A program made the translations under genes and the position numbers. DNA of 63,990 nt, counting the filler, from Ferroacidibacillus organovorans (GTDB lineage: Bacteria; Bacillota; Bacilli; Alicyclobacillales; SLC66), in NCBI RefSeq assembly GCF_001642725.1. It is 5 parts of 5 records of this genome, joined end to end, with 100 filler letters (N's around TTAATTAATTAA, not from the genome) between each part and the next. Parts side by side here need not be neighbours in the genome. Positions count along the whole stretch, not along the records: positions 1 to 15,366 come from NZ_LSUQ01000062.1; 4 more parts are not named here. One strand, given 5' to 3'. Positions 1 to 63,990 of this stretch are shown one piece after another. The notes beneath the pieces are model-generated. The model worked only from the letters and a program-made list of their open reading frames with translations. It searched no databases and was not told the DNA's origin. Every line of letters begins with the position of its first letter. Positions within the stretch are counted from its first letter, which is position 1.

Positions 1-1235
1 AAAATCCCTTCGTCCATTCTTGACGCAACACTGGGAACGCATCCGTAGTGAACTCCTTCGGGGAACCTATCAACCATCGCCCGTACGTCGAGTCGAAATC
101 CCGAAACCAGACGGTGGCGTGCGTTTGTTAGGTATTCCCACTGTGCTAGATCGCCTGATCCAGCAGGCTATTCAGCAAGTTCTCACACCTATCTTTGACC
201 CGGAATTCTCACCGTACAGTTATGGCTTTCGTCCGGGGTACAGCGCCCATGACGCGGTCAAACAAGCGCAGGGCTACATTGCGCAGGGATACCGCTGGGT
301 AGTCGACATGGACTTGGCACAGTTCTTTGACCGCGTGAACCACGACATGCTCATGGCGCGGGTCGCACGGAAGGTCGCGGATAAACACCTGCTCAAACTG
401 ATCCGAAAATATTTACAAGCAGGCGTCATGATTGGCGGAGTGTGTGTAGTATCAGAGGAAGGAACCCCGCAAGGAGGTCCCCTGAGTCCATTACTTTCGA
501 ACATCATGCTGGATGACTTGGACAAGGAGCTAATGCGCCGGGGACATCGATTTGCAAGGTACGCGGACGACAGTAACATTTATGTGCGGAGCCGTCGCGC
601 GGGAGAACGGGTGATGGAAAGTGTTACTGAATTTGTTGAAAAGCGACTAAAGCTCAAGGTGAACAGGGAGAAGAGCGCGGTAGATCGCCCGTGGAAAAGA
701 AAGTTCCTTGGCTTCTCATTCACGTGGCATCGCCAGCCTAAAATCCGGGTATCTCCGAAATCTCTCAAACGTTTCAAAGACAGAGTTCGAGATCTGACGA
801 AACGTAGTCGGGGTCAATCCATGGAGGCACGCGCTGCAAAGCTCAATGCGTATCTACGTGGGTGGAGTGGATATTACCGTCTGGCCGAAACGAGGAGTAT
901 ATTCGCGAATTTGGATGAATGGGTACGCCGGAGACTACGGATGTGCCTGTTGAAGCAATGGAAGAAGCCAAAAACGAAGCGAAGGAAACTCGTCGGACTT
1001 GGCATACCCGAGGATTGGGCCAGAATGATTAGTGGTTCCCGTAAGGGATACTGGCGGTTGGCCTTGACTCCTCAGATGAACAAAGTCCTTGGTCTTGCCT
1101 ACTGGCATGACCAAGGACTTGTGAGCTTGGTTGAACGATATGATGCACTTCGTTCCACAACATGAACCGCCGTATACCGAACGGTACGTACGGTGGTGTG
1201 GGAGGTCGGGAGCTAGCCGCTCCCTCCTACCCGAT
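1..1235 (+). mobile_element. Group II intron, class IIC (5' part outside window)
   Basis: RT/maturase ORF followed by domain V (GAACCGCCGTATACCGAACGGTACGTACGGTGGTGT, CGC triad) and domain VI ending CCTACCCGAT at 1235. Confidence 0.95.
20..1165 (+). CDS. ltrA: Group II intron reverse transcriptase/maturase (N-terminus outside window)
   Basis: IPKPDGGVRLLGIPTVLDR, GTPQGGPLSPLL and YADD motifs, domain X; no endonuclease domain; frame open to window edge. Confidence 0.97.
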   Translation: MTQHWERIRSELLRGTYQPSPVRRVEIPKPDGGVRLLGIPTVLDRLIQQAIQQVLTPIFDPEFSPYSYGFRPGYSAHDAVKQAQGYIAQGYRWVVDMDLAQFFDRVNHDMLMARVARKVADKHLLKLIRKYLQAGVMIGGVCVVSEEGTPQGGPLSPLLSNIMLDDLDKELMRRGHRFARYADDSNIYVRSRRAGERVMESVTEFVEKRLKLKVNREKSAVDRPWKRKFLGFSFTWHRQPKIRVSPKSLKRFKDRVRDLTKRSRGQSMEARAAKLNAYLRGWSGYYRLAETRSIFANLDEWVRRRLRMCLLKQWKKPKTKRRKLVGLGIPEDWARMISGSRKGYWRLALTPQMNKVLGLAYWHDQGLVSLVERYDALRSTT

Positions 1236-1571
1236 TTCTTCCCGCATAACAACACTACTCGAATGCATATCGGACACCAGGTTAAATAGGGTAGTAGAAT
1301 ACGAATGCAGAGTTCATTTTGAACCTGTCTGTTTCAAAAAGTGAACTTATACAGATGGTACAGATCGGAAATGAACTGATCATAGAAAATATACATTTTC
1401 ATGACATTTTCGTTGAAGTTATGAAGAATTCGGTCGTTTGGGTGAAAAATCATCATGTTTTCTTGCGGTTTATTCATAGAATAGATGAAAGTGTTACAGG
1501 TATGTGATATAGTTAGTTCGTCTGAAGAGAGGGAAGATGTTTATTTCCCAAGAAAGTGAGGGGAGTCATGG

Positions 1572-2105
1572 ATGAAACAGACAAGAAAACGGCGTCTGTT
1601 CATAGGGGTTGCAATGGCGGGTGCTTTCATGCTCGCAGGATGTGGTGTCGTCAATGGCAATGCTTCGTCGATTCTTTCATTCAATTCAAGTGCCAAGACA
1701 GTAACGTTGAATCTGGCTGGCGGATTGAATACGAATAACGACTCGATGAACCTCGACGGGTACTCCCAGGGGCAAATGACGGTCACTGTACCTGTAGGGT
1801 ACAAAGTAAAGGTCGAATTTGTGAATGACGGTGGTATCCCGATGGATCTCGCTGTATACACGATGAACGACCAACTCGCGTTCCCGGGTGCAGGAGACAG
1901 CGTTACGGCAATTCAAGGCAACGCATCAGCAGGTGTCATTCCTGGTCAGTCGACGAGTTTTACATTTACGGCGAGTCAGCCAGGGAATTATCAACTCGCC
2001 AACCTGTTGGATCGAGTAACAGGACACGGCCAGTTTGATTTCGGAATGTGGGCGCACTTTAATGTATCCTCTACAGCGACCCAACCGAGCATTACGCTTT
2101 CGTAA
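1572..2105 (+). CDS. Sulfocyanin-like cupredoxin-fold lipoprotein lacking canonical type-1 Cu ligands
   Basis: Lipobox LAGC; sulfocyanin-like motifs NLDGYSQGQMTVTVPVG, GVIPGQS, PGNY...GH...GMW; no Cys in the C-terminal loop. Confidence 0.75.
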   Translation: MKQTRKRRLFIGVAMAGAFMLAGCGVVNGNASSILSFNSSAKTVTLNLAGGLNTNNDSMNLDGYSQGQMTVTVPVGYKVKVEFVNDGGIPMDLAVYTMNDQLAFPGAGDSVTAIQGNASAGVIPGQSTSFTFTASQPGNYQLANLLDRVTGHGQFDFGMWAHFNVSSTATQPSITLS

Positions 2106-2160
2106 AAGAAGCTTGAGAAAGCGCTTTCGAATATAGGTTTAGCGATGGGAGGATTAGGGC

Positions 2161-2796
2161 GTGGCAAACGAGGAACCGCAAGAAAAGAAAAAGGTCGAAG
2201 TGGACTGGAGTCGCCGCCAATTTTTGATTGGCACGGGAGCACTCACGGTGGTTGGACTCGGCGCGATGTTTTTGAATGAACCTGTCGCGGCAGCCGTTCG
2301 CTCCGTTTTTGGCCAGCAACCGGAGTCAGGGCCGATCACGGTATTACAGGGCGATTATTTTTACATTCCAAACTACATGACCTGGCGCGTAGGCGATCAG
2401 ATTAGTATGACCATTCATAACACGAGTACGACACACTTCCATGAAATGCAGATTGGACGCGGCTTCAATACGATGCCCACCGCGCTGCAGACCATTCGCA
2501 CGCAGTTTGCGGAAGACTTTTGGAAGGGTGTGCCCGTCACGATTACGGCGGCGCAAGGAATTGATAACTTTGTAACGAATGAGGCGAAAATCTCCTCGGA
2601 CGTACACCCCACGCCTTGGCTATTAACCCAGCCTGGCAATGGTGGCTTTAGCCCAACGATGAAACCGGGTGGACAGATCACACTTAGCTTCACAGTTCCC
2701 AATAAACCTGGTATCTGGCACTACGCGTGTTTTGTCCAAGGGTACATGCACTGGCTTGCAGGAATGCGCGGTACGATTAATATTTTACCGGCCTGA
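2161..2796 (+). CDS. Tat-exported cupredoxin, AcoP/Cup-like
   Basis: SRRQFL twin-arginine signal; His in HEMQIG; C-terminal VPNKPGIWHYACFVQGYMHWLAGMRGTINILPA (Cys-His-Met type-1 Cu site) resembles A. ferrooxidans AcoP as recalled. Confidence 0.85.
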   Translation: MANEEPQEKKKVEVDWSRRQFLIGTGALTVVGLGAMFLNEPVAAAVRSVFGQQPESGPITVLQGDYFYIPNYMTWRVGDQISMTIHNTSTTHFHEMQIGRGFNTMPTALQTIRTQFAEDFWKGVPVTITAAQGIDNFVTNEAKISSDVHPTPWLLTQPGNGGFSPTMKPGGQITLSFTVPNKPGIWHYACFVQGYMHWLAGMRGTINILPA

Positions 2797-2851
2797 TTTT
2801 GTGAATTAGCTTTAATTCTAGCAATCACGGAGTGGAAGGAGGAACACCTGA

Positions 2852-3655
2852 ATGTCAGACGTTGTCCTGTTTGGTATTTTGTGGGTTATTCTCACGATTT
2901 TGGGCGAAATCGGCGTCAGCTTGTGGGGTCATAACATGTACTACTATATGGCTTCCACACAGGCTATCGAGGGCAATCATGCTGCTATCTTTCTAATGAT
3001 TTTCTTGACGCCGATCTTCATGTTTGTTGTTCTCATGCTCTTCTTTGTTCCTTTTCGGTTTCGGGCTAAAGATGGTGACCGCAAAGTTAAAGCGGCGACA
3101 TTCAAGACGAATCGTACCTTTATCTCGATCTGGGTTACCGTATCGGTTTGTGTGAACGTGCTATTTTTTATCCATCCGACCGCATCGGCAGCCGAAATGA
3201 TGTTCCAAGAAGCAAACCCTGCAAACCAGCAAAACACGTTGATCGTCGACGTTGTGGCGCGCCAGTGGCAGTGGTATTTCAGCTACCCGCAGTACGGTGT
3301 CACCAACACGGTGAATGCAAACGGTTTTAACGATCTCTATCTTCCGGTTGGTCGTAAAGTGGAGTTTGTACTTCGCTCCTATGATCCTAACCATACGTAT
3401 GATCCGAACCTTGACGTGGTTCACGATCTGTGGATCCCTGCGTTCGGGATTAAAGAGGACGTCATTCCTGGCGAAACGCGTTTCATGTATGTGACGCCAA
3501 ACGTGATTACTTCTTTTGAAAAGAACCCGATGGTTCGCGTGCAGTGTGCAGAGGTTTGCGGTCCAGGCCATCCCTACATGTGGGCTCCTGTACATGTCGT
3601 CTCCTCATCGAACTTTGCGACGTGGATCGCACAACAGAAAAAACAAAATGGTTAA
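2852..3655 (+). CDS. coxB: Heme-copper oxidase subunit II (CuA)
   Basis: RQWQWYFSYP, DVVHDLWIP and CAEVCGPGHPYM CuA motifs; about 3 N-terminal TM segments; no fused cytochrome c. Confidence 0.95.
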   Translation: MSDVVLFGILWVILTILGEIGVSLWGHNMYYYMASTQAIEGNHAAIFLMIFLTPIFMFVVLMLFFVPFRFRAKDGDRKVKAATFKTNRTFISIWVTVSVCVNVLFFIHPTASAAEMMFQEANPANQQNTLIVDVVARQWQWYFSYPQYGVTNTVNANGFNDLYLPVGRKVEFVLRSYDPNHTYDPNLDVVHDLWIPAFGIKEDVIPGETRFMYVTPNVITSFEKNPMVRVQCAEVCGPGHPYMWAPVHVVSSSNFATWIAQQKKQNG

Positions 3656-3681
3656 GTTGACCTAAGAAGGGGGTTTGAGGA

Positions 3682-5568
3682 ATGAGCACACTCGAACTGA
3701 GACCTGACATTTCGCCAGTGCCACAGGTCGTGAAATCGAAGCGAATGCCGCCTGTCATTCGCGGCATCTTGTGGTCGGCAATCGGATTTTTAGTCATTAA
3801 CACACTGATCAGCTACGTCTTAGATCCGCGGTATGGACACCCGTTCATTACTCAAGTCTCTATTACGTTCGGCTGGTTTGCAGCGATGGTCGGCTGGGTG
3901 CTGGGTGTTGGTGCGTGGGAAGGCGCTGTTCTTCCAGCCTTTGGTCATCACGGCACACTCTACACAGCTCCCGGCTGGAAACGATTTTTTGAATATAGCA
4001 CGGAGCATAAAGTGATCGGTCTGCAGTACATCGGTTCGTCGGCAGGTGGGTTCTTTATCGCAGGGTTAGCCGCCATGTTGATGCGCCTTGAACTGATGAA
4101 TAACAGCATGTGGCTCTTTAACTATCCACAACAGTACCTGACAACCGTTGGCATTCACGGAACGATCATGATGTTTTCCGTCGGTACGGTTGCTCTTGTC
4201 GGGGGCCTTGGAAACTACTTGGTTCCGCTGATGATCGGATCGAATACGAGCGCATTCCCGCGTATGTCAGGGATCAGCGTGTTGCTTGTACCGTTTGGCA
4301 TTGTGACGGTCGCGCTTAGTCCACTGCTCGGCTATTGGTCGACGGGCTGGCGTGGATACGAGCCGCTCGCGTCGCAAGATCCGTCAGGGATTCTCTTTTA
4401 CTACCTCGGAGTTTTTGCCTTGACGCTATCCTCACTGCTCGTGTCGATCAACTTGACTGCGACAGTGATCTTCAAACGGGCGCCTGGTATGACGTGGGGT
4501 CGCTTGCCGATGTTTGCTTGGGGGATCACCACGGTTAGCCTTTTGAACATCATCTGGCTGCCAGAGATTCAATTGACGTTCGTCATGAGTCTTGTCAATC
4601 GACTTGTGCCGCTTCCGCTCTTCACGGCGACAGGGAGTCCTTTGACCTATATGGAACTCTTCTGGCTGTTTGGACATCCAGAAGTGTATATCGTCGTCGT
4701 TCCGGCGCTCGCGCTGTGGCAGGAAATTATTCCTGTCATGACAAGGAAACCGCTGTTTGCTAGACAGTGGGGCGTTATTGGTCTGATTTTCGTTATGATG
4801 TTGAGCGGTTTCGTTTGGGCTCACCACATGTTTACGAACATGCGTAACGTTGAAATGATGCCGTTCTCCTTCTTCACAGAGATGATTTCGATTCCGACTG
4901 GGTTTGCGTATCTGGTGGCTCTCGGAACGCTCTGGCGAGGCCGTTTGAAGTTCAATACGGTTAGCTTGCTCGTCCTCATGAGTATGTTTAACTTCTTGAT
5001 TGGCGGAATGACGGGCGTGTTCCTTGCCGACCCGATCATCAACCTGCAGGCGCATGACACATTCTTCGTCGTCGGTCACTTCCACTATACGATCATCGGC
5101 GGTATGGTGTTCTCGTGGCTCGCCGCAATGTATTACTGGCTTCCGAAAATGTCCGGGCGTATGTACAATGAGCGATTGGGTAAGATTGGTGCGATTTGGA
5201 TCTTCCTTGCGTTCAACCTGACGTTCTCACAGTTTTTCCTACTCGGATTACACGGTATGAACCGCTGGGTTTCCGTTTACCCTTCGTACCTCCAGCCAAT
5301 GAACTTTGAGACGTCAATCTTTGCCTTCCTGCTCGGTCTCGGTTTCCTGTTTCATCTGGTGCACATTTGGTGGGCATGGCGCGCAGGCCAAAAAGCGGAA
5401 GGCAACCCTTGGGAATCAAAATCTGTGGAGTGGATTACAGCGTCTCCTCCGGCAGAAGAAAGCTTTCCTGTTATTCCGCGCATCGTGAGTAGCACCTACA
5501 CGTATGACAACGATGAGCCTGCGGTAATTATTCCTTCAGACGGGAAACGGGTCGCGACGACATCGTAA
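3682..5568 (+). CDS. coxA: Heme-copper oxidase subunit I (Acidithiobacillus CoxA-like)
   Basis: IHG, GHPEVY, WAHH and GHFH ligand motifs; extra N-terminal helices. Confidence 0.97.
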   Translation: MSTLELRPDISPVPQVVKSKRMPPVIRGILWSAIGFLVINTLISYVLDPRYGHPFITQVSITFGWFAAMVGWVLGVGAWEGAVLPAFGHHGTLYTAPGWKRFFEYSTEHKVIGLQYIGSSAGGFFIAGLAAMLMRLELMNNSMWLFNYPQQYLTTVGIHGTIMMFSVGTVALVGGLGNYLVPLMIGSNTSAFPRMSGISVLLVPFGIVTVALSPLLGYWSTGWRGYEPLASQDPSGILFYYLGVFALTLSSLLVSINLTATVIFKRAPGMTWGRLPMFAWGITTVSLLNIIWLPEIQLTFVMSLVNRLVPLPLFTATGSPLTYMELFWLFGHPEVYIVVVPALALWQEIIPVMTRKPLFARQWGVIGLIFVMMLSGFVWAHHMFTNMRNVEMMPFSFFTEMISIPTGFAYLVALGTLWRGRLKFNTVSLLVLMSMFNFLIGGMTGVFLADPIINLQAHDTFFVVGHFHYTIIGGMVFSWLAAMYYWLPKMSGRMYNERLGKIGAIWIFLAFNLTFSQFFLLGLHGMNRWVSVYPSYLQPMNFETSIFAFLLGLGFLFHLVHIWWAWRAGQKAEGNPWESKSVEWITASPPAEESFPVIPRIVSSTYTYDNDEPAVIIPSDGKRVATTS

Positions 5569-5581
5569 AGGAGGGGTCATT

Positions 5582-6151
5582 TTGTCAAGCCACGTTAAAT
5601 CCTCACGCACGCTTAACGCGGAGGAGCGTATGGCATTAAACACATCGCGGGGCGGTTTTACGATTCTGATCGCGAGTCAGATCGTGCCATTTGTGATGTT
5701 GGTTAACCTGCGCTACATTCTTTCGGGATCCTATGTATCGTCAGGCCTTGATCAGGCGACAGGCGCTGTGTTTACCATCCTTTTCATCATCAGTGCGATC
5801 ACTGCATATGCGGGCATTCAGGCGACCAATCGCTCTGACAGCAAGGCGTCTGCTCGCATGAGTGTTCTCACGATGGTACTGGGCTGGATCGCCGTCATTA
5901 TGATGAGCTATCAATTCTGGATGCACGCGTTTCAGACAGATGGCCGTTTTGGTGAAGGTTACCTTGTTACGATCGGTGCCTTTGTAATCTACTTTATTGC
6001 GTCGCTCGTAGGACTTCTTTCGGGAAAGATGAGAGCGAGCCGCGTCGGCATTGATGACAGTAACCGCTTCAGCATTGGCGCCAGCTTCAAGTTTTGGATT
6101 TTCTTGCAACTGATGTGGGTCGTACTCTACGTGGTTTACTACTTTATTTAA
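5582..6151 (+). CDS. coxC: Heme-copper oxidase subunit III (short form)
   Basis: 5 TM helices; C-terminal FWIFLQLMWVVLYVVYY like the subunit III end; follows subunit I. Confidence 0.85.
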   Translation: MSSHVKSSRTLNAEERMALNTSRGGFTILIASQIVPFVMLVNLRYILSGSYVSSGLDQATGAVFTILFIISAITAYAGIQATNRSDSKASARMSVLTMVLGWIAVIMMSYQFWMHAFQTDGRFGEGYLVTIGAFVIYFIASLVGLLSGKMRASRVGIDDSNRFSIGASFKFWIFLQLMWVVLYVVYYFI

Positions 6152-6163
6152 GGAGGGATTGGC

Positions 6164-6364
6164 GTGGGCGGATTTTTTCCTTCTTTTCCTTTCTATGTCC
6201 CTGACAGTCCGGGAACACCCCTTTGGTGGGATATCTCGTTCTGGCTGTTCCAGTTAGTCGTCATGTCGGCTCTTTTGCTCACGCTTCGCCGTTGGGCGAT
6301 TCGTGCAGATCTCGATCGCGAAGAGGCTTACCAAGAGAGTCTTCGCACCCCTGAGAAATCCTGA
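6164..6364 (+). CDS. Small single-TM protein, putative oxidase subunit IV (CoxD-like)
   Basis: 66 aa, strong RBS AAGGAGG, one TM helix, last gene before the terminator. Confidence 0.6.
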   Translation: MGGFFPSFPFYVPDSPGTPLWWDISFWLFQLVVMSALLLTLRRWAIRADLDREEAYQESLRTPEKS

Positions 6365-6375
6365 GTAGTGAAAAT

Positions 6376-6406
6376 GCCCTCTTGCGTCTCGCAGGAGGGC
6401 TCTTTT
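6376..6406 (+). terminator. Intrinsic terminator of cupredoxin-cox operon
   Basis: GCCCTCTTGCG-tct-CGCAGGAGGGC hairpin followed by TCTTTT. Confidence 0.75.
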
Positions 6407-6469
6407 CCTCGTAACTGTCTTCGGATCCTCTTGCATTGACGCAATAAACGAAGAAAGGAGCGCTGCCGA

Positions 6470-7651
6470 ATGGACATGCACGATTTAAACAATACGCAAA
6501 TTTTATCCGTCTATTATTCAAGTTTGATGATTGTGGTATGGATCCTGTTTTTTACGATCTTTACCGTTTCATTCATGACATTCATTTTTAAGTGGGTTGG
6601 GCAACAAGCAGATGAAATGGATCTAAAGCAAAACCCCACAGTTTTAAAAGGGGGCAGACGTGTTCCGCTGCGGCTGATTCCTGGCGGTGGAAATAAGGTA
6701 TTCCAAGCGCGTCACCGTCTGCAAGTGGGTTGGTACATTCTCTGGTATGGACTCGGCGCGATCTGGTTGCTCGACGGTCTGCTTCAAGCGCAGCCCGATA
6801 TGGCGCTCCCGCTTTTTGTGAAACTCGTTTTTCAACCACTCGCGAATGCGCAACCGAGTTGGCTCAAGGCTGTCATGGATCTGGGGATTTATCTCTGGAA
6901 TCAAAATACCGTCACAAGCAATATTGGTGCCGTTCTCATTCAGGTTGGAATTGGAGTTGCTATGCTTACGGGACGCAGTCGTCTCTGGGGCAAGATCGCT
7001 GTTTACGTGTCTCTTCTCTGGTCACTTTCGATCTGGGTCTTCGGTGAAGGAATGGGGAACCTCTTTTCGCACCCCAGTTATTTTAATGGTACACCAGGCG
7101 CTGCACTCATCTATTCCGTGCTATCCTTGTTTCTTATTCTTCCGAAGAAATACTGGTTGGAGGGTCACATTGCACGCTGGTCGTTGCGGGGTTTAAGTAT
7201 CATGTGGATCGTGCTTGCGCTTGCTGAGCTTCTCCCGAAAAATGGCTACTATAGTCCGAACGGACTTTTTTCAATCATCGCCACGCTCTCGAATATGCCG
7301 CAACCGCAATTTATTTCTTCATCCCTGGAATCCATTGCGTCTGCTATTTTTAGGGCGCCAATCGTTTGGAATGTCGGTTTCTCGATGATTATGTTAATGC
7401 TTGGCGTCATGGGATTGTTCGTGCGATCACGCAAAGTGTTTTTAACGCTCACGATGGCATGGTTGGCATTCTCTTGGTGGGCTGGCCAAGACTTTGGCTT
7501 CTTTGGCGGCATGGGTACTGATTTGAATATGTCCCCGCTGCTTGCGCTGATGTATGTTGCGTGTTGGTGGTATGGAGAGGCCAGCGGTGATGGACATTTG
7601 CTCGTACGCTCTGTGAATAATAATGAATCTCTGCGCGCGAACCGCGGATGA
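6470..7651 (+). CDS. Polytopic membrane protein with two DoxX/DoxD-like repeats
   Basis: Repeated units GLGAIWLLDGLLQAQP...QP..W...IWVFGEGMG and GLSIMWIVLALAELLP...QP..F...WWAGQDFG. Confidence 0.55.
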   Translation: MDMHDLNNTQILSVYYSSLMIVVWILFFTIFTVSFMTFIFKWVGQQADEMDLKQNPTVLKGGRRVPLRLIPGGGNKVFQARHRLQVGWYILWYGLGAIWLLDGLLQAQPDMALPLFVKLVFQPLANAQPSWLKAVMDLGIYLWNQNTVTSNIGAVLIQVGIGVAMLTGRSRLWGKIAVYVSLLWSLSIWVFGEGMGNLFSHPSYFNGTPGAALIYSVLSLFLILPKKYWLEGHIARWSLRGLSIMWIVLALAELLPKNGYYSPNGLFSIIATLSNMPQPQFISSSLESIASAIFRAPIVWNVGFSMIMLMLGVMGLFVRSRKVFLTLTMAWLAFSWWAGQDFGFFGGMGTDLNMSPLLALMYVACWWYGEASGDGHLLVRSVNNNESLRANRG

Positions 7652-7727
7652 CATTGCGAAGCGCAACGTTACCCAGTATGATCAGGTAGAGTTGTGTGGA
7701 CAAGTGAGCAGAGTGAGGGTGACAAAG

Positions 7728-8195
7728 TTGGCAGCGTATTGGGCATTATTCAATGAAATGCTGATGATTATCAGTGCAGTGATTGCTTTGTTTGGATGGC
7801 GTCAAATTCGTAGGAAGAATCGCGAGGTTCATCGCAAATTGATGATGACATCCTCTCTTTTCGGGGCAGGCTTTTTTATCAGTTACGCAGTGGCGACATT
7901 GGCGATTGGGGATACATCCTTCGGCGGTCCACAATCACTTTCTGTCCCGTACCAGATTTTTCTGCAGATTCACGTCATGCTGGCGACGATTGCTGCTGTC
8001 ATGGGTGTGGTTACGATTGTTCTCGCTTTGCGCAGTCGTTTTTCCACGCATCGACGCATTGGTCCGTGGACGGTTATTTTCTGGTTGGTGTCTGCCGCCA
8101 CCGGTTTAGTTGTTTATCTGATGCTGTTTGTGATCTTTCCTCCTGGGCCTACTATTAAAAACTTACTGCATGTGCTTGTCTCGTCAAAATCGTAG
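7728..8195 (+). CDS. DUF420 family (CtaM/YozB-like) oxidase assembly protein
   Basis: GWRQIRRKNREVHRKLM, HVMLA, HRRIGPWT motifs; TTG start after GAGG RBS. Confidence 0.8.
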   Translation: MAAYWALFNEMLMIISAVIALFGWRQIRRKNREVHRKLMMTSSLFGAGFFISYAVATLAIGDTSFGGPQSLSVPYQIFLQIHVMLATIAAVMGVVTIVLALRSRFSTHRRIGPWTVIFWLVSAATGLVVYLMLFVIFPPGPTIKNLLHVLVSSKS

Positions 8196-8206
8196 GGGGC
8201 TTTCTT

Positions 8207-8554
8207 GTGAAATGGGCAACATTTGCGTTTGGTATCGTTAGTGTGCTGCTTACAGTCATGACGGGTCTCATTGTTCAGGGTTCGTTTCTCGTTCATGTCG
8301 CATCGTCGGGAACGACACATGAGAAGTTGGCGGTGATCGTTTATGGTGCGGCGGCCATGGCGCTACTCGGTTCGATTATGGCGCTTTTTCGGCCGCGCTT
8401 TGCCGCGTGGTGTTTTGTGATCGCATCGGTTGTCGGTGTATTTGGCGCGTTTGACCTGTGGATGTTTCCGGGTTCGGTGCTGTTTGTCTCGATGATCATG
8501 GCGTTTGTGCAACGCACGGAGCAGACGACGGCGGGTGCAGACAAAAAGGCTTAG
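8207..8554 (+). CDS. Hypothetical membrane protein
   Basis: 115 aa, about 4 hydrophobic segments, co-directional and closely spaced. Confidence 0.6.
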   Translation: MKWATFAFGIVSVLLTVMTGLIVQGSFLVHVASSGTTHEKLAVIVYGAAAMALLGSIMALFRPRFAAWCFVIASVVGVFGAFDLWMFPGSVLFVSMIMAFVQRTEQTTAGADKKA

Positions 8555-8573
8555 TGAGTGCCGAGTGACGTGT

Positions 8574-8603
8574 ACGGGAGCGAACCTTCGCTTCCGTTTT
8601 TTT
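8574..8603 (+). terminator. Intrinsic terminator
   Basis: ACGGGAGCGAA-cc-TTCGCTTCCGT hairpin plus T run. Confidence 0.8.
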
Positions 8604-8701
8604 GTGTGTGAATCTTAATCTACGGCCTAGTTGAACGTCCATATTTATGCGAAGGAGTCATGATATGATCATAAGGTAGTGGTGGTACTACTGCGAGAGG
8701 T

Positions 8702-9298
8702 GTGATTTTAGTGTTATCGATGAATGATATCCAGGCGCCGCGCTTGGCTGCGACGGTCATTCTGGTCGATGCGTGGAACGCACAGCCGTTTCGTGTCCTT
8801 TTGATCAAACGTCCGAGTCAGCTTCGCGTTTTACCAGGATTTTGGGTGTTTCCTGGGGGGCGAGTCGAGATGGAAGATGGGCTTGGATCGGTCGATGAAA
8901 TGGATGCACTCTTGCATGCGGCCATTCGCGAAACAAGGGAAGAAGTGGGGATTTTACTCGAGAAACAAGCGCTCCTATGGTTCGGGAGGCGAGTTACTCC
9001 AAACGTTATGAAACATCGTTTTGACACGCATTTTTTTATTGCGCGTATCCCCCACGGAACCGAGTTTTGCTTGTCTGTCGAAGAAGCTGAAGAAGCGCAG
9101 TGGTGTACACCGGATGAAGCGTTTCAAAACGCGGAGAATGGGACGTGGCTCGTCGCGCCTCCGACGCGTGACGCATTGCGCACACTATCCTCTTTGAGTG
9201 CCGACGCCCTCTTTAACGGTGGCGTGATGCAGGCACAAGTCGAGAATCGCGATGAGATTGATCAGTTTGTGAAATCCATTCAGATGCCGCTGGCTTGA
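8702..9298 (+). CDS. NUDIX hydrolase
   Basis: WVFPGGRVE...AAIRETREEVG Nudix box; RFDTHFF. Confidence 0.9.
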   Translation: MILVLSMNDIQAPRLAATVILVDAWNAQPFRVLLIKRPSQLRVLPGFWVFPGGRVEMEDGLGSVDEMDALLHAAIRETREEVGILLEKQALLWFGRRVTPNVMKHRFDTHFFIARIPHGTEFCLSVEEAEEAQWCTPDEAFQNAENGTWLVAPPTRDALRTLSSLSADALFNGGVMQAQVENRDEIDQFVKSIQMPLA

Positions 9299-10143
9299 TA
9301 CATGAGCACTTTTTTCGCGCGATCATAGTGACACGCGATCAGATTTTTCTCTGAGAGGTAGCTCAGATGGGCGCGCACGGTGGCGAGTGCCGCCCACATG
9401 TGGTTCCCTGCGATCGCTGAGCCGTAAAGGGTGGCAGCCAGTTCATGCGCGCTTTGCGGTTTACGGATGAGTTGATTGAGAATTTGTTCACTGCGCGCTT
9501 CGCGGCGCTTTAACATCGTCACAAAAAACGATGGTGTCGCCTCAATCGACTCTCCGTGACCGGGGAGTATGGTTTTTGCAGATAAGGCATGCAGTCGAGT
9601 CAATGATTCATAAAAATGGGCGAGATGGCCGTCGGGTGGCCCAATCCAGACAGTTCCGGCAGACGTGGCGTTGTCTCCGGCGATAAGCGTCTGTGTTGTT
9701 GCCTCATACCAGGCGAGGTGACCGTGCGTGTGCCCCGGCGTCTCTATGGTTTCTACACGGTATGCGTTGAGGTGAATCATGTCACCTGCGCAAACGTCAC
9801 GCCATGAAATCGCCGCAAGACGTTTGCGCAGAGACACTCCTTTGTCCTCGATCGACTGACGCTCGAGTGGGTGAATGTACACGTTGCAGCAGTAAGTCTC
9901 AGCGAGTGTGAGCAGACCGCCTGCGTGGTCTTTGTGGGCATGTGTCACGAGAATGCCTTGGATGGTCACTTTCTTTGCGCGGATCCACGCGATGAGCGTG
10001 TGCAGGCTTGCGGGTTCGTCATACCCCGTATCAAAGAGCAGCGCACTTCGTCCATCTGTCATGAGATGAACATTGACGGTTGATTCGAGCGAACTGGCGC
10101 CGTTTAGTTCGAGAGATTGGAACGAGAGTGCCAGTGTGTTCAC
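9280..10143 (-). CDS. MBL-fold metallo-hydrolase (LACTB2-like)
   Basis: THAHKDH, TPGHT, GD and PGHG motifs; C-terminal winged-helix-like tail. Confidence 0.9.
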   Translation of the reverse strand: MNTLALSFQSLELNGASSLESTVNVHLMTDGRSALLFDTGYDEPASLHTLIAWIRAKKVTIQGILVTHAHKDHAGGLLTLAETYCCNVYIHPLERQSIEDKGVSLRKRLAAISWRDVCAGDMIHLNAYRVETIETPGHTHGHLAWYEATTQTLIAGDNATSAGTVWIGPPDGHLAHFYESLTRLHALSAKTILPGHGESIEATPSFFVTMLKRREARSEQILNQLIRKPQSAHELAATLYGSAIAGNHMWAALATVRAHLSYLSEKNLIACHYDRAKKVLMYQASGI

Positions 10144-10215
10144 CCACTTTCTTTACAAACTTTTTTTGTGCAAGAATGTACCCCTGTGTCATGCAAATCA
10201 AGGGAGGGTCTACTC

Positions 10216-10797
10216 ATGAAACTATACACGAAAACGGGAGATAAGGGCGAAACAAGCCTGATCTACGGCCGCAGAATTGCTAAAGATGATCTGCGTGTAG
10301 AAACCTACGGTACACTCGATGAAGCGAACAGTGTGTTGGGACTCGCCGCACAGGCATTGCGTGAGGATGAATCGTGTGCCGATCTTTTGCGCATTGTCGC
10401 GCGAATTCAGCGCGATCTGTTCGATGTCGGGCGCGATCTTGCGACGCCAGAAGACAAACAGGGAGAGCCGTTTGTCACAGCAGACCACGTGTCGACCCTG
10501 GAGGGGGTGATCGATCGCCTGGACGCGCAAGTTCCGCCTCTGACACAGTTTATTTTGCCGGGCGGTGCGCTTGCCGCGGCGCACTTACACCATGCGCGTA
10601 CGATTGTACGGCGTGCGGAGCGACTGGTCGTTACATTATCTCGTGAACAAAAGGTGTCTTTGAACATTGGAATCTATCTCAATCGGCTGTCTGATTTGCT
10701 GTTTATCACGGCGCGCACAGTCAACCATCGCCTTGGTGTCACAGAGCCACACGTGGATTTCAACGCCGCCGCAGAGTCGCTTGAAGAGGGGGTGTGA
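10216..10797 (+). CDS. pduO: ATP:cob(I)alamin adenosyltransferase (PduO type)
   Basis: MKLYTKTGDKGETSL, YGTLDEANS, FILPGG, RRAER, YLNRLSD motifs. Confidence 0.93.
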   Translation: MKLYTKTGDKGETSLIYGRRIAKDDLRVETYGTLDEANSVLGLAAQALREDESCADLLRIVARIQRDLFDVGRDLATPEDKQGEPFVTADHVSTLEGVIDRLDAQVPPLTQFILPGGALAAAHLHHARTIVRRAERLVVTLSREQKVSLNIGIYLNRLSDLLFITARTVNHRLGVTEPHVDFNAAAESLEEGV

Positions 10798-11597
10798 CTG
10801 TGTTTGATTGGCAGGACATTCGGGGTGTTCTTCTTGATTTGGATGGAACACTTTTTCGTGGGGATATCGTATTGCCCGGCGCGATCGCGCTTATTGAGCA
10901 ATTGCGGCACGCTCAGATCCCCTTTCTCTATTGGACAAATAATTCGACGCGCACGCCAGAGCAGGTTGTCACTCATTTACAAGGGTTAGGCTTTAACGCC
11001 TCGGAAAACGAGGTTTACACCAGTTCACTGGCCGTTGCAGACGCACTTGCAGGCGTTCTCCCGCATGCTTCTGCGGTGTATGCGCTTGGTGAAGAAGGTC
11101 TTGTTGACGCGCTCCGTCGACGCAGCTTTCGCGTGTTGACCGAAGGCGGACGCGATGAGCCTGTGGCTGCAGTTGCGGTGGGGCTTGACCGAGAGGTCAC
11201 CTATGCGCGCTTTGCTCAAGCGATGCAGCACCTTATGAGTCCGGATGTACTCTTTTACGCGACGAACCAGGATCGCGCGTTACCGCACGGGGATCACTTC
11301 CTGCCTGGAGCAGGCGCGGGGATCTCCTTTTTAGAGACGTGCACAGCTCGACGAGCGGTGGTGGTGGGCAAACCGCAAGCTACCTTTGTGCTTGCTGCGT
11401 GTGACAGGCTCGCTGTAGCACCTAGACACACGCTGATTGTCGGGGACAATGCAGAGACGGATGTGGCTGCCGCGAAACAGGCTGGAGCTATGGCTGTGTG
11501 GGTGACGACGGGTGTGTCACACGTGCGTGCAGAGCGGGGAACGCGAACCATTTCAGCGCTGACGGAGCTTCTTCCGGTCTTTGGCGCGCGAAAATAA
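10794..11597 (+). CDS. HAD-IIA hydrolase (NagD/YutF-like)
   Basis: DLDGTL, TNNS, GKP, GDNAETD motifs. Confidence 0.9.
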
Positions 11598-11604
11598 AAC
11601 TCTA

Positions 11605-11668
11605 TTGACGATACTATATGTTGTGCATATAATGGTCATGGACATCCTTATTACACTACATATGGTAT
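11605..11668 (+). promoter_or_regulatory. SigA promoter with tandem NrdR boxes
   Basis: TTGACG-17-TATAAT (11605-11633); NrdR-like boxes ATACTATATGTTGTGC (11611) and ACACTACATATGGTAT (11653), 42 bp apart. Confidence 0.85.
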
Positions 11669-11679
11669 GGGGTGATCTC

Positions 11680-12189
11680 GTGAAGTGCCCGTATTGTCAG
11701 GCGCATGACTCGCGCGTTGTCGATTCTCGCGTGAGTGATGAACAGTCGTGGGTGCGCAGGCGCCGGGAGTGTGTCTCTTGCCAAAAACGCTTCACGACCT
11801 ATGAGCGGGTGGAGTTGACGCCGCTGATTGTCGTGAAGAAAGATCGCGTGCGCGAAGAGTTTAACCGGGATAAGGTGCGCCGCGGCGTGGTTCGAGCGTG
11901 CGAGAAGAGACCGATCACGCTTGATCAAATGGAGCAACTCGTCGATGACGTGGAGCGTGTGATCCGCGCAGAGTTTGAGCGTGAGGTTCCTTCGTGCGAA
12001 GTGGGGGAGCGCGTCATGAATGCGCTCAAGGCGCTTGATGGCGTGGCGTATGTTCGCTTCGCAAGTGTGTATCGGGAGTTTCGCGACGTGGAGTCGTTTG
12101 CAAAAGAGGTTTTGGCATTACTTCATACTTCCGGCGAGGGAAAGCATGCGGTGCCGGGAGAACAGGAATCGGAGGATGAACATTTGTGA
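11680..12189 (+). CDS. nrdR: Transcriptional repressor NrdR
   Basis: KCPYC...VVDSR...RRRREC..C.KRFTTYE; ATP-cone; [13 protein letters not shown]. Confidence 0.97.
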
Positions 12190-15100
12190 GTCAGACCATG
12201 TTGCCGCTTGGCGAAGAAGATGGTTTGTCCCTGACGGGGGAACGCATCGTCGCTGATCGCTATTTATTGAAAGACGCTAAAAAAGAGACGCTGAGCGTGG
12301 GTAGCCTTGTCGTCGCAGTACTCGATCGCAAGCGCTCTTATCACGAATTGGCGCGCGTTGTCGCCATGGACGAGCGCGCGAAGACCGTAACGGTCGAATT
12401 GCGCGACGGCTATCGTGAAGAACTCGCGTTTGATCATGTTGACGTCTTGAAAGAGACCGCTCCGCGCGAGATGTGGCGCAGAATTGCGCGCGGCGTCGCC
12501 TCTTCGACGGCAGATCCGAGTGCATATGAAGAAAAATTTTATGAGTTGCAGAGTCACTGGCGCTACGTTCCCGGGGGGCGCATCAACGCGTCGATGGGAA
12601 CGGGGATCAAAACGACGAGTTATAACTGTTTCGTAATTCCTAATGTAGGTTATAATCTGCGCGACTATGCGCGTTCATTTGGGCAAACGCTTGAGATTCA
12701 GGCGCGCTCTGGGGGCGTTGGCATGAACCTCAGTCAGGTGCCGCCCGCAGGGACGCTCATCCCAACAGAAGCTCGCTCGCGCAAGCGTGATTTGATCCTC
12801 GCGATCGATGTTTGGCACGAAGATCTCATGGAATTTTTGACGCAGTTTTATCCGAACAGCACCAAGGCGGTGCGTCTTTCCAAGTCTTTTTTGCGCGCCG
12901 TCGAGGAAAACATGAACTGGACCTACACGTTTCCAGACACGAGTTGCGAGTCGTATGACAGCGCGTGGGACGGGGATATCGATGCGTGGATTGCGGCGGG
13001 CTACCCTGTGCGCTCTGGCGAGACGGTCTCTGCGCAAGCGGTGTATGACGCGATTGTCGAGAGTGGGGCGCTCATCCTTCAAGATTTGCTCGGCACGGTG
13101 ATTACACCGGGAGACAGCCGGGGAACCATCGCCGAGCGACTCGGAGACATGTGGGAAGCGATGAGCCGTCAGAAGCGCGTGACCATGCTGCTCTCGACGC
13201 TTCGTCCGCGGTACAGCTATGTGCGCGGTGTCAATGGCCGCAGTTCAGGAGCCTACTCGTGGGGACTGCTCTATGACAAAGCGAATGAGGTCTTTGGACA
13301 GGGATTCGGTCCGGTTGGCGTCGGGGAGATCATGAGTGTCGGCTGCCAGTTGACGCTGCAGGGTGGCTCGCGCCGCGGTGCGCTGATGCTTATTTTGAAT
13401 GACCGTCACGCAGATGTCTTGAAGTTCATTCGCTGCAAGCAGGTTGACGGGGTCATCACAGGTGCAAACATTTCCGTCGGAATTTCTGAAGCGTTTATGC
13501 AGGCCAAGGCGACGGGCGCGCTGTGGGATCTCGGCTATCCTGACATGGAAGATGCGCCGCGGTTTGACGGGGATTTTGACGCGTGGGAAGCGCGCCAGGA
13601 ACTGCTTGTCACGTCAGAGCGAATTGAAGCGGCGAAACTGTGGGATGAGTTGACGACGTCTGCGTGGAAATCTGCGGAACCTGGCGTGGTTTTTCTTGGA
13701 CGGTACAATCGCATGTCAAACTCGCACTACTTTAATCCAATCATTGCGACAAACCCGTGCGGAGAGCAAGGTCTTCCCGCGTTTGGGATATGTAATCTCG
13801 GCGCGGTGGTGCTCAGTAAATTTGCCGTGGGCTTTGAAGATGAAGCAAAACGCGTCACTTTTCGCGATTCTGCAAAAGAGGCGTATTTGCGCGGATGGCT
13901 CACGCGCTATTTTGACGAGACGCGCGCAGACTTTTTCCTTCATCACATTAAATGGGAAGAGCTTGAGGAGATTACGCGCACAGGGCTTAGGTTTCAGGAT
14001 GCGGTCATTGATGCGACGTATTATCCGTTTGAAGACAACAGGGTCAATCAATTGAGCGAGCGACGCGTTGGGCTCGGAATCATGGGGCTGCACGATCTTC
14101 TCCTTTATTGCGGAGTTCGGTATGGTTCACAGGAATCCGTTCACCTCATCGACGTGCTGATGGGCATGATGGCGGAGTGGTGTTATCTTGAATCTGTGGA
14201 GTTGGCGAAAGAGAACGGGCCTTTCCCGAAGTTTGACGCGGACGCATTTTTGCAGTCGGGTTATATGAAAACGATGGCCGAAGAACGTCCCCACGTGACG
14301 GCTGCGATTCGCCAGTACGGCGTCCGCAATGTCACGACGATGACCATTGCGCCGACGGGTACGACCGGGACGATGGTCGGATGTTCGACCGGTTGTGAGC
14401 CTTACTACGCGTGGTCCTATTTCCGCAATTCGCGCCTTGGGATGTTTGAAGAGCGGGCGACGATCGTGGAGGAGTATCTCACGGCTCACGCGCCGGTGGA
14501 GGGGTTACCCGACTATTTCGTGACATCCATGGATCTCTCGCCAGAAGAGCACGTGCGCGTACAAGCGGCGCTTCAGAAGTGGATTGACAGCAGCATTTCA
14601 AAAACTTGCAATGCGCCGAATGACTATACGATTGAAGATACGAAAAAACTCTACGATTTGGCGTATGAGCTGGGATGCAAGGGCGTCACGATTTATCGGG
14701 ATGGGTCGCGCTCGGAACAAGTGCTTTCTTTGAGCGATCCAACGGAGGAGGTAGGGGAGCATGCGACGGTCCAAGTGGCGGCAGGCCATTTGGACAACGT
14801 TGACGCTGTGGTAGACAGCGGAGATGCTGCGCGTCTGGTCGGTTACCAGAACCGCAAGCGACCTGACGTACTCTACGGCGCGACGTACAAGAAAGAGACG
14901 CCGCTTGGAACTGCGTTTATCACGATCAACGACGATCAGACGACATCTTTCGCGCGTGAAATCTTTGTCAACATCGGCAAAGCAGGCTCCGATGTGTACG
15001 CAGCGAATGAAGCGCTCGGACGGGCGATTACCCTTTATTTGATGGATTCACTAAATCCAGAGAAAGAGGCAGTGCTCGTCAAGCACTTTAGTGGAATTGG

Positions 15101-15366
15101 CGGTCAGACTTCGGTTGGATTTGGTGAACGACGCATCACGAGTGTTCCTGATGCGATTGCGAAATCGCTGATTGAACACGCGGAGACGTTTCCGCTGCGC
15201 CGTATCTCGCAGGCGACAAGTCGTGATGACGCGACAGAACAGGGTGCTTCGCACAACCACGCGGCAGCGCCGCTTTCGTCGCTGCGGGCGGCCGAGATCG
15301 CGCGGGATTGGTGCCCAGAGTGTCACCAACACTCGCTGATTCGTCAGGGTGGCTGTTCGGAGTGCG
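12186..15366 (+). CDS. nrdJ: Class II (B12-dependent) ribonucleotide reductase with internal duplication; C-terminus cut by gap
   Basis: [54 protein letters not shown]-like domain and CxxC zinc ribbon. Confidence 0.95.
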
Positions 15367-15466
15367 NNNNNNNNNNNNNNNNNNNNNNNNNNNNNNNNNN
15401 NNNNNNNNNNTTAATTAATTAANNNNNNNNNNNNNNNNNNNNNNNNNNNNNNNNNNNNNNNNNNNN
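15367..15466. other. Artificial contig linker
   Basis: 100-bp N run with central TTAATTAATTAA (stops in all frames). Confidence 0.97.
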
Positions 15467-15511
15467 GTCTTACGGGGCGCTAAGGCGCGGGATGAAGGGT
15501 GAGAAGCGAGA

Positions 15512-17569
15512 ATGAGTACGACAATGAAGAGTAAAACAATGAGTCGCGAAATGGTGACGCACGCGCTCTTTGAATCGGTTTTAAAGCTTGACCCGCGCGT
15601 CATGATCAAAAATCCGGTCATGTTTGTCGTTGAGATCGGTTTTTTGATCACGCTCATTTTGACGGTCGACCCAAACGCGTTTGGCGGGCATTACCCGGCA
15701 GGCCAGCGCGCCTATAACCTGATCGTCACGATCATTCTGCTCATCACAGTCATCTTCGGAAATTTTGCGGAGGCGATCGCGGAGGGGCGCGGCAAGGCTC
15801 AGGCTGAGTCGCTGCGGCGCACGAAGTCTGATCTGATGGCGTTCAAGTGGGTGAATGGCGACGAGTATGAGAACGTCCCCGCCTCGACGCTGCGCAAAGG
15901 GGATCGCATCCGAGTTCGCGCAGGCGAGATGATCCCGGCGGACGGTGAGGTGCTCGAAGGGCTTGGCAGTGTGGACGAATCGGCGATCACGGGAGAGTCG
16001 GCGCCGGTGATTCGCGGATCGGGCGGAGACTTCAACTCGGTGACGGGGGGCACGAAGCTGCTCTCAGACACGCTGATGATTCGCGTGACGGTGGATCCTG
16101 GTGAATCGTTTCTCGATCAGATGATCGGGTTGGTGGAAGGCGCGAGCCGCCAGAAAACGCCGAATGAACTGGCGCTCTCTGTGCTGTTGGCGGGACTCAC
16201 GCTGATTTTTATCATCGTGGTGGTGACGATCGAGCCGATGGCGCGCTACGCGGGTCGCTCGGTCGATGTGGCGACGCTGATCGCGCTTCTCGTGTGTCTC
16301 ATCCCGACCACGATCGGGGCGCTCCTCTCTGCCATCGGCATTGCCGGGATGGATCGAGTGATCCGTTTTAACGTGATCGCGAAATCGGGAAAAGCGGTTG
16401 AGGCGGCGGGTGATGTGAATACGCTGATCCTCGACAAGACAGGGACGATCACGATTGGCAACCGGCTCGCGAGCGCGTTTGTTCCAGTGAGCGGCGGGAC
16501 AGAGGCGGAACTGATGGAGATCGCGGTGCTTTCTTCACTGTTTGACGAGACACCAGAAGGACGGTCGGTGGTCACGCTTGCCCACGAGCGGAACCTGACG
16601 ATGGATCGCGAGCGCTATGCGGACGCTGAGAATGTGGAGTTTAGCGCGGATACGCGTATGAGCGGAATCACGCTCAGCGACGGTACGCGCATTCGCAAAG
16701 GCGCCGTGGACGCGATGAAAAAGTATGTGCTCGAACAAGGTGGCGTGATTCCTGAGGACCTTGACGCGCGGACGGAGGAGATCGCCAAAGAGGGTGGGAC
16801 GCCGCTTGCGGTGTTGCGTGGCAATGTGATCTACGGCCTCATTTATTTGAAGGACATCGTCAAACCGGGAATGCGCGAACGTTTTATGGAATTGCGCAGG
16901 ATGGGCATCAAGACGGTGATGTGCACGGGGGACAATCCGCTGACGGCGGCGACGATCGCCAAAGAGGCGGGTGTTGACGAGTTTATCGCAGAGGCGAAGC
17001 CGGAAGACAAGATGCGACTGATTCGCCGGGAACAGGAGCAGGGCAAGCTTGTCGCGATGTCAGGCGACGGCACGAATGACGCGCCGGCGCTCGCGCAGGC
17101 GGACGTGGGACTGGCCATGAACACGGGGACGTCCGCCGCCAAAGAGGCGGGGAACATGGTCGATCTTGACTCCGATCCGACGAAGCTGATCGAAGTGGTG
17201 TCCATCGGAAAACAGCTTCTGATCACACGCGGCGCGATCACGACGTTTTCGATCGCCAACGACGTGGCAAAATACTTTGCGATTATCCCGGCGATGTTCG
17301 TGTACGTGGTGCCATCGCTTCAGGCGCTCAACATTATGCACTTGACGACGCCGCACAGCGCCATTCTCTCAGCGCTGATCTTTAATGCGCTGATCATTCC
17401 GTTTCTCATTCCGCTCGCGATGCGCGGCGTCAAATACAAGCCGATGAACGCGACGCAGATGCTTATGCGCAACCTGTTTGTCTATGGACTCGGCGGCGTG
17501 ATCGTACCATTTCTTGGCATCAAGGTGATCGATCTCATCATTACCGCGCTTGGCGGGGCAAACATTTAA
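15512..17569 (+). CDS. kdpB: K+-transporting ATPase B subunit
   Basis: [28 protein letters not shown]. Confidence 0.98.
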
Positions 17570-17582
17570 AGGAGGAAAGACG

Positions 17583-18170
17583 ATGATCAATCTGTGGCGC
17601 TCTTTGCGCTTCACTGTGGTGTTTGCAGTCCTCCTCGGTCTTGTGTACCCGCTTTTCGTGATGGGCATCGGCAATGTGCTGTTTCCGTTTCAGGCGCAAG
17701 GCAGCATGGTGAAAGTAAACGGGACGGTGGTTGGCTCGGAACTCATCGCGCAGGCAACGACGGCACCTGGACTCTTCCATCCTCGCCCATCTGCGGTCCA
17801 TTATGCAGGGAATAACTCGGGCGGTTCGAACCTTGGACCGACGAATCCAGCGCTGATCACAGAGGTGAAAGGCAATCTGCAGCAGGTGCTCAGCCAGAAC
17901 CCTGGTGTCACGGCAGCTCAGGTTCCACCCGATATGGTTGAATCGTCAGCGTCTGGACTTGACCCGAACATAAGCATCGCCGACGCAGAACTTCAGATTC
18001 CGCGCATCGCGAAGGCGACCGGATTGTCTAACGGGCAGCTTCAGAACATGATCACGGAGAATGAAACGGGACGACTGTTTGGCATTTGGGGTGTTTCAAT
18101 GGTCAATGTCATGCAACTCAACGAGATGATCCTGCAGTTTCAAGGAAAACAGGTTGTGAACGTCGGATGA
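17583..18170 (+). CDS. kdpC: K+-transporting ATPase C subunit
   Basis: LGLVYP, GSELIAQ, FHPRPSA, SNLGP, SASGLDP. Confidence 0.95.
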   Translation: MINLWRSLRFTVVFAVLLGLVYPLFVMGIGNVLFPFQAQGSMVKVNGTVVGSELIAQATTAPGLFHPRPSAVHYAGNNSGGSNLGPTNPALITEVKGNLQQVLSQNPGVTAAQVPPDMVESSASGLDPNISIADAELQIPRIAKATGLSNGQLQNMITENETGRLFGIWGVSMVNVMQLNEMILQFQGKQVVNVG

Positions 18171-20461
18171 AAACCCCTGACGGAGCGCGCGATGATGAGC
18201 TGAAATGCGCAGAAACGGGCGCGCTGAAACTGTTCATCGGTTCCGCGCCAGGTGTGGGCAAGACGTATACGATGTTGCGCGCGGCGAATGATCTGCGCGC
18301 CCGCGGGCTCGACGTGGTCATTGGACTGATGGACCATCACGGTCGTCCTGAAACGGAGATGCAGGTTGGTTCGCTTGAAATCATTGCCCCTCTAACGCTC
18401 CACGTCAAAGGGCGGACATTTGAAGAGGTGAATTTACAGGCGATTTGCGCGCGCAATCCAGACATTGTCGTGATTGATGAACTGGCGCACACAAACGCCC
18501 CTGGTTCCCAGTTTCCTAAACGCTACATGGATGTGGAGTATCTGCTCGATCACGGGATCTCCGTCCTGAGTGCGGTGAATGTGCAGCACATTGAAGGCAT
18601 CCACGAAGAGGCGGAAGTGGTGACAGGCATCTCTGTGAAGGAACTGATCCCGGCCGCCTTTTTGCGCAAGGCGCGCGAGGTTGAAGTGATCGACGTGACG
18701 CCAGAGACGCTGCGCCAGCGCCTGCTTGACGGGAGTATCTATCCGCGCGACAAAGTCAATCACGCGCTGCAAAACTTTTTTCAGAAGTCGAACCTGTCGG
18801 GTCTACGCGAACTCGCGCTCCGAGTAGTCGCAGAGGATGTGGAAGAGCGACTGCAAAACGCGTACGGACGCAATAAAATTCCTGGACCTGTCGGAGCGAA
18901 AGAGACGATCATGGTGTGCGTGAATTATCTCGTGCGCGCACAGCCGTTGATCTCGCGCGGTTATCGCATGGCAAAACGTCTGAAGGCGGACCTCTACGTT
19001 TTGTGCGTCAGCGATGTGGCGGAGGATCTGATCTCCGAGAAAGAGCGGGAGCGCATACGCCGCTTGAATCATCTGGCGATGGAGTATGACGCGGAGTGGA
19101 TTCTTGAGCCGCGCAATGATCGCAAAGTGGGCGAGGTGATCATGAGCGTTGCTGAGCGAATGAACGTGACGCAGATTGTCTTTGGCCAGACGTCCAAGAA
19201 TAGGCGATGGCGCTTGGGGGTCGACGCGAGCCCTGTGCGCCACCTGATGCGCTCGATGCGCTATGTCGATCTGCGGATCATGGGGTGGGACAGCGAGGTT
19301 TCGACACCTCACGATCACGCGCACGGAGATGAACCTGGCAGCGGCTCTCACCCGCTGCGTGACGCGTCGGCGTGGGCAAAGGATGGGCGTCGCGGCAAGC
19401 TCACGATCTACATCGGGGCGGCGCCGGGGGTCGGCAAGACGTACAAGATGCTGCAGGACGCGCGCGATTGGCGGAAAAAAGGCGTCGACGTCGTTGTTGG
19501 CTTGATCGAGACGCACGGACGCGAAGAGACGATCGCGCAGTTTACGGGCCTTGAAGTGCTGCCGAAAAGAGAAGTCGCCATCGGGATTCCGCTCTATGAC
19601 GAACTCGATGTCGAAGGGATCTTGCGCCGCAAGCCGCAGGTCGTTTTGATTGATGAATTGGCACACACAAACGCGCCGGGGAGCATGCACGAAAAGCGCT
19701 ATCAGGACATTCTCCTGCTCTTGGAGCGCGGAATCGACGTGGTGACGGCAGTCAACGTCCAGCATCTGGAGAGCCTACACGACAAGGTGGAGCACATCAC
19801 GGGTGTACGCGTGCGCGAGCGGGTTCCGGACTGGTTCATGAAGGTGGCGTCTGAGGTGAAGCTGATCGACGTGACACCGGAGACGCTCCAACAGCGCTTG
19901 CTCGACGGAAAGATCTACAGCCAGGACAAAATCGAGCGCGCCTTGAGCCACTTTTTTCAGATCGCCAATCTCTCGGCGCTGCGCGAAATCGCGTTGCTGG
20001 AAGTCGCAGACGACGTAGATCAGCGCATGGAAAAGGTGCGCGAAGACGAGGCACCAAAGCCGCGCGAGCGCATTCTTGTGTGTGTCAACCACCGTCCCCA
20101 CTCGGAAAAGCTGATTCGCCGCGGCTGGCGCATCGCCGATCGACTCAACGCAGAGCTTTGGGTGCTTGTCGTCATTGTCGATGAGAAGCTCTCCGAGCAG
20201 GAAGAGCACGACCTTTTGCGCATCCGCAAACTGAGTGAGCAGTTTGACGCCCAGTTTATCACGCGCCCTGTCGCGAACCACAGCGTCGGCTGTACGATTG
20301 TCGATGTCTCGAAGGAGCTCCAGGCCAAGCAGTTGGTGACGGGGCAACCGATCCTCGCGCGCGGACCGCTGCAGTTCTTGCGCAAGACGCCGATCGACTA
20401 TGTGCTTGAAAACGGGGACTTTGTCGATCTGCACATCGTCGGCATCGCGCGCGACTCTTAG
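18167..20461 (+). CDS. kdpD: Tandem (KdpD N-terminal + USP)x2 protein, no TM or His-kinase domain
   Basis: Two copies of GxAPGVGKTY, DELAHTN and VNVQH, each followed by a USP-like IxVCVN domain. Confidence 0.85.
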   Translation: MKTPDGARDDELKCAETGALKLFIGSAPGVGKTYTMLRAANDLRARGLDVVIGLMDHHGRPETEMQVGSLEIIAPLTLHVKGRTFEEVNLQAICARNPDIVVIDELAHTNAPGSQFPKRYMDVEYLLDHGISVLSAVNVQHIEGIHEEAEVVTGISVKELIPAAFLRKAREVEVIDVTPETLRQRLLDGSIYPRDKVNHALQNFFQKSNLSGLRELALRVVAEDVEERLQNAYGRNKIPGPVGAKETIMVCVNYLVRAQPLISRGYRMAKRLKADLYVLCVSDVAEDLISEKERERIRRLNHLAMEYDAEWILEPRNDRKVGEVIMSVAERMNVTQIVFGQTSKNRRWRLGVDASPVRHLMRSMRYVDLRIMGWDSEVSTPHDHAHGDEPGSGSHPLRDASAWAKDGRRGKLTIYIGAAPGVGKTYKMLQDARDWRKKGVDVVVGLIETHGREETIAQFTGLEVLPKREVAIGIPLYDELDVEGILRRKPQVVLIDELAHTNAPGSMHEKRYQDILLLLERGIDVVTAVNVQHLESLHDKVEHITGVRVRERVPDWFMKVASEVKLIDVTPETLQQRLLDGKIYSQDKIERALSHFFQIANLSALREIALLEVADDVDQRMEKVREDEAPKPRERILVCVNHRPHSEKLIRRGWRIADRLNAELWVLVVIVDEKLSEQEEHDLLRIRKLSEQFDAQFITRPVANHSVGCTIVDVSKELQAKQLVTGQPILARGPLQFLRKTPIDYVLENGDFVDLHIVGIARDS

Positions 20462-21282
20462 TCGTGAGCCGCGCGCTCCTCAATTTCGCAGCAGATGAGC
20501 CCAAAATAGGTGGGAGCCTCGTAGGAGAGGAACCGTACGCGCCGCACATCCCGCGGAATAGCGCCGGCGAGAATCAGGGATTGCCAGATGCCGTCAGGTT
20601 TGGCTTCCTCGATAAAGTCGGGGGAAAAGTCGCCGAGCGCCTCGATCTCCCCCGCTTTTAAAAGCTGTACAACGCGTTCGTCAAGCTTGGCGGCGGACGG
20701 ATGGTACCCGTAGGGGCCGTTCGCCTCGTGCGCGTGCGCCCAGTCACAACTCGCGATGAGGCCAACGCGCTTGCCGGACTTCGCGACGGCGCGCGCGAGG
20801 GACTCGCCAAAGCGCAGGTGGTCTGCCATGCTGACGAGCCGCGACGGCGTGATCACCACCACAGGCACATCCGGCATGAACGTGAGGGGAATCTGCGCGC
20901 CCCAATCGAGTGCAAGGCACGCGAGAGGGCCGTCGCTCGTGGCGTATTGCAGCGCGCCCACCGCGAGGTGATCGTCGGTCGCCGCTTTGACGATGGCGCG
21001 CGCGAGTTCGCGGTCGACGGTGCGCGATGTCGCTTGCTGTCGCCCCGCAAATTCGAGAATTCCGCTCATGCGCGCGCTGCAGGCGACGGCAAACTGCCCG
21101 TCGATGCGCGTGCCGTGCGGCGTGAGCACGATGATCGTGTCGGGCTTTGCGGCCGCCATACCTAAGCCTAGCGTCTGCATGCTTTGGCGCGTTTTTTCCA
21201 TCAGCGCCGGGTTGTCCGGGGACAGATCCTCCAGGATCTCGTAGCCGTGCGGCGTGATCGCAGAAAAGACGAAGGTTGGCAT
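20458..21282 (-). CDS. LigB/Memo-like extradiol dioxygenase family protein
   Basis: TPHG, PDTIIVLTPHG, LDWG, LIASCDWAHAH, SYEAPTYFG. Confidence 0.8.
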   Translation of the reverse strand: MPTFVFSAITPHGYEILEDLSPDNPALMEKTRQSMQTLGLGMAAAKPDTIIVLTPHGTRIDGQFAVACSARMSGILEFAGRQQATSRTVDRELARAIVKAATDDHLAVGALQYATSDGPLACLALDWGAQIPLTFMPDVPVVVITPSRLVSMADHLRFGESLARAVAKSGKRVGLIASCDWAHAHEANGPYGYHPSAAKLDERVVQLLKAGEIEALGDFSPDFIEEAKPDGIWQSLILAGAIPRDVRRVRFLSYEAPTYFGLICCEIEERAAHD

Positions 21283-21335
21283 TGTGCGCGTACCCCTTTC
21301 GAATTTGTGATTGTGTGCGGCTCGGACTGCATCTT

Positions 21336-22295
21336 CTAGGGCGCGGTGTGCGGCTCGACGGTCGTGAGCTTTTCGTAGAAATCGAGGTATTTATCCTTGT
21401 CGGCACTCGCCCGCAAGGCCATCGCAGTGCGCGGATGCTCGTCGAGCATGCCTGTGATCGCGTACGGGATGGTGTATCCCCATTCTACCTTTTCGCGCAT
21501 AGGAATGAACAGCTTTTCCAGTGGCTCAAGGAGCGGGCGCACATCATAGCGCGTGCCGTGAAGTTGGCTCACGAGGAGTTCAGTCGGGCAGTTTCCGGCG
21601 GCGCGCCCCATGCCAAAGACGGATGCATCGAGGAATGCCACACCCTGCTCGATCGCCGTCAGGGTATTAGCAAACGCCATCTGCATGTTGTTGTGCGTGT
21701 GAATGCCGAGCGCCTTTTTCGGTGCGAACTTCTGAAACTTTGCGACAAGGTACTCGATATCCCGTTGGAGGAGGCTGCCAAAGGAATCGACCACGTACAC
21801 CACGTCGACCGGGCTTTCGTTTAAAACTTCGAGCGCCTCGTTGAGGTCATTCTCTTTGGCGTGCGACACCGCCATGATGTTGAGCGTGGTCTCGTAGCCG
21901 AGGGCGTGAAACTTGCTCGCAAGGTCGATGCCCTTATCCACATCCTTCAGGTAGCATGCCACGCGGATCAAATCGAGATAGCTCTCGCTGCGGTGCACGA
22001 TGTCCCGCTCGTCCACGCGCCCGATGTCGACGAGGGCGGAGAGTTTGGTGTGCGTTTTCTCGCCGATCGTCTCGCGGATCAGATCCTCCGTCAGGTACGC
22101 CCACGGCCCGGCGTTTGGAAGATGGTGCAGTTTGGGTGAGTTTTTGTAGCCGAGTTCCATGTAATCGACGCCGGACAGGCTCAGCGCCTGATAAAGCGTG
22201 CGGACGAACGCCTGCGAAAAATCCCAATTGTTCACAAGCCCGCCGTCGCGGATGGTGCAATCGAGCACCTTTACATCTCGTTGTTTGATCGACAT
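21336..22295 (-). CDS. DRE-TIM (HMGL-like) aldolase catalytic-domain protein
   Basis: LDCTIRDGG, VDSFGS, HTHNN, GMGRAAGNCPTE. Confidence 0.9.
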   Translation of the reverse strand: MSIKQRDVKVLDCTIRDGGLVNNWDFSQAFVRTLYQALSLSGVDYMELGYKNSPKLHHLPNAGPWAYLTEDLIRETIGEKTHTKLSALVDIGRVDERDIVHRSESYLDLIRVACYLKDVDKGIDLASKFHALGYETTLNIMAVSHAKENDLNEALEVLNESPVDVVYVVDSFGSLLQRDIEYLVAKFQKFAPKKALGIHTHNNMQMAFANTLTAIEQGVAFLDASVFGMGRAAGNCPTELLVSQLHGTRYDVRPLLEPLEKLFIPMREKVEWGYTIPYAITGMLDEHPRTAMALRASADKDKYLDFYEKLTTVEPHTAP

Positions 22296-22419
22296 GATTA
22301 TTCCCCCTGTTTCGTTGCGTCGCGTTACGTGCATTTGCTCGCATGAGAGCTAGAGCGCGGATTCATCAGACTCGCGCGCGCCAGTTCTCGCATGCGCTGA
22401 TCGCCGCCTGCTGCCACAG

Positions 22420-22662
22420 AATGCAAAAAGGCCGCGTCTCCCCCAGGGACGAGACACAGCCTCGCGGTACCACCCTGGAAGAGGGCGCGACCCTCCACCT
22501 TCCTTGTCATAACGGCGGCGCGATTGCGCGACCGACCTGGACTACTTCACGTTTCGCCCAGATAGCTCCGAAGTGTACTTCACGCGCAGTCATCGACCGG
22601 TTCGCATCACCCACCGGTTTTCTGAGCGATCGCCTGCGGCTACTCTCTCCATCTTCGCTGTT
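22420..22662 (-). promoter_or_regulatory. T-box riboswitch, probable Tyr (UAC) specifier
   Basis: Stem I with K-turn, AGUA and AGA/GAUGCG loops; specifier loop GAA-G-UAC-A (22575-22577); T-box AGGGUGGUACCGCG (22463-22476); UCGUCCCU antiterminator and terminator with U tract. Confidence 0.92.
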
Positions 22663-22682
22663 CGTGGTGTAAAATTGGGAGC

Positions 22683-22712
22683 ATCGTAGCACATTCGATC
22701 TTGACCCGTCAA
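22683..22712 (-). promoter_or_regulatory. Putative SigA promoter of the T-box leader
   Basis: TTGACG-18-TACGAT with extended TG. Confidence 0.6.
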
Positions 22713-22970
22713 TGGTGGAGTGAGGGAGATTTTTACGTGAATTGGCACGGATAATATCCATGATTTATAGGATTGCGTTTTCATCATGATTTCAGAGAAA
22801 TCTGTCAAATATCGATTTGTAGCCACAAAAGGCGATTCGCAAGACCATTTTGTTAATGACTTAAGATCAAAGTTATTCCTAGCCTATGTACGCGGGTGCA
22901 AGGAACGGATGGAATTTTTGAAACTTCCGCGAATATGGGCATTCGCATCACATAAATCATCTTGAATGCA

Positions 22971-23387
22971 TTATCGTTTCAAATCCAATTGGATGGTTTC
23001 AGATTGTTGTTCCCATTTTACCTTAACTTTGACAGGCAGGTATTCCTTAAAACCTTCGAGCATCATATGGGTATAACCACCACTACCACTGATTGCATCA
23101 AGGCAGATGGGCACCCTTATCGATGTTTGATAGTTTTTACTCCATGAGAACCCTAATGAGTGATACTCATACTCTACAATCTTGATATGAGGAACTGTCA
23201 AACCGATGTAAACCAAATGCATCCATTGTTCAATTTCTATAAATGATTTGTTCTGCGATGATTTCCCTTTCAGCGTATATTCAACTTCCCAGTTGTGACT
23301 AGATCCACGATAGATAAGGCCGCGTTCCATTTTTTCGACGAGTTCGATAAGGTGAGGCGTTAGTTCATTATCGGACGACATATGCAT
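22971..23387 (-). CDS. Hypothetical protein in low-GC island
   Basis: 138-aa ORF with GGGAG RBS; no recognised motifs. Confidence 0.5.
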   Translation of the reverse strand: MHMSSDNELTPHLIELVEKMERGLIYRGSSHNWEVEYTLKGKSSQNKSFIEIEQWMHLVYIGLTVPHIKIVEYEYHSLGFSWSKNYQTSIRVPICLDAISGSGGYTHMMLEGFKEYLPVKVKVKWEQQSETIQLDLKR

Positions 23388-24169
23388 CTACTCCCTAATT
23401 TAGTATTTTATGGTGAATATCCACTCGACGCGATCAAAATGGAGTGGAATTTTTCTATTTGTTGTTGATACGAATGGTATTGGCCATTGTTCCATTAATG
23501 ACAAAAATGCAGTGTGTTTATTATCAGCGAGGAGTAGCTTGGGGATAAACGTGAATTCCGCATATCCGTGAGAATTCATTTCAATTTGGCATACTTTGCT
23601 TGGATTTCCCTGTGTTGTATTGCAATAATTTTGGGGTAAGTTAGGTTTAGGATATCCTAACTTAAATTTGCCCGCAGTTCACCCTACCAGTGATTGTCGA
23701 TTTTTGCGACGCAACAGAACGACACCTAGCCACTTGCCCATAGTAACGGAGCTAGACTCTCCGGCATCCATCGCACTTCTTCCTTCATTTCTTCCAATGG
23801 CGGCATCATGAAGACCTCATCTTGCGCTTGGGGTAGCCGAGACAAGGTGTAAAGCGCAGCGTCCCTTGCAGGATACGGTACACTTTTTACTCGTTCAAAT
23901 GCTCACAAAGTGGCTCAAAACGAATTTAGCAAATATAATACTGGTTGATCCAGACGGAGCCCTGTTGAACACGTTGCGCTTGGGTCCCGTCTGGTCGAAC
24001 AAACCAAACCGTATCCATGCAAAGGTGGGATTGAACAAATCGCGAGATGAACGGAAGCGATTCAAGTCGTCTTAAGGCGATGAAGGGCAAGACACCTCGT
24101 CGACATAGTGAAAACAAAATTATACAAAATTACGGACTTGACCGATAAGGAAGTAGGTTAGCAATACAT

Positions 24170-25378
24170 ATGCCCTTGATGCAGACGAATGAGAAACACC
24201 CTCCTTTGCGGCGCTTTATCATCATCCTTGTTTCAGGTGTTGGCGTTTCGAGCATCGGTGATTTCATGTATCTCGTCGCCATCAACATTTTGGTGATCGA
24301 CACCACCCACTCGGCGGCGGCGGTTGCCGGACTATGGGCAGTTTCACGGATCGCCGCACTGCTTGTGGGGCCGTGGGCCGGGAGTGTGACCGATCGACTC
24401 TCGAAGCGGCGACTCCTGATTCTGATCGAACTGATTCGCGCGGCGCTCATCGCGAGCCTGCCTTTTGCCTCCACCCTTGCGTGGATTTATGTGATCCTTT
24501 TTTGCCTCGGGATTTGCAGCACATTTTTCGGGAACGCCTTTCTCCCGTATCAAACAAGGCTCATTCCCGATGTGGCGCGAAAGCGCGTCAATGCGCTGAC
24601 AAGCACCCTGCGCTACAGCGCCTTTGTGACGGGACCCGCGCTGGCTGGCCTCCTGATGGTCCACGGGAATCCAGTCCTTCCCTTGGAGATTGACGCTGTG
24701 AGTTTTCTGCTGTCTGCGCTATCGTTTCTGGTGCTGCCGCGCGTGGAAGAGGGGAGTGGCGCGCCGAAGCGAAGCGGGGTTTGGCGTGTCGTAGTCGCGG
24801 ATTGGCGGGAGGCTTTTGCAATCCTGCGAGCCAATCGGCGGTTTTTCATCCTGTTTGCGCTGAACGCGGCCATCGGCGTCTTTGCGCTGACAGCCGATAC
24901 ACAAGAGGTCGTCTTTGCGCGACAAGCGCTTCATCTAGGACAACTCGGATACAGCATGCTAGTCGAGTTTGCGGGCGTCGGGTTTGTCGCGGGCTCGCTG
25001 ATTGTGATGATGCTCGCAAAACGCGCAAAGCTATCGTGGCTCATCGGCGGCGGTCGCCTGCTCAATGTCGCGGGATACCTGCTCTTCGCACTTGCGCACA
25101 GTTTCTGGCTGGCCGCATTCGGTTTGATTGTGCTCGGCATATTCGGTTCTGCCGCAAGCGTTGGCTTCACGACATACACGCAAACGATGATCCTGACTTC
25201 ACACATGGGCCGGGTCAACAGTGTGATGACGCCACCTCTTCAAGTCATGAATCTGCTCTTCATCCTGCTTGGAGGTGCGGCTGCCACGGCCTTTGGCGTG
25301 CGCAGCTTGATGGTTTGCATGGCACTCTTGATGGTGGCGGCGGCGAGCGTGATGGTGGGGGTTACGCGGGATGGATGA
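24170..25378 (+). CDS. MFS transporter (DHA3/MefA-like)
   Basis: 12 TM; GSVTDRLSKRRLL motif A; MGRVNS. Confidence 0.92.
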   Translation: MPLMQTNEKHPPLRRFIIILVSGVGVSSIGDFMYLVAINILVIDTTHSAAAVAGLWAVSRIAALLVGPWAGSVTDRLSKRRLLILIELIRAALIASLPFASTLAWIYVILFCLGICSTFFGNAFLPYQTRLIPDVARKRVNALTSTLRYSAFVTGPALAGLLMVHGNPVLPLEIDAVSFLLSALSFLVLPRVEEGSGAPKRSGVWRVVVADWREAFAILRANRRFFILFALNAAIGVFALTADTQEVVFARQALHLGQLGYSMLVEFAGVGFVAGSLIVMMLAKRAKLSWLIGGGRLLNVAGYLLFALAHSFWLAAFGLIVLGIFGSAASVGFTTYTQTMILTSHMGRVNSVMTPPLQVMNLLFILLGGAAATAFGVRSLMVCMALLMVAAASVMVGVTRDG

Positions 25379-26600
25379 ACGAGACGCACCAACATCGCTT
25401 TTTGCGAATCTGCGCTTCTTGGCGCTGTTGGGCGGACAAGGTGCCTCCTATGTCGGGGACGCGGTCGCATCTGTCGCATTACCGCTGCTCATCCTGGCAC
25501 TGACCGGGTCGGGGTTTCAAATGGGCCTCATCGGGGCGCTTGAATCCGCGCCTCTGCTGCTGATTGGGTTGCCCGCAGGGGTGTGGGTGGATCGCTTGAG
25601 CCGCAAGAAAACGATGCTCACCGCAGATTTGGGACGGGCGCTCCTCATGGGGGTGATCCCTGTTGCCGCGCTGCTGCACGTGGCGATGATGCCCGTTGTG
25701 ATGGTCGTCGCGATGGGCGTCGGCGTCTTGACGGTTTTCTTTGGCGCCGCCTACACCGGAGCGATGCCGAGTGTCGTGCCGGCAATCCATCTGGGGCGAG
25801 CGAACGCGTATTTTGAAGCGATCGAAAGCGTCGCCTATGTCATCGGGCCGCCTCTCGCCGGCGTGCTGACCCATGCGATCGGGCCAGCGGGAACGCTTGG
25901 CATCGACGCGTTAACCTTTTTAGCATCTGCACTCGCCATCAAACGTTTGCCAGACCGGCGCGAAGATGTGAAATCCCCCTCTGCACCGCGCCGTTTCATC
26001 GCAGAGCTTCGTGAAGGGATGCAGACAGTGTTCCGTGATCGCGCACTCACATTCGTCACGCTTCTGTGGGGGTTCAACCGATTTGCGTTTATGGCGCTGA
26101 TTCCCGCGCTCACGTTCTTTGTCATCCGGACGCTCGGCGATCACGCCATGCAAGTCGGGTGGGCGGTTAGCGTCTACGCGATCGGTTCTTTTATCGGTAC
26201 GCTGCTCTCCTCGCGCATCCCGGCCCACCGCATCGCGATCGCGGCAGTGGGCGGTCAACTTGTCATGGGTATCGCCGCGCTGTTTGTGGCGATGAGCAAA
26301 ACGGTAGTGCCGCTTGATGCAGCATCTGCACTGCTCGGGGTGGGGGAGGGCGTGACACTCATCGGCTACCTGACCTTGCGCGTAAGCCGTGTGCCAGAAG
26401 AAAGGCTTGGTCGCGTGTACGCGGTGACATCAACGCTGACGCAGGGGATGGGGGCGATCGGTTTTCTCCTGATCGGTGGAACGTTAAGTCTGTGGGGAGG
26501 CAGGGCAACCTGGTTGGCGATGGCTGCCGCGACGCTTGTGAGCGTGCCTGCTCTATACGCAGTGTACGGCGGGGGTGATTCCCGTGCGAAACAGCTTTAA
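25371..26600 (+). CDS. MFS transporter (DHA3-like)
   Basis: GVWVDRLSRKKTM motif A; VPEERLGRV. Confidence 0.92.
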   Translation: MDERDAPTSLFANLRFLALLGGQGASYVGDAVASVALPLLILALTGSGFQMGLIGALESAPLLLIGLPAGVWVDRLSRKKTMLTADLGRALLMGVIPVAALLHVAMMPVVMVVAMGVGVLTVFFGAAYTGAMPSVVPAIHLGRANAYFEAIESVAYVIGPPLAGVLTHAIGPAGTLGIDALTFLASALAIKRLPDRREDVKSPSAPRRFIAELREGMQTVFRDRALTFVTLLWGFNRFAFMALIPALTFFVIRTLGDHAMQVGWAVSVYAIGSFIGTLLSSRIPAHRIAIAAVGGQLVMGIAALFVAMSKTVVPLDAASALLGVGEGVTLIGYLTLRVSRVPEERLGRVYAVTSTLTQGMGAIGFLLIGGTLSLWGGRATWLAMAAATLVSVPALYAVYGGGDSRAKQL

Positions 26601-26861
26601 CAAATCCTCAAATCCAGGAGATCATTCTTCCATACGGGATTTTTGTTAAAACCACAGCCGCTGCGGAAAAAGCGCAACAACTTGCTGATCCCCATTGGGT
26701 CAATGATCATCATTACCAGCCGGGTGACGCAGCTCTGATCCAACAAGCCTTATCTCAACAAGGAACGTCTGGCAAGTAGACTGCGCCAACGACGAGTAAA
26801 GCGCCCCCTTCCTCTTTTGTCAAAACGCATTTTTTAAACTCATCGATAACCAAAGTGGCTG

Positions 26862-27509
26862 CTAACCGTTGCCGTCTACGCCGCCGATCTGTGCGAAGTA
26901 TTGCGCGGCGCGCCGCGGATCGGGCGCGTGCATGATCGCGGATACGACGGCGACTCCAGACGCTCCAGAGGCAAAGACGGCCGCCGCGTTCGCAGGCGTG
27001 ATGCCCCCGATCCCGACGATGGGAATCGACACAGCGCGCGCGATCGTTTCGAGTCCAGCGAGCCCGGTGCTTCGCGCGTCCGATTTCGTGGAAGTCGGAT
27101 ACACCGCGCCGACGCCGAGGTAGTTCGCGCCCTGCGCCTCAGCGCGCAGCGCCTCGTCGAGCGTTGCGGCAGACACGCCGATGAGCATGTTTGGCAGCAG
27201 TCGCCGCACGGCGTCGCAGGGAAGATCCTCCTGACCGATGTGTACGCCGTCCGCCTCGACGAGTTGCGCGATGTCAACGCGGTCGTTGACGATAAACCGC
27301 ACCCCCGCCTCGCGCGTGAGCGCCCGCACGGCGTGCCCGAGCGCGACAAAATCCCGGCCGCGCGCGTTTTTGCGCCGGAGCTGGATCGTGTCCGCCCCGC
27401 CCCTTATCGCTTCGCGCAGGGTGTGGAGCAGCACCTTCTCTTCGCTTGTCTCATCCGTCACAAGATAGAGTCGCAGCGCCTCACGCAGCGCGCCGTCCGA
27501 ACGGTTCAT
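26862..27509 (-). CDS. thiE: Thiamine-phosphate synthase
   Basis: LYLVTD, QLRRK, IVNDRVDIA, GVHIGQED, PTSTK, GIGGI. Confidence 0.95.
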   Translation of the reverse strand: MNRSDGALREALRLYLVTDETSEEKVLLHTLREAIRGGADTIQLRRKNARGRDFVALGHAVRALTREAGVRFIVNDRVDIAQLVEADGVHIGQEDLPCDAVRRLLPNMLIGVSAATLDEALRAEAQGANYLGVGAVYPTSTKSDARSTGLAGLETIARAVSIPIVGIGGITPANAAAVFASGASGVAVVSAIMHAPDPRRAAQYFAQIGGVDGNG

Positions 27510-27567
27510 GCGGGTTCATCCTCCTTCATCGTGAGCACTCGGCTCATCGTTTCCTGTGCGGTCGCTG

Positions 27568-28437
27568 CTATAGATCGTAGTCTTTTCCTGCCGTGAACCC
27601 TCGCTTCCACTCGACAGGCGCCGTGTGATCAATCGGCCCGTGTCCCGCGCCGATGTCCCACTGCGCCGCCGCTGCGATGGCGTCATAGACATACCGCTTG
27701 GCCGTGCCGATCGCCTCGAGTTCGCTCATTTCGCGCGCCAAACATGCGGCGATCGCCGAGGAGAAAGTGCAACCCGTGCCGTGCGTTTTCTTTGACGGCA
27801 CACGGCGCGTGGCAAACGTCGTAAACGTCGCTCCGTCATACACAAGATCGCGCGCGCTGTTTTCGGGGGAGTCACCCCACGCGGCGTGTCCGCCTTTGAT
27901 GATCACGATGCGCGGTCCGCGTTTTTTCAATTGGATGGCCGCCTCTTTGGCATCCTCCATCGTGCGAATGGAGAAGCTGCAGAGCACCTCTGCCTCTGGT
28001 ACGTTTGGCGTAAGCACCGCCGCGAGGGGGAGGATCTCTGCGAGCAGCGCGTCCGTGCTGTCTACAGTGAGCAGCGGCGCGCCGCCTTTGGCCACCATGA
28101 CAGGATCGACGACCACGTTCTTGAGGTCTGCGCGACGGAGTTCTCGCGCCACCGTTTTTATCGTGGCAACGTTCGACAGCATTCCCACTTTGACAGAATG
28201 AGGTCGGATGTCTTCAAACACGGACTGCATCTGCCGTGCGATCACGTCGGTCGGCACGTCGTGAATCGCCTGCACGCCGCGCGTGTTCTGCGCGGTGACG
28301 GCGGTCACGCACGATGCGCCGAAGACGCCAAACGCGGTGAAGGTCTTTAGGTCAGCCTGAATGCCAGCGCCGCCGCCTGAGTCGGATCCGGCGATCGTCA
28401 GCGCGCGCGCCACGCTGTGGTCTGCTCGAAGGTGCAT
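27568..28437 (-). CDS. thiD: HMP/HMP-P kinase
   Basis: ALTIAGSDSGGGAGIQADLKT, DPVMVAKGG, HGTGCTFSSA. Confidence 0.96.
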   Translation of the reverse strand: MHLRADHSVARALTIAGSDSGGGAGIQADLKTFTAFGVFGASCVTAVTAQNTRGVQAIHDVPTDVIARQMQSVFEDIRPHSVKVGMLSNVATIKTVARELRRADLKNVVVDPVMVAKGGAPLLTVDSTDALLAEILPLAAVLTPNVPEAEVLCSFSIRTMEDAKEAAIQLKKRGPRIVIIKGGHAAWGDSPENSARDLVYDGATFTTFATRRVPSKKTHGTGCTFSSAIAACLAREMSELEAIGTAKRYVYDAIAAAAQWDIGAGHGPIDHTAPVEWKRGFTAGKDYDL

Positions 28438-28585
28438 CAAAGCTCACTCCATCTCTTGATGATCCGAAACGATTCCTCCCATGGATCGTATCACAAATGA
28501 AACGATCGCGTGGGCGGGTGTTTGTGTATGCTAATGAAGTGAGAAGGACGGGCAGTCACGCGCAACATGGGTGGAGTGATGGAAC

Positions 28586-29107
28586 ATGACGGAAAACCAA
28601 ATGGAAGCAAACCGTGACGAGGACATCGAACTTGTCATCACACGTGACTTTGCCGCGCCGCGAGCGAAGGTCTTTGCGGCGTTGACAGAAGCTGAGCATC
28701 TCAGGCATTGGTGGGGGCCGACGGGATTCACGATGGAAGTGGCGCGGGTTGATCTTAGGCCAGGCGGACTCTTTCACTATAAGATGAGTTCGCCGGATGG
28801 AAATGCGATGTGGGGGCGGTTTGTCTACCGGGAAATCAGCGCGCCAGAGAAGCTCATCTTTGTCAACGCCTTCTCTGACGAAGAGGGTGGCGTCGTTCGC
28901 GCACCTTTTCATCCTGCGTGGCCGCTTGAGGTCAGGAACACGCTTACGTTTATGGAGCGCAATGGCACAACCACGCTTGTCATGCGCGGAATTCCGGACG
29001 CCGGATCGCCCGAAGAGTTGCAGATCTTCAAAGAGGGGCACGAATTGATTCGACAGGGATTTTCGGGAACGCTCGATCAACTCGCGGATTATCTGACGAA
29101 GATCTGA
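28586..29107 (+). CDS. SRPBCC (Aha1-like) domain protein
   Basis: TRDFAAPRAKVF...WWGP.GF...DLRPGG. Confidence 0.9.
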   Translation: MTENQMEANRDEDIELVITRDFAAPRAKVFAALTEAEHLRHWWGPTGFTMEVARVDLRPGGLFHYKMSSPDGNAMWGRFVYREISAPEKLIFVNAFSDEEGGVVRAPFHPAWPLEVRNTLTFMERNGTTTLVMRGIPDAGSPEELQIFKEGHELIRQGFSGTLDQLADYLTKI

Positions 29108-29159
29108 CGGTTTCTACGCTTCGAAAGGATCGCATCTCGTGCTATAGTAGAGGTAGTTT

Positions 29160-29217
29160 GTGATTGCTGGGTTCAAAGTGGAGACCCGCCGCAGCCCTTC
29201 TTGGGTGCGGCCTTTTT
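29160..29217 (+). promoter_or_regulatory. Candidate HMP-PP (thiS-motif) riboswitch
   Basis: Hairpin GGGUUC-AAAGUGGA-GACCC whose loop GUGG can pair with CCGC in the 5' arm of the following terminator; lies between a SigA-like promoter (TTCGAA-17-TATAGT) and a thiamine gene. Confidence 0.7.
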
Positions 29218-29239
29218 ACGTTTGAGAGGAGTCTTTTTG

Positions 29240-29539
29240 TTGCGCGCAGTTCTACACATCATCAGTGACCAACAGCGTCACGCGCTCGCGCTTGAAGACG
29301 CACTGCTAGAGAGCGCGCAGGGAGGCGCCGATTTTCTGCAGATTCGCCAGAAAAAGGCGCCCGCCGCAGAGACGCACGACCTGGTGCGATCGCTCCAGGC
29401 GCGGCTCGCCGAACGCGCGGCGAAGGCGCGCATTCTGATCAACGACCGCGTCGACATTGCGCTGGCGACAGACGCGGCGGGGGTGCACCTCGCCACAAAA
29501 TCGCTGCCGATCGAAGCGGCTGTCACGCTGCGCGCGAGG
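29240..29539 (+). CDS. TenI/ThiE-like thiamine protein (truncated by gap)
   Basis: LHIISD, QIRQK, LINDRVDIA, GVHL; RBS GAGAGG and TTG start. Confidence 0.8.
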
Positions 29540-29639
29540 NNNNNNNNNNNNNNNNNNNNNNNNNNNNNNNNNNNNNNNNNNNNTTAATTAATTAANNNNN
29601 NNNNNNNNNNNNNNNNNNNNNNNNNNNNNNNNNNNNNNN
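29540..29639. other. Artificial contig linker
   Basis: N run with TTAATTAATTAA. Confidence 0.97.
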
Positions 29640-29666
29640 CTCTGATGCAACTGTGTAGGACAAAAG

Positions 29667-29694
29667 AAAAAGCACCGCGCGGGGTGCTTTTTTT
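29667..29694. terminator. Bidirectional intrinsic terminator after spoVM
   Basis: AAAAAGCACC-gcgcgg-GGTGCTTTTTTT. Confidence 0.8.
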
Positions 29695-29695
29695 G

Positions 29696-29770
29696 TTATC
29701 GTTTTACGCCAAGCAACGCTTTGACGATCCCTCCGAGAAAACGCGGCAGTTTAATTGTATAGAACCGCAT
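29696..29770 (-). CDS. spoVM: Stage V sporulation protein M (24 aa, not in ORF track)
   Basis: MRFYTIKLPRFLGGIVKALLGVKR with GGGGGAG RBS; canonical position downstream of rpe. Confidence 0.95.
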   Translation of the reverse strand: MRFYTIKLPRFLGGIVKALLGVKR

Positions 29771-29919
29771 GTTCTCCCCCCTTTTATTCATGGTAGTTGA
29801 GACACAACCATTCTATGCAGTGTCACTATAAGCCGCAGTCGCGACTAGTTGATGCATTTCTTATGATATGCCTTTGCACCACAGCGCGTGACATCCGTAG
29901 CGTGAACACAGGGTAAATG

Positions 29920-30573
29920 TTAGAATCCACGCAAATCTGTGATTCCTTCGAGAAAACTGGGAGCGCGAAAAATTGCCGAACCTGCAACAAGCACAGACGC
30001 ACCTGCGGCGATGCACGTTTTTGCAGTCTCCCCTGTTATCCCACCATCCACTTCAATGCGCACGTCAGTTCGTCCCATCCGCTCCAGCCACTTTTGTACA
30101 TTCTCAATCTTACGCACGACATGTGATAAAAATGACTGACCGCCAAAACCAGGATTCACCGTCATGATCAGTACGAGATCAATCACGTCAACAACATATT
30201 CGATACTCGACTCATGCGTTCCCGGATTGAGCGCAACGCCTGCTTTTGCCCCGAGTTGTCGAATCTGTGTCAGGGTTCGCTCAAGATGGTGACATGCCTC
30301 AACGTGAACCGTGATGATATCCGCACCCGCATCGCGGTATGCGATGATTTCCCGCTCAGGATTTTCTATCATCAGGTGAACGTCAAAGGGGCGTGTGGTG
30401 TGTGGCCGAATGGCCGAAATCACAGGCGGTCCAAACGTCAGATTGGGGACAAAATGTCCATCCATTACATCGATGTGAATCCAATCCGCGCCCGCTTCTT
30501 CTAAACGCACGACATCGCGTCCAAGATTCGCAAAGTCTGCGGATAAAATAGATGGCGCAACAAGGATAGACAA
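29920..30573 (-). CDS. rpe: Ribulose-phosphate 3-epimerase
   Basis: APSILSADF, HIDVMDGHFVPN, MTVNPGFGGQ, EVDGG. Confidence 0.97.
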   Translation of the reverse strand: MSILVAPSILSADFANLGRDVVRLEEAGADWIHIDVMDGHFVPNLTFGPPVISAIRPHTTRPFDVHLMIENPEREIIAYRDAGADIITVHVEACHHLERTLTQIRQLGAKAGVALNPGTHESSIEYVVDVIDLVLIMTVNPGFGGQSFLSHVVRKIENVQKWLERMGRTDVRIEVDGGITGETAKTCIAAGASVLVAGSAIFRAPSFLEGITDLRGF

Positions 30574-30575
30574 AC

Positions 30576-31493
30576 TTAATACCTCCTGTTTTTTGCATCC
30601 TTAACTTCCTGCAAGATTTGCCGATAACTGGCATAGCGGGTCGCCGCCAAACGTCCCTCCTCGCACGCATTGCGAACCGCACACCCGTCTTCCGTTTCAT
30701 GGAGACAGCCGCGAAACGCGCAGTGCAATGCTTCGGATTTGACATCCCTGAACAGATACTGAATTTGATCAGGCTCGAGCGACTCAAACGAGTATTGGGA
30801 AAACCCAGGGGAATCTGCGATAAAGCCATGCTCCGTTTGATAGAGTTCGACAAACGTCGTCGTATGTTTTCCGCGCAACCCCTTTTCGCTGATCGACCCG
30901 ACAGCCACATCAGCGCCAGGAACGACAAATCGTAAGATTGTAGATTTGCCAACACCTGAAAGTCCGGCGAGCACAGTAGTCTTATTTTTAAGATGTGCGG
31001 TTAACCGCTCACTTCCCATTCCCGCGCGCAGCGATAACGCGATCATCTCATAATGCATCGCTCGATAGACTGGCTCAATTTGCTGAAACACTTCGATCGC
31101 GCCGGGAAGTTCAGCTTTCGTTAACACCAGAAGAAGCGGAAGGTTTTGCTCTTCGACCATCGCGATCATCTTATCGAGCTGATAGAGTGAGAGTTCCGGT
31201 TCAATGAGCGACAGCACCACAAAAACCTGGTCGACGTTCGCGATGGATGGCCTCGTGAGTTCGTTGACGCGGGGCGCAATCTCAACGATCACGCCCTCTT
31301 TTGTACCTTGCGCCTCAACATTTACGCGATCACCGACGAGTGGTTTGACGCCACGTTTTTTAAAAATTCCTCGCGCTCGACACTGCAATGTAGCGCCTGT
31401 ATCTGTTTGAACATAATAGAATCCGGACACCGCACGAACAATTTTGCCTCTCATCCGAAAGTGCACACCCACTCTTTCACCAGATAGCTCCAT
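30576..31493 (-). CDS. rsgA: Ribosome small subunit-dependent GTPase (start may be 31454)
   Basis: CRARG, TKAE, GLSGVGKS, GKHTT, DSPG, C-x4-C-x-H-x5-C zinc finger. Confidence 0.96.
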   Translation of the reverse strand: MELSGERVGVHFRMRGKIVRAVSGFYYVQTDTGATLQCRARGIFKKRGVKPLVGDRVNVEAQGTKEGVIVEIAPRVNELTRPSIANVDQVFVVLSLIEPELSLYQLDKMIAMVEEQNLPLLLVLTKAELPGAIEVFQQIEPVYRAMHYEMIALSLRAGMGSERLTAHLKNKTTVLAGLSGVGKSTILRFVVPGADVAVGSISEKGLRGKHTTTFVELYQTEHGFIADSPGFSQYSFESLEPDQIQYLFRDVKSEALHCAFRGCLHETEDGCAVRNACEEGRLAATRYASYRQILQEVKDAKNRRY

Positions 31494-31499
31494 TCGCGC

Positions 31500-33461
31500 T
31501 TAACCAGTAGTACCATTTCCATTTCCTGAATTAGAGGAAACGGATTGACTCGACACGAGTTGACCGTTCTCATAGACATCCACTTCAGCCGCCTGTGTCG
31601 GCGTCGTCACAACATGTACTTGATACGTTGCCGACGGAGAATTTTGTGAAGCAGTCACCGGCGTGCTCGTTCCTGTCGCATCAATCACTACAATTTTCAC
31701 CTCAACCGGGAGAGGTGTCCCCGGTGTCAACGAAACGGTGACCGGGTATGTCGACGAAGATGTGCCTGACGGCACGCCCGAACTGACCACCAGCGCGACC
31801 GTTGATCCTGCAGAAGCCTGCTGACCTGGCGCCGGCGTCTGACTGATTACTTCATTTTGTGGAACAGAAAATGAACTGGTCGTCGTAACTTGCCCCAACG
31901 TGAACCCATCCGCTTTCAGTGCGGCTGTTGCCGTGCTAAGCGGTTTATTTACCACATCCGGCACCGCCGCAGACTGTGTGCCTGCGCTGACGACGAGCGT
32001 CACCTGCGTCGTGTTCGCATTCATTGCTGTGCCCGGGGCAGGGGTTGTTGAAATGACCTGATTGATCGGCACGCTAGCGCTCGACTGTTCGATGACGGTA
32101 ATGTGTCCCGTAGGGACGCTAAGATCGACCAGTTGGCTTTGAGCGATGCTTTGCAATAGTCCACTCAGTGAAGGCATCGTAATTTGTGCGCTACCCTCTT
32201 TAATCACGAGATGAATATCCGAGTTTGCCGGGATATTGCCAGGCGTGGGACTCTGGCTCTCCACTTGACCGATTTTTACCGTCGAAGTCGAATTCGTGTC
32301 AAAACTCTCGAGGATCTTCGACGACTGAAACCCTTTATTAAGTAGCGTGGTTCGCGCTTCCGAATAAGAAAGACCGACGACGCGCGGAAGCGCAATCGTG
32401 TTAACCCGCAAGACACTGGAAAAGAGCCACAGCGCTAGTAACACAGCGACCAAGGTGAGCCCACCAAAGAGAATGACCCATAGGAGGACGGTCAATACCT
32501 TTTTCCACCAAGGTTTCTTCCCGTCCACTTCTTCCACCGGGTTACTGCTCTCGATCGCTTTGAGAGGAAGTGGTGCAGCCCCCGCCTCCATCACTTGTTC
32601 TCTCGAAGCGGCCGCCACAGACACGAACTTTGGAACATCCGGCAAAAGCAGTCCGCGCTCTAGGTCATCCGCCATCTGTCGCACCGAAGGATAGCGCTGT
32701 TCAGGATCTTTCATCAACGCCTTTAAAACGATGTTCTCGATGCTCTGCGGAATGCGTGGGGAAAGATTGCGCGGTTCGACAAAATTCTCTTGGAGATGTT
32801 TAAGCGCAACACTGATCGGCGTCTCCCCGGAAAACGGCAATTGACCCGTAAGCATTTCGTAGAGTACGATGCCGAGCGAATAGACGTCTGACTTGACATC
32901 AGCCGTTGCACCGCGCGCCTGCTCAGGTGAGAAATAGTGCACCGAGCCGAGAACAGACGAGCTGTAATGCGTAATCGTATTCGTTGAAATGGCGCGGGCA
33001 ATACCAAAATCAGTAACTTTGACTCGCCCCGTCGTACTGATGAGAATATTATGTGGTTTAACATCTCTATGAACGATATGATGATCGTGCGCGTGCGCCA
33101 GAGCATCACAAATCTGTCGCGCGATCCCAACCGCCTCATCGATTGGAAGCGGCGCCCGCTCTTCAATCAACTGTTTAAGCGTTTTGCCCTCGACGTACTC
33201 CATAACGATATAGTGCGAGTCCAAATCCTGACCGACATCGTAAATATTCACGATATTCGGATGCGACAGACTGGCAGCTGCTTGCGCTTCGCGTTTAAAT
33301 CGCCTCACAAATTCTGCGTCTCCGACAAACTCAGGACGAAGCGTCTTTACAGAAACCGGCCTGTGTAGCAGCACATCAAGACCTCGATAGACGATTGCCA
33401 TGCCGCCGCCGCCAATGCGTTCGATGATCTGATAGCGGTCACCCAAAATCTTGCCAATCAT
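31500..33461 (-). CDS. prkC: PASTA-domain Ser/Thr kinase
   Basis: GGGGMA, HRDVKPHN, DFG; TM helix; three PASTA-like repeats. Confidence 0.96.
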   Translation of the reverse strand: MIGKILGDRYQIIERIGGGGMAIVYRGLDVLLHRPVSVKTLRPEFVGDAEFVRRFKREAQAAASLSHPNIVNIYDVGQDLDSHYIVMEYVEGKTLKQLIEERAPLPIDEAVGIARQICDALAHAHDHHIVHRDVKPHNILISTTGRVKVTDFGIARAISTNTITHYSSSVLGSVHYFSPEQARGATADVKSDVYSLGIVLYEMLTGQLPFSGETPISVALKHLQENFVEPRNLSPRIPQSIENIVLKALMKDPEQRYPSVRQMADDLERGLLLPDVPKFVSVAAASREQVMEAGAAPLPLKAIESSNPVEEVDGKKPWWKKVLTVLLWVILFGGLTLVAVLLALWLFSSVLRVNTIALPRVVGLSYSEARTTLLNKGFQSSKILESFDTNSTSTVKIGQVESQSPTPGNIPANSDIHLVIKEGSAQITMPSLSGLLQSIAQSQLVDLSVPTGHITVIEQSSASVPINQVISTTPAPGTAMNANTTQVTLVVSAGTQSAAVPDVVNKPLSTATAALKADGFTLGQVTTTSSFSVPQNEVISQTPAPGQQASAGSTVALVVSSGVPSGTSSSTYPVTVSLTPGTPLPVEVKIVVIDATGTSTPVTASQNSPSATYQVHVVTTPTQAAEVDVYENGQLVSSQSVSSNSGNGNGTTG

Positions 33462-34213
33462 GAACGGCTGTCCCTCCACACCGGCTCCCCGTCATGAAAA
33501 AGGGCGATTACCGTAATGTTGTCAGGCGCGCCTCGCGAGAGTGACATCTCAACGAGATGGTTTACCTGTTCATGGAGCGGGATGTCCGTCTGAAAACACG
33601 CCTCAATCTCCCGATCCATCATGCATGTCGTCAAGCCGTCACTGCACATGAGAAGTAAATCTCCTTCATGCCACTGCGTCGAGGCGCACTCCGCTTCTAC
33701 CGCGGGCAACGTTCCGAGCGCACGTGTCAATAAATGCCGCTGAGGATGGGAAAACGCTTCCTCTGCTGTAACCTGCCCTCGCCTTACAAGCTCATGAACG
33801 AGAGAGTGATCCTCCGTCAAGCGACGCAGTCCATAGGGCTTTGAAAACATGTAAATTCGGCTGTCACCCACATGCGCGTAGTGTACAGTCTCTGGCGTTG
33901 CATAGGTTGCAACCACCGTCGTACCCATTCCCGCGTATTCAATCACTTCACGCGATTTTTCATAAATTGCCTCATTTGCACGCATAATCGTCCATTTCAA
34001 TTGCGACGCCGGATCGGTAAATTCACCTGGTCTTGACAAGTGATCCCACATGATGTCAATGGCAAGCGCGCTCGCAACCTCTCCTGCTCGCTGCCCCCCC
34101 ATGCCGTCTGCAACAAGCGCGATACACTCCCGCTCTTCTCGCATGCGAATCAGGTACCCGTCCTGATTGCTCTTGCGCACGAGGCCTACGTGCGTTCTTG
34201 CGGCAAACTGCAC
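33458..34213 (-). CDS. prpC: PP2C-family Ser/Thr phosphatase
   Basis: VADGMGG, GMGTT, HVGDSR, CSDGL, DNIT. Confidence 0.95.
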   Translation of the reverse strand: MQFAARTHVGLVRKSNQDGYLIRMREERECIALVADGMGGQRAGEVASALAIDIMWDHLSRPGEFTDPASQLKWTIMRANEAIYEKSREVIEYAGMGTTVVATYATPETVHYAHVGDSRIYMFSKPYGLRRLTEDHSLVHELVRRGQVTAEEAFSHPQRHLLTRALGTLPAVEAECASTQWHEGDLLLMCSDGLTTCMMDREIEACFQTDIPLHEQVNHLVEMSLSRGAPDNITVIALFHDGEPVWRDSRS

Positions 34214-34325
34214 GGCGTTCACTCCCCAGAAAAATTCAGCAATGCATCTCATCTCGCGTGAATCGCATTCGCGCACTGCTCCGCATAGCCTCTTTCGCAT
34301 CCCTAATTATTGCGCGAGAAAAGTC

Positions 34326-35387
34326 TTACGGTGACACGAGTGCAGCGTTTTCACTCGCGTGTTCTGCGCGCAATTGACCGCAGGCAGCAGCGATATCTGA
34401 CCCCATCTCACGTCGCACCGTCGCCTTGATCGAGAGTCGCTCCAATTCCCTTGTAAAAGCGCGAATTTGCGCCTGCTCCGTCCGCTTCAAATCTCGCTCA
34501 GGAACATAGTTGACAGGAATCAAATTGACATGACACGGGAGCGTCGAGACAACTTCTGCCAAGCGCCTCGCATGTTCGAGTGAGTCATTCACATTGGCAA
34601 TCAACGCGTATTCAAAAGAGATTCTGCGTCCAGTCTCTCTGTAATAATAGTGACATGCTTCCATCAATTTGGCAATGTTGTACGCGCGATTGATCGGCAT
34701 CATCGAAGATCTCGTCGCGTCATCCGCCGCGTGGAGTGAGACGGCAAGCGTGATCCCGCGATGCTCATCAGCGAGCCGATAGATCGCAGGCACCAGACCG
34801 ACCGTTGAGATCGTGATGTGCCGTTGTCCGATCATCAAGCCCTCCGCATCTGTCACAAGATCGACAAAGCGAAGCGCCGCATCATAGTTTTCAAGCGGTT
34901 CCCCCGATCCCATCATAACAACACTCTTGACGCGCTCTCCCTCAAGATCGAGCATCCGCTGACACCAGATCAATTGCTCCACAATTTCTCCTGCGCGTAA
35001 ATGACGAATCAACCCGCCAAGCGTTGAGGCACAAAACGTGCATCCCATTTTGCAGCCAACCTGTGACGAGACGCAGACACTGACCCCGTAATCGTGGCGC
35101 ATGATGACCGTTTCAATCGTTGATCCGTCGGCAAGCGCAAACAAAAACTTGGTCGTTCCATCCTTTTTTGATATCTGACGCGTGACTTCGCGCAGCGAAG
35201 TGAGAACAAACGATTCAGCGAGTCGCTCTCGCAACGCTTTTGGAAGATCGGTCATCTCCGCAAACGCCGTGACCCGTCGCTGATAGATCCAGTGAAACAC
35301 TTGCGTTGCGCGATACGCAGGCTGTCCCTCTTCGCGCACCCACTGTTCGATCTGTTGGCGAGTCAAATCAAGAATGAGTGGTTTCAT
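34326..35387 (-). CDS. rlmN: 23S rRNA m2A2503 methyltransferase
   Basis: CVSSQVGCKMGCTFC, MGSGEPL, AACGQL. Confidence 0.97.
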   Translation of the reverse strand: MKPLILDLTRQQIEQWVREEGQPAYRATQVFHWIYQRRVTAFAEMTDLPKALRERLAESFVLTSLREVTRQISKKDGTTKFLFALADGSTIETVIMRHDYGVSVCVSSQVGCKMGCTFCASTLGGLIRHLRAGEIVEQLIWCQRMLDLEGERVKSVVMMGSGEPLENYDAALRFVDLVTDAEGLMIGQRHITISTVGLVPAIYRLADEHRGITLAVSLHAADDATRSSMMPINRAYNIAKLMEACHYYYRETGRRISFEYALIANVNDSLEHARRLAEVVSTLPCHVNLIPVNYVPERDLKRTEQAQIRAFTRELERLSIKATVRREMGSDIAAACGQLRAEHASENAALVSP

Positions 35388-35425
35388 GCAAATCCCCTCC
35401 CTTTCCATCGCGTCTCCATGCATTT

Positions 35426-36823
35426 TCATCGTTTGCGGAATCTCGCCACAAAAAAGCCATCCCCGCGATCTCGTTGCGGCAGCATGCGCACCCCGCCTGC
35501 AGGTGTGCGATACGAAAACGCCAATTCACCTTCCGCGATCCAATCGAGTTCAAGGTCTGAGCGTTTTGCAAGAATTTTTTCAATCTGCGCATCCCCTTCT
35601 GCGTGCGTCAACGTACACACAGAATAGACAAGGGTCCCACCCGCTCTCAAAAGATCTGCAGCGTGGTTTAACATGCTGTTCTGTAATTCCGCGAGAGAGT
35701 GCAGATCTTCTTTGTGAACCGTCCATTTTACATCCGGTTTGCGTGCAATCGTTCCCAGTCCAGAACACGGCGCATCAAGCAATATCGCGTCACAGTCCTT
35801 GTCAACGCTTAGAAAATCAGCGTTGATCACAGTGATGGAGTTTTTCCCGAGGCGTTCTACCTGATTTTGAATCATTTTTGCGCGATGCGCATGCACCTCA
35901 ACTGCAAAAATATTCGCTTGATCATCGCTCAGTTCAGCCAAATGAAGCGTTTTGCCACCCGGCGCGGCGCACGCATCAATGATCGTCATCCCCGCGCGCG
36001 GGCGCAACAGCGACGCGATTTTCATAGAAGACAACCCCTGATAGGAGGCTTCTCCACGCGCGATCACCTCTTGAATGGCGTCACGAACTCCCTCTTCAAT
36101 GAGAATGGCGGCAGGTATGCCACTCACCTCTGACACCACACACCCTGCGTCTCGAAGAATCTTTAAAACCTGATCGCGCGAAGCTTTTTTAAGGTTCACG
36201 CGAAGCGCAAGATGCTGACGATCATTCATTGCAGCGAGCGCCGCACGTCCATTCACGTCGCCAAGCGTCGAAAGAACTTCTTGCACCATCCACTCCTCAT
36301 ACGAGAGCCGGAGGCCAAGCGATTCGCGCGATGCATTCGCCACGTCCTCAAGGCGAAGGGGAAGCGGGAGATCTTTTGCTTTTTGAATCGCGCGAAGCAC
36401 TGCGTTCGCCATGCGATGCGCATGAAACGTGTGAATTCTCACAAGTTCAACCGCTTCAGAAATGGCAGCATAGTCAGGAATGCGATCCATCATCCGCATT
36501 TGATAGACTCCCATGCGCAGTGCGCACAAAACGGGGATATCCATTTTTTCTATGCGAACGCGCGCAAAGGGGCGAATCATCTCATCGAGCAATCGTTGCC
36601 ACTTCACGACGCCGCGTACCAATTCGGAGGTGAGCGCTGCATCTTGCGCGCTTTGATCCCTTTTATTCCACTGTTCCAAAAGTGCGAGATGCGTATACGT
36701 ACCTTTTTCCAAAATGGCGCACAACGCCTCAAACGCCGCAAGGCGGGCAGGCGATATCGGGCATTTGCCATTTTCATCACGCGAAGAGCGACGCGGCTTT
36801 TTAGAACCTTGTGAATGGCTCAT
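35426..36823 (-). CDS. rsmB: 16S rRNA m5C967 methyltransferase
   Basis: NusB-like N-terminus; DACAAPGGKT, DAPCSGLG, YSVCT. Confidence 0.95.
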   Translation of the reverse strand: MSHSQGSKKPRRSSRDENGKCPISPARLAAFEALCAILEKGTYTHLALLEQWNKRDQSAQDAALTSELVRGVVKWQRLLDEMIRPFARVRIEKMDIPVLCALRMGVYQMRMMDRIPDYAAISEAVELVRIHTFHAHRMANAVLRAIQKAKDLPLPLRLEDVANASRESLGLRLSYEEWMVQEVLSTLGDVNGRAALAAMNDRQHLALRVNLKKASRDQVLKILRDAGCVVSEVSGIPAAILIEEGVRDAIQEVIARGEASYQGLSSMKIASLLRPRAGMTIIDACAAPGGKTLHLAELSDDQANIFAVEVHAHRAKMIQNQVERLGKNSITVINADFLSVDKDCDAILLDAPCSGLGTIARKPDVKWTVHKEDLHSLAELQNSMLNHAADLLRAGGTLVYSVCTLTHAEGDAQIEKILAKRSDLELDWIAEGELAFSYRTPAGGVRMLPQRDRGDGFFVARFRKR

Positions 36824-37773
36824 TTCGCGATCTTTGTGAATTGCATTCCGAGAAGGTTTCTCTGTCCTTGTTGAAATTCGCGTCCCGATTGGATGACTTT
36901 CCCTTCAAGTTGCAAAGATTCTGCGATGATCGTCCCGCTTTTGCATGCAATGCGCGGACCCCTGTCTGTAAGCTCGATCACCGTTCCTGGCTGTGCTGCT
37001 CCGTCGACTCCTGCTTCGACCGTAGCATACCAGATTTTCAGCACTTTATCACCCACTTGCGTATAGGCGCCCGGGCGCGGTGCGAGCGCGCGAATCTGTT
37101 GCGTGACACGGATTGCGTCGAGTTCAAAATCGAGTTGTTCGTCCGCACGCGTGAGCACGGACGAAAATGTCACGCAAGCGTCTTCCTGCGGACGGGCTAC
37201 GATCACTTGATCAAGGATCAAAGGCAAAAGATCAACCAGGAGTTCAGCTCCTTTTTCGGCGAGGCGATCTTGTAGTTCACCATATGTGATCTGATCATCA
37301 ATGGGCAGGTATACCTTCCCCCACATCGCCCCCGCATCCATCGCTTTCACCATGTTCATCACCGTGACACCCGTGACGCTGTCGCCCTCGAGAATCGCGC
37401 GCTGGATAGGGGCGCCTCCCCGACGCTTTGGCAAAAGTGAGGCGTGAACATTGAGTGCGCCGTATTTCGGTAATGAGAGGAGCGCCTCAGGCAAAATTTG
37501 ACCATAAGCGGCCGTAATCAACAGCGTCGGATCAAATTGGCTGATTTCGTCTAGCATTGCGCTGTCACGAATGCGCACCGGTTGAAGCACAGGGATGCCA
37601 TAGGATTCTGCTGCGATCTTAACAGGTGGCGGCGTAAGAATGCGTTTGCGCCCAGTCGGACGATCCGGCTGGGTAACGGCCGCGACGACCGTTGCCCCAC
37701 GCTCAATCAGAGCACGAAGAATGGTGACCGAAAAACTCGTCGTGCCCATAAAGACAATGCGCGGTTCGTCCAA
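36820..37773 (-). CDS. fmt: Methionyl-tRNA formyltransferase
   Basis: IVFMGT, VTQPDRP, AYGQIL, NVHASLLP. Confidence 0.97.
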   Translation of the reverse strand: MDEPRIVFMGTTSFSVTILRALIERGATVVAAVTQPDRPTGRKRILTPPPVKIAAESYGIPVLQPVRIRDSAMLDEISQFDPTLLITAAYGQILPEALLSLPKYGALNVHASLLPKRRGGAPIQRAILEGDSVTGVTVMNMVKAMDAGAMWGKVYLPIDDQITYGELQDRLAEKGAELLVDLLPLILDQVIVARPQEDACVTFSSVLTRADEQLDFELDAIRVTQQIRALAPRPGAYTQVGDKVLKIWYATVEAGVDGAAQPGTVIELTDRGPRIACKSGTIIAESLQLEGKVIQSGREFQQGQRNLLGMQFTKIAK

Positions 37774-38248
37774 AGAGATCCCCCCAGTTTAAGTGAGTGT
37801 CGTGCGGCGTGCGCCACGCTTCATGATCCATCAGCAAAATTCCATCCATGTGATCGATCTCATGTTGTAGACAACACGCGAGATTCCCTTTCGCTTCAAC
37901 CCAGAGAGGTGCGCCAAATCGATTCAGCGCATAAACGCGAACGCGCGCATAGCGACGTATGGTTCGCTTGAGTCCGGGGACACTCAGACAGCGCTCAACA
38001 CTTTTCATCTGCCCTTCCCCTGCAAGAAGAATTGGGTTGACCATCTCACACAAGCCGTGCCCTACGTCATAGACAAAGACGCGCCGCTTTATGCCAATTT
38101 GCGTAGCCGCGAGACCTATGCCGCAATGAGCGTACATCGTCTCGGCAAGGTCATCGAGCAGTTTCGCAAGTTGCTGGTCAAATGTCGTTACAACGTGCGC
38201 TTTATGACGCAACACCGCGCGCGTTGTGGTCATGATCGTGCGCACCAT
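37703..38248 (-). CDS. def: Peptide deformylase (divergent, C-terminus overlaps fmt)
   Basis: GIGLAATQ, ERCLS (normally EGCLS), QHEIDH. Confidence 0.88.
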   Translation of the reverse strand: MVRTIMTTTRAVLRHKAHVVTTFDQQLAKLLDDLAETMYAHCGIGLAATQIGIKRRVFVYDVGHGLCEMVNPILLAGEGQMKSVERCLSVPGLKRTIRRYARVRVYALNRFGAPLWVEAKGNLACCLQHEIDHMDGILLMDHEAWRTPHDTHLNWGDLFGRTAHCLYGHDEFFGHHSSCSD

Positions 38249-38274
38249 GTACAAGCTCCTTTTTGGCTATTTCA

Positions 38275-40686
38275 CTAGAGGGTCATCCACGAATTGATGT
38301 CGACATGCAAAGAGACACCATTTCCACACACAGCGACAGCCTGATCAAACGCTTCCCGCAGTCTCTTTGAAACGGCGCGAAACGAGTGGTATTTAACAAC
38401 AACCTGATACCGATACGCCCCGCGGATGCGACCGACGACTGCAGGTGCCGCCGACAAAAGTTGTACGCGCTCGCATCCTTTTAGTGATGCTTCAAGCAAG
38501 TGATGAAGTTGCTGCGCACCTTCGCGCGCCTTGCTTTCTTCATCGTGCGTCACGATGAACTGTGCGATTTCCGTGAATGGCGGGTACTCTAGGCGCCGTC
38601 GCAACGGTAACTCGGTGCGATAAAACTGCTCGTAATCTTGCGCTGCCGCCGCTTGAATCGCGTAGTGATCTGGCGCGAACGTCTGAATGACCACGCGCCC
38701 CTCGCGACCGTGGCGTCCAGCGCGCCCCGCCACTTGAACAAGCAACTGAAAGGTGCGCTCTGCCGACCGGAAATCCGGCACGTGAAGCGCCGCATCCGCC
38801 GCAACGACACCCACGAGCGATACACGGGAGAAATCATGCCCTTTAGCAATCATCTGCGTACCAAGGAGCACATCTGCCTCGCCCTTGGAAAATGCGGAAA
38901 GAATCTGTTCATGCGTTCCCACGCCGGCTGTTGTGTCCACATCCATGCGCAGCACTCGCACGTTTGGGAACCAGGAGAGTACTTCTTGCTCCAATTGCTG
39001 CGTTCCCGCGCCAAATGTGCGCATGCGGCCACCGCCGCATGCCGGGCAGGTATCACGCAGCGGCGCACGGTAGTTACAAAAGTGGCACAATAGCGTGTGT
39101 TCCGGCGTTCGATGCACCGTGAGTGTGACGTCACAGTGCGGGCACGTAAGGGTCTCCCCACATTCTCGACAAAGTAAAAACGAAGAAAAACCGCGACGAT
39201 TCAAAAGCAGCACCGCTTGTTCTTGATGCTCAAAAGAATCCTTCAGCGCATCGCGCAACGCGCGACTCAAAAGTCCTTGCTGATTCATCTTCATCTCCTG
39301 GCGCATGTCGACAATGCGCACTTCCGGTAGAGGACGGCCAGTCGCCCGCTCTTTTAGCATTCGCTTTGTGTAGCGTCCACTCTCTACGCGATACATCACT
39401 TCAAGCGAAGGGGTCGCACTCCCAAGGATCAGCGGCGCATTCGCACGCGCTGCGCGCCACGCTGCAATCTCACGCGCGACATAGCGCGGATCGCGATCCT
39501 GTTTGTACGTCGCCTCGTGTTCTTCGTCAATGACGAGCAGGCCGAGCCGATCAAGCGGTGCAAACACCGCAGAGCGGGCGCCGACAACTACATCGGCAAC
39601 GCCTTCATAGATGCTCGCAAACTGGTGCCTGCGCTCGCGCTCCGACATACGGCTGTGAAGAACGGCGACGCGCGAACCAAAGCGCCTGCGAAAGCGCGCG
39701 ACAATCTGCGTTGTCAGCGCAATTTCTGGCACCATGACAAGCGCTTGCAATCCTTTTTGAAGCGCGCGCTCGATCGCTTGCAGATAAACCTCTGTTTTTC
39801 CGCTGCCCGTAACCCCCTGAAGCAAGATCGTCTCGTGCTTTTTCGCATCGATCAGTTCAACAATCGAAGCCACAGCCGCGCGCTGCTCCTCTGTGAGTGC
39901 GAGCCGTTTCTCCGTCTCCTCGCCGCTTTCATTCACAGGCTTTGAAATGACTTGAACCAATCCCTGCGCCTTTAGCGAGCGAATCATCTCAGAAGTTACG
40001 AGCCCCTGTTCGAGCAATTCAGCGTAGCGTTGCGGCGCGCCTTTTTCCTGCAAGAGAATCAATAGTTCGCGCTTGTGCGCGCTTCTCACGCGATTAAGCG
40101 CTGCGTCTGGCACTGCGTTCACCCATATTTCCGAGCGCCTGGATACGGTCGAACCGCCGAGTTCGAGCGTCAAGCAACCTTGCCGCACAAAGCGCGTCAG
40201 AAGCGCGCGTGAAAACCCTTTTTCAAGCAGCGTCGCCTCTGCCAAACGCGCTTTCTTTGTGAACACCTTGTCGAGTCCCGCGATCAAGTCCGCGTCAGCA
40301 TCCTGCGTTCCATGCAAGGCGACCCACTGACGATCGAGCTGATAATATCGTTTCCCCGGCGAGCGAATGACCGGGGGCAACACGGTCGAGACGGCTGCCG
40401 CCCACGTACAAAAATAGCGTTTCCTCATAAAATCAAGGAGTTCGATCAAATCCTTGGTAAGAGGCGGTCGCTGACCTGACAGTTTTTGCGTAATCGCTCG
40501 ATACGATACAGAATCATCTTGAGCATGATCCTTTAACGCAAGGACATACCCTTCTACCCGTTGCGCCCCAAATGGAACCTCAACCGCGTCACCTGCAAAG
40601 AGTTCCATCCCCTCGGGCACGAGATAATCGAAAAGGCGATCGACCGCCCGCGCGCGAACCAAAACTGCAACCTCTGCATACCGCAT
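38275..40686 (-). CDS. priA: Primosomal protein N'
   Basis: GVTGSGKTEVY, DEEH, SATPS, two zinc-binding CxxC pairs, QVAGRAGR. Confidence 0.97.
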   Translation of the reverse strand: MRYAEVAVLVRARAVDRLFDYLVPEGMELFAGDAVEVPFGAQRVEGYVLALKDHAQDDSVSYRAITQKLSGQRPPLTKDLIELLDFMRKRYFCTWAAAVSTVLPPVIRSPGKRYYQLDRQWVALHGTQDADADLIAGLDKVFTKKARLAEATLLEKGFSRALLTRFVRQGCLTLELGGSTVSRRSEIWVNAVPDAALNRVRSAHKRELLILLQEKGAPQRYAELLEQGLVTSEMIRSLKAQGLVQVISKPVNESGEETEKRLALTEEQRAAVASIVELIDAKKHETILLQGVTGSGKTEVYLQAIERALQKGLQALVMVPEIALTTQIVARFRRRFGSRVAVLHSRMSERERRHQFASIYEGVADVVVGARSAVFAPLDRLGLLVIDEEHEATYKQDRDPRYVAREIAAWRAARANAPLILGSATPSLEVMYRVESGRYTKRMLKERATGRPLPEVRIVDMRQEMKMNQQGLLSRALRDALKDSFEHQEQAVLLLNRRGFSSFLLCRECGETLTCPHCDVTLTVHRTPEHTLLCHFCNYRAPLRDTCPACGGGRMRTFGAGTQQLEQEVLSWFPNVRVLRMDVDTTAGVGTHEQILSAFSKGEADVLLGTQMIAKGHDFSRVSLVGVVAADAALHVPDFRSAERTFQLLVQVAGRAGRHGREGRVVIQTFAPDHYAIQAAAAQDYEQFYRTELPLRRRLEYPPFTEIAQFIVTHDEESKAREGAQQLHHLLEASLKGCERVQLLSAAPAVVGRIRGAYRYQVVVKYHSFRAVSKRLREAFDQAVAVCGNGVSLHVDINSWMTL

Positions 40687-40689
40687 GAC

Positions 40690-41907
40690 CTACACCTCGC
40701 GCTGAGCGTGGATCAACTGGAGCAGCGCCTTTGCGACCGTCAACTTATCCGCCTGCGCAAACGGTGTGACACTACCGTTTGCCGCGTATACCGTCACGCG
40801 GTTTGTCCCCGTCCCAAACCCTGCCCCCGGTTCAAGCACATCATTTAAAACGACAAAATCAAGTCGTTTCTCCCTCAGCTTTTTTTGTGCGTAGTGTTCG
40901 TGATCGTGCGTCTCTGCCGCAAACCCGACCAATTTCGCGCGCGGCTTCATATGATCGCGAAGTTGCGAGAGTATGTCTGGATTTTTGACAAGCGAAAGCG
41001 AAAGCGTATCCTGCGTTTTTTTCAGTTTTTTTTCGAGGACAGCTTCCGGGCGATAGTCTGCGACCGCAGCGGTCATGATAATAACGTCAGCGTCTTTTGC
41101 GTGATCGATCATGACCCGCTCCATCTCGCTTGCCGTCGTAACACGGATCATAGAAACGCCGAGCGGATCCGCCAATTCACTCGGGCCGCTGACAAGCGTC
41201 ACATCAGCACCCATGCGCCACGCCATGCGGGCGATCGCATATCCCATCGTGCCAGTCGAGTCATTTGAGAGGTAGCGCACCGGATCGATCCGCTCGCGCG
41301 TGGGACCTGCGCTCACCAAAAATCGCACGCCTTTATAATGAGGCTTCGTCGCTACACCTTCCAGAAACTCCAAGAGATCATCCGGCTCCATCAAACGGCC
41401 TTTTCCAGTATACCCGCACGCAAGCGGACCAGCTCCCGGTTCTGCGATCAGGTAACCGTGCGCCTGTAACTTCTGGATGTTCTCTTTTACAATCGAGTTC
41501 TCCCACATATGAACATTCATCGCAGGTGCAAATGTAACCGGCGCACGCGTCGCGAGCAGCATCGTCGTCAGCATGTCATCGCCAAGTCCGTGCGCCACGC
41601 GCGCAAGCACATCGGCCGTCGCTGGCGCGACAATCACCAAATCCGCCTCGTCCGCAAGTGAAATATGCGCGATCCGCGAAGGATCACGCTCATCAAAAAC
41701 GTCAACATGTACTGGTTCGTGCGTGAGGCTTTGAAAGGTAAGCGGCGCCACAAACTGCGTGGCGCCGCGCGTCATCACCGTGCGCACGCGCGCACCGCAC
41801 TTCGTGAGTAAACTCGCGAGATACGCAGACTTATACGCTGCAATCCCACCAGTGACCGCCAATACCACCGTTTTCCCGGAAAGCGACGATGGGTTCACAA
41901 GGCTCAC
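40690..41907 (-). CDS. coaBC: Bifunctional PPC decarboxylase/synthetase
   Basis: GGIAAYK, PAMN, LACGYTGKGR, IDPVRYLSN, GFAAET. Confidence 0.97.
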   Translation of the reverse strand: MSLVNPSSLSGKTVVLAVTGGIAAYKSAYLASLLTKCGARVRTVMTRGATQFVAPLTFQSLTHEPVHVDVFDERDPSRIAHISLADEADLVIVAPATADVLARVAHGLGDDMLTTMLLATRAPVTFAPAMNVHMWENSIVKENIQKLQAHGYLIAEPGAGPLACGYTGKGRLMEPDDLLEFLEGVATKPHYKGVRFLVSAGPTRERIDPVRYLSNDSTGTMGYAIARMAWRMGADVTLVSGPSELADPLGVSMIRVTTASEMERVMIDHAKDADVIIMTAAVADYRPEAVLEKKLKKTQDTLSLSLVKNPDILSQLRDHMKPRAKLVGFAAETHDHEHYAQKKLREKRLDFVVLNDVLEPGAGFGTGTNRVTVYAANGSVTPFAQADKLTVAKALLQLIHAQREV

Positions 41908-42113
41908 TTCAATCCGTCGCGTGTGCGAACATAACTGATCTGCTTGATCTCAATCTCACGCAGCGCCGTACTGACGAAACGTCCCGAGCGAACGATTGCG
42001 CGCGGTTCCGCACCTTCCTGTAGCGCGCGCGCCCGCTTTGAGGCCGCAATGACCAACGTGTACTTGCTGTCTGCGAGTGTGAGAAGTTTGTCGACGGACG
42101 GATAGAGAATCAT
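41904..42113 (-). CDS. rpoZ: RNA polymerase omega subunit
   Basis: MILYPSVDKLL...SKYTLVIAASKRAR. Confidence 0.95.
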   Translation of the reverse strand: MILYPSVDKLLTLADSKYTLVIAASKRARALQEGAEPRAIVRSGRFVSTALREIEIKQISYVRTRDGLK

Positions 42114-42158
42114 AGTTTCAAGCTCCTTTTCATTCTTCAATCAGATCTTAGCGCATCC

Positions 42159-42440
42159 TCAAACACTGGGTAAATCCGCGTTAAACAGTACCTTTTCATC
42201 GCCCTGCATGGCGCGAGCCGTCACTGTCTCCGGCTCGATCGCCGCGAGAATGACATGTCCACTGTCAACGATGATCACCGCGCGCGTTTTTTTTCCAAAC
42301 GTCGCGTCAATCAATTTCATCTGTTCGCGCGCATCTTGAATCAATCGTTTGATCGGCGCTGACTCTGGATTCACGATCGAAAGGATCCGCGCTGACGCAA
42401 CATAACTGCCATACCCGAGATCAATCAGTCTGTCGTTCAC
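42159..42440 (-). CDS. remA: DUF370 regulator RemA
   Basis: [15 protein letters not shown]...[14 protein letters not shown]. Confidence 0.93.
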
Positions 42441-42488
42441 GTTGGCTACCCCTCACCTGCGTAAGTCCGCTTTCAGCGCTTCAATCGA

Positions 42489-43373
42489 CTACTCAATATT
42501 TTGAACTTGCTCCTTCAATTGTTCAAGGACATGCTTCAACTCAAGAACGTCTTCCGTCAATCGCAAATCGGCCGCTTTTGCACCGAGCGTATTGGTCTCT
42601 CGGTGAAGCTCTTGCAACAAAAATTCCATGCGCCGCCCCACTGCGCCATCCTCGCGACAGAGGGTGAGGAGTGCATGAAGGTGGCATTCTATCCGCGCCA
42701 TTTCCTCTTCGACCGAACTGCGCGCCGCGTGATACGCCACCTCAACCGCCAAACGTTCAGACGCGAGGTCTATCGTATTTCCGAGAATTCCGCGCACTCG
42801 TGCCACAATCCGCTCGCGTTCAAGCGCCTCAATCGCGGGAATCCTTGTCTTCATTCCCAAATGGAGTGACTGCGCGCGATCTAAAAAGCGCAGAATCTCA
42901 GCTTTTATAGCTAATCCTTCCGTTCGACGTCGCGCGATAAACTCCTGCAACGCCTCTTCAAGGATAGAAAAAAGTTGTTCATCATCCCCCGTGCACGTCT
43001 GCGAATCGACGGTCCCGACGGAGAACAGCCCCGGCACCATAAGCAGGTGCCCGACGGAGGCGGGTTCCATGTCAACAAATTCTGAGCGCGTCGCGCGTTT
43101 GAGTACATTTAATGCGGCGTGCAAAACGCCTTCATTGAGCGTGACTTCCTCCGGTTCATCTTGCTTCGCCCGCTCGCTGAGATAAATCTCCACGCGCCCG
43201 CGGCTTATACCCTTTTTAACGAGATCTCGCAGCGCACTCTCCAGTCGCAACAACTCTCGCGGCAAGCGAAACACGACATCGAGGTAGCGATGATTGACCG
43301 AACGAATCTCAATGAGAAAAACGCGATTGCCCCAAACGCCTTCTGCATGGCCATATCCGGTCATACTCTTCAC
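42489..43373 (-). CDS. yloC: YicC/YloC family endoribonuclease
   Basis: KSMTGYG, IRSVNHRYLD, GRRMEFLLQELHRETNT, EQVQNIE. Confidence 0.95.
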   Translation of the reverse strand: MKSMTGYGHAEGVWGNRVFLIEIRSVNHRYLDVVFRLPRELLRLESALRDLVKKGISRGRVEIYLSERAKQDEPEEVTLNEGVLHAALNVLKRATRSEFVDMEPASVGHLLMVPGLFSVGTVDSQTCTGDDEQLFSILEEALQEFIARRRTEGLAIKAEILRFLDRAQSLHLGMKTRIPAIEALERERIVARVRGILGNTIDLASERLAVEVAYHAARSSVEEEMARIECHLHALLTLCREDGAVGRRMEFLLQELHRETNTLGAKAADLRLTEDVLELKHVLEQLKEQVQNIE

Positions 43374-43519
43374 GCAGCTACGATCTCCTTTTTTTGAATG
43401 GGCACTTGCGCAATACAATGCAGTCGAACAAACGCATCTCTCTATTTTATACGACGAACGCGCCAGAAGAAAGTCTCTCTGTCATTACACAAGCTTTTGC
43501 AATCGATGCCACCAGAAAA

Positions 43520-43797
43520 ATCGAGTAGGAGGGGGCGCCTAGCCCCCGACCTCTCACACCACCGTACATGCGGGTCCGCATACGGCGGTTCATGAAGCAC
43601 TGCGAAGTTGCAAGTACCTCTCCTGTAGACNNNNNNNNNNNNNNNNNNNNNNNNNNNNNNNNNNNNNNNNNNNNTTAATTAATTAANNNNNNNNNNNNNN
43701 NNNNNNNNNNNNNNNNNNNNNNNNNNNNNNCGGTAGGTCTGTCGCCAACCCCCGTTCGGGACTTGCACCCTATAGATTCCGCCCATGCCGGGCGTAC
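43520..43797 (-). mobile_element. Second group IIC intron; only its two ends are assembled, either side of the gap
   Basis: 5' end GTACGCCCGGCATGGG at 43797 just after a terminator; 3' end with ORF tail LQERYLQLRSAS*, domain V GAACCGCCG... and CCTACTCGAT ending at 43520. Confidence 0.88.
43631..43730. other. Artificial contig linker (inside the intron)
   Basis: N run with TTAATTAATTAA. Confidence 0.97.
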
Positions 43798-43801
43798 ATA
43801 G

Positions 43802-43841
43802 AAAAGTACGCAGCAAAGGAAATCCTTTGCTGCGTACTTTT
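43802..43841 (-). terminator. Intrinsic terminator of the S-layer gene
   Basis: AAAAGTACGCAGCAAAGGA-aa-TCCTTTGCTGCGTACTTTT perfect hairpin. Confidence 0.9.
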
Positions 43842-43858
43842 TAGTACTGAAGTAAATC

Positions 43859-46800
43859 TTAGTAGGTCAATGTTACAGTAGGTACGGTGATCGTAGTGTT
43901 TTGATAAACCGATCCTGTAACATTACCAGTTATCGTAGCAGAATTCGCTACATCAACCAATGTTGCAGTTGCTGAAGAAGTGCCGCCAGCGATTGTGATT
44001 GATGCACTTTGCGAAGCTACACCGTTCACAATAAACTCAAGGCCTGCAGGCGCAACTACGTTCACAACATAACCTGCAGATGGGGCTACAACAGGGTTAC
44101 CACCTACATCAGTCAGCGTATACGTGACTGGATAAGAATCACCAATGGTCAATGCTGTCGCAGAAGATACACCCGAGAGAACAACCTGCTTCGCAACATT
44201 AGAAGGCTCAATGTTAATACTTGCAGCGCCACGAGCACCAGTGCTGTTGTCAACAATACTTACTGTTGTCAGTCCAGCCATCTGTGCTGTCATGCTATTC
44301 AAGTATCCACTCACTGCAGCCAAAGTACCTGTAATTGTGGTAACATCTGTCGTTGAATTATTCGAAACAGATACTCCACTTGGCACAGTAGCCCCTAAAA
44401 GCAATCCGGAAGCATGATTGATAGTAACCGTTACATTGTCTGTCCCGTTCACAAGTACAGGATTATTGTTAATATCAAACCCTGTATCAGCCAATGGAGT
44501 TACTGGGTTGCCACTAGCCAACGTAGCAAATTCAAGTGTATCACCAGCATTGGCGTAAACAGTGTTGTTGCTGTACGTTGTTGTAGAGGATGGCGAAACA
44601 TCCTTTAACAAGAATTGGTACGAAGCAGCCGGATAATCCTGTACAGAGACAGATGTACTTGCATTAGCAAATCCAGTACCTTCTGCAGTAATTGTCCAAG
44701 TAGCACCATTGTAATCTTGTGCCGCAAATGGAATTACGATCTGCCCACTTGCATTAGTTGTTACCGTCGCACTCATAGAAGTAGGTGCATACGGTTGGCC
44801 ATCCAAAGATGCAGATCCAAGCTTACCTTGAGCGTAAACTGTAAGAGTTACTCCGCTCGCAACCGGATTACCGTACTGATCTGTCACGGCAATTGTCAAG
44901 TTAGTAGACAATGCATTTGGACGAAGCACATTTGTAGCTGGCGTGACCGAGAGTCTCTCTGATAATGGAGATGACGCATTTGCCAACTCTGTCACAGTCA
45001 CAGGATTCGATGCTCCCAATGCATTGGTCGTTTCACCGTCAGAAACAGTTACGGTATACGTTCCTGCATCTGCAGATGTACTCGAATCCCAAACTGCAAA
45101 GCTTGTTGTATTTACAGGAAGAACATAAACACCTGAGGTGTTAGCCGATACAGCTGTGCCAACCACTGCACCAGCTGCATTTGTTGGTTGCACATAAACG
45201 TTCGTTACAACTGTTCCAGCGCTGTTTTTAACAACAACATTTGGAATAACTGTCGTTTGTGGATTAATAGCAGTAATTCCATTTGCATCAAGCTGGCTAA
45301 TGGTGTAATCAATCTGATTTGCCGCTCCACCTTGAACAAAAGTTCCAGATGATGCACTCAAAGACAATTTTGTTGGGTTACCAGCAATTGCAGCAGTAAT
45401 ATTAGTCGTACCAGTCTTCAATCCTGTACCGGAAACTGCTACAACATAGGTGCCAGTTTTACCCTGTACGCCATCAACAACAAACGTGGCGGTACCACCA
45501 TAATAAGATGTTACCGTTTCCGTAGTCAGACCATTGGAGAATACCCCGCCACCAGAAACGGAGGCATTGAGGTTGTACGTTCCACCGATCATCGGGTTAC
45601 CTGTTTGGTCTTCTACAGTTACCGTAACAGCGTCTGTGCCAGTATTGTTATTCACAGGCAATGTGCTTGTTGCTGCAGACACCACGATTGATGTAGGTGT
45701 TTGCGGTACTGCAGTCAACGTCAAAGGCGAGTATGAAATCGTAGACGACTCACTTGATCCATTAGCCGCTGTCAATCCCGAAAGCGAAACTGTGGATGTG
45801 TATCCCGGGATATTTTCAGACTGTACATAGAACGTCGCTACACCGCTTGTAAATGAAAGCGTTGTTCCACTGAGATCAGCAGCTTGTGAAGTAGCTGTTG
45901 TCAATGCTGTCGTTACAGCTGTACCTGTAACGCTCAGTGAAGCCTGACCACTAAAGTTAGTAACAGGAACACCATTACCGTCTACAATGGTTGCTGTTAC
46001 TTTATTCAGCGAAACGCCATTGGCAACAACACTGGTGCTCGAAGCCGATAACTTCACGCCAGCCGCTTGGCCAAATACATTGACCGTGAACGGTGCAGAC
46101 TGAACGCCGTCAACCGTTGCAACGATTGTGTACGTGCCAGGCGCAGTTGGAATAAAGCTTGTTGTTGCACCCATTTGCTGACCAAAGAAACCAGTTGTTG
46201 CACTGCCCGAAGCAAATGCGTACGTTACCATCGCGCTCGAAGGAAGCGTCACTGTGCTGCTGCCAGCCATGACGTTCACTGAGAGCGTTTCGTTGCTATT
46301 CGGTGACATTGCTGTGCCACCGCTGACGGTCACTGTCGCGCCTTGCGGCAAGAGCGTGCCGTTGGTGTAGCTGAGAATGTTCTCAAGGATGATCGCAGCG
46401 TCGCCGCGCGTTACCCACTTTTGCGTGGTGGTCGGCGTGTAAGGCGTGCCTTGGAACAAGCCGATGCTGTACGCATAGCTGAGTGGTGTTACGCCTGCTG
46501 GCAAGGTTACTTTGCCCGCAACTTCCATCGACTTCACGAAGAAGGAAGCGATGTCGCCGTAGGAAGCTTGGTAGTTCTCGTTGAAGTTGCCGCCTGTGAA
46601 GATACCGACCCAGTACGGGTTGATCCAGTTGTTCTCATACGCTGCGCCAACATAGTTGAAATCCCAGTTGCCAGGCGCGATGTCTTTGTAGTATTGCGCG
46701 TTCGCACCAGGTTTTACACCGGTGACGCCTTCGACTGCAAGCATGTAGTACGCGAGGAATTGGCCGCGCGAGATGGAATCTGTCGGGCGGAATGTGCCGT

Positions 46801-46975
46801 CGCTGTAGCCATGCATGATGCCTTTGTTGGAAAGATCAAGGATCGCCGAGTAGCCCGGTGTCGTTGCTGTGACGTCTGTGTAAGAGCTTGTTTGAGCTGC
46901 AAATGCGGAAGGTGCGAGCGTTGTACCAATGACAAGCGCTGCTGCCGCAATGCTAGTAAGACGACTGCGTTTCAA
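43859..46975 (-). CDS. S-layer protein (N-terminal SLH region, Thr/Ser/Val-rich Ig-like domains)
   Basis: Signal peptide ending AFA; SLH motif YTDV...KGIMHGYSDGTFRPTDSISRGQF; repeated DxxGNP Ig-like motifs; strong RBS and terminator. Confidence 0.9.
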   Translation of the reverse strand: MKRSRLTSIAAAALVIGTTLAPSAFAAQTSSYTDVTATTPGYSAILDLSNKGIMHGYSDGTFRPTDSISRGQFLAYYMLAVEGVTGVKPGANAQYYKDIAPGNWDFNYVGAAYENNWINPYWVGIFTGGNFNENYQASYGDIASFFVKSMEVAGKVTLPAGVTPLSYAYSIGLFQGTPYTPTTTQKWVTRGDAAIILENILSYTNGTLLPQGATVTVSGGTAMSPNSNETLSVNVMAGSSTVTLPSSAMVTYAFASGSATTGFFGQQMGATTSFIPTAPGTYTIVATVDGVQSAPFTVNVFGQAAGVKLSASSTSVVANGVSLNKVTATIVDGNGVPVTNFSGQASLSVTGTAVTTALTTATSQAADLSGTTLSFTSGVATFYVQSENIPGYTSTVSLSGLTAANGSSESSTISYSPLTLTAVPQTPTSIVVSAATSTLPVNNNTGTDAVTVTVEDQTGNPMIGGTYNLNASVSGGGVFSNGLTTETVTSYYGGTATFVVDGVQGKTGTYVVAVSGTGLKTGTTNITAAIAGNPTKLSLSASSGTFVQGGAANQIDYTISQLDANGITAINPQTTVIPNVVVKNSAGTVVTNVYVQPTNAAGAVVGTAVSANTSGVYVLPVNTTSFAVWDSSTSADAGTYTVTVSDGETTNALGASNPVTVTELANASSPLSERLSVTPATNVLRPNALSTNLTIAVTDQYGNPVASGVTLTVYAQGKLGSASLDGQPYAPTSMSATVTTNASGQIVIPFAAQDYNGATWTITAEGTGFANASTSVSVQDYPAASYQFLLKDVSPSSTTTYSNNTVYANAGDTLEFATLASGNPVTPLADTGFDINNNPVLVNGTDNVTVTINHASGLLLGATVPSGVSVSNNSTTDVTTITGTLAAVSGYLNSMTAQMAGLTTVSIVDNSTGARGAASINIEPSNVAKQVVLSGVSSATALTIGDSYPVTYTLTDVGGNPVVAPSAGYVVNVVAPAGLEFIVNGVASQSASITIAGGTSSATATLVDVANSATITGNVTGSVYQNTTITVPTVTLTY

Positions 46976-47293
46976 TCTGGTTCCTCCTCTGTATTGACCA
47001 CTAAGAATAAAAGCTGAAATGAAGGGAAAGGATAGTTCTGTGTGAACAGAACGCCCTGCGACTGAGTTGTCTCTATCTCCCTGTCACGCCGTTTCTGAGT
47101 TCCCGCTTCTCCGTGAGACTGAACGCCAGTACTTCTCCCCGTCCACGCGATCGTCTTTCCGGTCCAAGCGTTTCGCTCAGTCGTATCATCACAGGTAGAC
47201 ATCCCTCCTCTCAGTGCCCGAGCCCGCCGGACACACCTGCACTTTTTTTGCGTTCGTGGGTTAGACGAACGAGATTGCAATATGGTTACATCG

Positions 47294-47323
47294 ATTATAC
47301 ATCGGTTCGTTCACATTCTACAA
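47294..47323 (-). promoter_or_regulatory. Putative SigA promoter giving a long (about 310 nt) S-layer 5' UTR
   Basis: TTGTAG-18-TATAAT. Confidence 0.55.
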
Positions 47324-47650
47324 ATCTACCGGAAGACTCGATTGCGTCTTCGCATAACGGAGTATACCTGACAATGTTCTGTGAGGTAAACCACCGAAAC
47401 TTGGTATTGCATGCAATCTACAGGTTACACAGTGAATCTTAGGCAGTTCGTCTTTCAGACAGCGGTTTCGATTCATCGCTGCGAAAAAGACGGGCACACG
47501 TTGCTCGTCTGCCTTAGTGTAGCAAACGAACGTGCTCTTGCCTACCAGTCTTCGAGCAAACTGTTTCGTTTTTGGGTAGATCTTACCACATTCAATTTGT
47601 TTTCCATAATTTTTACATATTTTCTTAATCGAATCACAGTTCTATCGTCT

Positions 47651-48817
47651 TCACCGCGCGATTTCTTCATAGAGTTGCTCCACACTCGAGCGCACGCGCG
47701 CTGTCGAGAGGTGCGTCGCAGCGTACGCTTGCCCTTGCGTTGCGATCTGACTGCGCCGCTCGTCGCTTTCTAAGAGCTCGCGAAGTGCAGCGCCAAACCC
47801 GTCCGCATCCCCCGGGGCAACACGTATTCCGTGAACGCCTGACTCCGGCACTACCTGGCGAAGTCCACCCACATCCGAAACGACGACCGGAAGCCCCGCA
47901 ACCATCGCCTCTGCTACGGCGAGCCCAAATCCCTCCATCCGCGACGTCAGCACGAATACGTCCGCACGCGCAAGATACAGATCGACCTGATCGACCGCTC
48001 CTGCGAAAAAGATGCGCCCCGGCGCGAGCGAAGCGCCAAGCGCCTCCAACCGTTCACGCTCCTCACCCTCACCGACGAGCAACAGCGTGACGGCTCGGCC
48101 GCGCACCTCGGGAAGCGCGCTGACGGCTCGGATCAGCGTTTCGTGATCCTTTACCGCATGCAGCCGCGCGACACACACGATCACCCAAGCGTCTTCAGGC
48201 ATTCCAAGCGCGGCGATCTCATCCACACGCCCCACCGCCTCACGTGCGCTGTCCCGCGCCTCAGCGAGAGCGACCCCCGGCGCAATCACGCGTATCCGGT
48301 CGCGCTCGTACCCGCGTTGGCGAAGCACTTCTGCGAGCGGCTCAGAAACTGCAACGATCCGCATGGACATGCCGCGCGTCATACGCTCCAGACCGCGAAA
48401 GAAGACACCTTTTCGCCCCTGATAATCGAGCGCGAGATCGCTGTGGATCGTCGTCACCACATGCGTGCCCGTCCGCTCCCCGACGGCGCGCCCGAGCAGG
48501 CTCGCCTTTACTCCGTGTGTGTGCAGGATGAGTTGCTCCCCACCCGCGGCCCGTTCTCGCAGCAGCCCAAACGCGCGTATGAAGGAGGCTTCAACTGTCA
48601 CCGCAAACCCATCTCCGCGCAGTTTTTCCGCAAATGTCCTGTCGTAGAAGACGAGCGCCTCCGTCGCGATGCCGCTTTCACGCATTCCGATCATCATCTG
48701 GCGCACGTACACCTCCGCTCCGCCATACTCGCCCGCACCAATGATCTGAATGACACGATACGGCGCATGAGGGCGCAATTCCTTTGGATTTTGCACGCCG
48801 TCCTCTGTCTTGTACAA
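47651..48817 (-). CDS. GT4 family glycosyltransferase
   Basis: GGAE, VARLHAVKDH, EGFGLAVAEAM, SDVGG. Confidence 0.92.
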   Translation of the reverse strand: MYKTEDGVQNPKELRPHAPYRVIQIIGAGEYGGAEVYVRQMMIGMRESGIATEALVFYDRTFAEKLRGDGFAVTVEASFIRAFGLLRERAAGGEQLILHTHGVKASLLGRAVGERTGTHVVTTIHSDLALDYQGRKGVFFRGLERMTRGMSMRIVAVSEPLAEVLRQRGYERDRIRVIAPGVALAEARDSAREAVGRVDEIAALGMPEDAWVIVCVARLHAVKDHETLIRAVSALPEVRGRAVTLLLVGEGEERERLEALGASLAPGRIFFAGAVDQVDLYLARADVFVLTSRMEGFGLAVAEAMVAGLPVVVSDVGGLRQVVPESGVHGIRVAPGDADGFGAALRELLESDERRSQIATQGQAYAATHLSTARVRSSVEQLYEEIAR

Positions 48818-48890
48818 TCAAACCCATCCCCTTCATCTCGCCGAGCTGCATCTCAAAAACCCATTCAAGTGTAGAAAGGAGCGTGATCCT

Positions 48891-49529
48891 GTGACGGATG
48901 AACCTTCTCGCCATGTATCCTATCGCACCGTGAAAGAACCTGTCCACACGGAACTCGTCGAGAAAAAGTCGCGCTTTCTCTGCGACCTCGCGCCACTCAC
49001 GACCGAAGAGACGGCGGCAGAGATGTTGCGGACGATTCGCAAGCGTGAACCTGACGCGTCCCACCACTGTAGTGCGCTTCGCCTACAAAGTGGAATCGAG
49101 CGCAGCCATGACGACGGCGAACCCTCCGGTACCGCCGGACGCCCCATGCTCCACGTGCTTGCGGCGCATCACCTCGTCGACGTGTTTGCCGTCGTCACCC
49201 GCTATTTCGGCGGCACGCTGCTCGGCGCAGGCGGGCTTGTCCGAGCTTACTCGGAAGCGGTGTCTGCCGCGATCCGCGAGGCGACCGTGCTCACGTACGC
49301 ACTCCACCATCAGTACGATGTCCACGTCCCCTATGCGCTGTATGATCGCGTGCGCGCCGCACTCGAAGCGCATGACTGGCGGATCGAGGCAACATTTGCG
49401 GAGGATGTCACGCTCACCGTGATTGCGCCTGCCATCGATGTGCCGCTGCTTTCAGCGCTGCTCTCAGCCAACGCGCAGCTTCACATACTGCCCGAACCGC
49501 GCGCTCAAACCCTGCTCCCCTTGCTCTGA
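48891..49529 (+). CDS. YigZ/IMPACT family protein
   Basis: EKKSRF, ASHHCSA, DDGEPSGTAG, RYFGGTLLGAGGLVRAY. Confidence 0.95.
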   Translation: MTDEPSRHVSYRTVKEPVHTELVEKKSRFLCDLAPLTTEETAAEMLRTIRKREPDASHHCSALRLQSGIERSHDDGEPSGTAGRPMLHVLAAHHLVDVFAVVTRYFGGTLLGAGGLVRAYSEAVSAAIREATVLTYALHHQYDVHVPYALYDRVRAALEAHDWRIEATFAEDVTLTVIAPAIDVPLLSALLSANAQLHILPEPRAQTLLPLL

Positions 49530-50098
49530 CCTTTCACCATCATGAGCACCACCGCCGCAATCTGTTCCCAGGTCGGCGCAGCATACTCGTATCCGGCGAC
49601 CACCTCCGCGATGCGCTCCATCATGCGATCAGCCCCTGTTTGCTCCCGCGCACGTTGCAGCGCCAATTCACTCCTGCCCCAATCGACTTGCTCCCGCACG
49701 CTCTTTGGTCGCTGCGTTGTCACAAGCGTGTGTCCACCACGCAGGATCACGCGCGCCGTGTCATTTCTCTCATCCACAGCTTCAATCTGGTCGAGCGCCA
49801 CGTACCCATAGACCGGATCGCCTGTCACGCGCGGCGCTATCAACTTGAAACTGACGAAACAGCCACCGCGAACGACGAGCGGCACATGGTGATAGCCACG
49901 CTCAGAGCGGCGCGCCTTTCGGTAGAGTTTCGGGTCAATCCCGTCCTCGCGAAGCAAAAGGCGCAAAAGGTTCATCGGCTTTCGCCTCTCCTCCCGCACA
50001 CTCCCGTCGCGCAGGATCACGCGTGATGTAAGCCCAGTTCCCGTGTCGTAGGTGGGGCAGATTGCTGAGACGTCGCGCAGTCTGATTTGATTTGACAT
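49505..50098 (-). CDS. ComK-like protein
   Basis: AICPTY..G..SRVIL, HHVPLVV...FVSFK...YGYVALDQI pattern as recalled for ComK-family proteins. Confidence 0.5.
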   Translation of the reverse strand: MSNQIRLRDVSAICPTYDTGTGLTSRVILRDGSVREERRKPMNLLRLLLREDGIDPKLYRKARRSERGYHHVPLVVRGGCFVSFKLIAPRVTGDPVYGYVALDQIEAVDERNDTARVILRGGHTLVTTQRPKSVREQVDWGRSELALQRAREQTGADRMMERIAEVVAGYEYAAPTWEQIAAVVLMMVKGQSKGSRV

Positions 50099-50327
50099 CC
50101 ATAAACCCTCATCTCACAGTAGGTGTGTAATTCCCGGATATTTATAAAAACCATACAATTATGAGTTCATGTTTACAATGATGTATAGGATATGGGCATA
50201 TAGTTTTGTATGATTCACTCCTTTTTATTGCTAATTTCATAAACTTGCCACCTGTACGCTCGCTCGATTTTTGCATACGATTCGTTTGGGCGCCACGTGG
50301 ATAGGACCGGTCCGGAAAGAGAATACG

Positions 50328-50894
50328 ATGAATTATGATGAACTGAATGCCTATGTACTGCGAGCAAAGCAGGGTGACCGCGACGCGGCAGAGATCCTTT
50401 GTGAGGCACTGACCCCGATGATCTTGTCGTCCATGCGCACGTATCGAGCCATTTCACGCCCTGCGGATCGGGATGATTTGGTACAAATCGGCTACGAGGC
50501 GTTGCTCGGCGCAATTCGCGACTTTGATGCGGAGCGGGGTGTCTATTTCCTACACTTTTTGAAGGTGCGTCTCTATGCTGCACTGCGCACAGAGACAAGG
50601 CGGCGTGCCCGCGCTTCGGAGCGTGATGTGTATGATTCGGCAGATGAGGATGGAATCACGTTTGACTGGCCGGATGTGCAAGCGCGCATACCGTTTGATC
50701 ACGTGGAATTGCGACAATTATTTGGAAGGCTGTCCCCGCGTGAGCGACAGGCGATGGAGTTTGTGCTCGCGACATCAGGCACGATGCGCGAGTTAGCGGA
50801 ACAGTCCGGCGTGGGCGTAGAGACCGCCAAAACGTGGCTGAAGCGGGCGCGCAAGAAACTGCAGACTGAAATCCGCTTGGAGAAAGGGGAGTAG
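50328..50894 (+). CDS. Alternative sigma-70 factor (SigH/ECF-like)
   Basis: AKQGDRDA, DRDDLVQIGYEALLGAIRDFDAERGVYF region 2; region 4 HTH. Confidence 0.88.
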   Translation: MNYDELNAYVLRAKQGDRDAAEILCEALTPMILSSMRTYRAISRPADRDDLVQIGYEALLGAIRDFDAERGVYFLHFLKVRLYAALRTETRRRARASERDVYDSADEDGITFDWPDVQARIPFDHVELRQLFGRLSPRERQAMEFVLATSGTMRELAEQSGVGVETAKTWLKRARKKLQTEIRLEKGE

Positions 50895-50960
50895 ACGAAC
50901 ACGGCGCGGGGGTAGGCGAGCGATGCCGACGCCCCTTTCGCCTAACCATCGCGCAGATTG

Positions 50961-51134
50961 CTAATTCAAACCATTTTGCAATTCTTTCACCTGTTCTTGA
51001 TCCAAACCCGTCATGGCAACCACGGTATCAACACTCATTCCATTACGCAGCATGTTTCGCGCGATTTCCATTTTGGCTAAGACTTCCCCACGCGCCTCCG
51101 CCTCTATTTCAATTTCCTTTACAATATTTCGCAT
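50961..51134 (-). CDS. Putative internally initiated small protein (RpnS-like, 57 aa)
   Basis: In-frame ATG at 51134 preceded by AAGGAGG at 8-nt spacing. Confidence 0.55.
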   Translation of the reverse strand: MRNIVKEIEIEAEARGEVLAKMEIARNMLRNGMSVDTVVAMTGLDQEQVKELQNGLN

Positions 51135-51773
51135 TCTCAAAACCTCCTTAAGAATTTTCGCGTCCGATTCTTCCATCATTTTACCGCTCAACTCAAGAAG
51201 AATTGCCGCCATAAAATTTTGTTCATCTTGGTCTGGAATCGACATTGCTAACTCCACCGTTCTCTGCACAATCTGGCGATCCGAGAATCCTGGGTGGCTC
51301 ATGTGCGGTGCAAACGCTAAATCAAAACGGCTCTCTGGCTGCCAATCGTCATTTTGCAACTGTCGCTCCACGCGTTCCAACACGCGAATCGCGTCACGGG
51401 ATTTCAAATATACATTTTCTACTTTGTACTGAATCCCACCCGCATCCATAGAATCAGGCGCGGCAACCACATCCTTCACGTAGAACACGACTGTGCGTAC
51501 ACGTTTTCGGTACTGCGCTGATAGGTGTGCATCGTAAAGCAAAAATCGATAGAGATTCGTTTCCTTCGTCGTCTGAAACTCAAAGTGAAGAAGTTCACTG
51601 CGATCCGTTTCAAATGCAAGATCCAAAAAGTTCTGCCGAATCTCGACATTGGCAAGTTCCGTAGGATACGCGCGCACGATTTTTTCATCGTGAATCCCCA
51701 TCCAATCAAGCGCTGCATCGTGAAACGCCCCAACCAAATACTTTAGCAAAATGTCCGATCCATTGCGCGGCAT
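50961..51773 (-). CDS. Rpn-like / PD-(D/E)XK family protein
   Basis: LDLAFE...LHFEFQ..., RFLLY, C-terminal EIARNMLRNGMSVDTVVAMTGL tail typical of Rpn/Transposase_31-like proteins. Confidence 0.7.
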   Translation of the reverse strand: MPRNGSDILLKYLVGAFHDAALDWMGIHDEKIVRAYPTELANVEIRQNFLDLAFETDRSELLHFEFQTTKETNLYRFLLYDAHLSAQYRKRVRTVVFYVKDVVAAPDSMDAGGIQYKVENVYLKSRDAIRVLERVERQLQNDDWQPESRFDLAFAPHMSHPGFSDRQIVQRTVELAMSIPDQDEQNFMAAILLELSGKMMEESDAKILKEVLRMRNIVKEIEIEAEARGEVLAKMEIARNMLRNGMSVDTVVAMTGLDQEQVKELQNGLN

Positions 51774-52017
51774 TCAGCACCGTCCTTTATCTATTATACG
51801 ATCATACGATTCGCGTGAAAAGTCTGCCGCATCCCCATCCAGCTATAAAAAAGCTCACAGTTCCAAAATGCGTCACCCGAATCGATGAACCGTCATTTGA
51901 AACCGTGAGCTTATATCGTGCTGTCCTATCCGAAAGGTGATTCATGTCTTCGTTTGAGTTAAGAGCGCATGGCGTACTGTCGTTTCAAACACACCGCCTC
52001 CACCCACAAGCCCGCTT

Positions 52018-52836
52018 CTACAGCGAATTCGCGAGCCCCATCATCTTGTCCGCGATATTGACCGCTTGTGACGCCATGCCAAAGTCGTGCTGTGTCACAA
52101 CCATCGAGGTCATTTGATCGGTCAGGTTCACATTGGACATCTCAAGCGCGCCGCTTTGCACCTGCCCAATGGCAGACGCAGCCGCGGCACCCGCTGTTAT
52201 CGGCGTAGCCGTGTACCCCGGATTTAGTCCGTACAGATCGGCGCCCAGACTGTGCAGCGCGCTTCCGGGGTGCGCGACCTCGACAAGCCCCAATTGCCCG
52301 AGGCGCACGACAGCCCCAGCCGTACTTTTCGCGGTGACCACGCCTGACGGAGAAACAGAGAGCGTGTTCGTCTGAATCGCGTTTCCGTCAATGACGCGCC
52401 CATTCGACAAAAGTAGCGGATTCCCGTTTTGATTTGTAAGAATCATATGACCTGTCCGGCCATCGACGCTCCACTGCATTTGCCCTGCGCGCGTATACGC
52501 CGCTTGTCCATTCGCCGCGCGAACCGTGAAGAAACCCCCTCCGCCAATGGCAAAGTCAAGCGGGTTGCCCGTTTGTACGATCGCCCCCTGCGTAAACGAG
52601 CGCGTTGGCGTCAATGCGTATACGCCCGTGCCGAGTGAGAGTCCGGGCGGCGATTGACGTCCCGGGACATTGGCGGCGACCGGCGACTGCCCATAAACTT
52701 GCGTGAGCGTGTTGGCGAAATTCGTATCGACCGACTGATAACCAACGGTATCGAGGTTTGCAATATTGTTTGAGATCATATCAAGGCGATTCGTCTGCGC
52801 TTGCAGTCCGGACGCCGCCGTGCTGAGCAGTCCCAC
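52018..52836 (-). CDS. flgG: Flagellar rod/hook-basal body protein (FlgG/FlhP-like)
   Basis: SNNIANLDTVGY, TGNPLDFAIGG.GFF, YTRAG, LEMSNVNL. Confidence 0.88.
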   Translation of the reverse strand: MGLLSTAASGLQAQTNRLDMISNNIANLDTVGYQSVDTNFANTLTQVYGQSPVAANVPGRQSPPGLSLGTGVYALTPTRSFTQGAIVQTGNPLDFAIGGGGFFTVRAANGQAAYTRAGQMQWSVDGRTGHMILTNQNGNPLLLSNGRVIDGNAIQTNTLSVSPSGVVTAKSTAGAVVRLGQLGLVEVAHPGSALHSLGADLYGLNPGYTATPITAGAAAASAIGQVQSGALEMSNVNLTDQMTSMVVTQHDFGMASQAVNIADKMMGLANSL

Positions 52837-52863
52837 GATGTCTCACCCTTTCGCTCATATAAA

Positions 52864-54054
52864 CTATAGGTTGGGCACACTTCCGACATCCTGTACCGTT
52901 TTCGAGAGCGTCTTGTCGATCAACTGAATCATCTTCTGGTTCGCCTCATAGCTGCGATACACGTCGATCATATTCACCATGTTTTGTGTCCCGCTCGCGT
53001 TTGACGATTCAAGCGCGCCCGACTTCACCGTTGCGTTAGAACGGTAGAGCGTTGAAGCCGGCGTCAGCACATACTCATTTGCGCCGAGTGGTTGAATCGT
53101 TTGGACATCCACGTTGACCGGTGCAAACGTCGCCCCACCCAGCGGTTGCCCGTTCGCGTTCACAACCGTATACGAAGGGTGCCCCGCCTGATCAAGGACT
53201 GGCGCGCCTGTCGGAGAAAAAATCGTCGTCCCCTGATACGCTGGGTTCAGTTTAATCCGCGAGCCAAGCAGCACCTGTCCATTCGGTCCCGTACCGAGCA
53301 GCGCCTGCCCCGTCGAGCTGATGAGAAATCCGTTGCTGCCGACTGACAACTGTCCATCCCGCGTAAGCGCCAGTCGCGTATTCCCTTGCGCATCGACGTT
53401 TAGCACCGGAAAAAACGCGTGGATACCGCCCGTTTGTGACGAGACGATCTGCACCGCCGCCTGCGCGTTTGGCGTATTGACCGCGAGCGGTTGCCCCGTC
53501 TTTGACACCACGCGGTACGACTCGTTTCCCTGCGCGTCAACCACAGGACTGCCCGCCGCGCCAAAAAGCGCTGCGCCGTGATACGCAGGATTGACAAGTA
53601 CGCGCGCCCCCGCAATCGGACTGCCATTCGCGTCAACCGGCAAGATCGGCTGCCCCGCCCCCGTCTCAATCACCCCGCCGCGTCCAACGATAAACTGCGT
53701 CGTGCTCACGGGCGCCGGACCCTTCGCAGTCTGCGCGTACACTGTGTCGCCTGTCGCCGCGGGATCAATCAGCGCGAGGTCGAGCGGACGGTTTGTCGTC
53801 TGCGTTAGACCCGGCGAGAAGTTTGAAACGGACTCCTGAAAGTAGGCCCCGTTTTGCATCATGCCAAGCGTAACCGCGCCCGCCCCGTTTGAGCCTGACG
53901 AGTAGCGCTGTGCCAACTGCTCTGGAAACGACATCAACTGCCCCGACGACTGTTTGAACCCAGGCGTCGAGAGGTTCGCAATGTTGTTCATAATCACCTG
54001 TTGCAGGCGCTCATCCGCGAGCATCCCTGAAGCAGCTGAAGAGAGTCCATCCAT
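52864..54054 (-). CDS. Flagellar rod protein (FlgF/FlhO-like) with duplicated insert
   Basis: NNIANLSTPGFK, TNRPLDLAL, LTRDG, LESSN, YRSYEANQK. Confidence 0.85.
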   Translation of the reverse strand: MDGLSSAASGMLADERLQQVIMNNIANLSTPGFKQSSGQLMSFPEQLAQRYSSGSNGAGAVTLGMMQNGAYFQESVSNFSPGLTQTTNRPLDLALIDPAATGDTVYAQTAKGPAPVSTTQFIVGRGGVIETGAGQPILPVDANGSPIAGARVLVNPAYHGAALFGAAGSPVVDAQGNESYRVVSKTGQPLAVNTPNAQAAVQIVSSQTGGIHAFFPVLNVDAQGNTRLALTRDGQLSVGSNGFLISSTGQALLGTGPNGQVLLGSRIKLNPAYQGTTIFSPTGAPVLDQAGHPSYTVVNANGQPLGGATFAPVNVDVQTIQPLGANEYVLTPASTLYRSNATVKSGALESSNASGTQNMVNMIDVYRSYEANQKMIQLIDKTLSKTVQDVGSVPNL

Positions 54055-54148
54055 CGCTTCAATCCCCCATTTCAATCCCGCCCCGACAGGGCGCAAACCG
54101 GATTCTACACGCGCACAGGTTTAGCCGCGTCCGCAGTGCTCACACACA

Positions 54149-55195
54149 TCACAAGCCGCGACCGCGCAGATCCCTTAGCGGCGCACGCGTCGTCATCGAG
54201 GTGGACGGCTTGCCCCACCTGTCAATATTGTCGAGAAACTCGCCCGTTCCGCGCGCCACGCACGTCATCGGATCATCCGCCACGTACACAGGCACCTGAA
54301 GCTCGTCCATCATGAGCTTGTCCATTCCGTGCACCAGCGCGCCGCCTCCCGTCAAGACAATCCCGCGATCAAAAATGTCTGCCGCGAGTTCCGGCGGCGT
54401 TTTTTCAAGCACACTCTTGGCGGTCGCAACGATCGACTGCACCGAATCTTCGAGCGCTACGGCAAGCTCCGAGGTGCGAATCATTACGGTTTTTGGGAGC
54501 CCCGACACCATATCCCGTCCGCGCACATCAATCTCTTCGTTCCGTCCTGTCGGGAATACAGACACCACTTGAATCTTTATATCTTCCGCAGTGCGCTCGC
54601 CAATCAAAAGATTGTGCTGGCGTTTTATATATCGGGCAATCGCCTCGTCGAACTTGTCCCCTGCGATCCGAATAGAAGAGGCGGTGACGACGTCTCCGAG
54701 AGACAATACGGCAACATCCGTCGTACCTCCGCCAATATCAACGACCATGCTGCCACTCGGTTTCGTAATATCGATTCCGGCGCCTATCGCAGCGGCCTTT
54801 GGTTCTTCAATCAGATACACCTGTTTCGCGCCCGCGGCCTCTGTGGCCTGTCGGACAGCCTTTTGCTCCACCGATGTGATGTTTGCAGGGATACAAACCG
54901 CGACGCGGGGGCGAGAGAAAAGTCCTTTCCCGATCGTTTTGGCAATAAAGTGTTTCAACATAATCTCCGTAATCTCAAAATCCGCAATGACCCCTTCACG
55001 CAGCGGACGAATCGCCACAATGTTGCCCGGCGTGCGCCCGAGCATCCGGCGCGCTTCTTCGCCGACTGCCACTACGCGCTTTGTATGACTCTCAATCGCG
55101 ACGACAGAAGGTTCGTTGAGGACAATCCCTTTCCCCTTTACATGAACAAGTACATTCGCAGTTCCTAAATCGACGCCGATATCCCGACCAAACAT
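54149..55195 (-). CDS. mbl: MreB-like protein
   Basis: DLGTAN, VDIGGGTT, LTGGGAL; spoIIID-mbl-flhO-flhP synteny. Confidence 0.93.
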   Translation of the reverse strand: MFGRDIGVDLGTANVLVHVKGKGIVLNEPSVVAIESHTKRVVAVGEEARRMLGRTPGNIVAIRPLREGVIADFEITEIMLKHFIAKTIGKGLFSRPRVAVCIPANITSVEQKAVRQATEAAGAKQVYLIEEPKAAAIGAGIDITKPSGSMVVDIGGGTTDVAVLSLGDVVTASSIRIAGDKFDEAIARYIKRQHNLLIGERTAEDIKIQVVSVFPTGRNEEIDVRGRDMVSGLPKTVMIRTSELAVALEDSVQSIVATAKSVLEKTPPELAADIFDRGIVLTGGGALVHGMDKLMMDELQVPVYVADDPMTCVARGTGEFLDNIDRWGKPSTSMTTRAPLRDLRGRGL

Positions 55196-55279
55196 ACTTT
55201 CAAATTTCCCTTCATCAACCAAACTAAGCGCAACCGCTTAGGCGACGATGCAAACGTACATCACGCTTTAGTTTCTGTT

Positions 55280-55588
55280 CTACACTCGACTGCTAAATCC
55301 TCTCGCCAGTGAGAGTTTTTTCGTAATTTTCGTCGTCGGCTCATCCTTTCTGTATTTTTCCTTCGTCGCCTCACCCCCCCGCAGGTGGCGAATCGATTTG
55401 TGGTACTCAAGAATTTCCTTGACACGATTCGCTAGATCCGGATTGATTTCGGGCAGCCGCTCTGTCAGGTCTTTATGCACGGTGCTCTTGGATACGCCGA
55501 ATTCACGGGCGATCGTGCGAACCGTATTGCGCGTTTCGACGATGTACTCCCCGATTTTGATCGTGCGCTCCTTAATGTAATCGTGCAC
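55280..55588 (-). CDS. spoIIID: Sporulation transcription factor
   Basis: HDYIKERTIKIG...FGVSKSTVHKDLTERL...RHLRGGEAT. Confidence 0.97.
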   Translation of the reverse strand: MHDYIKERTIKIGEYIVETRNTVRTIAREFGVSKSTVHKDLTERLPEINPDLANRVKEILEYHKSIRHLRGGEATKEKYRKDEPTTKITKKLSLARGFSSRV

Positions 55589-55621
55589 ACCCTCGCCTCC
55601 CCACTGTCGCAAGTCTGCTAC

Positions 55622-55650
55622 AGTATATGAGGGGGTGACTAGCGTATGCC
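55622..55650 (-). promoter_or_regulatory. Putative SigE promoter of spoIIID
   Basis: GCATACG...CATATACT. Confidence 0.6.
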
Positions 55651-55736
55651 TGATCTCCGTACACGCTGTGCATTATCTCTGAATATCGCCTATTTGCTCG
55701 TCCATTCTCCCTCTATCATCCCGATTTAATAGCATA

Positions 55737-55775
55737 GAAAGGGTCGCCCGACCTTGTTTTGGGGGCGACCTTTTC
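55737..55775 (-). terminator. Probable terminator after spoIIQ-like gene
   Basis: GAAAGGGTCGCCC...GGGCGACCTTTTC inverted repeat. Confidence 0.6.
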
Positions 55776-55871
55776 GTTTCATTTAATTGCTAGAGGCACT
55801 CGGCAAACTCTAGCATCTGCGTGTTTCTCTGAATCCAACTGCGGATGCGCGCGACCCGCAACCTTATCAAC

Positions 55872-56579
55872 TTAAACCTGCGTTTTGGGGAGCACTGTAG
55901 CCGGGTTCACGTATGCGCCATCCTTTTGAACCTCAAAGAAGAGATGGTTGCCAAGCGACTGTTCCTCAGCGTTAAATCCGCTCGTTCCAATCGCCTGTCC
56001 CTGCGCGACATGCTCTCCAACCTTTACCTTCACGGCGCCCAGCGACTGATAGATTGTGCTGAGCCCATTTCCGTCAGAGATTGCCACCGTCTCGCCCATC
56101 AGCAGTGAGTCATGCACATCTGTCACCGTACCGCCTGCTGCCGCGACGACAGGGAATGGCTTGCTGCTGTTTGCCACACCAAAGTCGTAGCCCGTCGATC
56201 CCGTGTACCCGTTGTCGAAGTAGACGAGTTCTTTTGCGAGACTCGTAGTGGTTACGCCAGGCGCCGTTCGGTCATAGTAACCGCGCTCAATGCTCATTCC
56301 ACTCAGCGTAGATGGAACAGGCCACCCCCACGTGTTGCTAGAAACCGTTGTCACAGGCGTCGTCGCGCTCGGTTTGACCCCAGCATATTCTCGATGTGTT
56401 TGAACATACATAAGGCCAATGATCAAGGCAGCAACCGTTAGGTAGAGTGCCGGGTACACCACACGTTTTGAGCGAAACCAGCCGCGCCGCGTCATGCGCG
56501 TTCCTTCGTGTGAATCTTGTTCAGGCGCTGGCGTTTCCGTTGTCTCAGCGCCGATTTGACGATCATCATCATGATTCAT
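55872..56579 (-). CDS. spoIIQ: M23 (LytM) domain membrane protein, SpoIIQ-like
   Basis: VYPALYL TM; degenerate M23 (TGYDF, YQSL, HLFFEV); upstream of spoIIID. Confidence 0.8.
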   Translation of the reverse strand: MNHDDDRQIGAETTETPAPEQDSHEGTRMTRRGWFRSKRVVYPALYLTVAALIIGLMYVQTHREYAGVKPSATTPVTTVSSNTWGWPVPSTLSGMSIERGYYDRTAPGVTTTSLAKELVYFDNGYTGSTGYDFGVANSSKPFPVVAAAGGTVTDVHDSLLMGETVAISDGNGLSTIYQSLGAVKVKVGEHVAQGQAIGTSGFNAEEQSLGNHLFFEVQKDGAYVNPATVLPKTQV

Positions 56580-56598
56580 CTCAATCACCTCACTCCGC

Positions 56599-56627
56599 AT
56601 TCTTGCCAGATTGAGGTAGTCTTAAAC
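56599..56627 (-). promoter_or_regulatory. Putative SigF promoter of spoIIQ
   Basis: GTTTA-15-GGCAAGAAT. Confidence 0.65.
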
Positions 56628-56653
56628 GAGGTTGACACACAATTCTATTCTTT

Positions 56654-56833
56654 TTAGTAAAGAGGCATCTCCTCCTTCTCTTCATCAGCGGTCGTTCCTT
56701 CTCCTCCCACCGCGTTCGCTTCCATCTCTGGCGCCGCATAGATCGCATCGGCCGCTTCCGGCAGATAGGTTAGTGTCGCGCCGCGTTTCACCATTTCCCA
56801 ATAGGAACTCATCAAATTGAGAATCCTTTGCAT
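56654..56833 (-). CDS. Small hypothetical protein (59 aa, not in ORF track)
   Basis: GGAGGTG RBS; MQRILNLMSSYWEMVKRG...EEKEEMPLY*. Confidence 0.6.
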   Translation of the reverse strand: MQRILNLMSSYWEMVKRGATLTYLPEAADAIYAAPEMEANAVGGEGTTADEEKEEMPLY

Positions 56834-56868
56834 GGTAACACCTCCATACTCTAGGGTTCCCCAAACAG

Positions 56869-56901
56869 AAAAAAACTGTCAGGATTTCCCCGACAGTTTC
56901 A
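56869..56901 (-). terminator. Intrinsic terminator
   Basis: AAACTGTCGGGG-aaa-TCCTGACAGTTTTTTT on the minus strand. Confidence 0.7.
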
Positions 56902-56973
56902 TCTTCTTTTACGGTAAAATCGCGGCACGACACTCCAGCTTCAGTGCGACGAAACCAGCTTCAGGTGCGTATT

Positions 56974-57073
56974 NNNNNNNNNNNNNNNNNNNNNNNNNNN
57001 NNNNNNNNNNNNNNNNNTTAATTAATTAANNNNNNNNNNNNNNNNNNNNNNNNNNNNNNNNNNNNNNNNNNNN
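56974..57073. other. Artificial contig linker
   Basis: N run with TTAATTAATTAA. Confidence 0.97.
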
Positions 57074-58155
57074 GCGCTGATGATGTATTGACTGCCGTGA
57101 TAACGCTGCTTAATATGGCGCTGCGTCGCGCGGCAGTTCACGCGCGCGACGTCATCGCGCTCGCCATTTGTTCGTCTCCTCGCTATGCGGTCGTATGGGA
57201 GCGCCGCTCTGGAACGCCGCTTGCGGTGTTGCGTCTTCCGATGGATGGGGATGGTGCGTTTCAGATGACACTGGAACGTATATCTGCAATCGCTTCATCC
57301 TATCCGCATCTACCGCTCGTCGCGGGTGGGTTTGATTCGTGGCTCATGTTTCACTTTTCTGGATTTGAAACGTGCGGCGTGATGCAAGATCACCTGCTCG
57401 CTTCGCGGTTTATCCTTTTAAAACAGCGGTTTCAGGATCGCTTGGACGTTCCTGTCGCCGCACAAAACTATCAACTTGAAGTAAAAAAATCACTTTACTT
57501 GGAAGGATTTCAAAACATCCCGTGTGTTACGGTCTCAGCGCTCACGGCCACACAGTTTGGTGTGATGCATAACGGGCAAATGGACGCTTTGCTTCTTGTT
57601 GAAAAAGAAGGGTACATTCGCTTTTTTTCAAACGCGTCAACACAGTCCGATCTTGATGAGATCCTTCCTGTTGTGCGTGGCTTTGAAAACGCCCAGCGTA
57701 TGATCGATTGGCTCTTTGCGCATACGTCTACGCATCCATCGAGTGACGAAGTGGCCGCTGCTTTGCAAAAACCTTTCCCGAACGTTCGCTTGCAGATCGA
57801 TGAGTCGGAACACGCTGCGGCGGGCACGTTATACGGAATTTCTCCTGATCTGACAGATGAACAGTTGCTCGCTTCAGGTTACGCTGCACTTTTGGCAACC
57901 ATTTCAGATGGACTCAACGCGTGGGCGCATGCGGGTCAGCAGATTCTGACTACGGCAACGACGTATGCGCCTGTTTTCGTTTTGCGAGCGCTCGCAAAAC
58001 GACTCAACGTCGATGTTGTCATGCATACGACGGATCAGCTCGGGAAATGTGTTGCACTTATCGCAGCGGCAGATGCGGGAGAACTTTCAAGACGCGAGGC
58101 GCAAGCGATTCTGCGGGATGAGACCGAAGTGTTCGTGCTGTCTCCAGACGCGTGA
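57074..58155 (+). CDS. Divergent FGGY/glycerol-kinase-like protein (N-terminus missing)
   Basis: AVVWERRSGTPL, GGFDSWLMFHFSG, GTLYGIS and C-terminal ALIAA resemble FGGY kinase segments; catalytic motifs eroded. Confidence 0.5.
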
Positions 58156-58235
58156 CGCGAGTGACGTTGATGTTCAGCCGAATCTTGGTATAATCGGGGA
58201 TGTACCAAATCTACCCTTGAAAGGCGGTCATGCTC

Positions 58236-58736
58236 ATGGCAGGACTCGGACAACCCAAGGGCGCACCGGAAACCAAGACATTGAAAGTTGGCGATGCCGC
58301 GCCGGATTTTACGCTTAAGGCGCATGGCGGCCGCACCGTTACACTTTCAGAGTTTCGCGGGAAAAATGTGTTTATCGCATTTTATCCCCTCGATTGGACT
58401 CCGGTCTGAGGCGCTCAAATGCCTTCATACGAGGATGATCTCTCTCGTTTTGAAGAGTACAATACCCAGGTTCTGGGTATCAGTGTCGATAGCATTCCGA
58501 GCCACGAAGCGTGGCAGAAGTCCATTGGCGGCATTTCTTATCCGCTTTGTTCGGACTTTTATCCTCACGGGGCAGTCGCTGAAAAATTCGGCGTCCTTCG
58601 CTCTGAAGGGTTTAACGAACGTGCACTCTTTGTGATTGACAAAGAGGGAGTTGTTCGCTTTATCGATGTTCACCCGATCGATAAACAACCTGACAATGAA
58701 GTGATTTTTGATGTCCTTCGTCAGTTAAGAGACTGA
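58236..58736 (+). CDS. Peroxiredoxin (AhpE/AhpC-TSA family) with in-frame UGA at the peroxidatic position; probable selenoprotein
   Basis: [12 protein letters not shown]...[12 protein letters not shown](58407)-GAQMPSY...GISVDS...[11 protein letters not shown] in one frame, 166 aa. Confidence 0.88.
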
Positions 58737-58739
58737 GTC

Positions 58740-58786
58740 AAACCGTGCGGCCGATAAGCGAATGCTTAACGGCCGCACGGTTTTTG
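58740..58786. terminator. Bidirectional terminator
   Basis: AAACCGTGCGGCCG...CGGCCGCACGGTTTTTT. Confidence 0.85.
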
Positions 58787-58787
58787 A

Positions 58788-60134
58788 TTAACCAATGGCC
58801 GTGTGAAGCGTGTTGACAAGGCTTTGCCAGAGTGTCGGGCTTGATAACCCCAGATACCAAACCGCGCCGCCTGCCAAATGATCTTTTGGGATGAGATCCG
58901 CCAGAAGCATGAGTGAACGCTCGTCTTCCATCCAAATTTCGTGAATGGTTCCTTGCACGACATACCTCAGAACGTGAACGCCAAGCGCTGCGTCCCAGTG
59001 AGGAACTGCGTGAACTTGAGAGACGAGATTTTGCAACTGTTGAAGTGAGAGTGGCTGACTATTCAATACTGTGCCTTGTTTTGACAGCGTCCAATCCTGT
59101 GTGTAGAGTGGCATGCCAAGCACCAGCTTTTGTGAGGGAACCCCCGTTATAAGCATATCTTTGATCCCCGTAGACACCCACGGCAGTGACGCGGTCGGCC
59201 CTGCATAAGGATCGCCACCCCAGTGTTGATCATAGCCCATCAAAACGATCTTTGAGACGACTTTTGCCAATGCTGCGTGATTATAAGGTCCAGTGTTTTG
59301 CCCGTAAATGATGTCAGGCGGAAGGTCGACAGAGAGCGCGACGTGATGCGGGCGGAGCGCCGTTGCGAGTTGTTGAACAAAGTGTGTGTAATTAAAGCGG
59401 TCTGCGTTCGCTAATCCTTCGAAATCAAGGTTGAGCCCATCGAGATGGTATTGCTTTGCAAGGGTGACAAGATGGTGAATTAAAGCGGTCTGCCGATCGG
59501 CATAGGAAAGATACGCATGGGTCTCGGATGCAGAGAAACCATTGTCGACGACCGCCCAGACTTTGATTCCTCGCGCGTGGCACATTTGTACGACTTGCTC
59601 GTTGATCGTCCCACTGACCGCTCCATAAGGACCTGAGACATGCAACCATTTTGGCGCAAGCACGGTAAGCCCTGGAGACTGGGCAAGAAGGGTCGGCAGT
59701 GTCGCAGGAGTAACGCCGAGTGTCCAGCCGAGTGCGATCGGTGATGACACGACAGATGTAAGCGGTGAGGCGAGAGGCAAGGTAGTCGGGAGATGCGAAT
59801 TAGGCTTTACGAGGTTGGCGGAATTTGAAGTTTTGTTTGCGCCAAGTCCGTAACCTGTGGCAGACGGCAGGGAGCCGGCCACTGAAGGTACGGTTTCAAG
59901 CGTAATCTCATCATTTGAGAGCGCGGCGAGTGAAACCAAAAAGTGCGTTGGATCGGGTGTCGCAAGCGGCTTTCCAAGAACTGAAAAGTCAAGGATAGCG
60001 CGCAGTGCTGTAGGAATCGACATGTACGATACGACCGCCGGATCGATCTTGCGGGCATACCAGGAAGTCATCATGAGGGATGTCGCTAGAAAAAGGATGG
60101 ATGTTGCGATCAAAGAGATTCGTTTTGGGAGCAT
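58788..60134 (-). CDS. GH18 glycosyl hydrolase family protein
   Basis: DGLNLDFEG catalytic motif, MGYDQHW, LVLGMPLY; N-terminal TM/signal. Confidence 0.9.
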   Translation of the reverse strand: MLPKRISLIATSILFLATSLMMTSWYARKIDPAVVSYMSIPTALRAILDFSVLGKPLATPDPTHFLVSLAALSNDEITLETVPSVAGSLPSATGYGLGANKTSNSANLVKPNSHLPTTLPLASPLTSVVSSPIALGWTLGVTPATLPTLLAQSPGLTVLAPKWLHVSGPYGAVSGTINEQVVQMCHARGIKVWAVVDNGFSASETHAYLSYADRQTALIHHLVTLAKQYHLDGLNLDFEGLANADRFNYTHFVQQLATALRPHHVALSVDLPPDIIYGQNTGPYNHAALAKVVSKIVLMGYDQHWGGDPYAGPTASLPWVSTGIKDMLITGVPSQKLVLGMPLYTQDWTLSKQGTVLNSQPLSLQQLQNLVSQVHAVPHWDAALGVHVLRYVVQGTIHEIWMEDERSLMLLADLIPKDHLAGGAVWYLGLSSPTLWQSLVNTLHTAIG

Positions 60135-60281
60135 CGCTTGTTTAGACCTCCAAAGCGCGCACAATGTGCATGATTTTCTTGTACGTGCTATCGAATCTAT
60201 GAAACAAAATCATAGAATAGACCGCTTTACTTCTAGGAAAGATAGGGGAATTGGAAGTGAAGTGATGAGGAGGGGATATAC

Positions 60282-61607
60282 GTGATCTATGTTTTCCTTT
60301 TGTCGCTAGCAGCGCTTTTTCACGCCGCGACATACCATGTCACGCAGGAACTGTCTCTGGCGGCGGGTGTCTTCATACTGTCGTGGTTTGGCATCGTATG
60401 GGAAGAACCGTGGATCGCGCTGCAAAAAACCGTCGGTTCTTGGCTTCATCTCTTGAAATTGAGGCGAAAGCTTTCCGCGCTTGAGGAACTGCCGCCCGGA
60501 TGTAAGCGCTGGATCGATGCGTACGCAAACCAGTACCCAGCGTATGTGCGGATGCCTCTAACGCTTGGCGAGGATGGTGTCATCCGCTTTGCTGCACTGC
60601 GCGACCTGCGGCAGCTTCCACTGCAGCCGGATCACTGGCCGCTCCCGCTTCTCGATCTCGCGGCTGTGTTGGAAACCCTTACTCCTGAATTTTCTGACGT
60701 ACGACTCGTCACACTCTTTGTCAATCAGGCGATTTTTCGGAATGCGACACGGCGGTTCGTTGCGCGTCTCAGCGAAATCGGTCTCTCAAGCGCGTCATCG
60801 CTCGCTGCGCTGTTTGACAGTCTCGTGCGGTTTCAGGAAGAGGATCGGCGCTTGGGGGGCCCCGGCTTGCTCTTGCGCGAGGTGTTTTATACGTGGCTCT
60901 TCACGTGTGTACCTGAGGCGCAAGCCGCTTGTCCGCATGCGTCAAAACGCACGGTGTGGTTTCACGCAAACCTCTCAGAAGCGATGACACGTCTAACGCG
61001 CCGCCTGCGCGCACAAATGCTTGAGGAGTCGCTGGATCATCCGGAATGCGACACAACGCACGAGTTATCTCCATTGCGGTCGACACAGGTTGCTGCGAGT
61101 CATGAGGTGACGTTTGAGCGAGTCAAGGCGTGGGCAACGCAAGATATGGCGCGCGCTGTTCGCGTAATGCGCGACGTCTTTTTATCCAATCGCGAAGAGC
61201 GTGGAGGCATCCTACTTGAACGGAATGCTGACGCGTGGCGTGAGGGCTATTTTGTGGCGATCCATGAGGGAAGACGCGTGGTGATGATGATTGCGCTGGA
61301 ACTGAGCGAAGGGGAGGGTGGGGTACTTGAGCGGGCGATGGTGGCGCGTACGAAAGAACGCGCGAGCGATGTGCTGCTCTTGCCTCTCGATCCGCTGTCT
61401 GAAGCGCTGATGCGCAGAGCCGACTCTCTCGAACTGCTCGTCTTGCCGTGTGAAGAGTTACAGCGCATCATCGATGTGTATCGACAGCAACTCTGGCACG
61501 CGGTCGCTTTCTCCCTGCGCGTATCACGCGAAGGGAGTGACGAATCTACAAAAATGAAATTCGTAGATTCTCAGTTGTCTCCTATAGAACTTGGGACCGC
61601 AACATAG
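60282..61607 (+). CDS. Hypothetical membrane-anchored protein, possible degenerate Mrr-like C-terminal domain
   Basis: Two N-terminal TM segments; strong RBS; C-terminal alpha/beta pattern. Confidence 0.55.
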   Translation: MIYVFLLSLAALFHAATYHVTQELSLAAGVFILSWFGIVWEEPWIALQKTVGSWLHLLKLRRKLSALEELPPGCKRWIDAYANQYPAYVRMPLTLGEDGVIRFAALRDLRQLPLQPDHWPLPLLDLAAVLETLTPEFSDVRLVTLFVNQAIFRNATRRFVARLSEIGLSSASSLAALFDSLVRFQEEDRRLGGPGLLLREVFYTWLFTCVPEAQAACPHASKRTVWFHANLSEAMTRLTRRLRAQMLEESLDHPECDTTHELSPLRSTQVAASHEVTFERVKAWATQDMARAVRVMRDVFLSNREERGGILLERNADAWREGYFVAIHEGRRVVMMIALELSEGEGGVLERAMVARTKERASDVLLLPLDPLSEALMRRADSLELLVLPCEELQRIIDVYRQQLWHAVAFSLRVSREGSDESTKMKFVDSQLSPIELGTAT

Positions 61608-61655
61608 TACAATACGACTATCATGTTAAGTTCGTGTAAACGTGAGGTGTCAACA

Positions 61656-61832
61656 TTGGGGCAATTCAATGAAAGAGACGCGGGTTTACAGAAACAGCAA
61701 GCTGCAGAACTGTTGCGAAACGCGATACGCGGCAATGATGATCCGTTTGTCACGCTCTGTCAAGCGATGCGCAGCTCGTCAGGAAAACCTGTAGAGCGAC
61801 GCATCCTTGAAGAAGAGGATGACGAGCGTTAG
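61656..61832 (+). CDS. Small hypothetical protein
   Basis: GAGGTG RBS and TTG start; 58 aa. Confidence 0.5.
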   Translation: MGQFNERDAGLQKQQAAELLRNAIRGNDDPFVTLCQAMRSSSGKPVERRILEEEDDER

Positions 61833-61910
61833 ACGTTTCAAAGCCAATCCGCGCGCAGGCTTTGCCTGCAATTGTTTTGTAAGCGGTTTCTATCAAATCC
61901 CCGATTCCAA

Positions 61911-62957
61911 TCAAGCACCTACATAACGCGTATAGAGAGACCTTGCCACCCCTGTATCGCTTGTCCCCTGAATGAGCGCCCTTCCATCGCGAAAAACCGT
62001 GAGCGTGTAAGCATCGACTGCAACCCGCACAAAAAAAGGCGTTTGAGTGACGTCGTTTGCTACGATACGCACTTCCTTTGCCAGTGTATCGAGCGAGAGA
62101 TTGCGCGGAGCGTTTGGCGTGACTTGAATCGTGTCCCGACCACAGAGACTGACCGTCTCAGGAGCGCGATCAGAGTGTAGATACGTAAAGATGCGCTGTC
62201 CGCACGTTTTGCAGTTCTCTTGCTTCGCAGGGAGTTTCATGGTCGACTGGCGGCCCTCCCACACGTCAAGGTGGGTCAAGTGTTTCGCGACGGGCGCGCC
62301 GACCAAGTATTTCAGCGCGAGCGTCGATGCGAGACTCCCGATCACATCGGTGAGTGGTCCGATGACGCCGACTGTATCGCACGTTTCTGCGTGCGTCTGA
62401 TTCGAATCATCTGGAAACAGGCAGTGAAAGCAGGCGCCATCCGGAAAAAAAGGAGCGATCATTCCGCGGCTTGCCACAGCGCCTGCATAAATCCATGGCA
62501 GTTTGTGGAGGACGGCCACATCGTTGATTAAAAAACGAGTCGCAAAATTATCAGTTCCATCCATGATCAGATCGACATCGCGTAAGAGACGCTCTGCGTT
62601 TGCGGCAGTGAGATCAGTGACCTCAGGTTCAATCTGTACTTGACTGTTGATCTGACGAAGTTTTGCGGCCGCCGCGAGCGCTTTTGGTTTTGCTTCTGCC
62701 GCATCCGCTTCATCATAGAGGGTTTGCCGCTGAAGATTGCTCCACTCGATGATATCGCGATCAATGATTCGAGTGAAGCCAACCCCCGCGCGCACCATGT
62801 GGTTGGCAATGACCGTGCCAAGTGCGCCTGCGCCGACGACCGCAACGCGGGCAGCGTTCAATTTTTGCTGGCCGGAGACCCCGATCGGCGTAAACAGGTG
62901 TTGCCGGCTGTACCGCGGATGTGTTTCAGGCAGATCAGGATGTTGCATGCGGATCAC
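61911..62957 (-). CDS. moeB: ThiF/MoeB family adenylyltransferase
   Basis: RYSRQ, GAGALG, SNLQRQ, DGTDNF, CxxC motifs, SLCGR. Confidence 0.9.
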   Translation of the reverse strand: MIRMQHPDLPETHPRYSRQHLFTPIGVSGQQKLNAARVAVVGAGALGTVIANHMVRAGVGFTRIIDRDIIEWSNLQRQTLYDEADAAEAKPKALAAAAKLRQINSQVQIEPEVTDLTAANAERLLRDVDLIMDGTDNFATRFLINDVAVLHKLPWIYAGAVASRGMIAPFFPDGACFHCLFPDDSNQTHAETCDTVGVIGPLTDVIGSLASTLALKYLVGAPVAKHLTHLDVWEGRQSTMKLPAKQENCKTCGQRIFTYLHSDRAPETVSLCGRDTIQVTPNAPRNLSLDTLAKEVRIVANDVTQTPFFVRVAVDAYTLTVFRDGRALIQGTSDTGVARSLYTRYVGA

Positions 62958-63681
62958 CTTCTTGATCTGACGTTGGATTCCACGGTCCGTCAGGGCCTAC
63001 CCACTCAACTTGCCCATCTGAGAAAAATTCCTTTTTCCAGATGGGTACGGTTCTCTTGAGGGTGTCGATCGCAAATTGACCTGCGGCGAACGCGTCTTTG
63101 CGATGGGGGGTCGAAACGCCGATCAGGACGCTTGTCTCCGTCAAAGCGAGCCGTCCCACGCGATGCCATAGCGCGACATGCGCATCAGGCCAGCGGTCCA
63201 CACACGCATTCTTTACGGCGCGCATTTTTTCAAGAGCCATTTCCTCGTACGCCTCATACTCCAGGTAGTCTGTTTGTCGCCCGCGCGTAAATTCGCGGAC
63301 GGTACCGGAAAAAAGGACAACGGCACCTGCCGCCGCACGCAAGACGTGATCATACATCGCGTTGACCGATAATATGTCGCGCGTGATGAGCAAGTCGGGC
63401 CATGTAGTGTCACGGAGGCTCTGCGGTTGTGACCCACCACTCACTGGCGGGATGATCGCGATGCGGTCTTTTTCTTGGATGGTCACGTCGTGTGTGGCGT
63501 ATTCTTCATTTACCGCAAACCATGCGCGGCGAAGAATTTCTTCGAGCATTGGATAGGCAGCCGCAATCGCATCGCGTACATCGGCGATGGTGTGAGGTGC
63601 TCTGTGCTCGATTGAAACTTCGATTTGCTCTTTTCCACACGCTTCTGCCGCTGCGGCAAAGAGTCGAACGTGTACATTCAC
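62935..63681 (-). CDS. moaE: MoaD-MoaE fusion (molybdopterin synthase)
   Basis: MoaD part ending IPPVSGG fused to MoaE part (GAVVLFSGTVRE, LEYEAY, HRVG, VPIWKKE). Confidence 0.93.
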   Translation of the reverse strand: MNVHVRLFAAAAEACGKEQIEVSIEHRAPHTIADVRDAIAAAYPMLEEILRRAWFAVNEEYATHDVTIQEKDRIAIIPPVSGGSQPQSLRDTTWPDLLITRDILSVNAMYDHVLRAAAGAVVLFSGTVREFTRGRQTDYLEYEAYEEMALEKMRAVKNACVDRWPDAHVALWHRVGRLALTETSVLIGVSTPHRKDAFAAGQFAIDTLKRTVPIWKKEFFSDGQVEWVGPDGPWNPTSDQEGDPHATS

Positions 63682-63815
63682 GCGGATTCACCTGCCTAGG
63701 AAAGGATTCGTCACAACGTATTATACAGGAATCAAAATGTCCGGGCTGTGCTTGTGCGGAAGAAGATCGGTTTGCGTTATACTAAATGAAATGAAGAGAA
63801 ACGGGGAGAAATACG

Positions 63816-63990
63816 TTGACGGATCAGGTTTCGGCGCGCGCGGTGGCAGCGCACCATCGATTGACTCATCTGGACGAGGCGGGCCACGCACGCATGGTGG
63901 ATGTCAGTGCAAAAACGCCGTCGATCCGCGAAGCGATTGCGCAGGCGGATGTGCACATGTTGCCAGAAACGCTCACAGCGATTCGCGAGC
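63816..63990 (+). CDS. moaC: Cyclic pyranopterin monophosphate synthase (partial)
   Basis: [18 protein letters not shown]...REAIAQA. Confidence 0.92.

Follow-up and report, generated by a model that had tools for sequence, protein, structure and literature searches.

An AcoP-linked heme-copper oxidase operon in Ferroacidibacillus organovorans: a candidate terminal branch of Fe(II) oxidation

Introduction

Which electrons does an AcoP-type oxidase operon receive in a Gram-positive acidophile, and is such an operon a new kind of system? The question is raised by a locus in a 63,990-nucleotide stretch of DNA from Ferroacidibacillus organovorans (GCF_001642725.1; five records joined end to end, filler included), hereafter referred to as the window. 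An earlier note on this DNA read the locus as an Acidithiobacillus-type operon and a candidate Fe(II)-oxidation module. The resemblance has already been published: AcoP homologues have been placed in Sulfobacillus cytochrome c oxidase clusters (Roger 2014, PMC4059628), a sulfocyanin-cox cluster has been raised with Sulfobacillus as the sole iron oxidiser (Christel 2018, PMC6315122), and Cup was grouped with Alicyclobacillus in a 2023 publication. As printed in PMC6315122, genes Sulth_0449-0453 (cox3, coxI, coxII, SoxE) were 1.7 to 3.6 log2-fold up where Sulfobacillus was the sole iron oxidiser.

Results

Six genes and a terminator-like hairpin

Six open reading frames lie on the + strand between positions 1572 and 6364, all in the same direction and with spacings of 12 to 55 bases. 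The features of the locus are:

1572..2105, + strand, SoxE-like lipoprotein, 177 aa (Pfam SoxE, E 5.6e-15)
2161..2796, + strand, AcoP-type cupredoxin, 211 aa (phmmer against PDB AcoP 7z3b; no Pfam family)
2852..3655, + strand, CoxB, oxidase subunit II, 267 aa (Pfam COX2, 1.6e-08)
3682..5568, + strand, CoxA, oxidase subunit I, 628 aa (Pfam COX1, 2e-109)
5582..6151, + strand, CoxC, short subunit III, 189 aa (Pfam COX3, 2.3e-05)
6164..6364, + strand, single-helix subunit in the CoxD position, 66 aa (no Pfam match; one TM-like segment)
6376..6400, + strand, intrinsic-terminator-like hairpin at the operon end (11-pair stem, 8 G-C, T-rich tail)
6470..8554, + strand, co-directional downstream genes: 393-aa membrane protein, DUF420 protein, 115-aa membrane protein
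7623-8195, + strand, the DUF420 protein (E 6.4e-35)
8574-8597, second terminator-like site (hairpin scan)

The reading frames, their order and the closing hairpin are all present as the earlier note described them, and the CxxCH motif, said there to be missing, occurs in 0/6 of the products. The stem at 6376-6400 is followed by TCTTTTCCTC. Since the hairpin scan returned 9 terminator-like sites against 8.6 expected in shuffles, this hairpin counts through its position and strength rather than through number. A promoter scan gave 9 sites against 7.8 expected, and no promoter is claimed.

The genes at 6470..8554 may have a part in oxidase biogenesis. Of the 78 loci, 11 have a relative of the 393-aa protein downstream and 1 has the DUF420 protein; an Atlas model of the 393-aa protein resembles the membrane part of SCO1/SenC-fused proteins (TM 0.79), which we treat as a lead only.

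A true AcoP homologue and a ligand-poor SoxE-like lipoprotein

Two cupredoxins had been proposed at the head of the operon. The 211-aa protein matches the solved AcoP structure 7z3b_A (phmmer, PDB; E 5.4e-20, 74.9 bits) over stretches 60-129 and 162-211, which take in both conserved regions. It begins with a twin-arginine-like N-terminus (WSRRQFL) and contains one hydrophobic segment. Its predicted copper ligands—His94 and Cys190-x6-His197-x4-Met202—correspond to H85 and C159-x6-H166-x4-M171 of AcoP, with the Cys-x6-His-x4-Met spacing printed in PMC4059628. His94 is invariant (22/22 rows), and all 19 rows that extend to the C-terminus contain the C-terminal motif (three rows are truncated). 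We conclude that this protein is a true AcoP homologue that retains all four predicted copper ligands. A word-indexed search with it returned Bacillota relatives only (84/272 candidates) and no Acidithiobacillus; the Acidithiobacillus link comes from the PDB search and a pattern scan. In the window, a gap of 55 bases separates the acoP-like gene from coxB, and AcoP is followed by CoxB in 60/62 Bacillota and 11/11 Acidithiobacillia loci (the two misses are contig ends).

For the 177-aa protein, the cupredoxin fold was borne out and the copper site was not. The protein has a lipobox (LAGC, Cys24), scores 55.6 bits against Pfam SoxE (cut-off 21) and 53.2 bits against the NCBIfam sulfocyanin equivalog, below the cut-off of 168.4. 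An alignment-based model (pLDDT 81.7), preferred to a single-sequence fold (pLDDT 42.7), has rusticyanin as its nearest solved fold (1rcy, E 1.9e-06). The mature part contains no Cys and Met91 takes the place of the first His ligand; His152 and Met159 are retained, and the type-1 set of His, Cys, His and Met is incomplete. Across the 25 operon-linked copies, the mature Cys is found in 0, the first His in 1 and the second His in 10, whereas the wider SoxE family has C..PGH...GM in 116/150 representatives (117 counted, one match lying within a signal peptide) and His at the first ligand column in 121/152 rows. With Cys and the first His missing, the SoxE-like lipoprotein is, judged by its sequence, ruled out as a blue copper carrier of the classic kind. 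Its gene lies upstream in only 23/62 Bacillota loci and is therefore taken to be dispensable for the module; we infer a structural or docking role for the ligand-less subunit.

These observations bear on a further proposal of the earlier note, namely that membrane-anchored copper proteins replace Cyc2, Cyc1 and rusticyanin, with both cupredoxin-fold proteins acting jointly as carriers. Both are predicted to be exported and anchored (by lipobox and Tat-like signal, respectively), the fold of the SoxE-like protein is closest to rusticyanin, and "sulfocyanin" transcripts are described as up with iron in Sulfobacillus in the relevant parts of PMC4062416, PMC6315122 and PMC8065656. The AcoP half of the proposal has its copper site, but the SoxE-like half lacks a type-1 site in every operon-linked copy and is encoded at a minority of the Bacillota loci; we consider joint replacement by the two proteins highly unlikely. 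A complex prediction combining the CoxB soluble domain with the AcoP-like and SoxE-like domains scored 0.00, a value that is uninformative in either direction.

A complete oxidase with altered proton channels

As previously claimed, the 267-aa CoxB (TIGR02866, 115.5 bits) has three TM-like segments—here and throughout from a simple hydropathy scan—and no cytochrome c domain. The ligand set of a CuA-type subunit II (His, Cys-x-Glu-x-Cys, His, Met) is complete: His191, Cys232, Cys236, His240 and Met243 are invariant in 26/26 rows, and Glu234 is also present. The protein is 35% identical to A. ferrivorans CoxB over the full length (E 2e-56). CoxC has 5 TM-like segments and follows CoxA in 55/62 Bacillota loci, and the 66-aa subunit follows CoxC in 54/62. 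The latter weakly resembles a 64-aa ORF 3' of A. ferrivorans coxC (25% identity, E 7e-04 in a single comparison).

Two extra N-terminal TM-like segments of CoxA (25-43 and 59-77) precede its COX1 domain, the first residue of which is 112. CoxA retains the six His that coordinate heme a, heme a3 and CuB, together with the cross-linked Tyr in HPEVY, and its HG, GHPEVY, WAHHMF and GHFHY motifs align with Qox, Cyo and CtaD rows. Two channel residues, whose roles (K-channel Lys, D-channel Asp/Asn) we take to be the usual ones, are replaced: (i) the K-channel Lys (PTGFAYL versus PTGVKIF), and (ii) the D-channel Asp (GSNT; GSNTSAFPRMSG versus GARDVAFPYLNA). Variants of both proton channels are described in deep-branching COX1 (PMC8239418).

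The completeness of this oxidase weighs on whether the operon serves respiration at all. In 2015, Navarro reportedly proposed AcoP and rusticyanin as determinants of resistance to copper in Acidithiobacillus ferrooxidans (cited in PMC6803676), and the operon might by analogy serve copper homeostasis or resistance. However, its cupredoxin shares the operon with an oxidase in which all catalytic ligands are kept, and the copper genes recognisable in the host (an island of CsoR, CopA and two true type-1 cupredoxins) are found apart from the operon, on contig C28. We give this explanation almost no weight.

AcoP-linked CoxA proteins form one clade

The claim that the oxidase is unlike the usual Bacillus caa3 and qox enzymes could be examined by score and by phylogeny. 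CoxA scores 454.3 bits against TIGR02891 (CtaD_CoxA; cut-off 670.75), where a true CtaD scores 714.4 (L087); against the QoxB and CyoB equivalogs it reaches 318.6 (cut-off 1015.5) and 304.2 (cut-off 1020.35), respectively. Among solved structures it is closest to actinobacterial and Thermus CtaD (E 1e-92) and to aa3-600 of B. subtilis (E 7e-83), and it is 31 to 36% identical to Qox, Cyo and CtaD proteins of the same genomes. A careful tree of 35 rows set 25 CoxA proteins from AcoP loci against ten other oxidases encoded in the same genomes, nine Qox/Cyo and one CtaD. All 25 fall on one side of a 100/100 branch that recurs in 100% of 200 bootstrap trees, and a quick tree of 59 rows gives the same split between AcoP-linked and other oxidases. 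The distinction from ordinary CtaD and Qox was thus upheld by both scores and tree.

The clade, to which the rus-operon oxidase belongs, extends over Bacillota, Actinomycetota, Chloroflexi and Deinococci; Acidithiobacillus forms one branch of it. The label "Acidithiobacillus-type" may point in the wrong direction. The careful tree joins Bacillota to Actinomycetota and Deinococci (85/64) and not to Acidithiobacillus; a sister relation to Acidithiobacillus, seen in the quick tree (84), was lost in the careful one and is not claimed.

Comparison with known systems

The reference for the rus operon (cyc2-cyc1-acoP/cup-coxB-coxA-coxC-coxD-rus) was A. ferrivorans locus L079, a true rus operon with a diheme cytochrome c, AcoP, CoxBAC and rusticyanin (227 bits). 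It shares with the window operon (i) the order AcoP-CoxB-CoxA-CoxC-small subunit, (ii) AcoP-like proteins that are 32 to 35% identical and have the same C-x6-H-x4-M site, (iii) CoxA proteins of 628 aa each that are 41 to 43% identical, with a two-helix N-terminal extension and K-channel Lys loss in common, (iv) CoxB proteins with complete CuA sites and an additional N-terminal helix, at the 35% identity given above, and (v) membership of one CoxA clade (100/100). The motifs that the earlier note had listed (GxGxWE, PLFARxW, SIPTGFxYL, VPNKPGxWxYxCFxQ) are, 4/4, shared with the Acidithiobacillus sequences compared or with the solved AcoP. The proposed gene order, too, is widely kept: the five-gene order occurs in 54/62 Bacillota loci, and AcoP-CoxB-CoxA in 10/11 Acidithiobacillia loci.

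The differences are equally clear. Cyc2, the diheme cyc1 (c4) and rusticyanin are all present in A. ferrivorans, whereas none is in or beside the window operon, and the products of the latter gave no Pfam or NCBIfam match to rusticyanin. AcoP of the rus operon is described with an N-terminal anchor, in place of which the window protein has a Tat-like signal. The window operon also has the ligand-less rusticyanin-fold lipoprotein upstream and a 10-residue insertion ahead of the CuA His in CoxB, and its host has a single membrane and no cytochrome c family that we could find.

Three further comparisons place the operon. Sulfobacillus loci (for example L027, L030 and L047) have the same order, and Sulth_0449-0453, from a genome outside the set of loci compared, has the same make-up (subunit 3, I, II, one unlisted gene, SoxE), matched by printed description only; Sulfobacillus genomes are reported to have cytochrome c genes, whereas none was found in the window host. 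The archaeal sulfocyanin-fed oxidases (Sulfolobus SoxM, Ferroplasma) likewise have a cupredoxin as proposed CuA donor at an acid-exposed single membrane, and the first product of the window operon matches Pfam SoxE; unlike them, however, the window operon has a SoxE-like protein without the Cys and first His ligand, no Rieske or cytochrome b genes, and a CoxA that is not fused to subunit III. This archaeal comparison draws partly on general background. Other details of it are from parts of PMC10654088. Finally, Bacillus caa3 (CtaCDEF) and aa3-600 (QoxABCD) share with CoxA the superfamily, the heme and CuB ligands and HPEVY, but CoxB differs from caa3 in having no cytochrome c domain, and from Qox in having CuA.

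Electron carriers of the host

The draft host genome is 96.8% complete and gave 0 matches to cytochrome c families PF00034 and PF13442 and to ResB; across the order, ResB was absent from 0/64 genomes. A genome-wide CxxCH count (132 ORFs with one motif each among the ORFs listed) is at chance level and uninformative. No host contig has matches to both Rieske and cytochrome b, and no Rieske gene lies beside a cytochrome b gene. There are, however, two places where a cytochrome b6-like gene is paired with a gene for a 341 to 361-aa membrane protein (contigs C5 and C10), and these could connect quinol and oxidase through an unrecognised route. The host has three AcoP-type oxidase operons, one of them broken; its other oxidases are three, all Qox-type quinol oxidases.

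This gene content cuts both ways for an alternative in which the operon encodes a general acid-adapted terminal oxidase. Here, AcoP would mainly protect the exposed CuA at low pH, and electrons would come from heterotrophic respiration by an unrecognised route, such as the b6-like proteins, which are without a Rieske partner. Going by the description of the genus in PMC11123200, the host uses organic carbon for growth, and AcoP is named for sustaining oxidase activity at acid pH (as printed in PMC4059628 and PMC10804444). Against this, the three Qox enzymes are already available for heterotrophic respiration, and the searches for the two cytochrome c families, ResB and a recognisable bc complex gave the host no means of transfer from quinol to CuA.

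Distribution among iron oxidisers and others

The AcoP-like gene occurs in 19/64 genomes of the order. It is missing from all 16 genomes of the order's largest genus, which is assumed to include acidophiles, and this too argues against a general acid-adapted oxidase. Named carriers are mostly iron oxidisers, and those with the closest CoxA comprise the iron oxidisers Fodinisporobacter ferrooxydans, Sulfoacidibacillus, Ferroacidibacillus, Alicyclobacillus tolerans, Alicyclobacillus ferrooxydans and Sulfobacillus. Alicyclobacillus mengziensis S30H14 is the exception: it carries two full AcoP-type operons (L013 and L055), yet showed no Fe(II) oxidation in a test with medium adjusted to pH 4.0 (PMC9558579). 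The presence/absence check suggested by the earlier note hence came out mixed, as did its claim of an Fe(II)-oxidation module: the correlation with named iron oxidisers favours it, and A. mengziensis counts against it and for a general oxidase.

AcoP-like genes sit next to cox genes in Actinomycetota MAGs as well (Jiangellaceae and one other), and near cox genes in Chloroflexi and Deinococci. We know of nothing that ties these carriers to iron oxidation, and such pairs outside Bacillota and Acidithiobacillia again favour a general oxidase. The response of the Sulfobacillus counterpart to iron-oxidising conditions points the other way. Taken with the host gene content, we regard a general acid-adapted oxidase as rather unlikely, though a serious contender.

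In environmental data, contigs from DNA runs over 1100-8700 covered 30/30 bins with few differences in X5 and X6, and 19/30 bins in X7. Near-identical DNA therefore occurs in mine drainage and tailings metagenomes, and the coverage shows only that. The operon turned up in no RNA run; the one metatranscriptome compared matched only 1160-1209, the conserved end of a group II intron.

Discussion

The operon is a further example of the known clade of AcoP-linked oxidases, of which the rus-operon oxidase of Acidithiobacillus ferrooxidans is the best-studied member, and not a new type of system. Since the searches for cytochrome c families, for ResB and for a Rieske gene beside cytochrome b found none in the host, the reading we prefer is a cupredoxin-fed oxidase that is probably linked to Fe(II); we infer both AcoP as the entry point and Fe(II) as the donor. 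At a probability of roughly 60%, the operon encodes an AcoP-linked family-A heme-copper oxidase that, in this host, passes electrons from Fe(II) through the AcoP-like centre and CuA to O2. Fe(II) at the outer membrane face would give electrons to the AcoP-like copper centre, from which they would pass to CuA of CoxB, heme a, the heme a3-CuB site and O2, with the protons for O2 reduction being taken from the cytoplasm.

Published work on AcoP and on intact cells can be set beside this chain. As described in parts of PMC10804444 and PMC5982212, AcoP copurifies with the oxidase, maintains its activity at acid pH and is an electron acceptor for cytochrome c4; its potential is +566 mV. In the account given in PMC5143472, only a-type cytochromes were reduced by Fe(II) in intact Sulfobacillus and A. 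ferrooxydans cells.

The chain has an energetic cost at its first step. At low pH the Fe(III)/Fe(II) couple lies above the +566 mV of AcoP, and so a direct step from Fe(II) to AcoP would be uphill; no AcoP is known to take it. Tentatively, and as a proposal that may well prove wrong, we suggest that the host has the shortest aerobic iron-respiration chain so far put forward: one without cytochrome c, in which Fe(II) would reduce a Tat-exported, green AcoP-type cupredoxin that feeds the CuA of an altered-channel oxidase, and in which the "sulfocyanin" of Gram-positive acidophiles would be a lipoprotein free of copper, acting as a scaffold or in Fe(II) docking, rather than a blue copper carrier.

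Two points matter for the biology of these organisms. Firstly, the "sulfocyanin" genes adjoining these oxidases lack the copper-binding Cys, so that their use as markers of iron oxidation in genomes and metagenomes may mislead. Secondly, the terminal branch of Fe(II) electron uptake in Gram-positive acidophiles has its leading candidate in operons of this type. With three Qox oxidases, three AcoP-type operons (one broken) and no cytochrome c found, F. organovorans looks like a clean case, and its gene content makes the question of Fe(II) uptake directly testable.

An AcoP-type oxidase operon on contig C62

The host genome is a 3.03-Mb draft (96.8% complete), in which window positions 1–15366 form a single contig, C62. 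By genome lookup, positions 15367–63990 consist of N or of other contigs, so features past 15366 are not to be read as operon neighbours. The features of C62 discussed here are as follows.

2–1165 and 1165–1235, plus (operon) strand: group II intron, ending ~340 bases upstream of the operon
1572–6364, plus strand: six ORFs encoding a SoxE-like lipoprotein (177 aa), an AcoP-like protein (211 aa), CoxB (267 aa), CoxA (628 aa), CoxC (189 aa) and a 66-aa subunit
6376–6400: strong hairpin with a T-rich tail, 3' of the sixth ORF
6470–8554, plus strand: three membrane-protein genes past the terminator, encoding a 393-aa protein (no family), a DUF420 protein and a 115-aa protein

ORF calling places gaps of 12 to 55 bases between the six ORFs. 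Pfam assigns the first product to SoxE (E 5.6e-15), the third to COX2, the fourth to COX1 (2e-109) and the fifth to COX3, with no family for the 211-aa or 66-aa product; a CxxCH motif is found in none of the six. A simple hydropathy scan gives three TM-like segments in CoxB and two extra ones in CoxA, before the COX1 domain. The operon described in the earlier note—co-directional genes closed by a hairpin, with no CxxCH, a three-segment CoxB and an N-terminally extended CoxA—is thus borne out.

The intron carries a reverse transcriptase/maturase ORF (RVT_1 1.2e-41, GIIM 1.4e-25) truncated by the contig start, and an Rfam Intron_gpII match at 1165–1235 (45.7 bits). Metagenome contigs have only positions 1160–1209 of this region in common and diverge thereafter, as expected of a multi-copy element. 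The 393-aa protein encoded past the terminator has a downstream relative in 11 of 78 AcoP loci, and its Atlas model aligns with the membrane part of actinobacterial SCO1/SenC-fused proteins (TM 0.79); the modelled likeness provides a lead towards a role in supplying copper or assembling the oxidase.

An AcoP-like cupredoxin of 211 aa

Searched against all PDB chains, the 211-aa protein matches A. ferrooxidans AcoP best (7z3b, E 5.4e-20); the two aligned segments between them span both conserved regions. Copper nitrite reductase, the runner-up family, reaches an E of only ~1e-3. The protein contains His94 and Cys190-x6-His197-x4-Met202, a ligand spacing identical to that printed for AcoP (H85, C159-x6-H166-x4-M171; available text of PMC4059628). 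His94 is invariant in an alignment of 22 relatives, and the 19 rows that extend to the C-terminus all have the C-terminal motif. Sequence match and ligand spacing together uphold the identification of this cupredoxin as AcoP-like. The N-terminus of the 211-aa protein combines a W-S-R-R-Q-F-L stretch, invariant in the alignment, with one hydrophobic segment, and is predicted to be a twin-arginine export signal.

The operon-linked SoxE-like protein lacks the Cys ligand for copper

A lipoprotein signal (LAGC) marks the 177-aa product, whose alignment-based model (pLDDT 81.7) finds rusticyanin as the closest solved fold (E 1.9e-06, TM ~0.5). An exhaustive HMMER search gave 150 representatives, with the canonical C..PGH...GM motif in 116 (the raw count of 117 includes one match inside a signal peptide). 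The motif is missing from most of the closest representatives (P0206, P0208–P0211, P0213, P0215 and P0218, among others). At the position of the first ligand, 121 of 152 rows of the domain alignment have His but the window protein has Met; it retains the second His and Met columns.

We considered the operon-linked proteins as a set of 25: the window protein and 24 copies from the fetched loci, of which 23 immediately precede the AcoP-like gene. The lipobox Cys is present in all 25, and the mature part is free of Cys in each of them. Of the other ligands, one protein keeps the first His, 10 keep the second His and 22 keep the Met. A type-1 copper site is impossible without the thiolate, and the lack of any mature-part Cys therefore excludes such a site in these proteins. 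The earlier note had counted the first gene product as one of two copper proteins; judged by its sequence, this 'cupredoxin' is not a copper carrier. Published work, in the portions available, names these operon-linked genes sulfocyanin or blue copper proteins, and a literature search of such partial texts found no published statement of the ligand-less state.

CoxB and CoxA

CoxB keeps all CuA ligands, five of which are invariant in 26/26 rows, and is 35% identical to the A. ferrivorans rus-operon CoxB across its whole length. Bacillota CoxB has 10 inserted residues immediately ahead of the CuA His (SYDPNHTYDPNL here; window positions 3380–3420, CoxB residues ~177–188); both Acidithiobacillus rows of the alignment lack this insertion. 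CoxA conserves HPEVY and the histidine ligands of heme and CuB. The K-channel Lys is replaced (PTGFAYL) in every AcoP-linked CoxA aligned. At the D-channel position, Asp has given way to other residues in the window protein (GSNT), Acidithiobacillus (TRN) and Sulfobacillus (ARE); the rows for Jiangellaceae, Chloroflexi and Deinococci still have it. All AcoP-linked rows are extended at the N-terminus by ~100 residues that include two helices and a GW.LG.G.W motif. Extra N-terminal helices and K-/D-channel variants are already known from the deep-branching COX1 of iron oxidisers (PMC8239418, as far as its text is available).

Relatives, synteny and CoxA phylogeny

The AcoP-like alignment was used for a pattern scan of one genome per species (185,579 species), which returned 78 loci: 62 in Bacillota, 11 in Acidithiobacillia/Proteobacteria and five in other phyla.

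Gene order at AcoP-like loci (loci in which each gene follows AcoP, and in which a SoxE-like gene lies directly upstream; several Bacillota misses are loci cut by contig ends)
Bacillota (n=62): CoxB 60, CoxA 58, CoxC 55, 66-aa gene 54; SoxE-like upstream 23
Acidithiobacillia/Proteobacteria (n=11): CoxB 11, CoxA 10, CoxC 7, 66-aa gene 0; SoxE-like upstream 0
Other phyla (n=5): CoxB 2, CoxA 2, CoxC 0, 66-aa gene 0; SoxE-like upstream 0

Two of the loci in other phyla have AcoP-CoxB-CoxA; in a third the cox genes precede the AcoP-like gene, and in a fourth they lie ~6 kb from it. The comparison locus of A. ferrivorans has the canonical rus-operon make-up: a 504-aa ORF, a diheme cytochrome c, AcoP, CoxB, a 628-aa CoxA, CoxC, a 64-aa ORF and rusticyanin. 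By record name, AcoP-coxBAC lies on plasmids in Acidithiobacillus ferrianus MG (p1MG, locus L073) and A. ferruginosus CF3 (pCF3-2, locus L076), a location that fits lateral spread of the module.

As comparators for CoxA we took every COX1 match of the host and of five other operon-carrying genomes. A quick tree (59 rows, with 29 of 58 Bacillota rows and all 30 others retained) and a careful tree (35 rows) give the same split, with all CoxA from AcoP loci together on one side. The branch has support of 100/100 and appears in 100% of 200 bootstrap trees; opposite it lie one true CtaD (714 bits) and nine Qox-/Cyo-type subunits from the same genomes. Given this split, CoxA does not branch with ordinary CtaD or QoxB, and stands apart from them as the earlier note had proposed. 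Within the AcoP-linked clade, Bacillota are not placed with Acidithiobacillus; they join Actinomycetota and Deinococci, with weak support (85/64). The direction implied by calling the operon 'Acidithiobacillus-type' may be wrong. The available text of a 2023 network study (PMC10654088) likewise suggests an origin of the Acidithiobacillus cox cluster in Chloroflexi, Actinobacteria or Firmicutes, and groups Cup (AcoP) with Alicyclobacillus.

Possible electron donors in the host

Relevant loci elsewhere in the host genome (G000) are listed by contig.

C23, 3995–8900: second AcoP-type operon, also with a Cys-less SoxE-like gene upstream
C27, 1040–3392, and C39, 20829–22073: third AcoP-type operon, no SoxE-like gene
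C28, 16101–23775: copper island with a CsoR-like repressor, a CopA P-type ATPase and two membrane-anchored cupredoxins; SCO1-like gene nearby
C5, 84729–86425, and C10, 874–2467: two paralogous gene pairs, in each of which the gene for a four-helix cytochrome b6-like protein (204 and 213 aa) precedes one for a membrane protein of 341 to 361 aa and no family

The host thus has three AcoP-type operons, besides three Qox-type quinol oxidases (996 to 1011 bits against QoxB). In the third operon coxA is interrupted after ~250 residues, and transposase-like ORFs lie where it is broken (judged by eye, IS110-like on C27 and IS3-like on C39); from its sequence, this copy is probably inactive.

Cytochrom_C, Cytochrome_CBB3 and ResB have no match in the host draft genome (96.8% complete). 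ResB, of system II cytochrome c maturation, is found in 0/64 genomes of the order, with a positive B. subtilis control; this has to be reconciled with the 'cytochrome c genes' that FeGenie reports in two Alicyclobacillus species (PMC9558579). CtaA-like and SCO1-like genes are present, and cytochrome b and Rieske matches lie on separate contigs. By these searches, the host CuA oxidase is without a conventional donor, which would make the operon's own cupredoxin the obvious one.

The two C28 cupredoxins have a full type-1 site (GTYHYLCP.PGHA..GMYG) and are the only SoxE-family proteins in the genome whose ligands include Cys; they may serve as carriers in respiration or in resistance. Neither the C5 nor the C10 pair has an adjacent Rieske gene. 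Sulth_2730/2731 ('cytochrome b/b6 domain') are up in iron-oxidising Sulfobacillus, according to the accessible part of PMC6315122.

A possible link to iron oxidation

The earlier note proposed the operon as a candidate Fe(II)-oxidation module. Two paralogues in the host show 93% identity to proteins of Ferroacidibacillus organovorans. Ferroacidibacillus is described as a heterotrophic genus that both oxidises and reduces iron (PMC11123200, in part), and the closest named CoxA relatives come from iron oxidisers. In intact Sulfobacillus and A. ferrooxydans, only a-type cytochromes are reduced by Fe(II) (excerpts of PMC5143472), and the counterpart Sulfobacillus cluster, matched by description, is up when Sulfobacillus is the sole iron oxidiser (PMC6315122, Table 1, as available). 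Counted against the link are two such operons found by locus scan in A. mengziensis, for which Fe(II) oxidation was negative when tested (PMC9558579). In a Sulfoacidibacillus isolate, iron oxidation was predicted but did not occur (available portion of PMC13272565). AcoP-cox pairs are also present in lineages not known to have any connection with iron. In favour of the link, the AcoP-like gene is present within the order in 19/64 genomes and 11/26 genera, and in none of the 16 genomes of the largest genus.

The core comparison, the kinship of AcoP-linked oxidases in Gram-positive acidophiles, is already in print: Sulfobacillus AcoP homologues were placed inside cytochrome c oxidase clusters (Roger et al. 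2014, PMC4059628, in the text available), strain S0AB has a sulfocyanin-like gene clustered with 'cytochromes' (Vergara et al. 2022), and the 2023 network study ties Cup to Alicyclobacillus. Added here are (i) the view of a host in which no cytochrome c route to the AcoP-linked oxidase is seen, (ii) a clean member of the operon in a Ferroacidibacillus genome, (iii) a Tat-like signal predicted for the AcoP proteins of Bacillota, and (iv) the ligand-less nature of the operon-linked 'sulfocyanin'.

Follow-up and report, generated by a model that had tools for sequence, protein, structure and literature searches.

The four-helix bundle of ribonucleotide reductases (RNRs), loops 1 and 2, and the insertion that monomeric enzymes carry in loop 1 have been described previously (PMC9669993). 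The ribose and phosphate of the effector are contacted by Asp232 and loop 1 residues from one chain only (PMC4728125), and the effector is located in one monomer with the substrate in the opposite one (bioRxiv 10.64898/2025.12.21.695763). In the monomeric enzyme of L. leichmannii (NrdJm or RTPR; PDB 1L1L; model TIGR02505), two helices of the inserted piece and two others mimic this interface (PMC3267527). Lundin et al. (PMC4390871) counted the dimer-mimicking insertion among the most spectacular inventions in RNR evolution. The sections cited here from the literature on RNR evolution and NrdJm do not state its source. Similarly, the cited parts of Burnim et al. (2022, PMC9669993; bioRxiv 10.1101/2022.04.23.489257) do not state a duplication origin for the insertion; their criterion for the monomeric clade is an insertion of 29-82 residues. 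Alicyclobacillus, Tumebacillus, and Kyrpidia have no mentions in one supplementary file of that study.

The NrdJ of Ferroacidibacillus organovorans (GCF_001642725.1) has an insertion at the same site as NrdJm, between betaB and alphaB (loop 1). In its second half, the elements are ordered as in NrdJm, and alphaB and loop 2 of the barrel itself come next. However, the extra sequence of ~174 aa is unlike the insertion of NrdJm and lies outside the range of Burnim et al. From betaB to loop 2 there are 210 aa; RTPRs have 60-74 aa and canonical enzymes 36 aa in this interval. Furthermore, a copy of betaC...alphaX is still recognisable, which is not the case in NrdJm. The source of the insertion is legible in this enzyme as its own half-barrel, which was duplicated and appears to have been split between the real barrel and a putative pseudo-partner.

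The window, namely, the whole stretch of 63,990 nucleotides that was analysed, contains NZ_LSUQ01000062.1 at positions 1-15,366. Coordinates are given as window positions, and all of the features described are on the + strand. The nrdJ gene (12186..15365) encodes a class II RNR that is predicted to depend on adenosylcobalamin. Its GTG start overlaps by 4 bases with the stop codon of nrdR (11680..12189; Pfam Zn_ribbon_NrdR 8.4e-19, ATP-cone 3.4e-22; ORF list), the repressor of RNR genes. A gene for a PduO-type cobalamin adenosyltransferase (PF01923, 1.3e-59) is located two genes upstream of nrdJ, which we note as context only. The readable product is 1060 aa; the last 8 codons are missing and the contig ends at 15366. 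A public cluster representative identical to this protein (P0002) is 1068 aa. NrdJ scored 503.9 bits against TIGR02504 (cut-off 399.95), which places it among class II RNRs, and 335.5 bits against PF02867 (7.2e-100, cut-off 23.9). It was the only PF02867 gene found in the genome (96.8% complete), in which NrdD was also looked for and not found.

The catalytic motifs are present. The finger-loop motif NPCGE (13752..13766), described for class II RNR (PMC9669993), contains the thiyl-radical cysteine Cys525 and is followed by Cys536. N523, C525, E527, C148, and C536 are invariant in 37/37 insert-bearing sequences, such that the finger loop and the redox cysteine pair of betaA and betaF are present throughout. 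The P-x-G-R motif, a mark of triphosphate reducers (PMC8365446), occurs as PGGR at aa 129-132. The C-terminal region (14883..15365) comprises a TSCPD (IscU-like) domain (PF12637, 40.1 bits, 4.6e-10) and the start of a cysteine-rich zinc-finger tail, domains that have been described previously (PMC9669993, PMC5704485). The tail CPEC...GGCSEC is interrupted by the contig end; the family consensus finishes ...CPxCHQH...GGCxECEACGYSKC. The gene product is probably a working class II (B12-dependent) RNR with a predicted specificity for nucleoside triphosphates. This NrdJ subgroup is currently named only generically as 'ribonucleoside-diphosphate reductase', whereas the motif predicts triphosphate substrates.

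The first-pass annotation of this locus had read the enzyme as a dimeric-type NrdJ, which its nearest relatives support. The nearest relatives are insert-less NrdJs of ~825 aa (P0113-P0121; source-named Anaerolineae, Sphaerochaeta, and Spirochaetales), which are 46-48% identical over the whole length; the insert-less subgroup also includes the Bacilli loci L019 and L020. These proteins share with F. organovorans NrdJ the N-terminal domain with a small beta-barrel, PAGR/PGGR, NPCGE, the TSCPD domain, and the zinc-finger tail. The Tudor/SH3-like small beta-barrel (aa 35-92; 12288..12461) was recognised by VIA-align to Tudor domains (Z 7.0-7.8, model residues about 30-92); it is outside the duplication described below, and its sequence is also found in the insert-less relative P0116. 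The full-length model aligned to the T. maritima NrdJ (PDB 1XJE) over 544 residues with Z 38.4. In contrast, the insert-less NrdJs and 1XJE have one copy of the half-barrel, with Asp-Ser, GGVG, loop 1, and loop 2 in one unit. The TSCPD domain and C-terminal cysteine-rich zinc finger are as in dimeric-type NrdJs with a cysteine-rich domain (CRD); however, unlike in those enzymes, the F. organovorans barrel lacks its own loop 1 and the alphaA Asp for the intersubunit site. The core sequence is far closer to these dimeric-type NrdJs than to NrdJm, which also differs in that F. organovorans NrdJ has the IscU-like and cysteine-rich C-terminal domains (CxxC...GGCxEC tail). NrdJ scored only 36.3 bits against TIGR02505 (cut-off 340), and five other insert-bearing relatives scored 27-50 bits, also below this cut-off.

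NrdJ holds a tandem internal duplication that extends from betaA to the helix before betaE. Unit 1 comprises aa 147-300 and unit 2 aa 301-497. In a self-BLASTP of aa 140-310 versus aa 300-520, aa 180-294 paired with aa 377-492 at 22% identity (39.7 bits; E 5e-9, which refers to the pairwise search space). An hhalign comparison of family profiles, for which the 37 insert-bearing relatives of alignment A1 were used, matched aa 153-296 to aa 307-495 over 141 columns (probability 98.65%, E 5e-16). The motif pairs that the first-pass annotation had named as evidence of an internal duplication all fall within one significant alignment. The Pfam barrel model PF02867 also matched the insert itself (12789-13064, E 7.2e-4). 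When the insert alone (aa 182-340) was used in phmmer against 1.84 billion representatives, 422 proteins were obtained at E<=1e-3 and 130 at E<=1e-10. Among the best 150 of the 422, the insert was mostly or wholly covered in seven; in the rest, the match was limited to insert aa 13-113 and fell on betaC...alphaX of the target protein, at 27-46% identity. Four targets that were checked scored as NrdJ, and one more is source-named ribonucleotide reductase alpha chain. In most genomes of the order, the insert query gave a second match ~606 nt downstream in the same reading frame. Hence, BLASTP, hhalign, PF02867, and phmmer all bear out the description of the insert as a degenerate repeat of the neighbouring barrel segment.

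The limits of the insert depend on the reference. In HMMER against T. maritima NrdJ, the gap corresponds to aa 193-369 (nt 12762-13292), close to the ~180 aa at about 12760-13305 given in the first-pass annotation. Relative to the closest NrdJs that lack the insert, aa 182-336 are extra, as are ~20 aa (364-383) inside helix alphaB. This extra sequence corresponds to the middle of the duplication and is a half-barrel in circularly permuted order. The second part of the insert, betaA2-alphaA2-betaB2, maps ~65 aa upstream of the match of the first part in other NrdJ-like proteins, in 22/22 targets that passed both thresholds (147 scanned). An intein was ruled out; no intein/Hint family matched NrdJ, and the insert is homologous to the barrel. 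Real inteins do occur elsewhere in some NrdJ relatives. P0251, a seventh, distant 'insert-bearing' match, was rejected as an intermediate: it is an internally deleted form of 511 aa with neither loop 1 nor the finger loop.

The N-terminal part of unit 1 (12624..12728) belongs to the catalytic barrel and consists of betaA1 (NCFVIP, Cys148), alphaA1, and betaB1 (GGVGMN). The effector-binding Asp-Ser of alphaA1 is gone, with positions 156/157 being P/T-like rather than D/S. Cys148 and G176-G179 are invariant in 37/37 insert-bearing sequences, in unit 1 only. The following linker (aa 182-202; 12729..12791) fuses a remnant of the unit 1 loop 1 (LSQVPPAG...) to a degenerate loop 2 (RSRKRD). It is coil by DSSP and the least conserved segment, with 53% and 41% identity to close and distant relatives, respectively. 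Unit 1 has no alphaB; hhalign placed a 43-residue gap opposite loop 1 and alphaB of unit 2. The next segment, r1 (aa 203-298; 12792..13079), is a copy of betaC-alphaC-betaD-alphaD-hairpin-alphaX, the secondary structure of which mirrors aa 400-497. It would form the first part of the pseudo-partner domain. The putative second part (13089..13190) consists of betaA2 (TVITP), alphaA2 (PGDSR..., Asp310), and betaB2, in which Cys and GGVG are lost and Asp310 is kept. D310 and R312 are invariant in 37/37 sequences, whereas Ser311 of the 'DS' pair varies (S 16, Q 14, R 5, and N 2 of 37).

Next, at 13191..13298, are the sole intact loop 1 (aa 336-355) and the helix alphaB2a (aa 356-371). This segment aligns to loop 1 of the insert-less relatives, and the helix, which is present in the model, is read here as the alphaB of the pseudo-partner. 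The barrel's own alphaB (alphaB2b, aa 376-389) and loop 2 (QGGSRRGA, aa 392-399) are located at 13311..13382, and HMMER aligned aa 370-399 to alphaB and loop 2 of T. maritima NrdJ. Identity to close and distant relatives was 95% and 71% for loop 1 and 99% and 71% for alphaB2b with loop 2, the highest values anywhere in NrdJ. The last segment, r2 (aa 400-497; 13383..13676), is betaC2...alphaX2 of the catalytic barrel, as identified by HMMER, alignment, hhalign, and structure superposition; its conservation (64%/42%) is comparable to that of r1 (54%/40%). Asp310, Arg312, Arg340, and QGGSRRGA are found in 36-37/37 insert-bearing sequences, in unit 2 only. Therefore, the two copies decayed complementarily: the catalytic Cys and the GGVG strand are kept in copy 1, and the effector Asp, loop 1, and loop 2 in copy 2. 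An intact effector-binding element (PGDSR...LSTLRP...GRSSG), reported in the first-pass annotation, is indeed present and is the best conserved part of NrdJ. No intact loop 1 occurs outside the insert, nor does an Asp at the N-terminus of alphaA.

AlphaFold modelled full-length NrdJ with a pLDDT of 85, mostly >90 over the insert, and a sub-model of aa 141-500 with a pLDDT of 91.3 and a pTM of 0.90. T. maritima 1xje (133..294) aligned to residues 7..357 of the sub-model over only 147 residues (rmsd 2.0), which suggests that the barrel is built from both ends and the middle is an excursion. Residues 193-374 alone matched single-domain alpha/beta proteins (Z 5-7). The L. leichmannii chain 1l1l (97..377) aligned to the sub-model over 222 residues (Z 10.4, rmsd 3.3), whereas the eight dimeric-type RNR chains ranked above it aligned over 130-167 residues (Z 12-15). 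In Foldseek, 1l1l had a TMq of 0.44 and an rmsd of 6.5; every other RNR chain listed was at 0.19-0.28 and 15-20, respectively. Among the chains listed, the monomeric L. leichmannii reductase was the only solved chain to superpose on both units of the predicted structure, and gave the best simultaneous superposition. The confident models and this superposition support, at the level of a predicted model, the proposal in the first-pass annotation of a pseudo-partner with one allosteric site. We infer the four-helix packing within it from aligned lengths and ranges rather than from inspected coordinates; how the helices pack in detail, how the effector binds, and the oligomeric state are likewise inferred. 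The lower Z-score of 1l1l than of the dimeric-type chains, although more residues align, counts against a pseudo-partner, and AlphaFold may be leaning on learned 1L1L-like solutions.

The insert may instead be an additional domain at the periphery that serves another purpose, for example in contacting the C-terminal domain or a partner protein or in stabilising the enzyme against heat and low pH, with an ordinary alpha2 dimer still handling specificity regulation. In a wide VIA search with the full-length model, 561 residues aligned to 1l1l and 544 to 1xje; this is no clear surplus for 1l1l, which is consistent with a peripheral domain, and the comparison leaves the location of the insert undecided. 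1l1l was absent among the matches listed for the full-length model by Foldseek and by VIA-align on the top chains of Foldseek. Moreover, the tail of the CRD-bearing NrdJd of S. nassauensis takes part in oligomerisation (PMC5704485), and the IscU-like domain and cysteine-rich tail kept in F. organovorans NrdJ suggest that this enzyme may still oligomerise. However, the barrel has neither its own loop 1 nor the effector Asp, and a canonical dimer could, therefore, form sites only with the inserted copy. The pattern of kept and lost elements fits one intramolecular site, and the superposition of 1l1l alone on both units, among the chains listed, and the pTM of the sub-model also argue against a peripheral domain. 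We consider a peripheral domain to be improbable.

The duplicate, rearranged part of the barrel most likely takes the place of the partner subunit on which regulation of such enzymes normally depends. The tandem duplication of the half-barrel, its permuted order, and the complementary decay of the copies are seen in the sequence; we regard it as probable that the resulting pseudo-partner gives one intramolecular specificity site. The duplicated stretch was the first half-barrel segment, betaA-alphaA-betaB-loop 1-alphaB-loop 2-betaC...alphaX. The chain would open the real barrel with betaA1 (redox Cys148), alphaA1, and betaB1 (GGVG) and exit it where loop 1 would be. It would then form a separate alpha/beta domain (~180 residues, aa 193-374) from betaC1...alphaX1 and betaA2-alphaA2-betaB2-loop 1-alphaB2a, the circularly permuted copy of the half-barrel, and, after a turn of four residues, re-enter the barrel at its own alphaB2b, followed by loop 2 and betaC2. 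Helices alphaA2 and alphaB2a are predicted to pack against alphaA1 and alphaB2b, like the helices of the partner subunit in dimeric RNRs. At the one specificity site, the pseudo-partner would hold the dNTP effector through loop 1 and through Asp310, which lies at the alphaA2 N-terminus. Loop 2 of the catalytic barrel would read the effector and shape the substrate site. The symmetry-related second site would have been erased, as the barrel has lost its loop 1 and Asp and the pseudo-partner its loop 2. Specificity regulation may then proceed without a second subunit, as in L. leichmannii NrdJm. This would illustrate one way of building a 'monomer that mimics a dimer' and provides a testable model in which dimer-dependent allostery turned intramolecular.

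The first-pass annotation also proposed an independent route to a monomeric RNR. This is not established: the insertion of NrdJm has a matching layout and likewise includes a betaA-alphaA-betaB-loop 1-alphaB copy. We consider the chances to be even that the insert and the dimer-mimicking insertion of NrdJm came from one duplication event. The Alicyclobacillales enzyme would then be a slowly evolving long form in which the whole duplicated half-barrel is still visible, and NrdJm would have diverged fast, with a shortening of the insert and loss of the C-terminal domains. The order of elements is identical in both: barrel betaA-alphaA-betaB, excursion, betaA'-Asp-alphaA'-betaB'-loop 1-alphaB', linker, and barrel alphaB-loop 2. 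A plain tandem duplication alone would not yield this order, which also requires the loss of loop 1 and alphaB from copy 1 and a second helix beside alphaB. The C-terminal 66-75 residues of the NrdJm insertion matched canonical betaA...alphaB (hhalign 95-96%, E 5e-9 to 2e-8) and unit 2 of the insert-bearing family at 74%; however, its N-terminal 44 residues showed no likeness to r1. NrdJm and the insert-bearing enzymes both have the triphosphate-type P-x-G-R motif. Loderer et al. (2017, PMC5704485) state, in the section cited, that NrdJm 'never' has a cysteine-rich domain, whereas Burnim et al. (PMC9669993) place two minor subclades with long C-termini that have a zinc finger inside the monomeric clade. 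The RTPR model TIGR02505 does not favour a common origin, with the 27-50 bits of insert-bearing sequences being no better than the 32-65 bits of insert-less ones. Only 2 residues are exclusively shared, a count equal to that for L019/L020 and, thus, uninformative.

Alternatively, a dimeric-type Bacillota NrdJ may have duplicated its own half-barrel in an independent, convergent route, long after NrdJm arose; we view this as possible, but doubt it somewhat more than we accept it. The whole-length identity to the ~825-aa insert-less NrdJs is consistent with this route, as are the 19.7 bits (E 1.3e-3) of NrdJ against the 1L1L sequence versus 304 bits against 1xje. The CRD and IscU-like domains are present in F. 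organovorans NrdJ and are not described for NrdJm in the cited part of PMC5704485. The same solution could have been reached twice under structural constraint, as the N-domain has to remain connected with betaA, and loop 2 with betaC. However, a multi-step architecture would need to arise twice. In a segment tree (106 columns, weak support), r1 and r2 each formed a clade and were not sisters, and the duplication does not, therefore, look recent.

The phylogenies point in both directions. The careful ML tree (36 rows x 423 columns, without the insert columns) set NrdJm beside the insert-bearing clade, although the support for this sister grouping was weak (31/52). The two were grouped in 308/1000 bootstrap trees and NrdJm with class I in only 1, and the careful tree and bootstrap spread lean to NrdJm near the insert-bearing clade. 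A basal NrdJm is also compatible with the data (delta lnL 5.63, p-AU 0.0975). In contrast, the quick 68-row tree had NrdJm near the base and the insert-bearing clade nested within the insert-less NrdJs, by L019/L020 at 97. The careful tree uses 36 of these 68 rows, leaving out 6 ALI, 3 ALId, 4 NEAR, 17 REP, and 2 RTPR. NrdJm sampling was thin: the 68-row tree contained 6 sequences, each of them from Bacilli, and the careful tree 4, and the NrdJm stem is longer than 4 changes/site. A genome-contig scan for diverse NrdJm gave 80 loci, almost all from Lactobacillaceae or Sporolactobacillus and close to L003, which are not in the trees. These trees cannot separate a common from an independent origin of the two insertions.

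We tentatively speculate, at slightly less than an even chance, that all monomeric class II reductases go back to one event, the long form of which survives in the Alicyclobacillales NrdJ. If so, the NrdJm insertion arose by a tandem duplication of its own first half-barrel followed by complementary decay, the way in which an allosteric homodimer became an allosteric monomer is documented, and the ancestral C-terminal domains are still kept in Alicyclobacillales NrdJ alongside the complete permuted half-barrel. A thermo-acidophile enzyme family that is widespread in its order is available for testing the model. Besides the conservation of loop 1, loop 2, and r1, two observations point to selection on the insert. 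The NCF-to-NPC spacing is 375-376 aa in nearly all full-length relatives. The insert was found in 58/61 genomes sampled from the order, including 47/47 good-quality ones, and in 23/24 genera.

The nrdJ gene (12186–15365, + strand) is one ORF of 1060 readable residues at the end of its contig (15366), after which a run of N with the ttaattaattaa linker fills window positions 15367–15466. P0002, a public cluster representative identical to it, is 1068 residues long, so just the final 8 codons are cut off. The piece after the linker begins within sequence upstream of a kdpB-like P-type ATPase ORF (15512–17569). NrdJ scored 503.9 bits against TIGR02504 (cut-off, 399.95) and matched the PF02867 barrel (7.2e-100), the PF00317 N-domain, and, near its C terminus, PF12637 (TSCPD). 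By these family matches, it is a class II adenosylcobalamin-dependent ribonucleotide reductase (RNR). In this genome (96.8% complete), nrdJ was the sole PF02867 gene, and NrdD was searched for and not found. Therefore, this NrdJ, with its insert (aa ~182–336), must be the working reductase. A PduO-type ATP:cob(I)alamin adenosyltransferase gene (10216–10794, +; PF01923, 1.3e-59) lies two genes upstream of nrdJ and may be linked to cofactor supply for the B12-dependent enzyme. It is followed by a HAD hydrolase gene (10794–11594, +) and nrdR (11680–12189, +), the stop codon of which overlaps the nrdJ start. Two AT-rich near-palindromes (ACTATATGTTGTG ... ACACTACATATGGT) at 11600–11675, immediately upstream of nrdR, presumably resemble NrdR boxes; if these boxes are real, the nrdR-nrdJ pair would be autoregulated.

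The internal duplication proposed in the first-pass annotation was real, and we regard it as certain. When aa 140–310 were compared with aa 300–520 by BLASTP, aa 180–294 aligned with aa 377–492 (22% identity, 39.7 bits; E 5e-9, referring to the pairwise search space), and every motif pair listed in that annotation fell inside this alignment. A comparison of profiles from 37 insert-bearing sequences by hhalign gave 98.65% probability (E 5e-16, 141 columns, aa 153–296 vs 307–495), and the Pfam barrel model matched the insert alone at 12789–13064 (E 7.2e-4). A phmmer search of 1.84 billion representatives with the insert only (aa 182–340) yielded 422 proteins at E≤1e-3, of which 130 reached E≤1e-10. 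Among the best 150, 7 spanned most or all of the insert; the rest aligned only with insert residues ~13–113, through their own betaC...alphaX part (27–46% identity). The 4 partial-match targets checked all scored as NrdJ, and one further target has the source name RNR alpha chain. In a local re-run (147 scanned), the last part of the insert (query 124–159) matched ~65 residues upstream of the match to its first part in 22/22 targets passing both thresholds. Since the end of the insert matches upstream of its start, the insert is a circularly permuted copy, as the middle of a tandem duplication looks.

The nearest insert-less relatives (representatives P0113–P0121; ~825 aa, 46–48% identical overall) have a single unit in the order NC(Y/F)V, alphaA-start Asp-Ser, GGVG (betaB), loop 1 (SSLRP...GRSSG), alphaB, loop 2 (QGGSRRGA), and betaC onward. 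In contrast, these marks are divided over two units in the window NrdJ. Unit 1 (aa 147–300) keeps NCFVIP (Cys148) and GGVGMN; it has lost Asp-Ser and alphaB, its loop 1 has shrunk to LSQVPPAG..., and its loop 2 is degenerate (RSRKRD). Unit 2 (aa 301–497) keeps PGDSR (Asp310), a full loop 1, and an intact loop 2, in agreement with the intact effector-binding element noted in the first-pass annotation. It has lost the Cys (TVITP) and GGVG, and has two helices (aa 356–371 and 376–389) where relatives have one, with ~20 extra residues. In the AlphaFold model, units 1 and 2 mirror each other in secondary structure, element by element.

Cys148, G176–G179, Asp310, Arg312, Arg340, N523, C525, E527, and C536 were invariant in 37/37 sequences, as was loop 2 (Q392–A399) except for R397 (36/37). 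Conservation over the whole protein peaked in loop 1 (95% identity in 29 close and 71% in 7 distant relatives) and in alphaB2b, the second of the two unit 2 helices, with loop 2 (99 and 71%). The conservation of the betaC...alphaX copy in the insert (aa 203–298; 54%/40%) was similar to that of its barrel counterpart (aa 400–497; 64%/42%). The NCF-to-NPC spacing was 375–376 residues in nearly all full-length relatives.

The insert was present in 58/61 genomes sampled from the order, covering 23/24 genera, and in all 47 with completeness of ≥90% and contamination of ≤5%; the three genomes without a match are assemblies of 65–88% completeness. Approximately 7 clusters carry it at 50% clustering of the 1.84 billion (best 150 of 422 matches). 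By this distribution, the insert form is old in the order and rare elsewhere. Homologues carry source names such as Alicyclobacillus, Tumebacillus, Effusibacillus, Kyrpidia, Sulfoacidibacillus, Fodinisporobacter, and Collibacillus, and a homologue named Anoxybacteroides tepidamans is ~50% identical. The insert-bearing representatives P0005, P0026, P0030, P0040, P0051, P0061, P0086, P0091, and P0100 (1306–1483 aa) also match intein and LAGLIDADG families; where a source is named, it is a Kyrpidia or an Alicyclobacillus MAG. An intact NPCGE motif was not found in these relatives, which suggests that the intein lies at or near the finger loop. The metagenomic P0251 (511 aa), a relative with an internal deletion, has the N-domain, unit 1, and the alphaA2 start, and then skips to the late barrel (GIRNVT...); it has no loop 1 or loop 2 and no finger-loop cysteine, and keeps the zinc-finger tail. 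This protein could reflect a pseudogene, an artefact of assembly, or a paralogue without catalytic function. In one of the order's genomes, an additional open frame of 750 aa (G217:C7:70991-71203) matched only insert residues 40–110 (38% identity); this genome probably has a second NrdJ-like gene, without the insert, as well as the insert-bearing one.

The full AlphaFold model had a mean pLDDT of 85.2, mostly >90 in the insert. When aa 141–500 were modelled alone, pLDDT was 91.3 and pTM 0.90, so units 1 and 2 have a defined mutual position. In a structure search without Foldseek, the dimeric-type T. maritima NrdJ (1xje, residues 133..294) aligned with sub-model residues 7..357 over just 147 residues (rmsd 2.0). 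This fit to both ends indicates that the catalytic barrel consists of betaA1-alphaA1-betaB1 and then alphaB2b onward, with the ~190 residues between as an excursion. Eight dimeric-type RNR chains, with 130–167 residues aligned, ranked above the L. leichmannii monomer (1l1l), which aligned over 222 residues (Z 10.4, rmsd 3.3, chain 97..377). By Foldseek, 1l1l (TMq 0.44, rmsd 6.5, 334 columns) was the only coherent RNR fit among the chains listed, all others giving TMq 0.19–0.28 and rmsd 15–20. Residues 193–374 alone matched single-domain alpha/beta proteins (Z 5–7), which fits a compact inserted domain. Four residues join the first unit 2 helix, alphaB2a, to alphaB2b, the connection expected of an antiparallel alphaB'/alphaB pair across a pseudo-twofold axis.

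The four-helix bundle of dimeric class I and II RNRs is described as built from the alphaA and alphaB helices of both chains; loop 1 caps each end, where the specificity effector binds, and loop 2 links this site to the active site (PMC9669993). Only one chain reportedly contributes the contacts to the effector ribose and phosphate (E. coli Asp232 at the alphaA start and loop 1 residues; PMC4728125), and effector and substrate occupy opposite monomers in a class Ib structure (bioRxiv 10.64898/2025.12.21.695763). In L. leichmannii NrdJm, two helices of an inserted piece, with two others, are described as mimicking the interface (PMC3267527). In the window NrdJ, the kept parts would form one site steering the sole real active site: the pseudo-partner would supply Asp310 and loop 1, and the barrel would supply loop 2. 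The lost parts, namely, the Asp and loop 1 of the barrel and loop 2 of the pseudo-partner, would belong to the symmetry-related site. This arrangement is that described for L. leichmannii NrdJm (PMC3267527), and we consider such a one-site mechanism likely. The first-pass annotation had proposed a pseudo-partner with one allosteric site, which is well supported by the predicted models and the complementary decay pattern. The four-helix packing in the window NrdJ is inferred from the aligned lengths and fit values and from chain logic. A PGGR motif (aa 129–132) predicts triphosphate substrates (PMC8365446). The window NrdJ also keeps the IscU-like and cysteine-rich domains, which are described as taking part in oligomerisation in another NrdJ (PMC5704485), so the enzyme may still form oligomers.

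Genes of the NrdJm (RTPR) type were taken from 13/201 Bacilli genomes; at E≤1e-30, none was found in 14 sampled genomes of the window's order or in the window's own genome. RTPR has the same layout as the window NrdJ: NC...GVG (betaA-alphaA-betaB), an excursion, second-copy elements, a linker, and the alphaB-loop 2 of the barrel. The second-copy elements are (I/V)xxxD(S/T)xEGW (alphaA')-betaB'-S(V/I)RP...GG(T/K)ASG (loop 1)-alphaB'. The C-terminal 66–75 residues of its insertion matched the canonical betaA...alphaB segment (hhalign 95–96%, E 5e-9 to 2e-8), as did its barrel's own betaA-alphaA-betaB (70%, E 4e-5), so NrdJm too has a second copy of this segment; the first 44 residues of the insertion had no match in profile comparisons. 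The analysis did not establish the independent route suggested in the first-pass annotation.

Plain tandem duplication alone does not give this order; in addition, copy 1 must lose loop 1 and alphaB, and copy 2 must acquire another helix next to alphaB. These shared steps speak for one origin of the two insertions and against convergence. On the other hand, TIGR02505 scores (27–50 bits for 6 insert-bearing vs 32–65 bits for 7 insert-less proteins), the only 2 residues exclusive to RTPR and the insert-bearing clade, and the 19.7 bits of 1l1l in a PDB profile search show no special affinity with RTPR. Trees were built from loop 2 to the barrel end without the insert, with class I as the outgroup. 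The quick 68-row tree placed all 17 insert-bearing sequences in one clade (support 100) nested among insert-less NrdJs, adjoining two insert-less Bacilli loci (97), and set RTPR apart near the base, with a branch length of 4.3 changes per site. However, RTPR adjoined the insert-bearing clade in the careful 36-row tree, with support of just 31/52; 308 of 1000 bootstrap trees united them and 1 united RTPR with class I. An AU test did not reject a basal RTPR (delta lnL 5.63, p 0.0975). The N-domain must stay joined to betaA and loop 2 to betaC, which may channel evolution to the same end. We give a common origin about even odds, and convergence slightly lower ones.

The NrdJm insertion was described by Lundin et al. 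(2015, 2010), Hofer et al. (2012), Loderer et al. (2017, 2019), Schell et al. (2021), and Burnim et al. (2022; two papers and a preprint). The accessible text of these sources contained no statement on its origin, and there "duplication" referred only to ATP-cones, IscU-like domains, barrel halves, or whole genes. A literature search pairing Alicyclobacillus with "class II ribonucleotide reductase" found no paper. Burnim et al. recognised monomeric class II enzymes by a 29–82-residue loop 1 insertion plus AlphaFold, and described two minor subclades with long zinc-finger C-termini within the monomeric clade (PMC9669993), which, from the text accessible, may or may not be the insert-bearing family. 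Loderer et al. state that the cysteine-rich domain never occurs in NrdJm (PMC5704485). The insert-bearing family combines a predicted monomer-type specificity site with dimeric-type C-terminal domains, and its insert is much longer than that of NrdJm and still legible. The family is of value mainly because it makes the origin of the dimer mimic readable and testable.

A second family-specific addition of ~40 residues (aa ~551–588, window ~13836–13950; helices aa 562–573 and 578–587) sits past the strand that follows the finger loop. T. maritima NrdJ is without it (query 550 = chain 348, query 589 = chain 350), and aa 500 to 850 comprise ~350 residues in insert-bearing rows vs ~310 in the nearest insert-less relatives. 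The N-terminal domain contains a small five-stranded beta-barrel (aa 35–92, window 12288–12461) similar to Tudor/SH3-like domains (VIA-align Z 7.0–7.8), the sequence of which is also present in the insert-less P0116.
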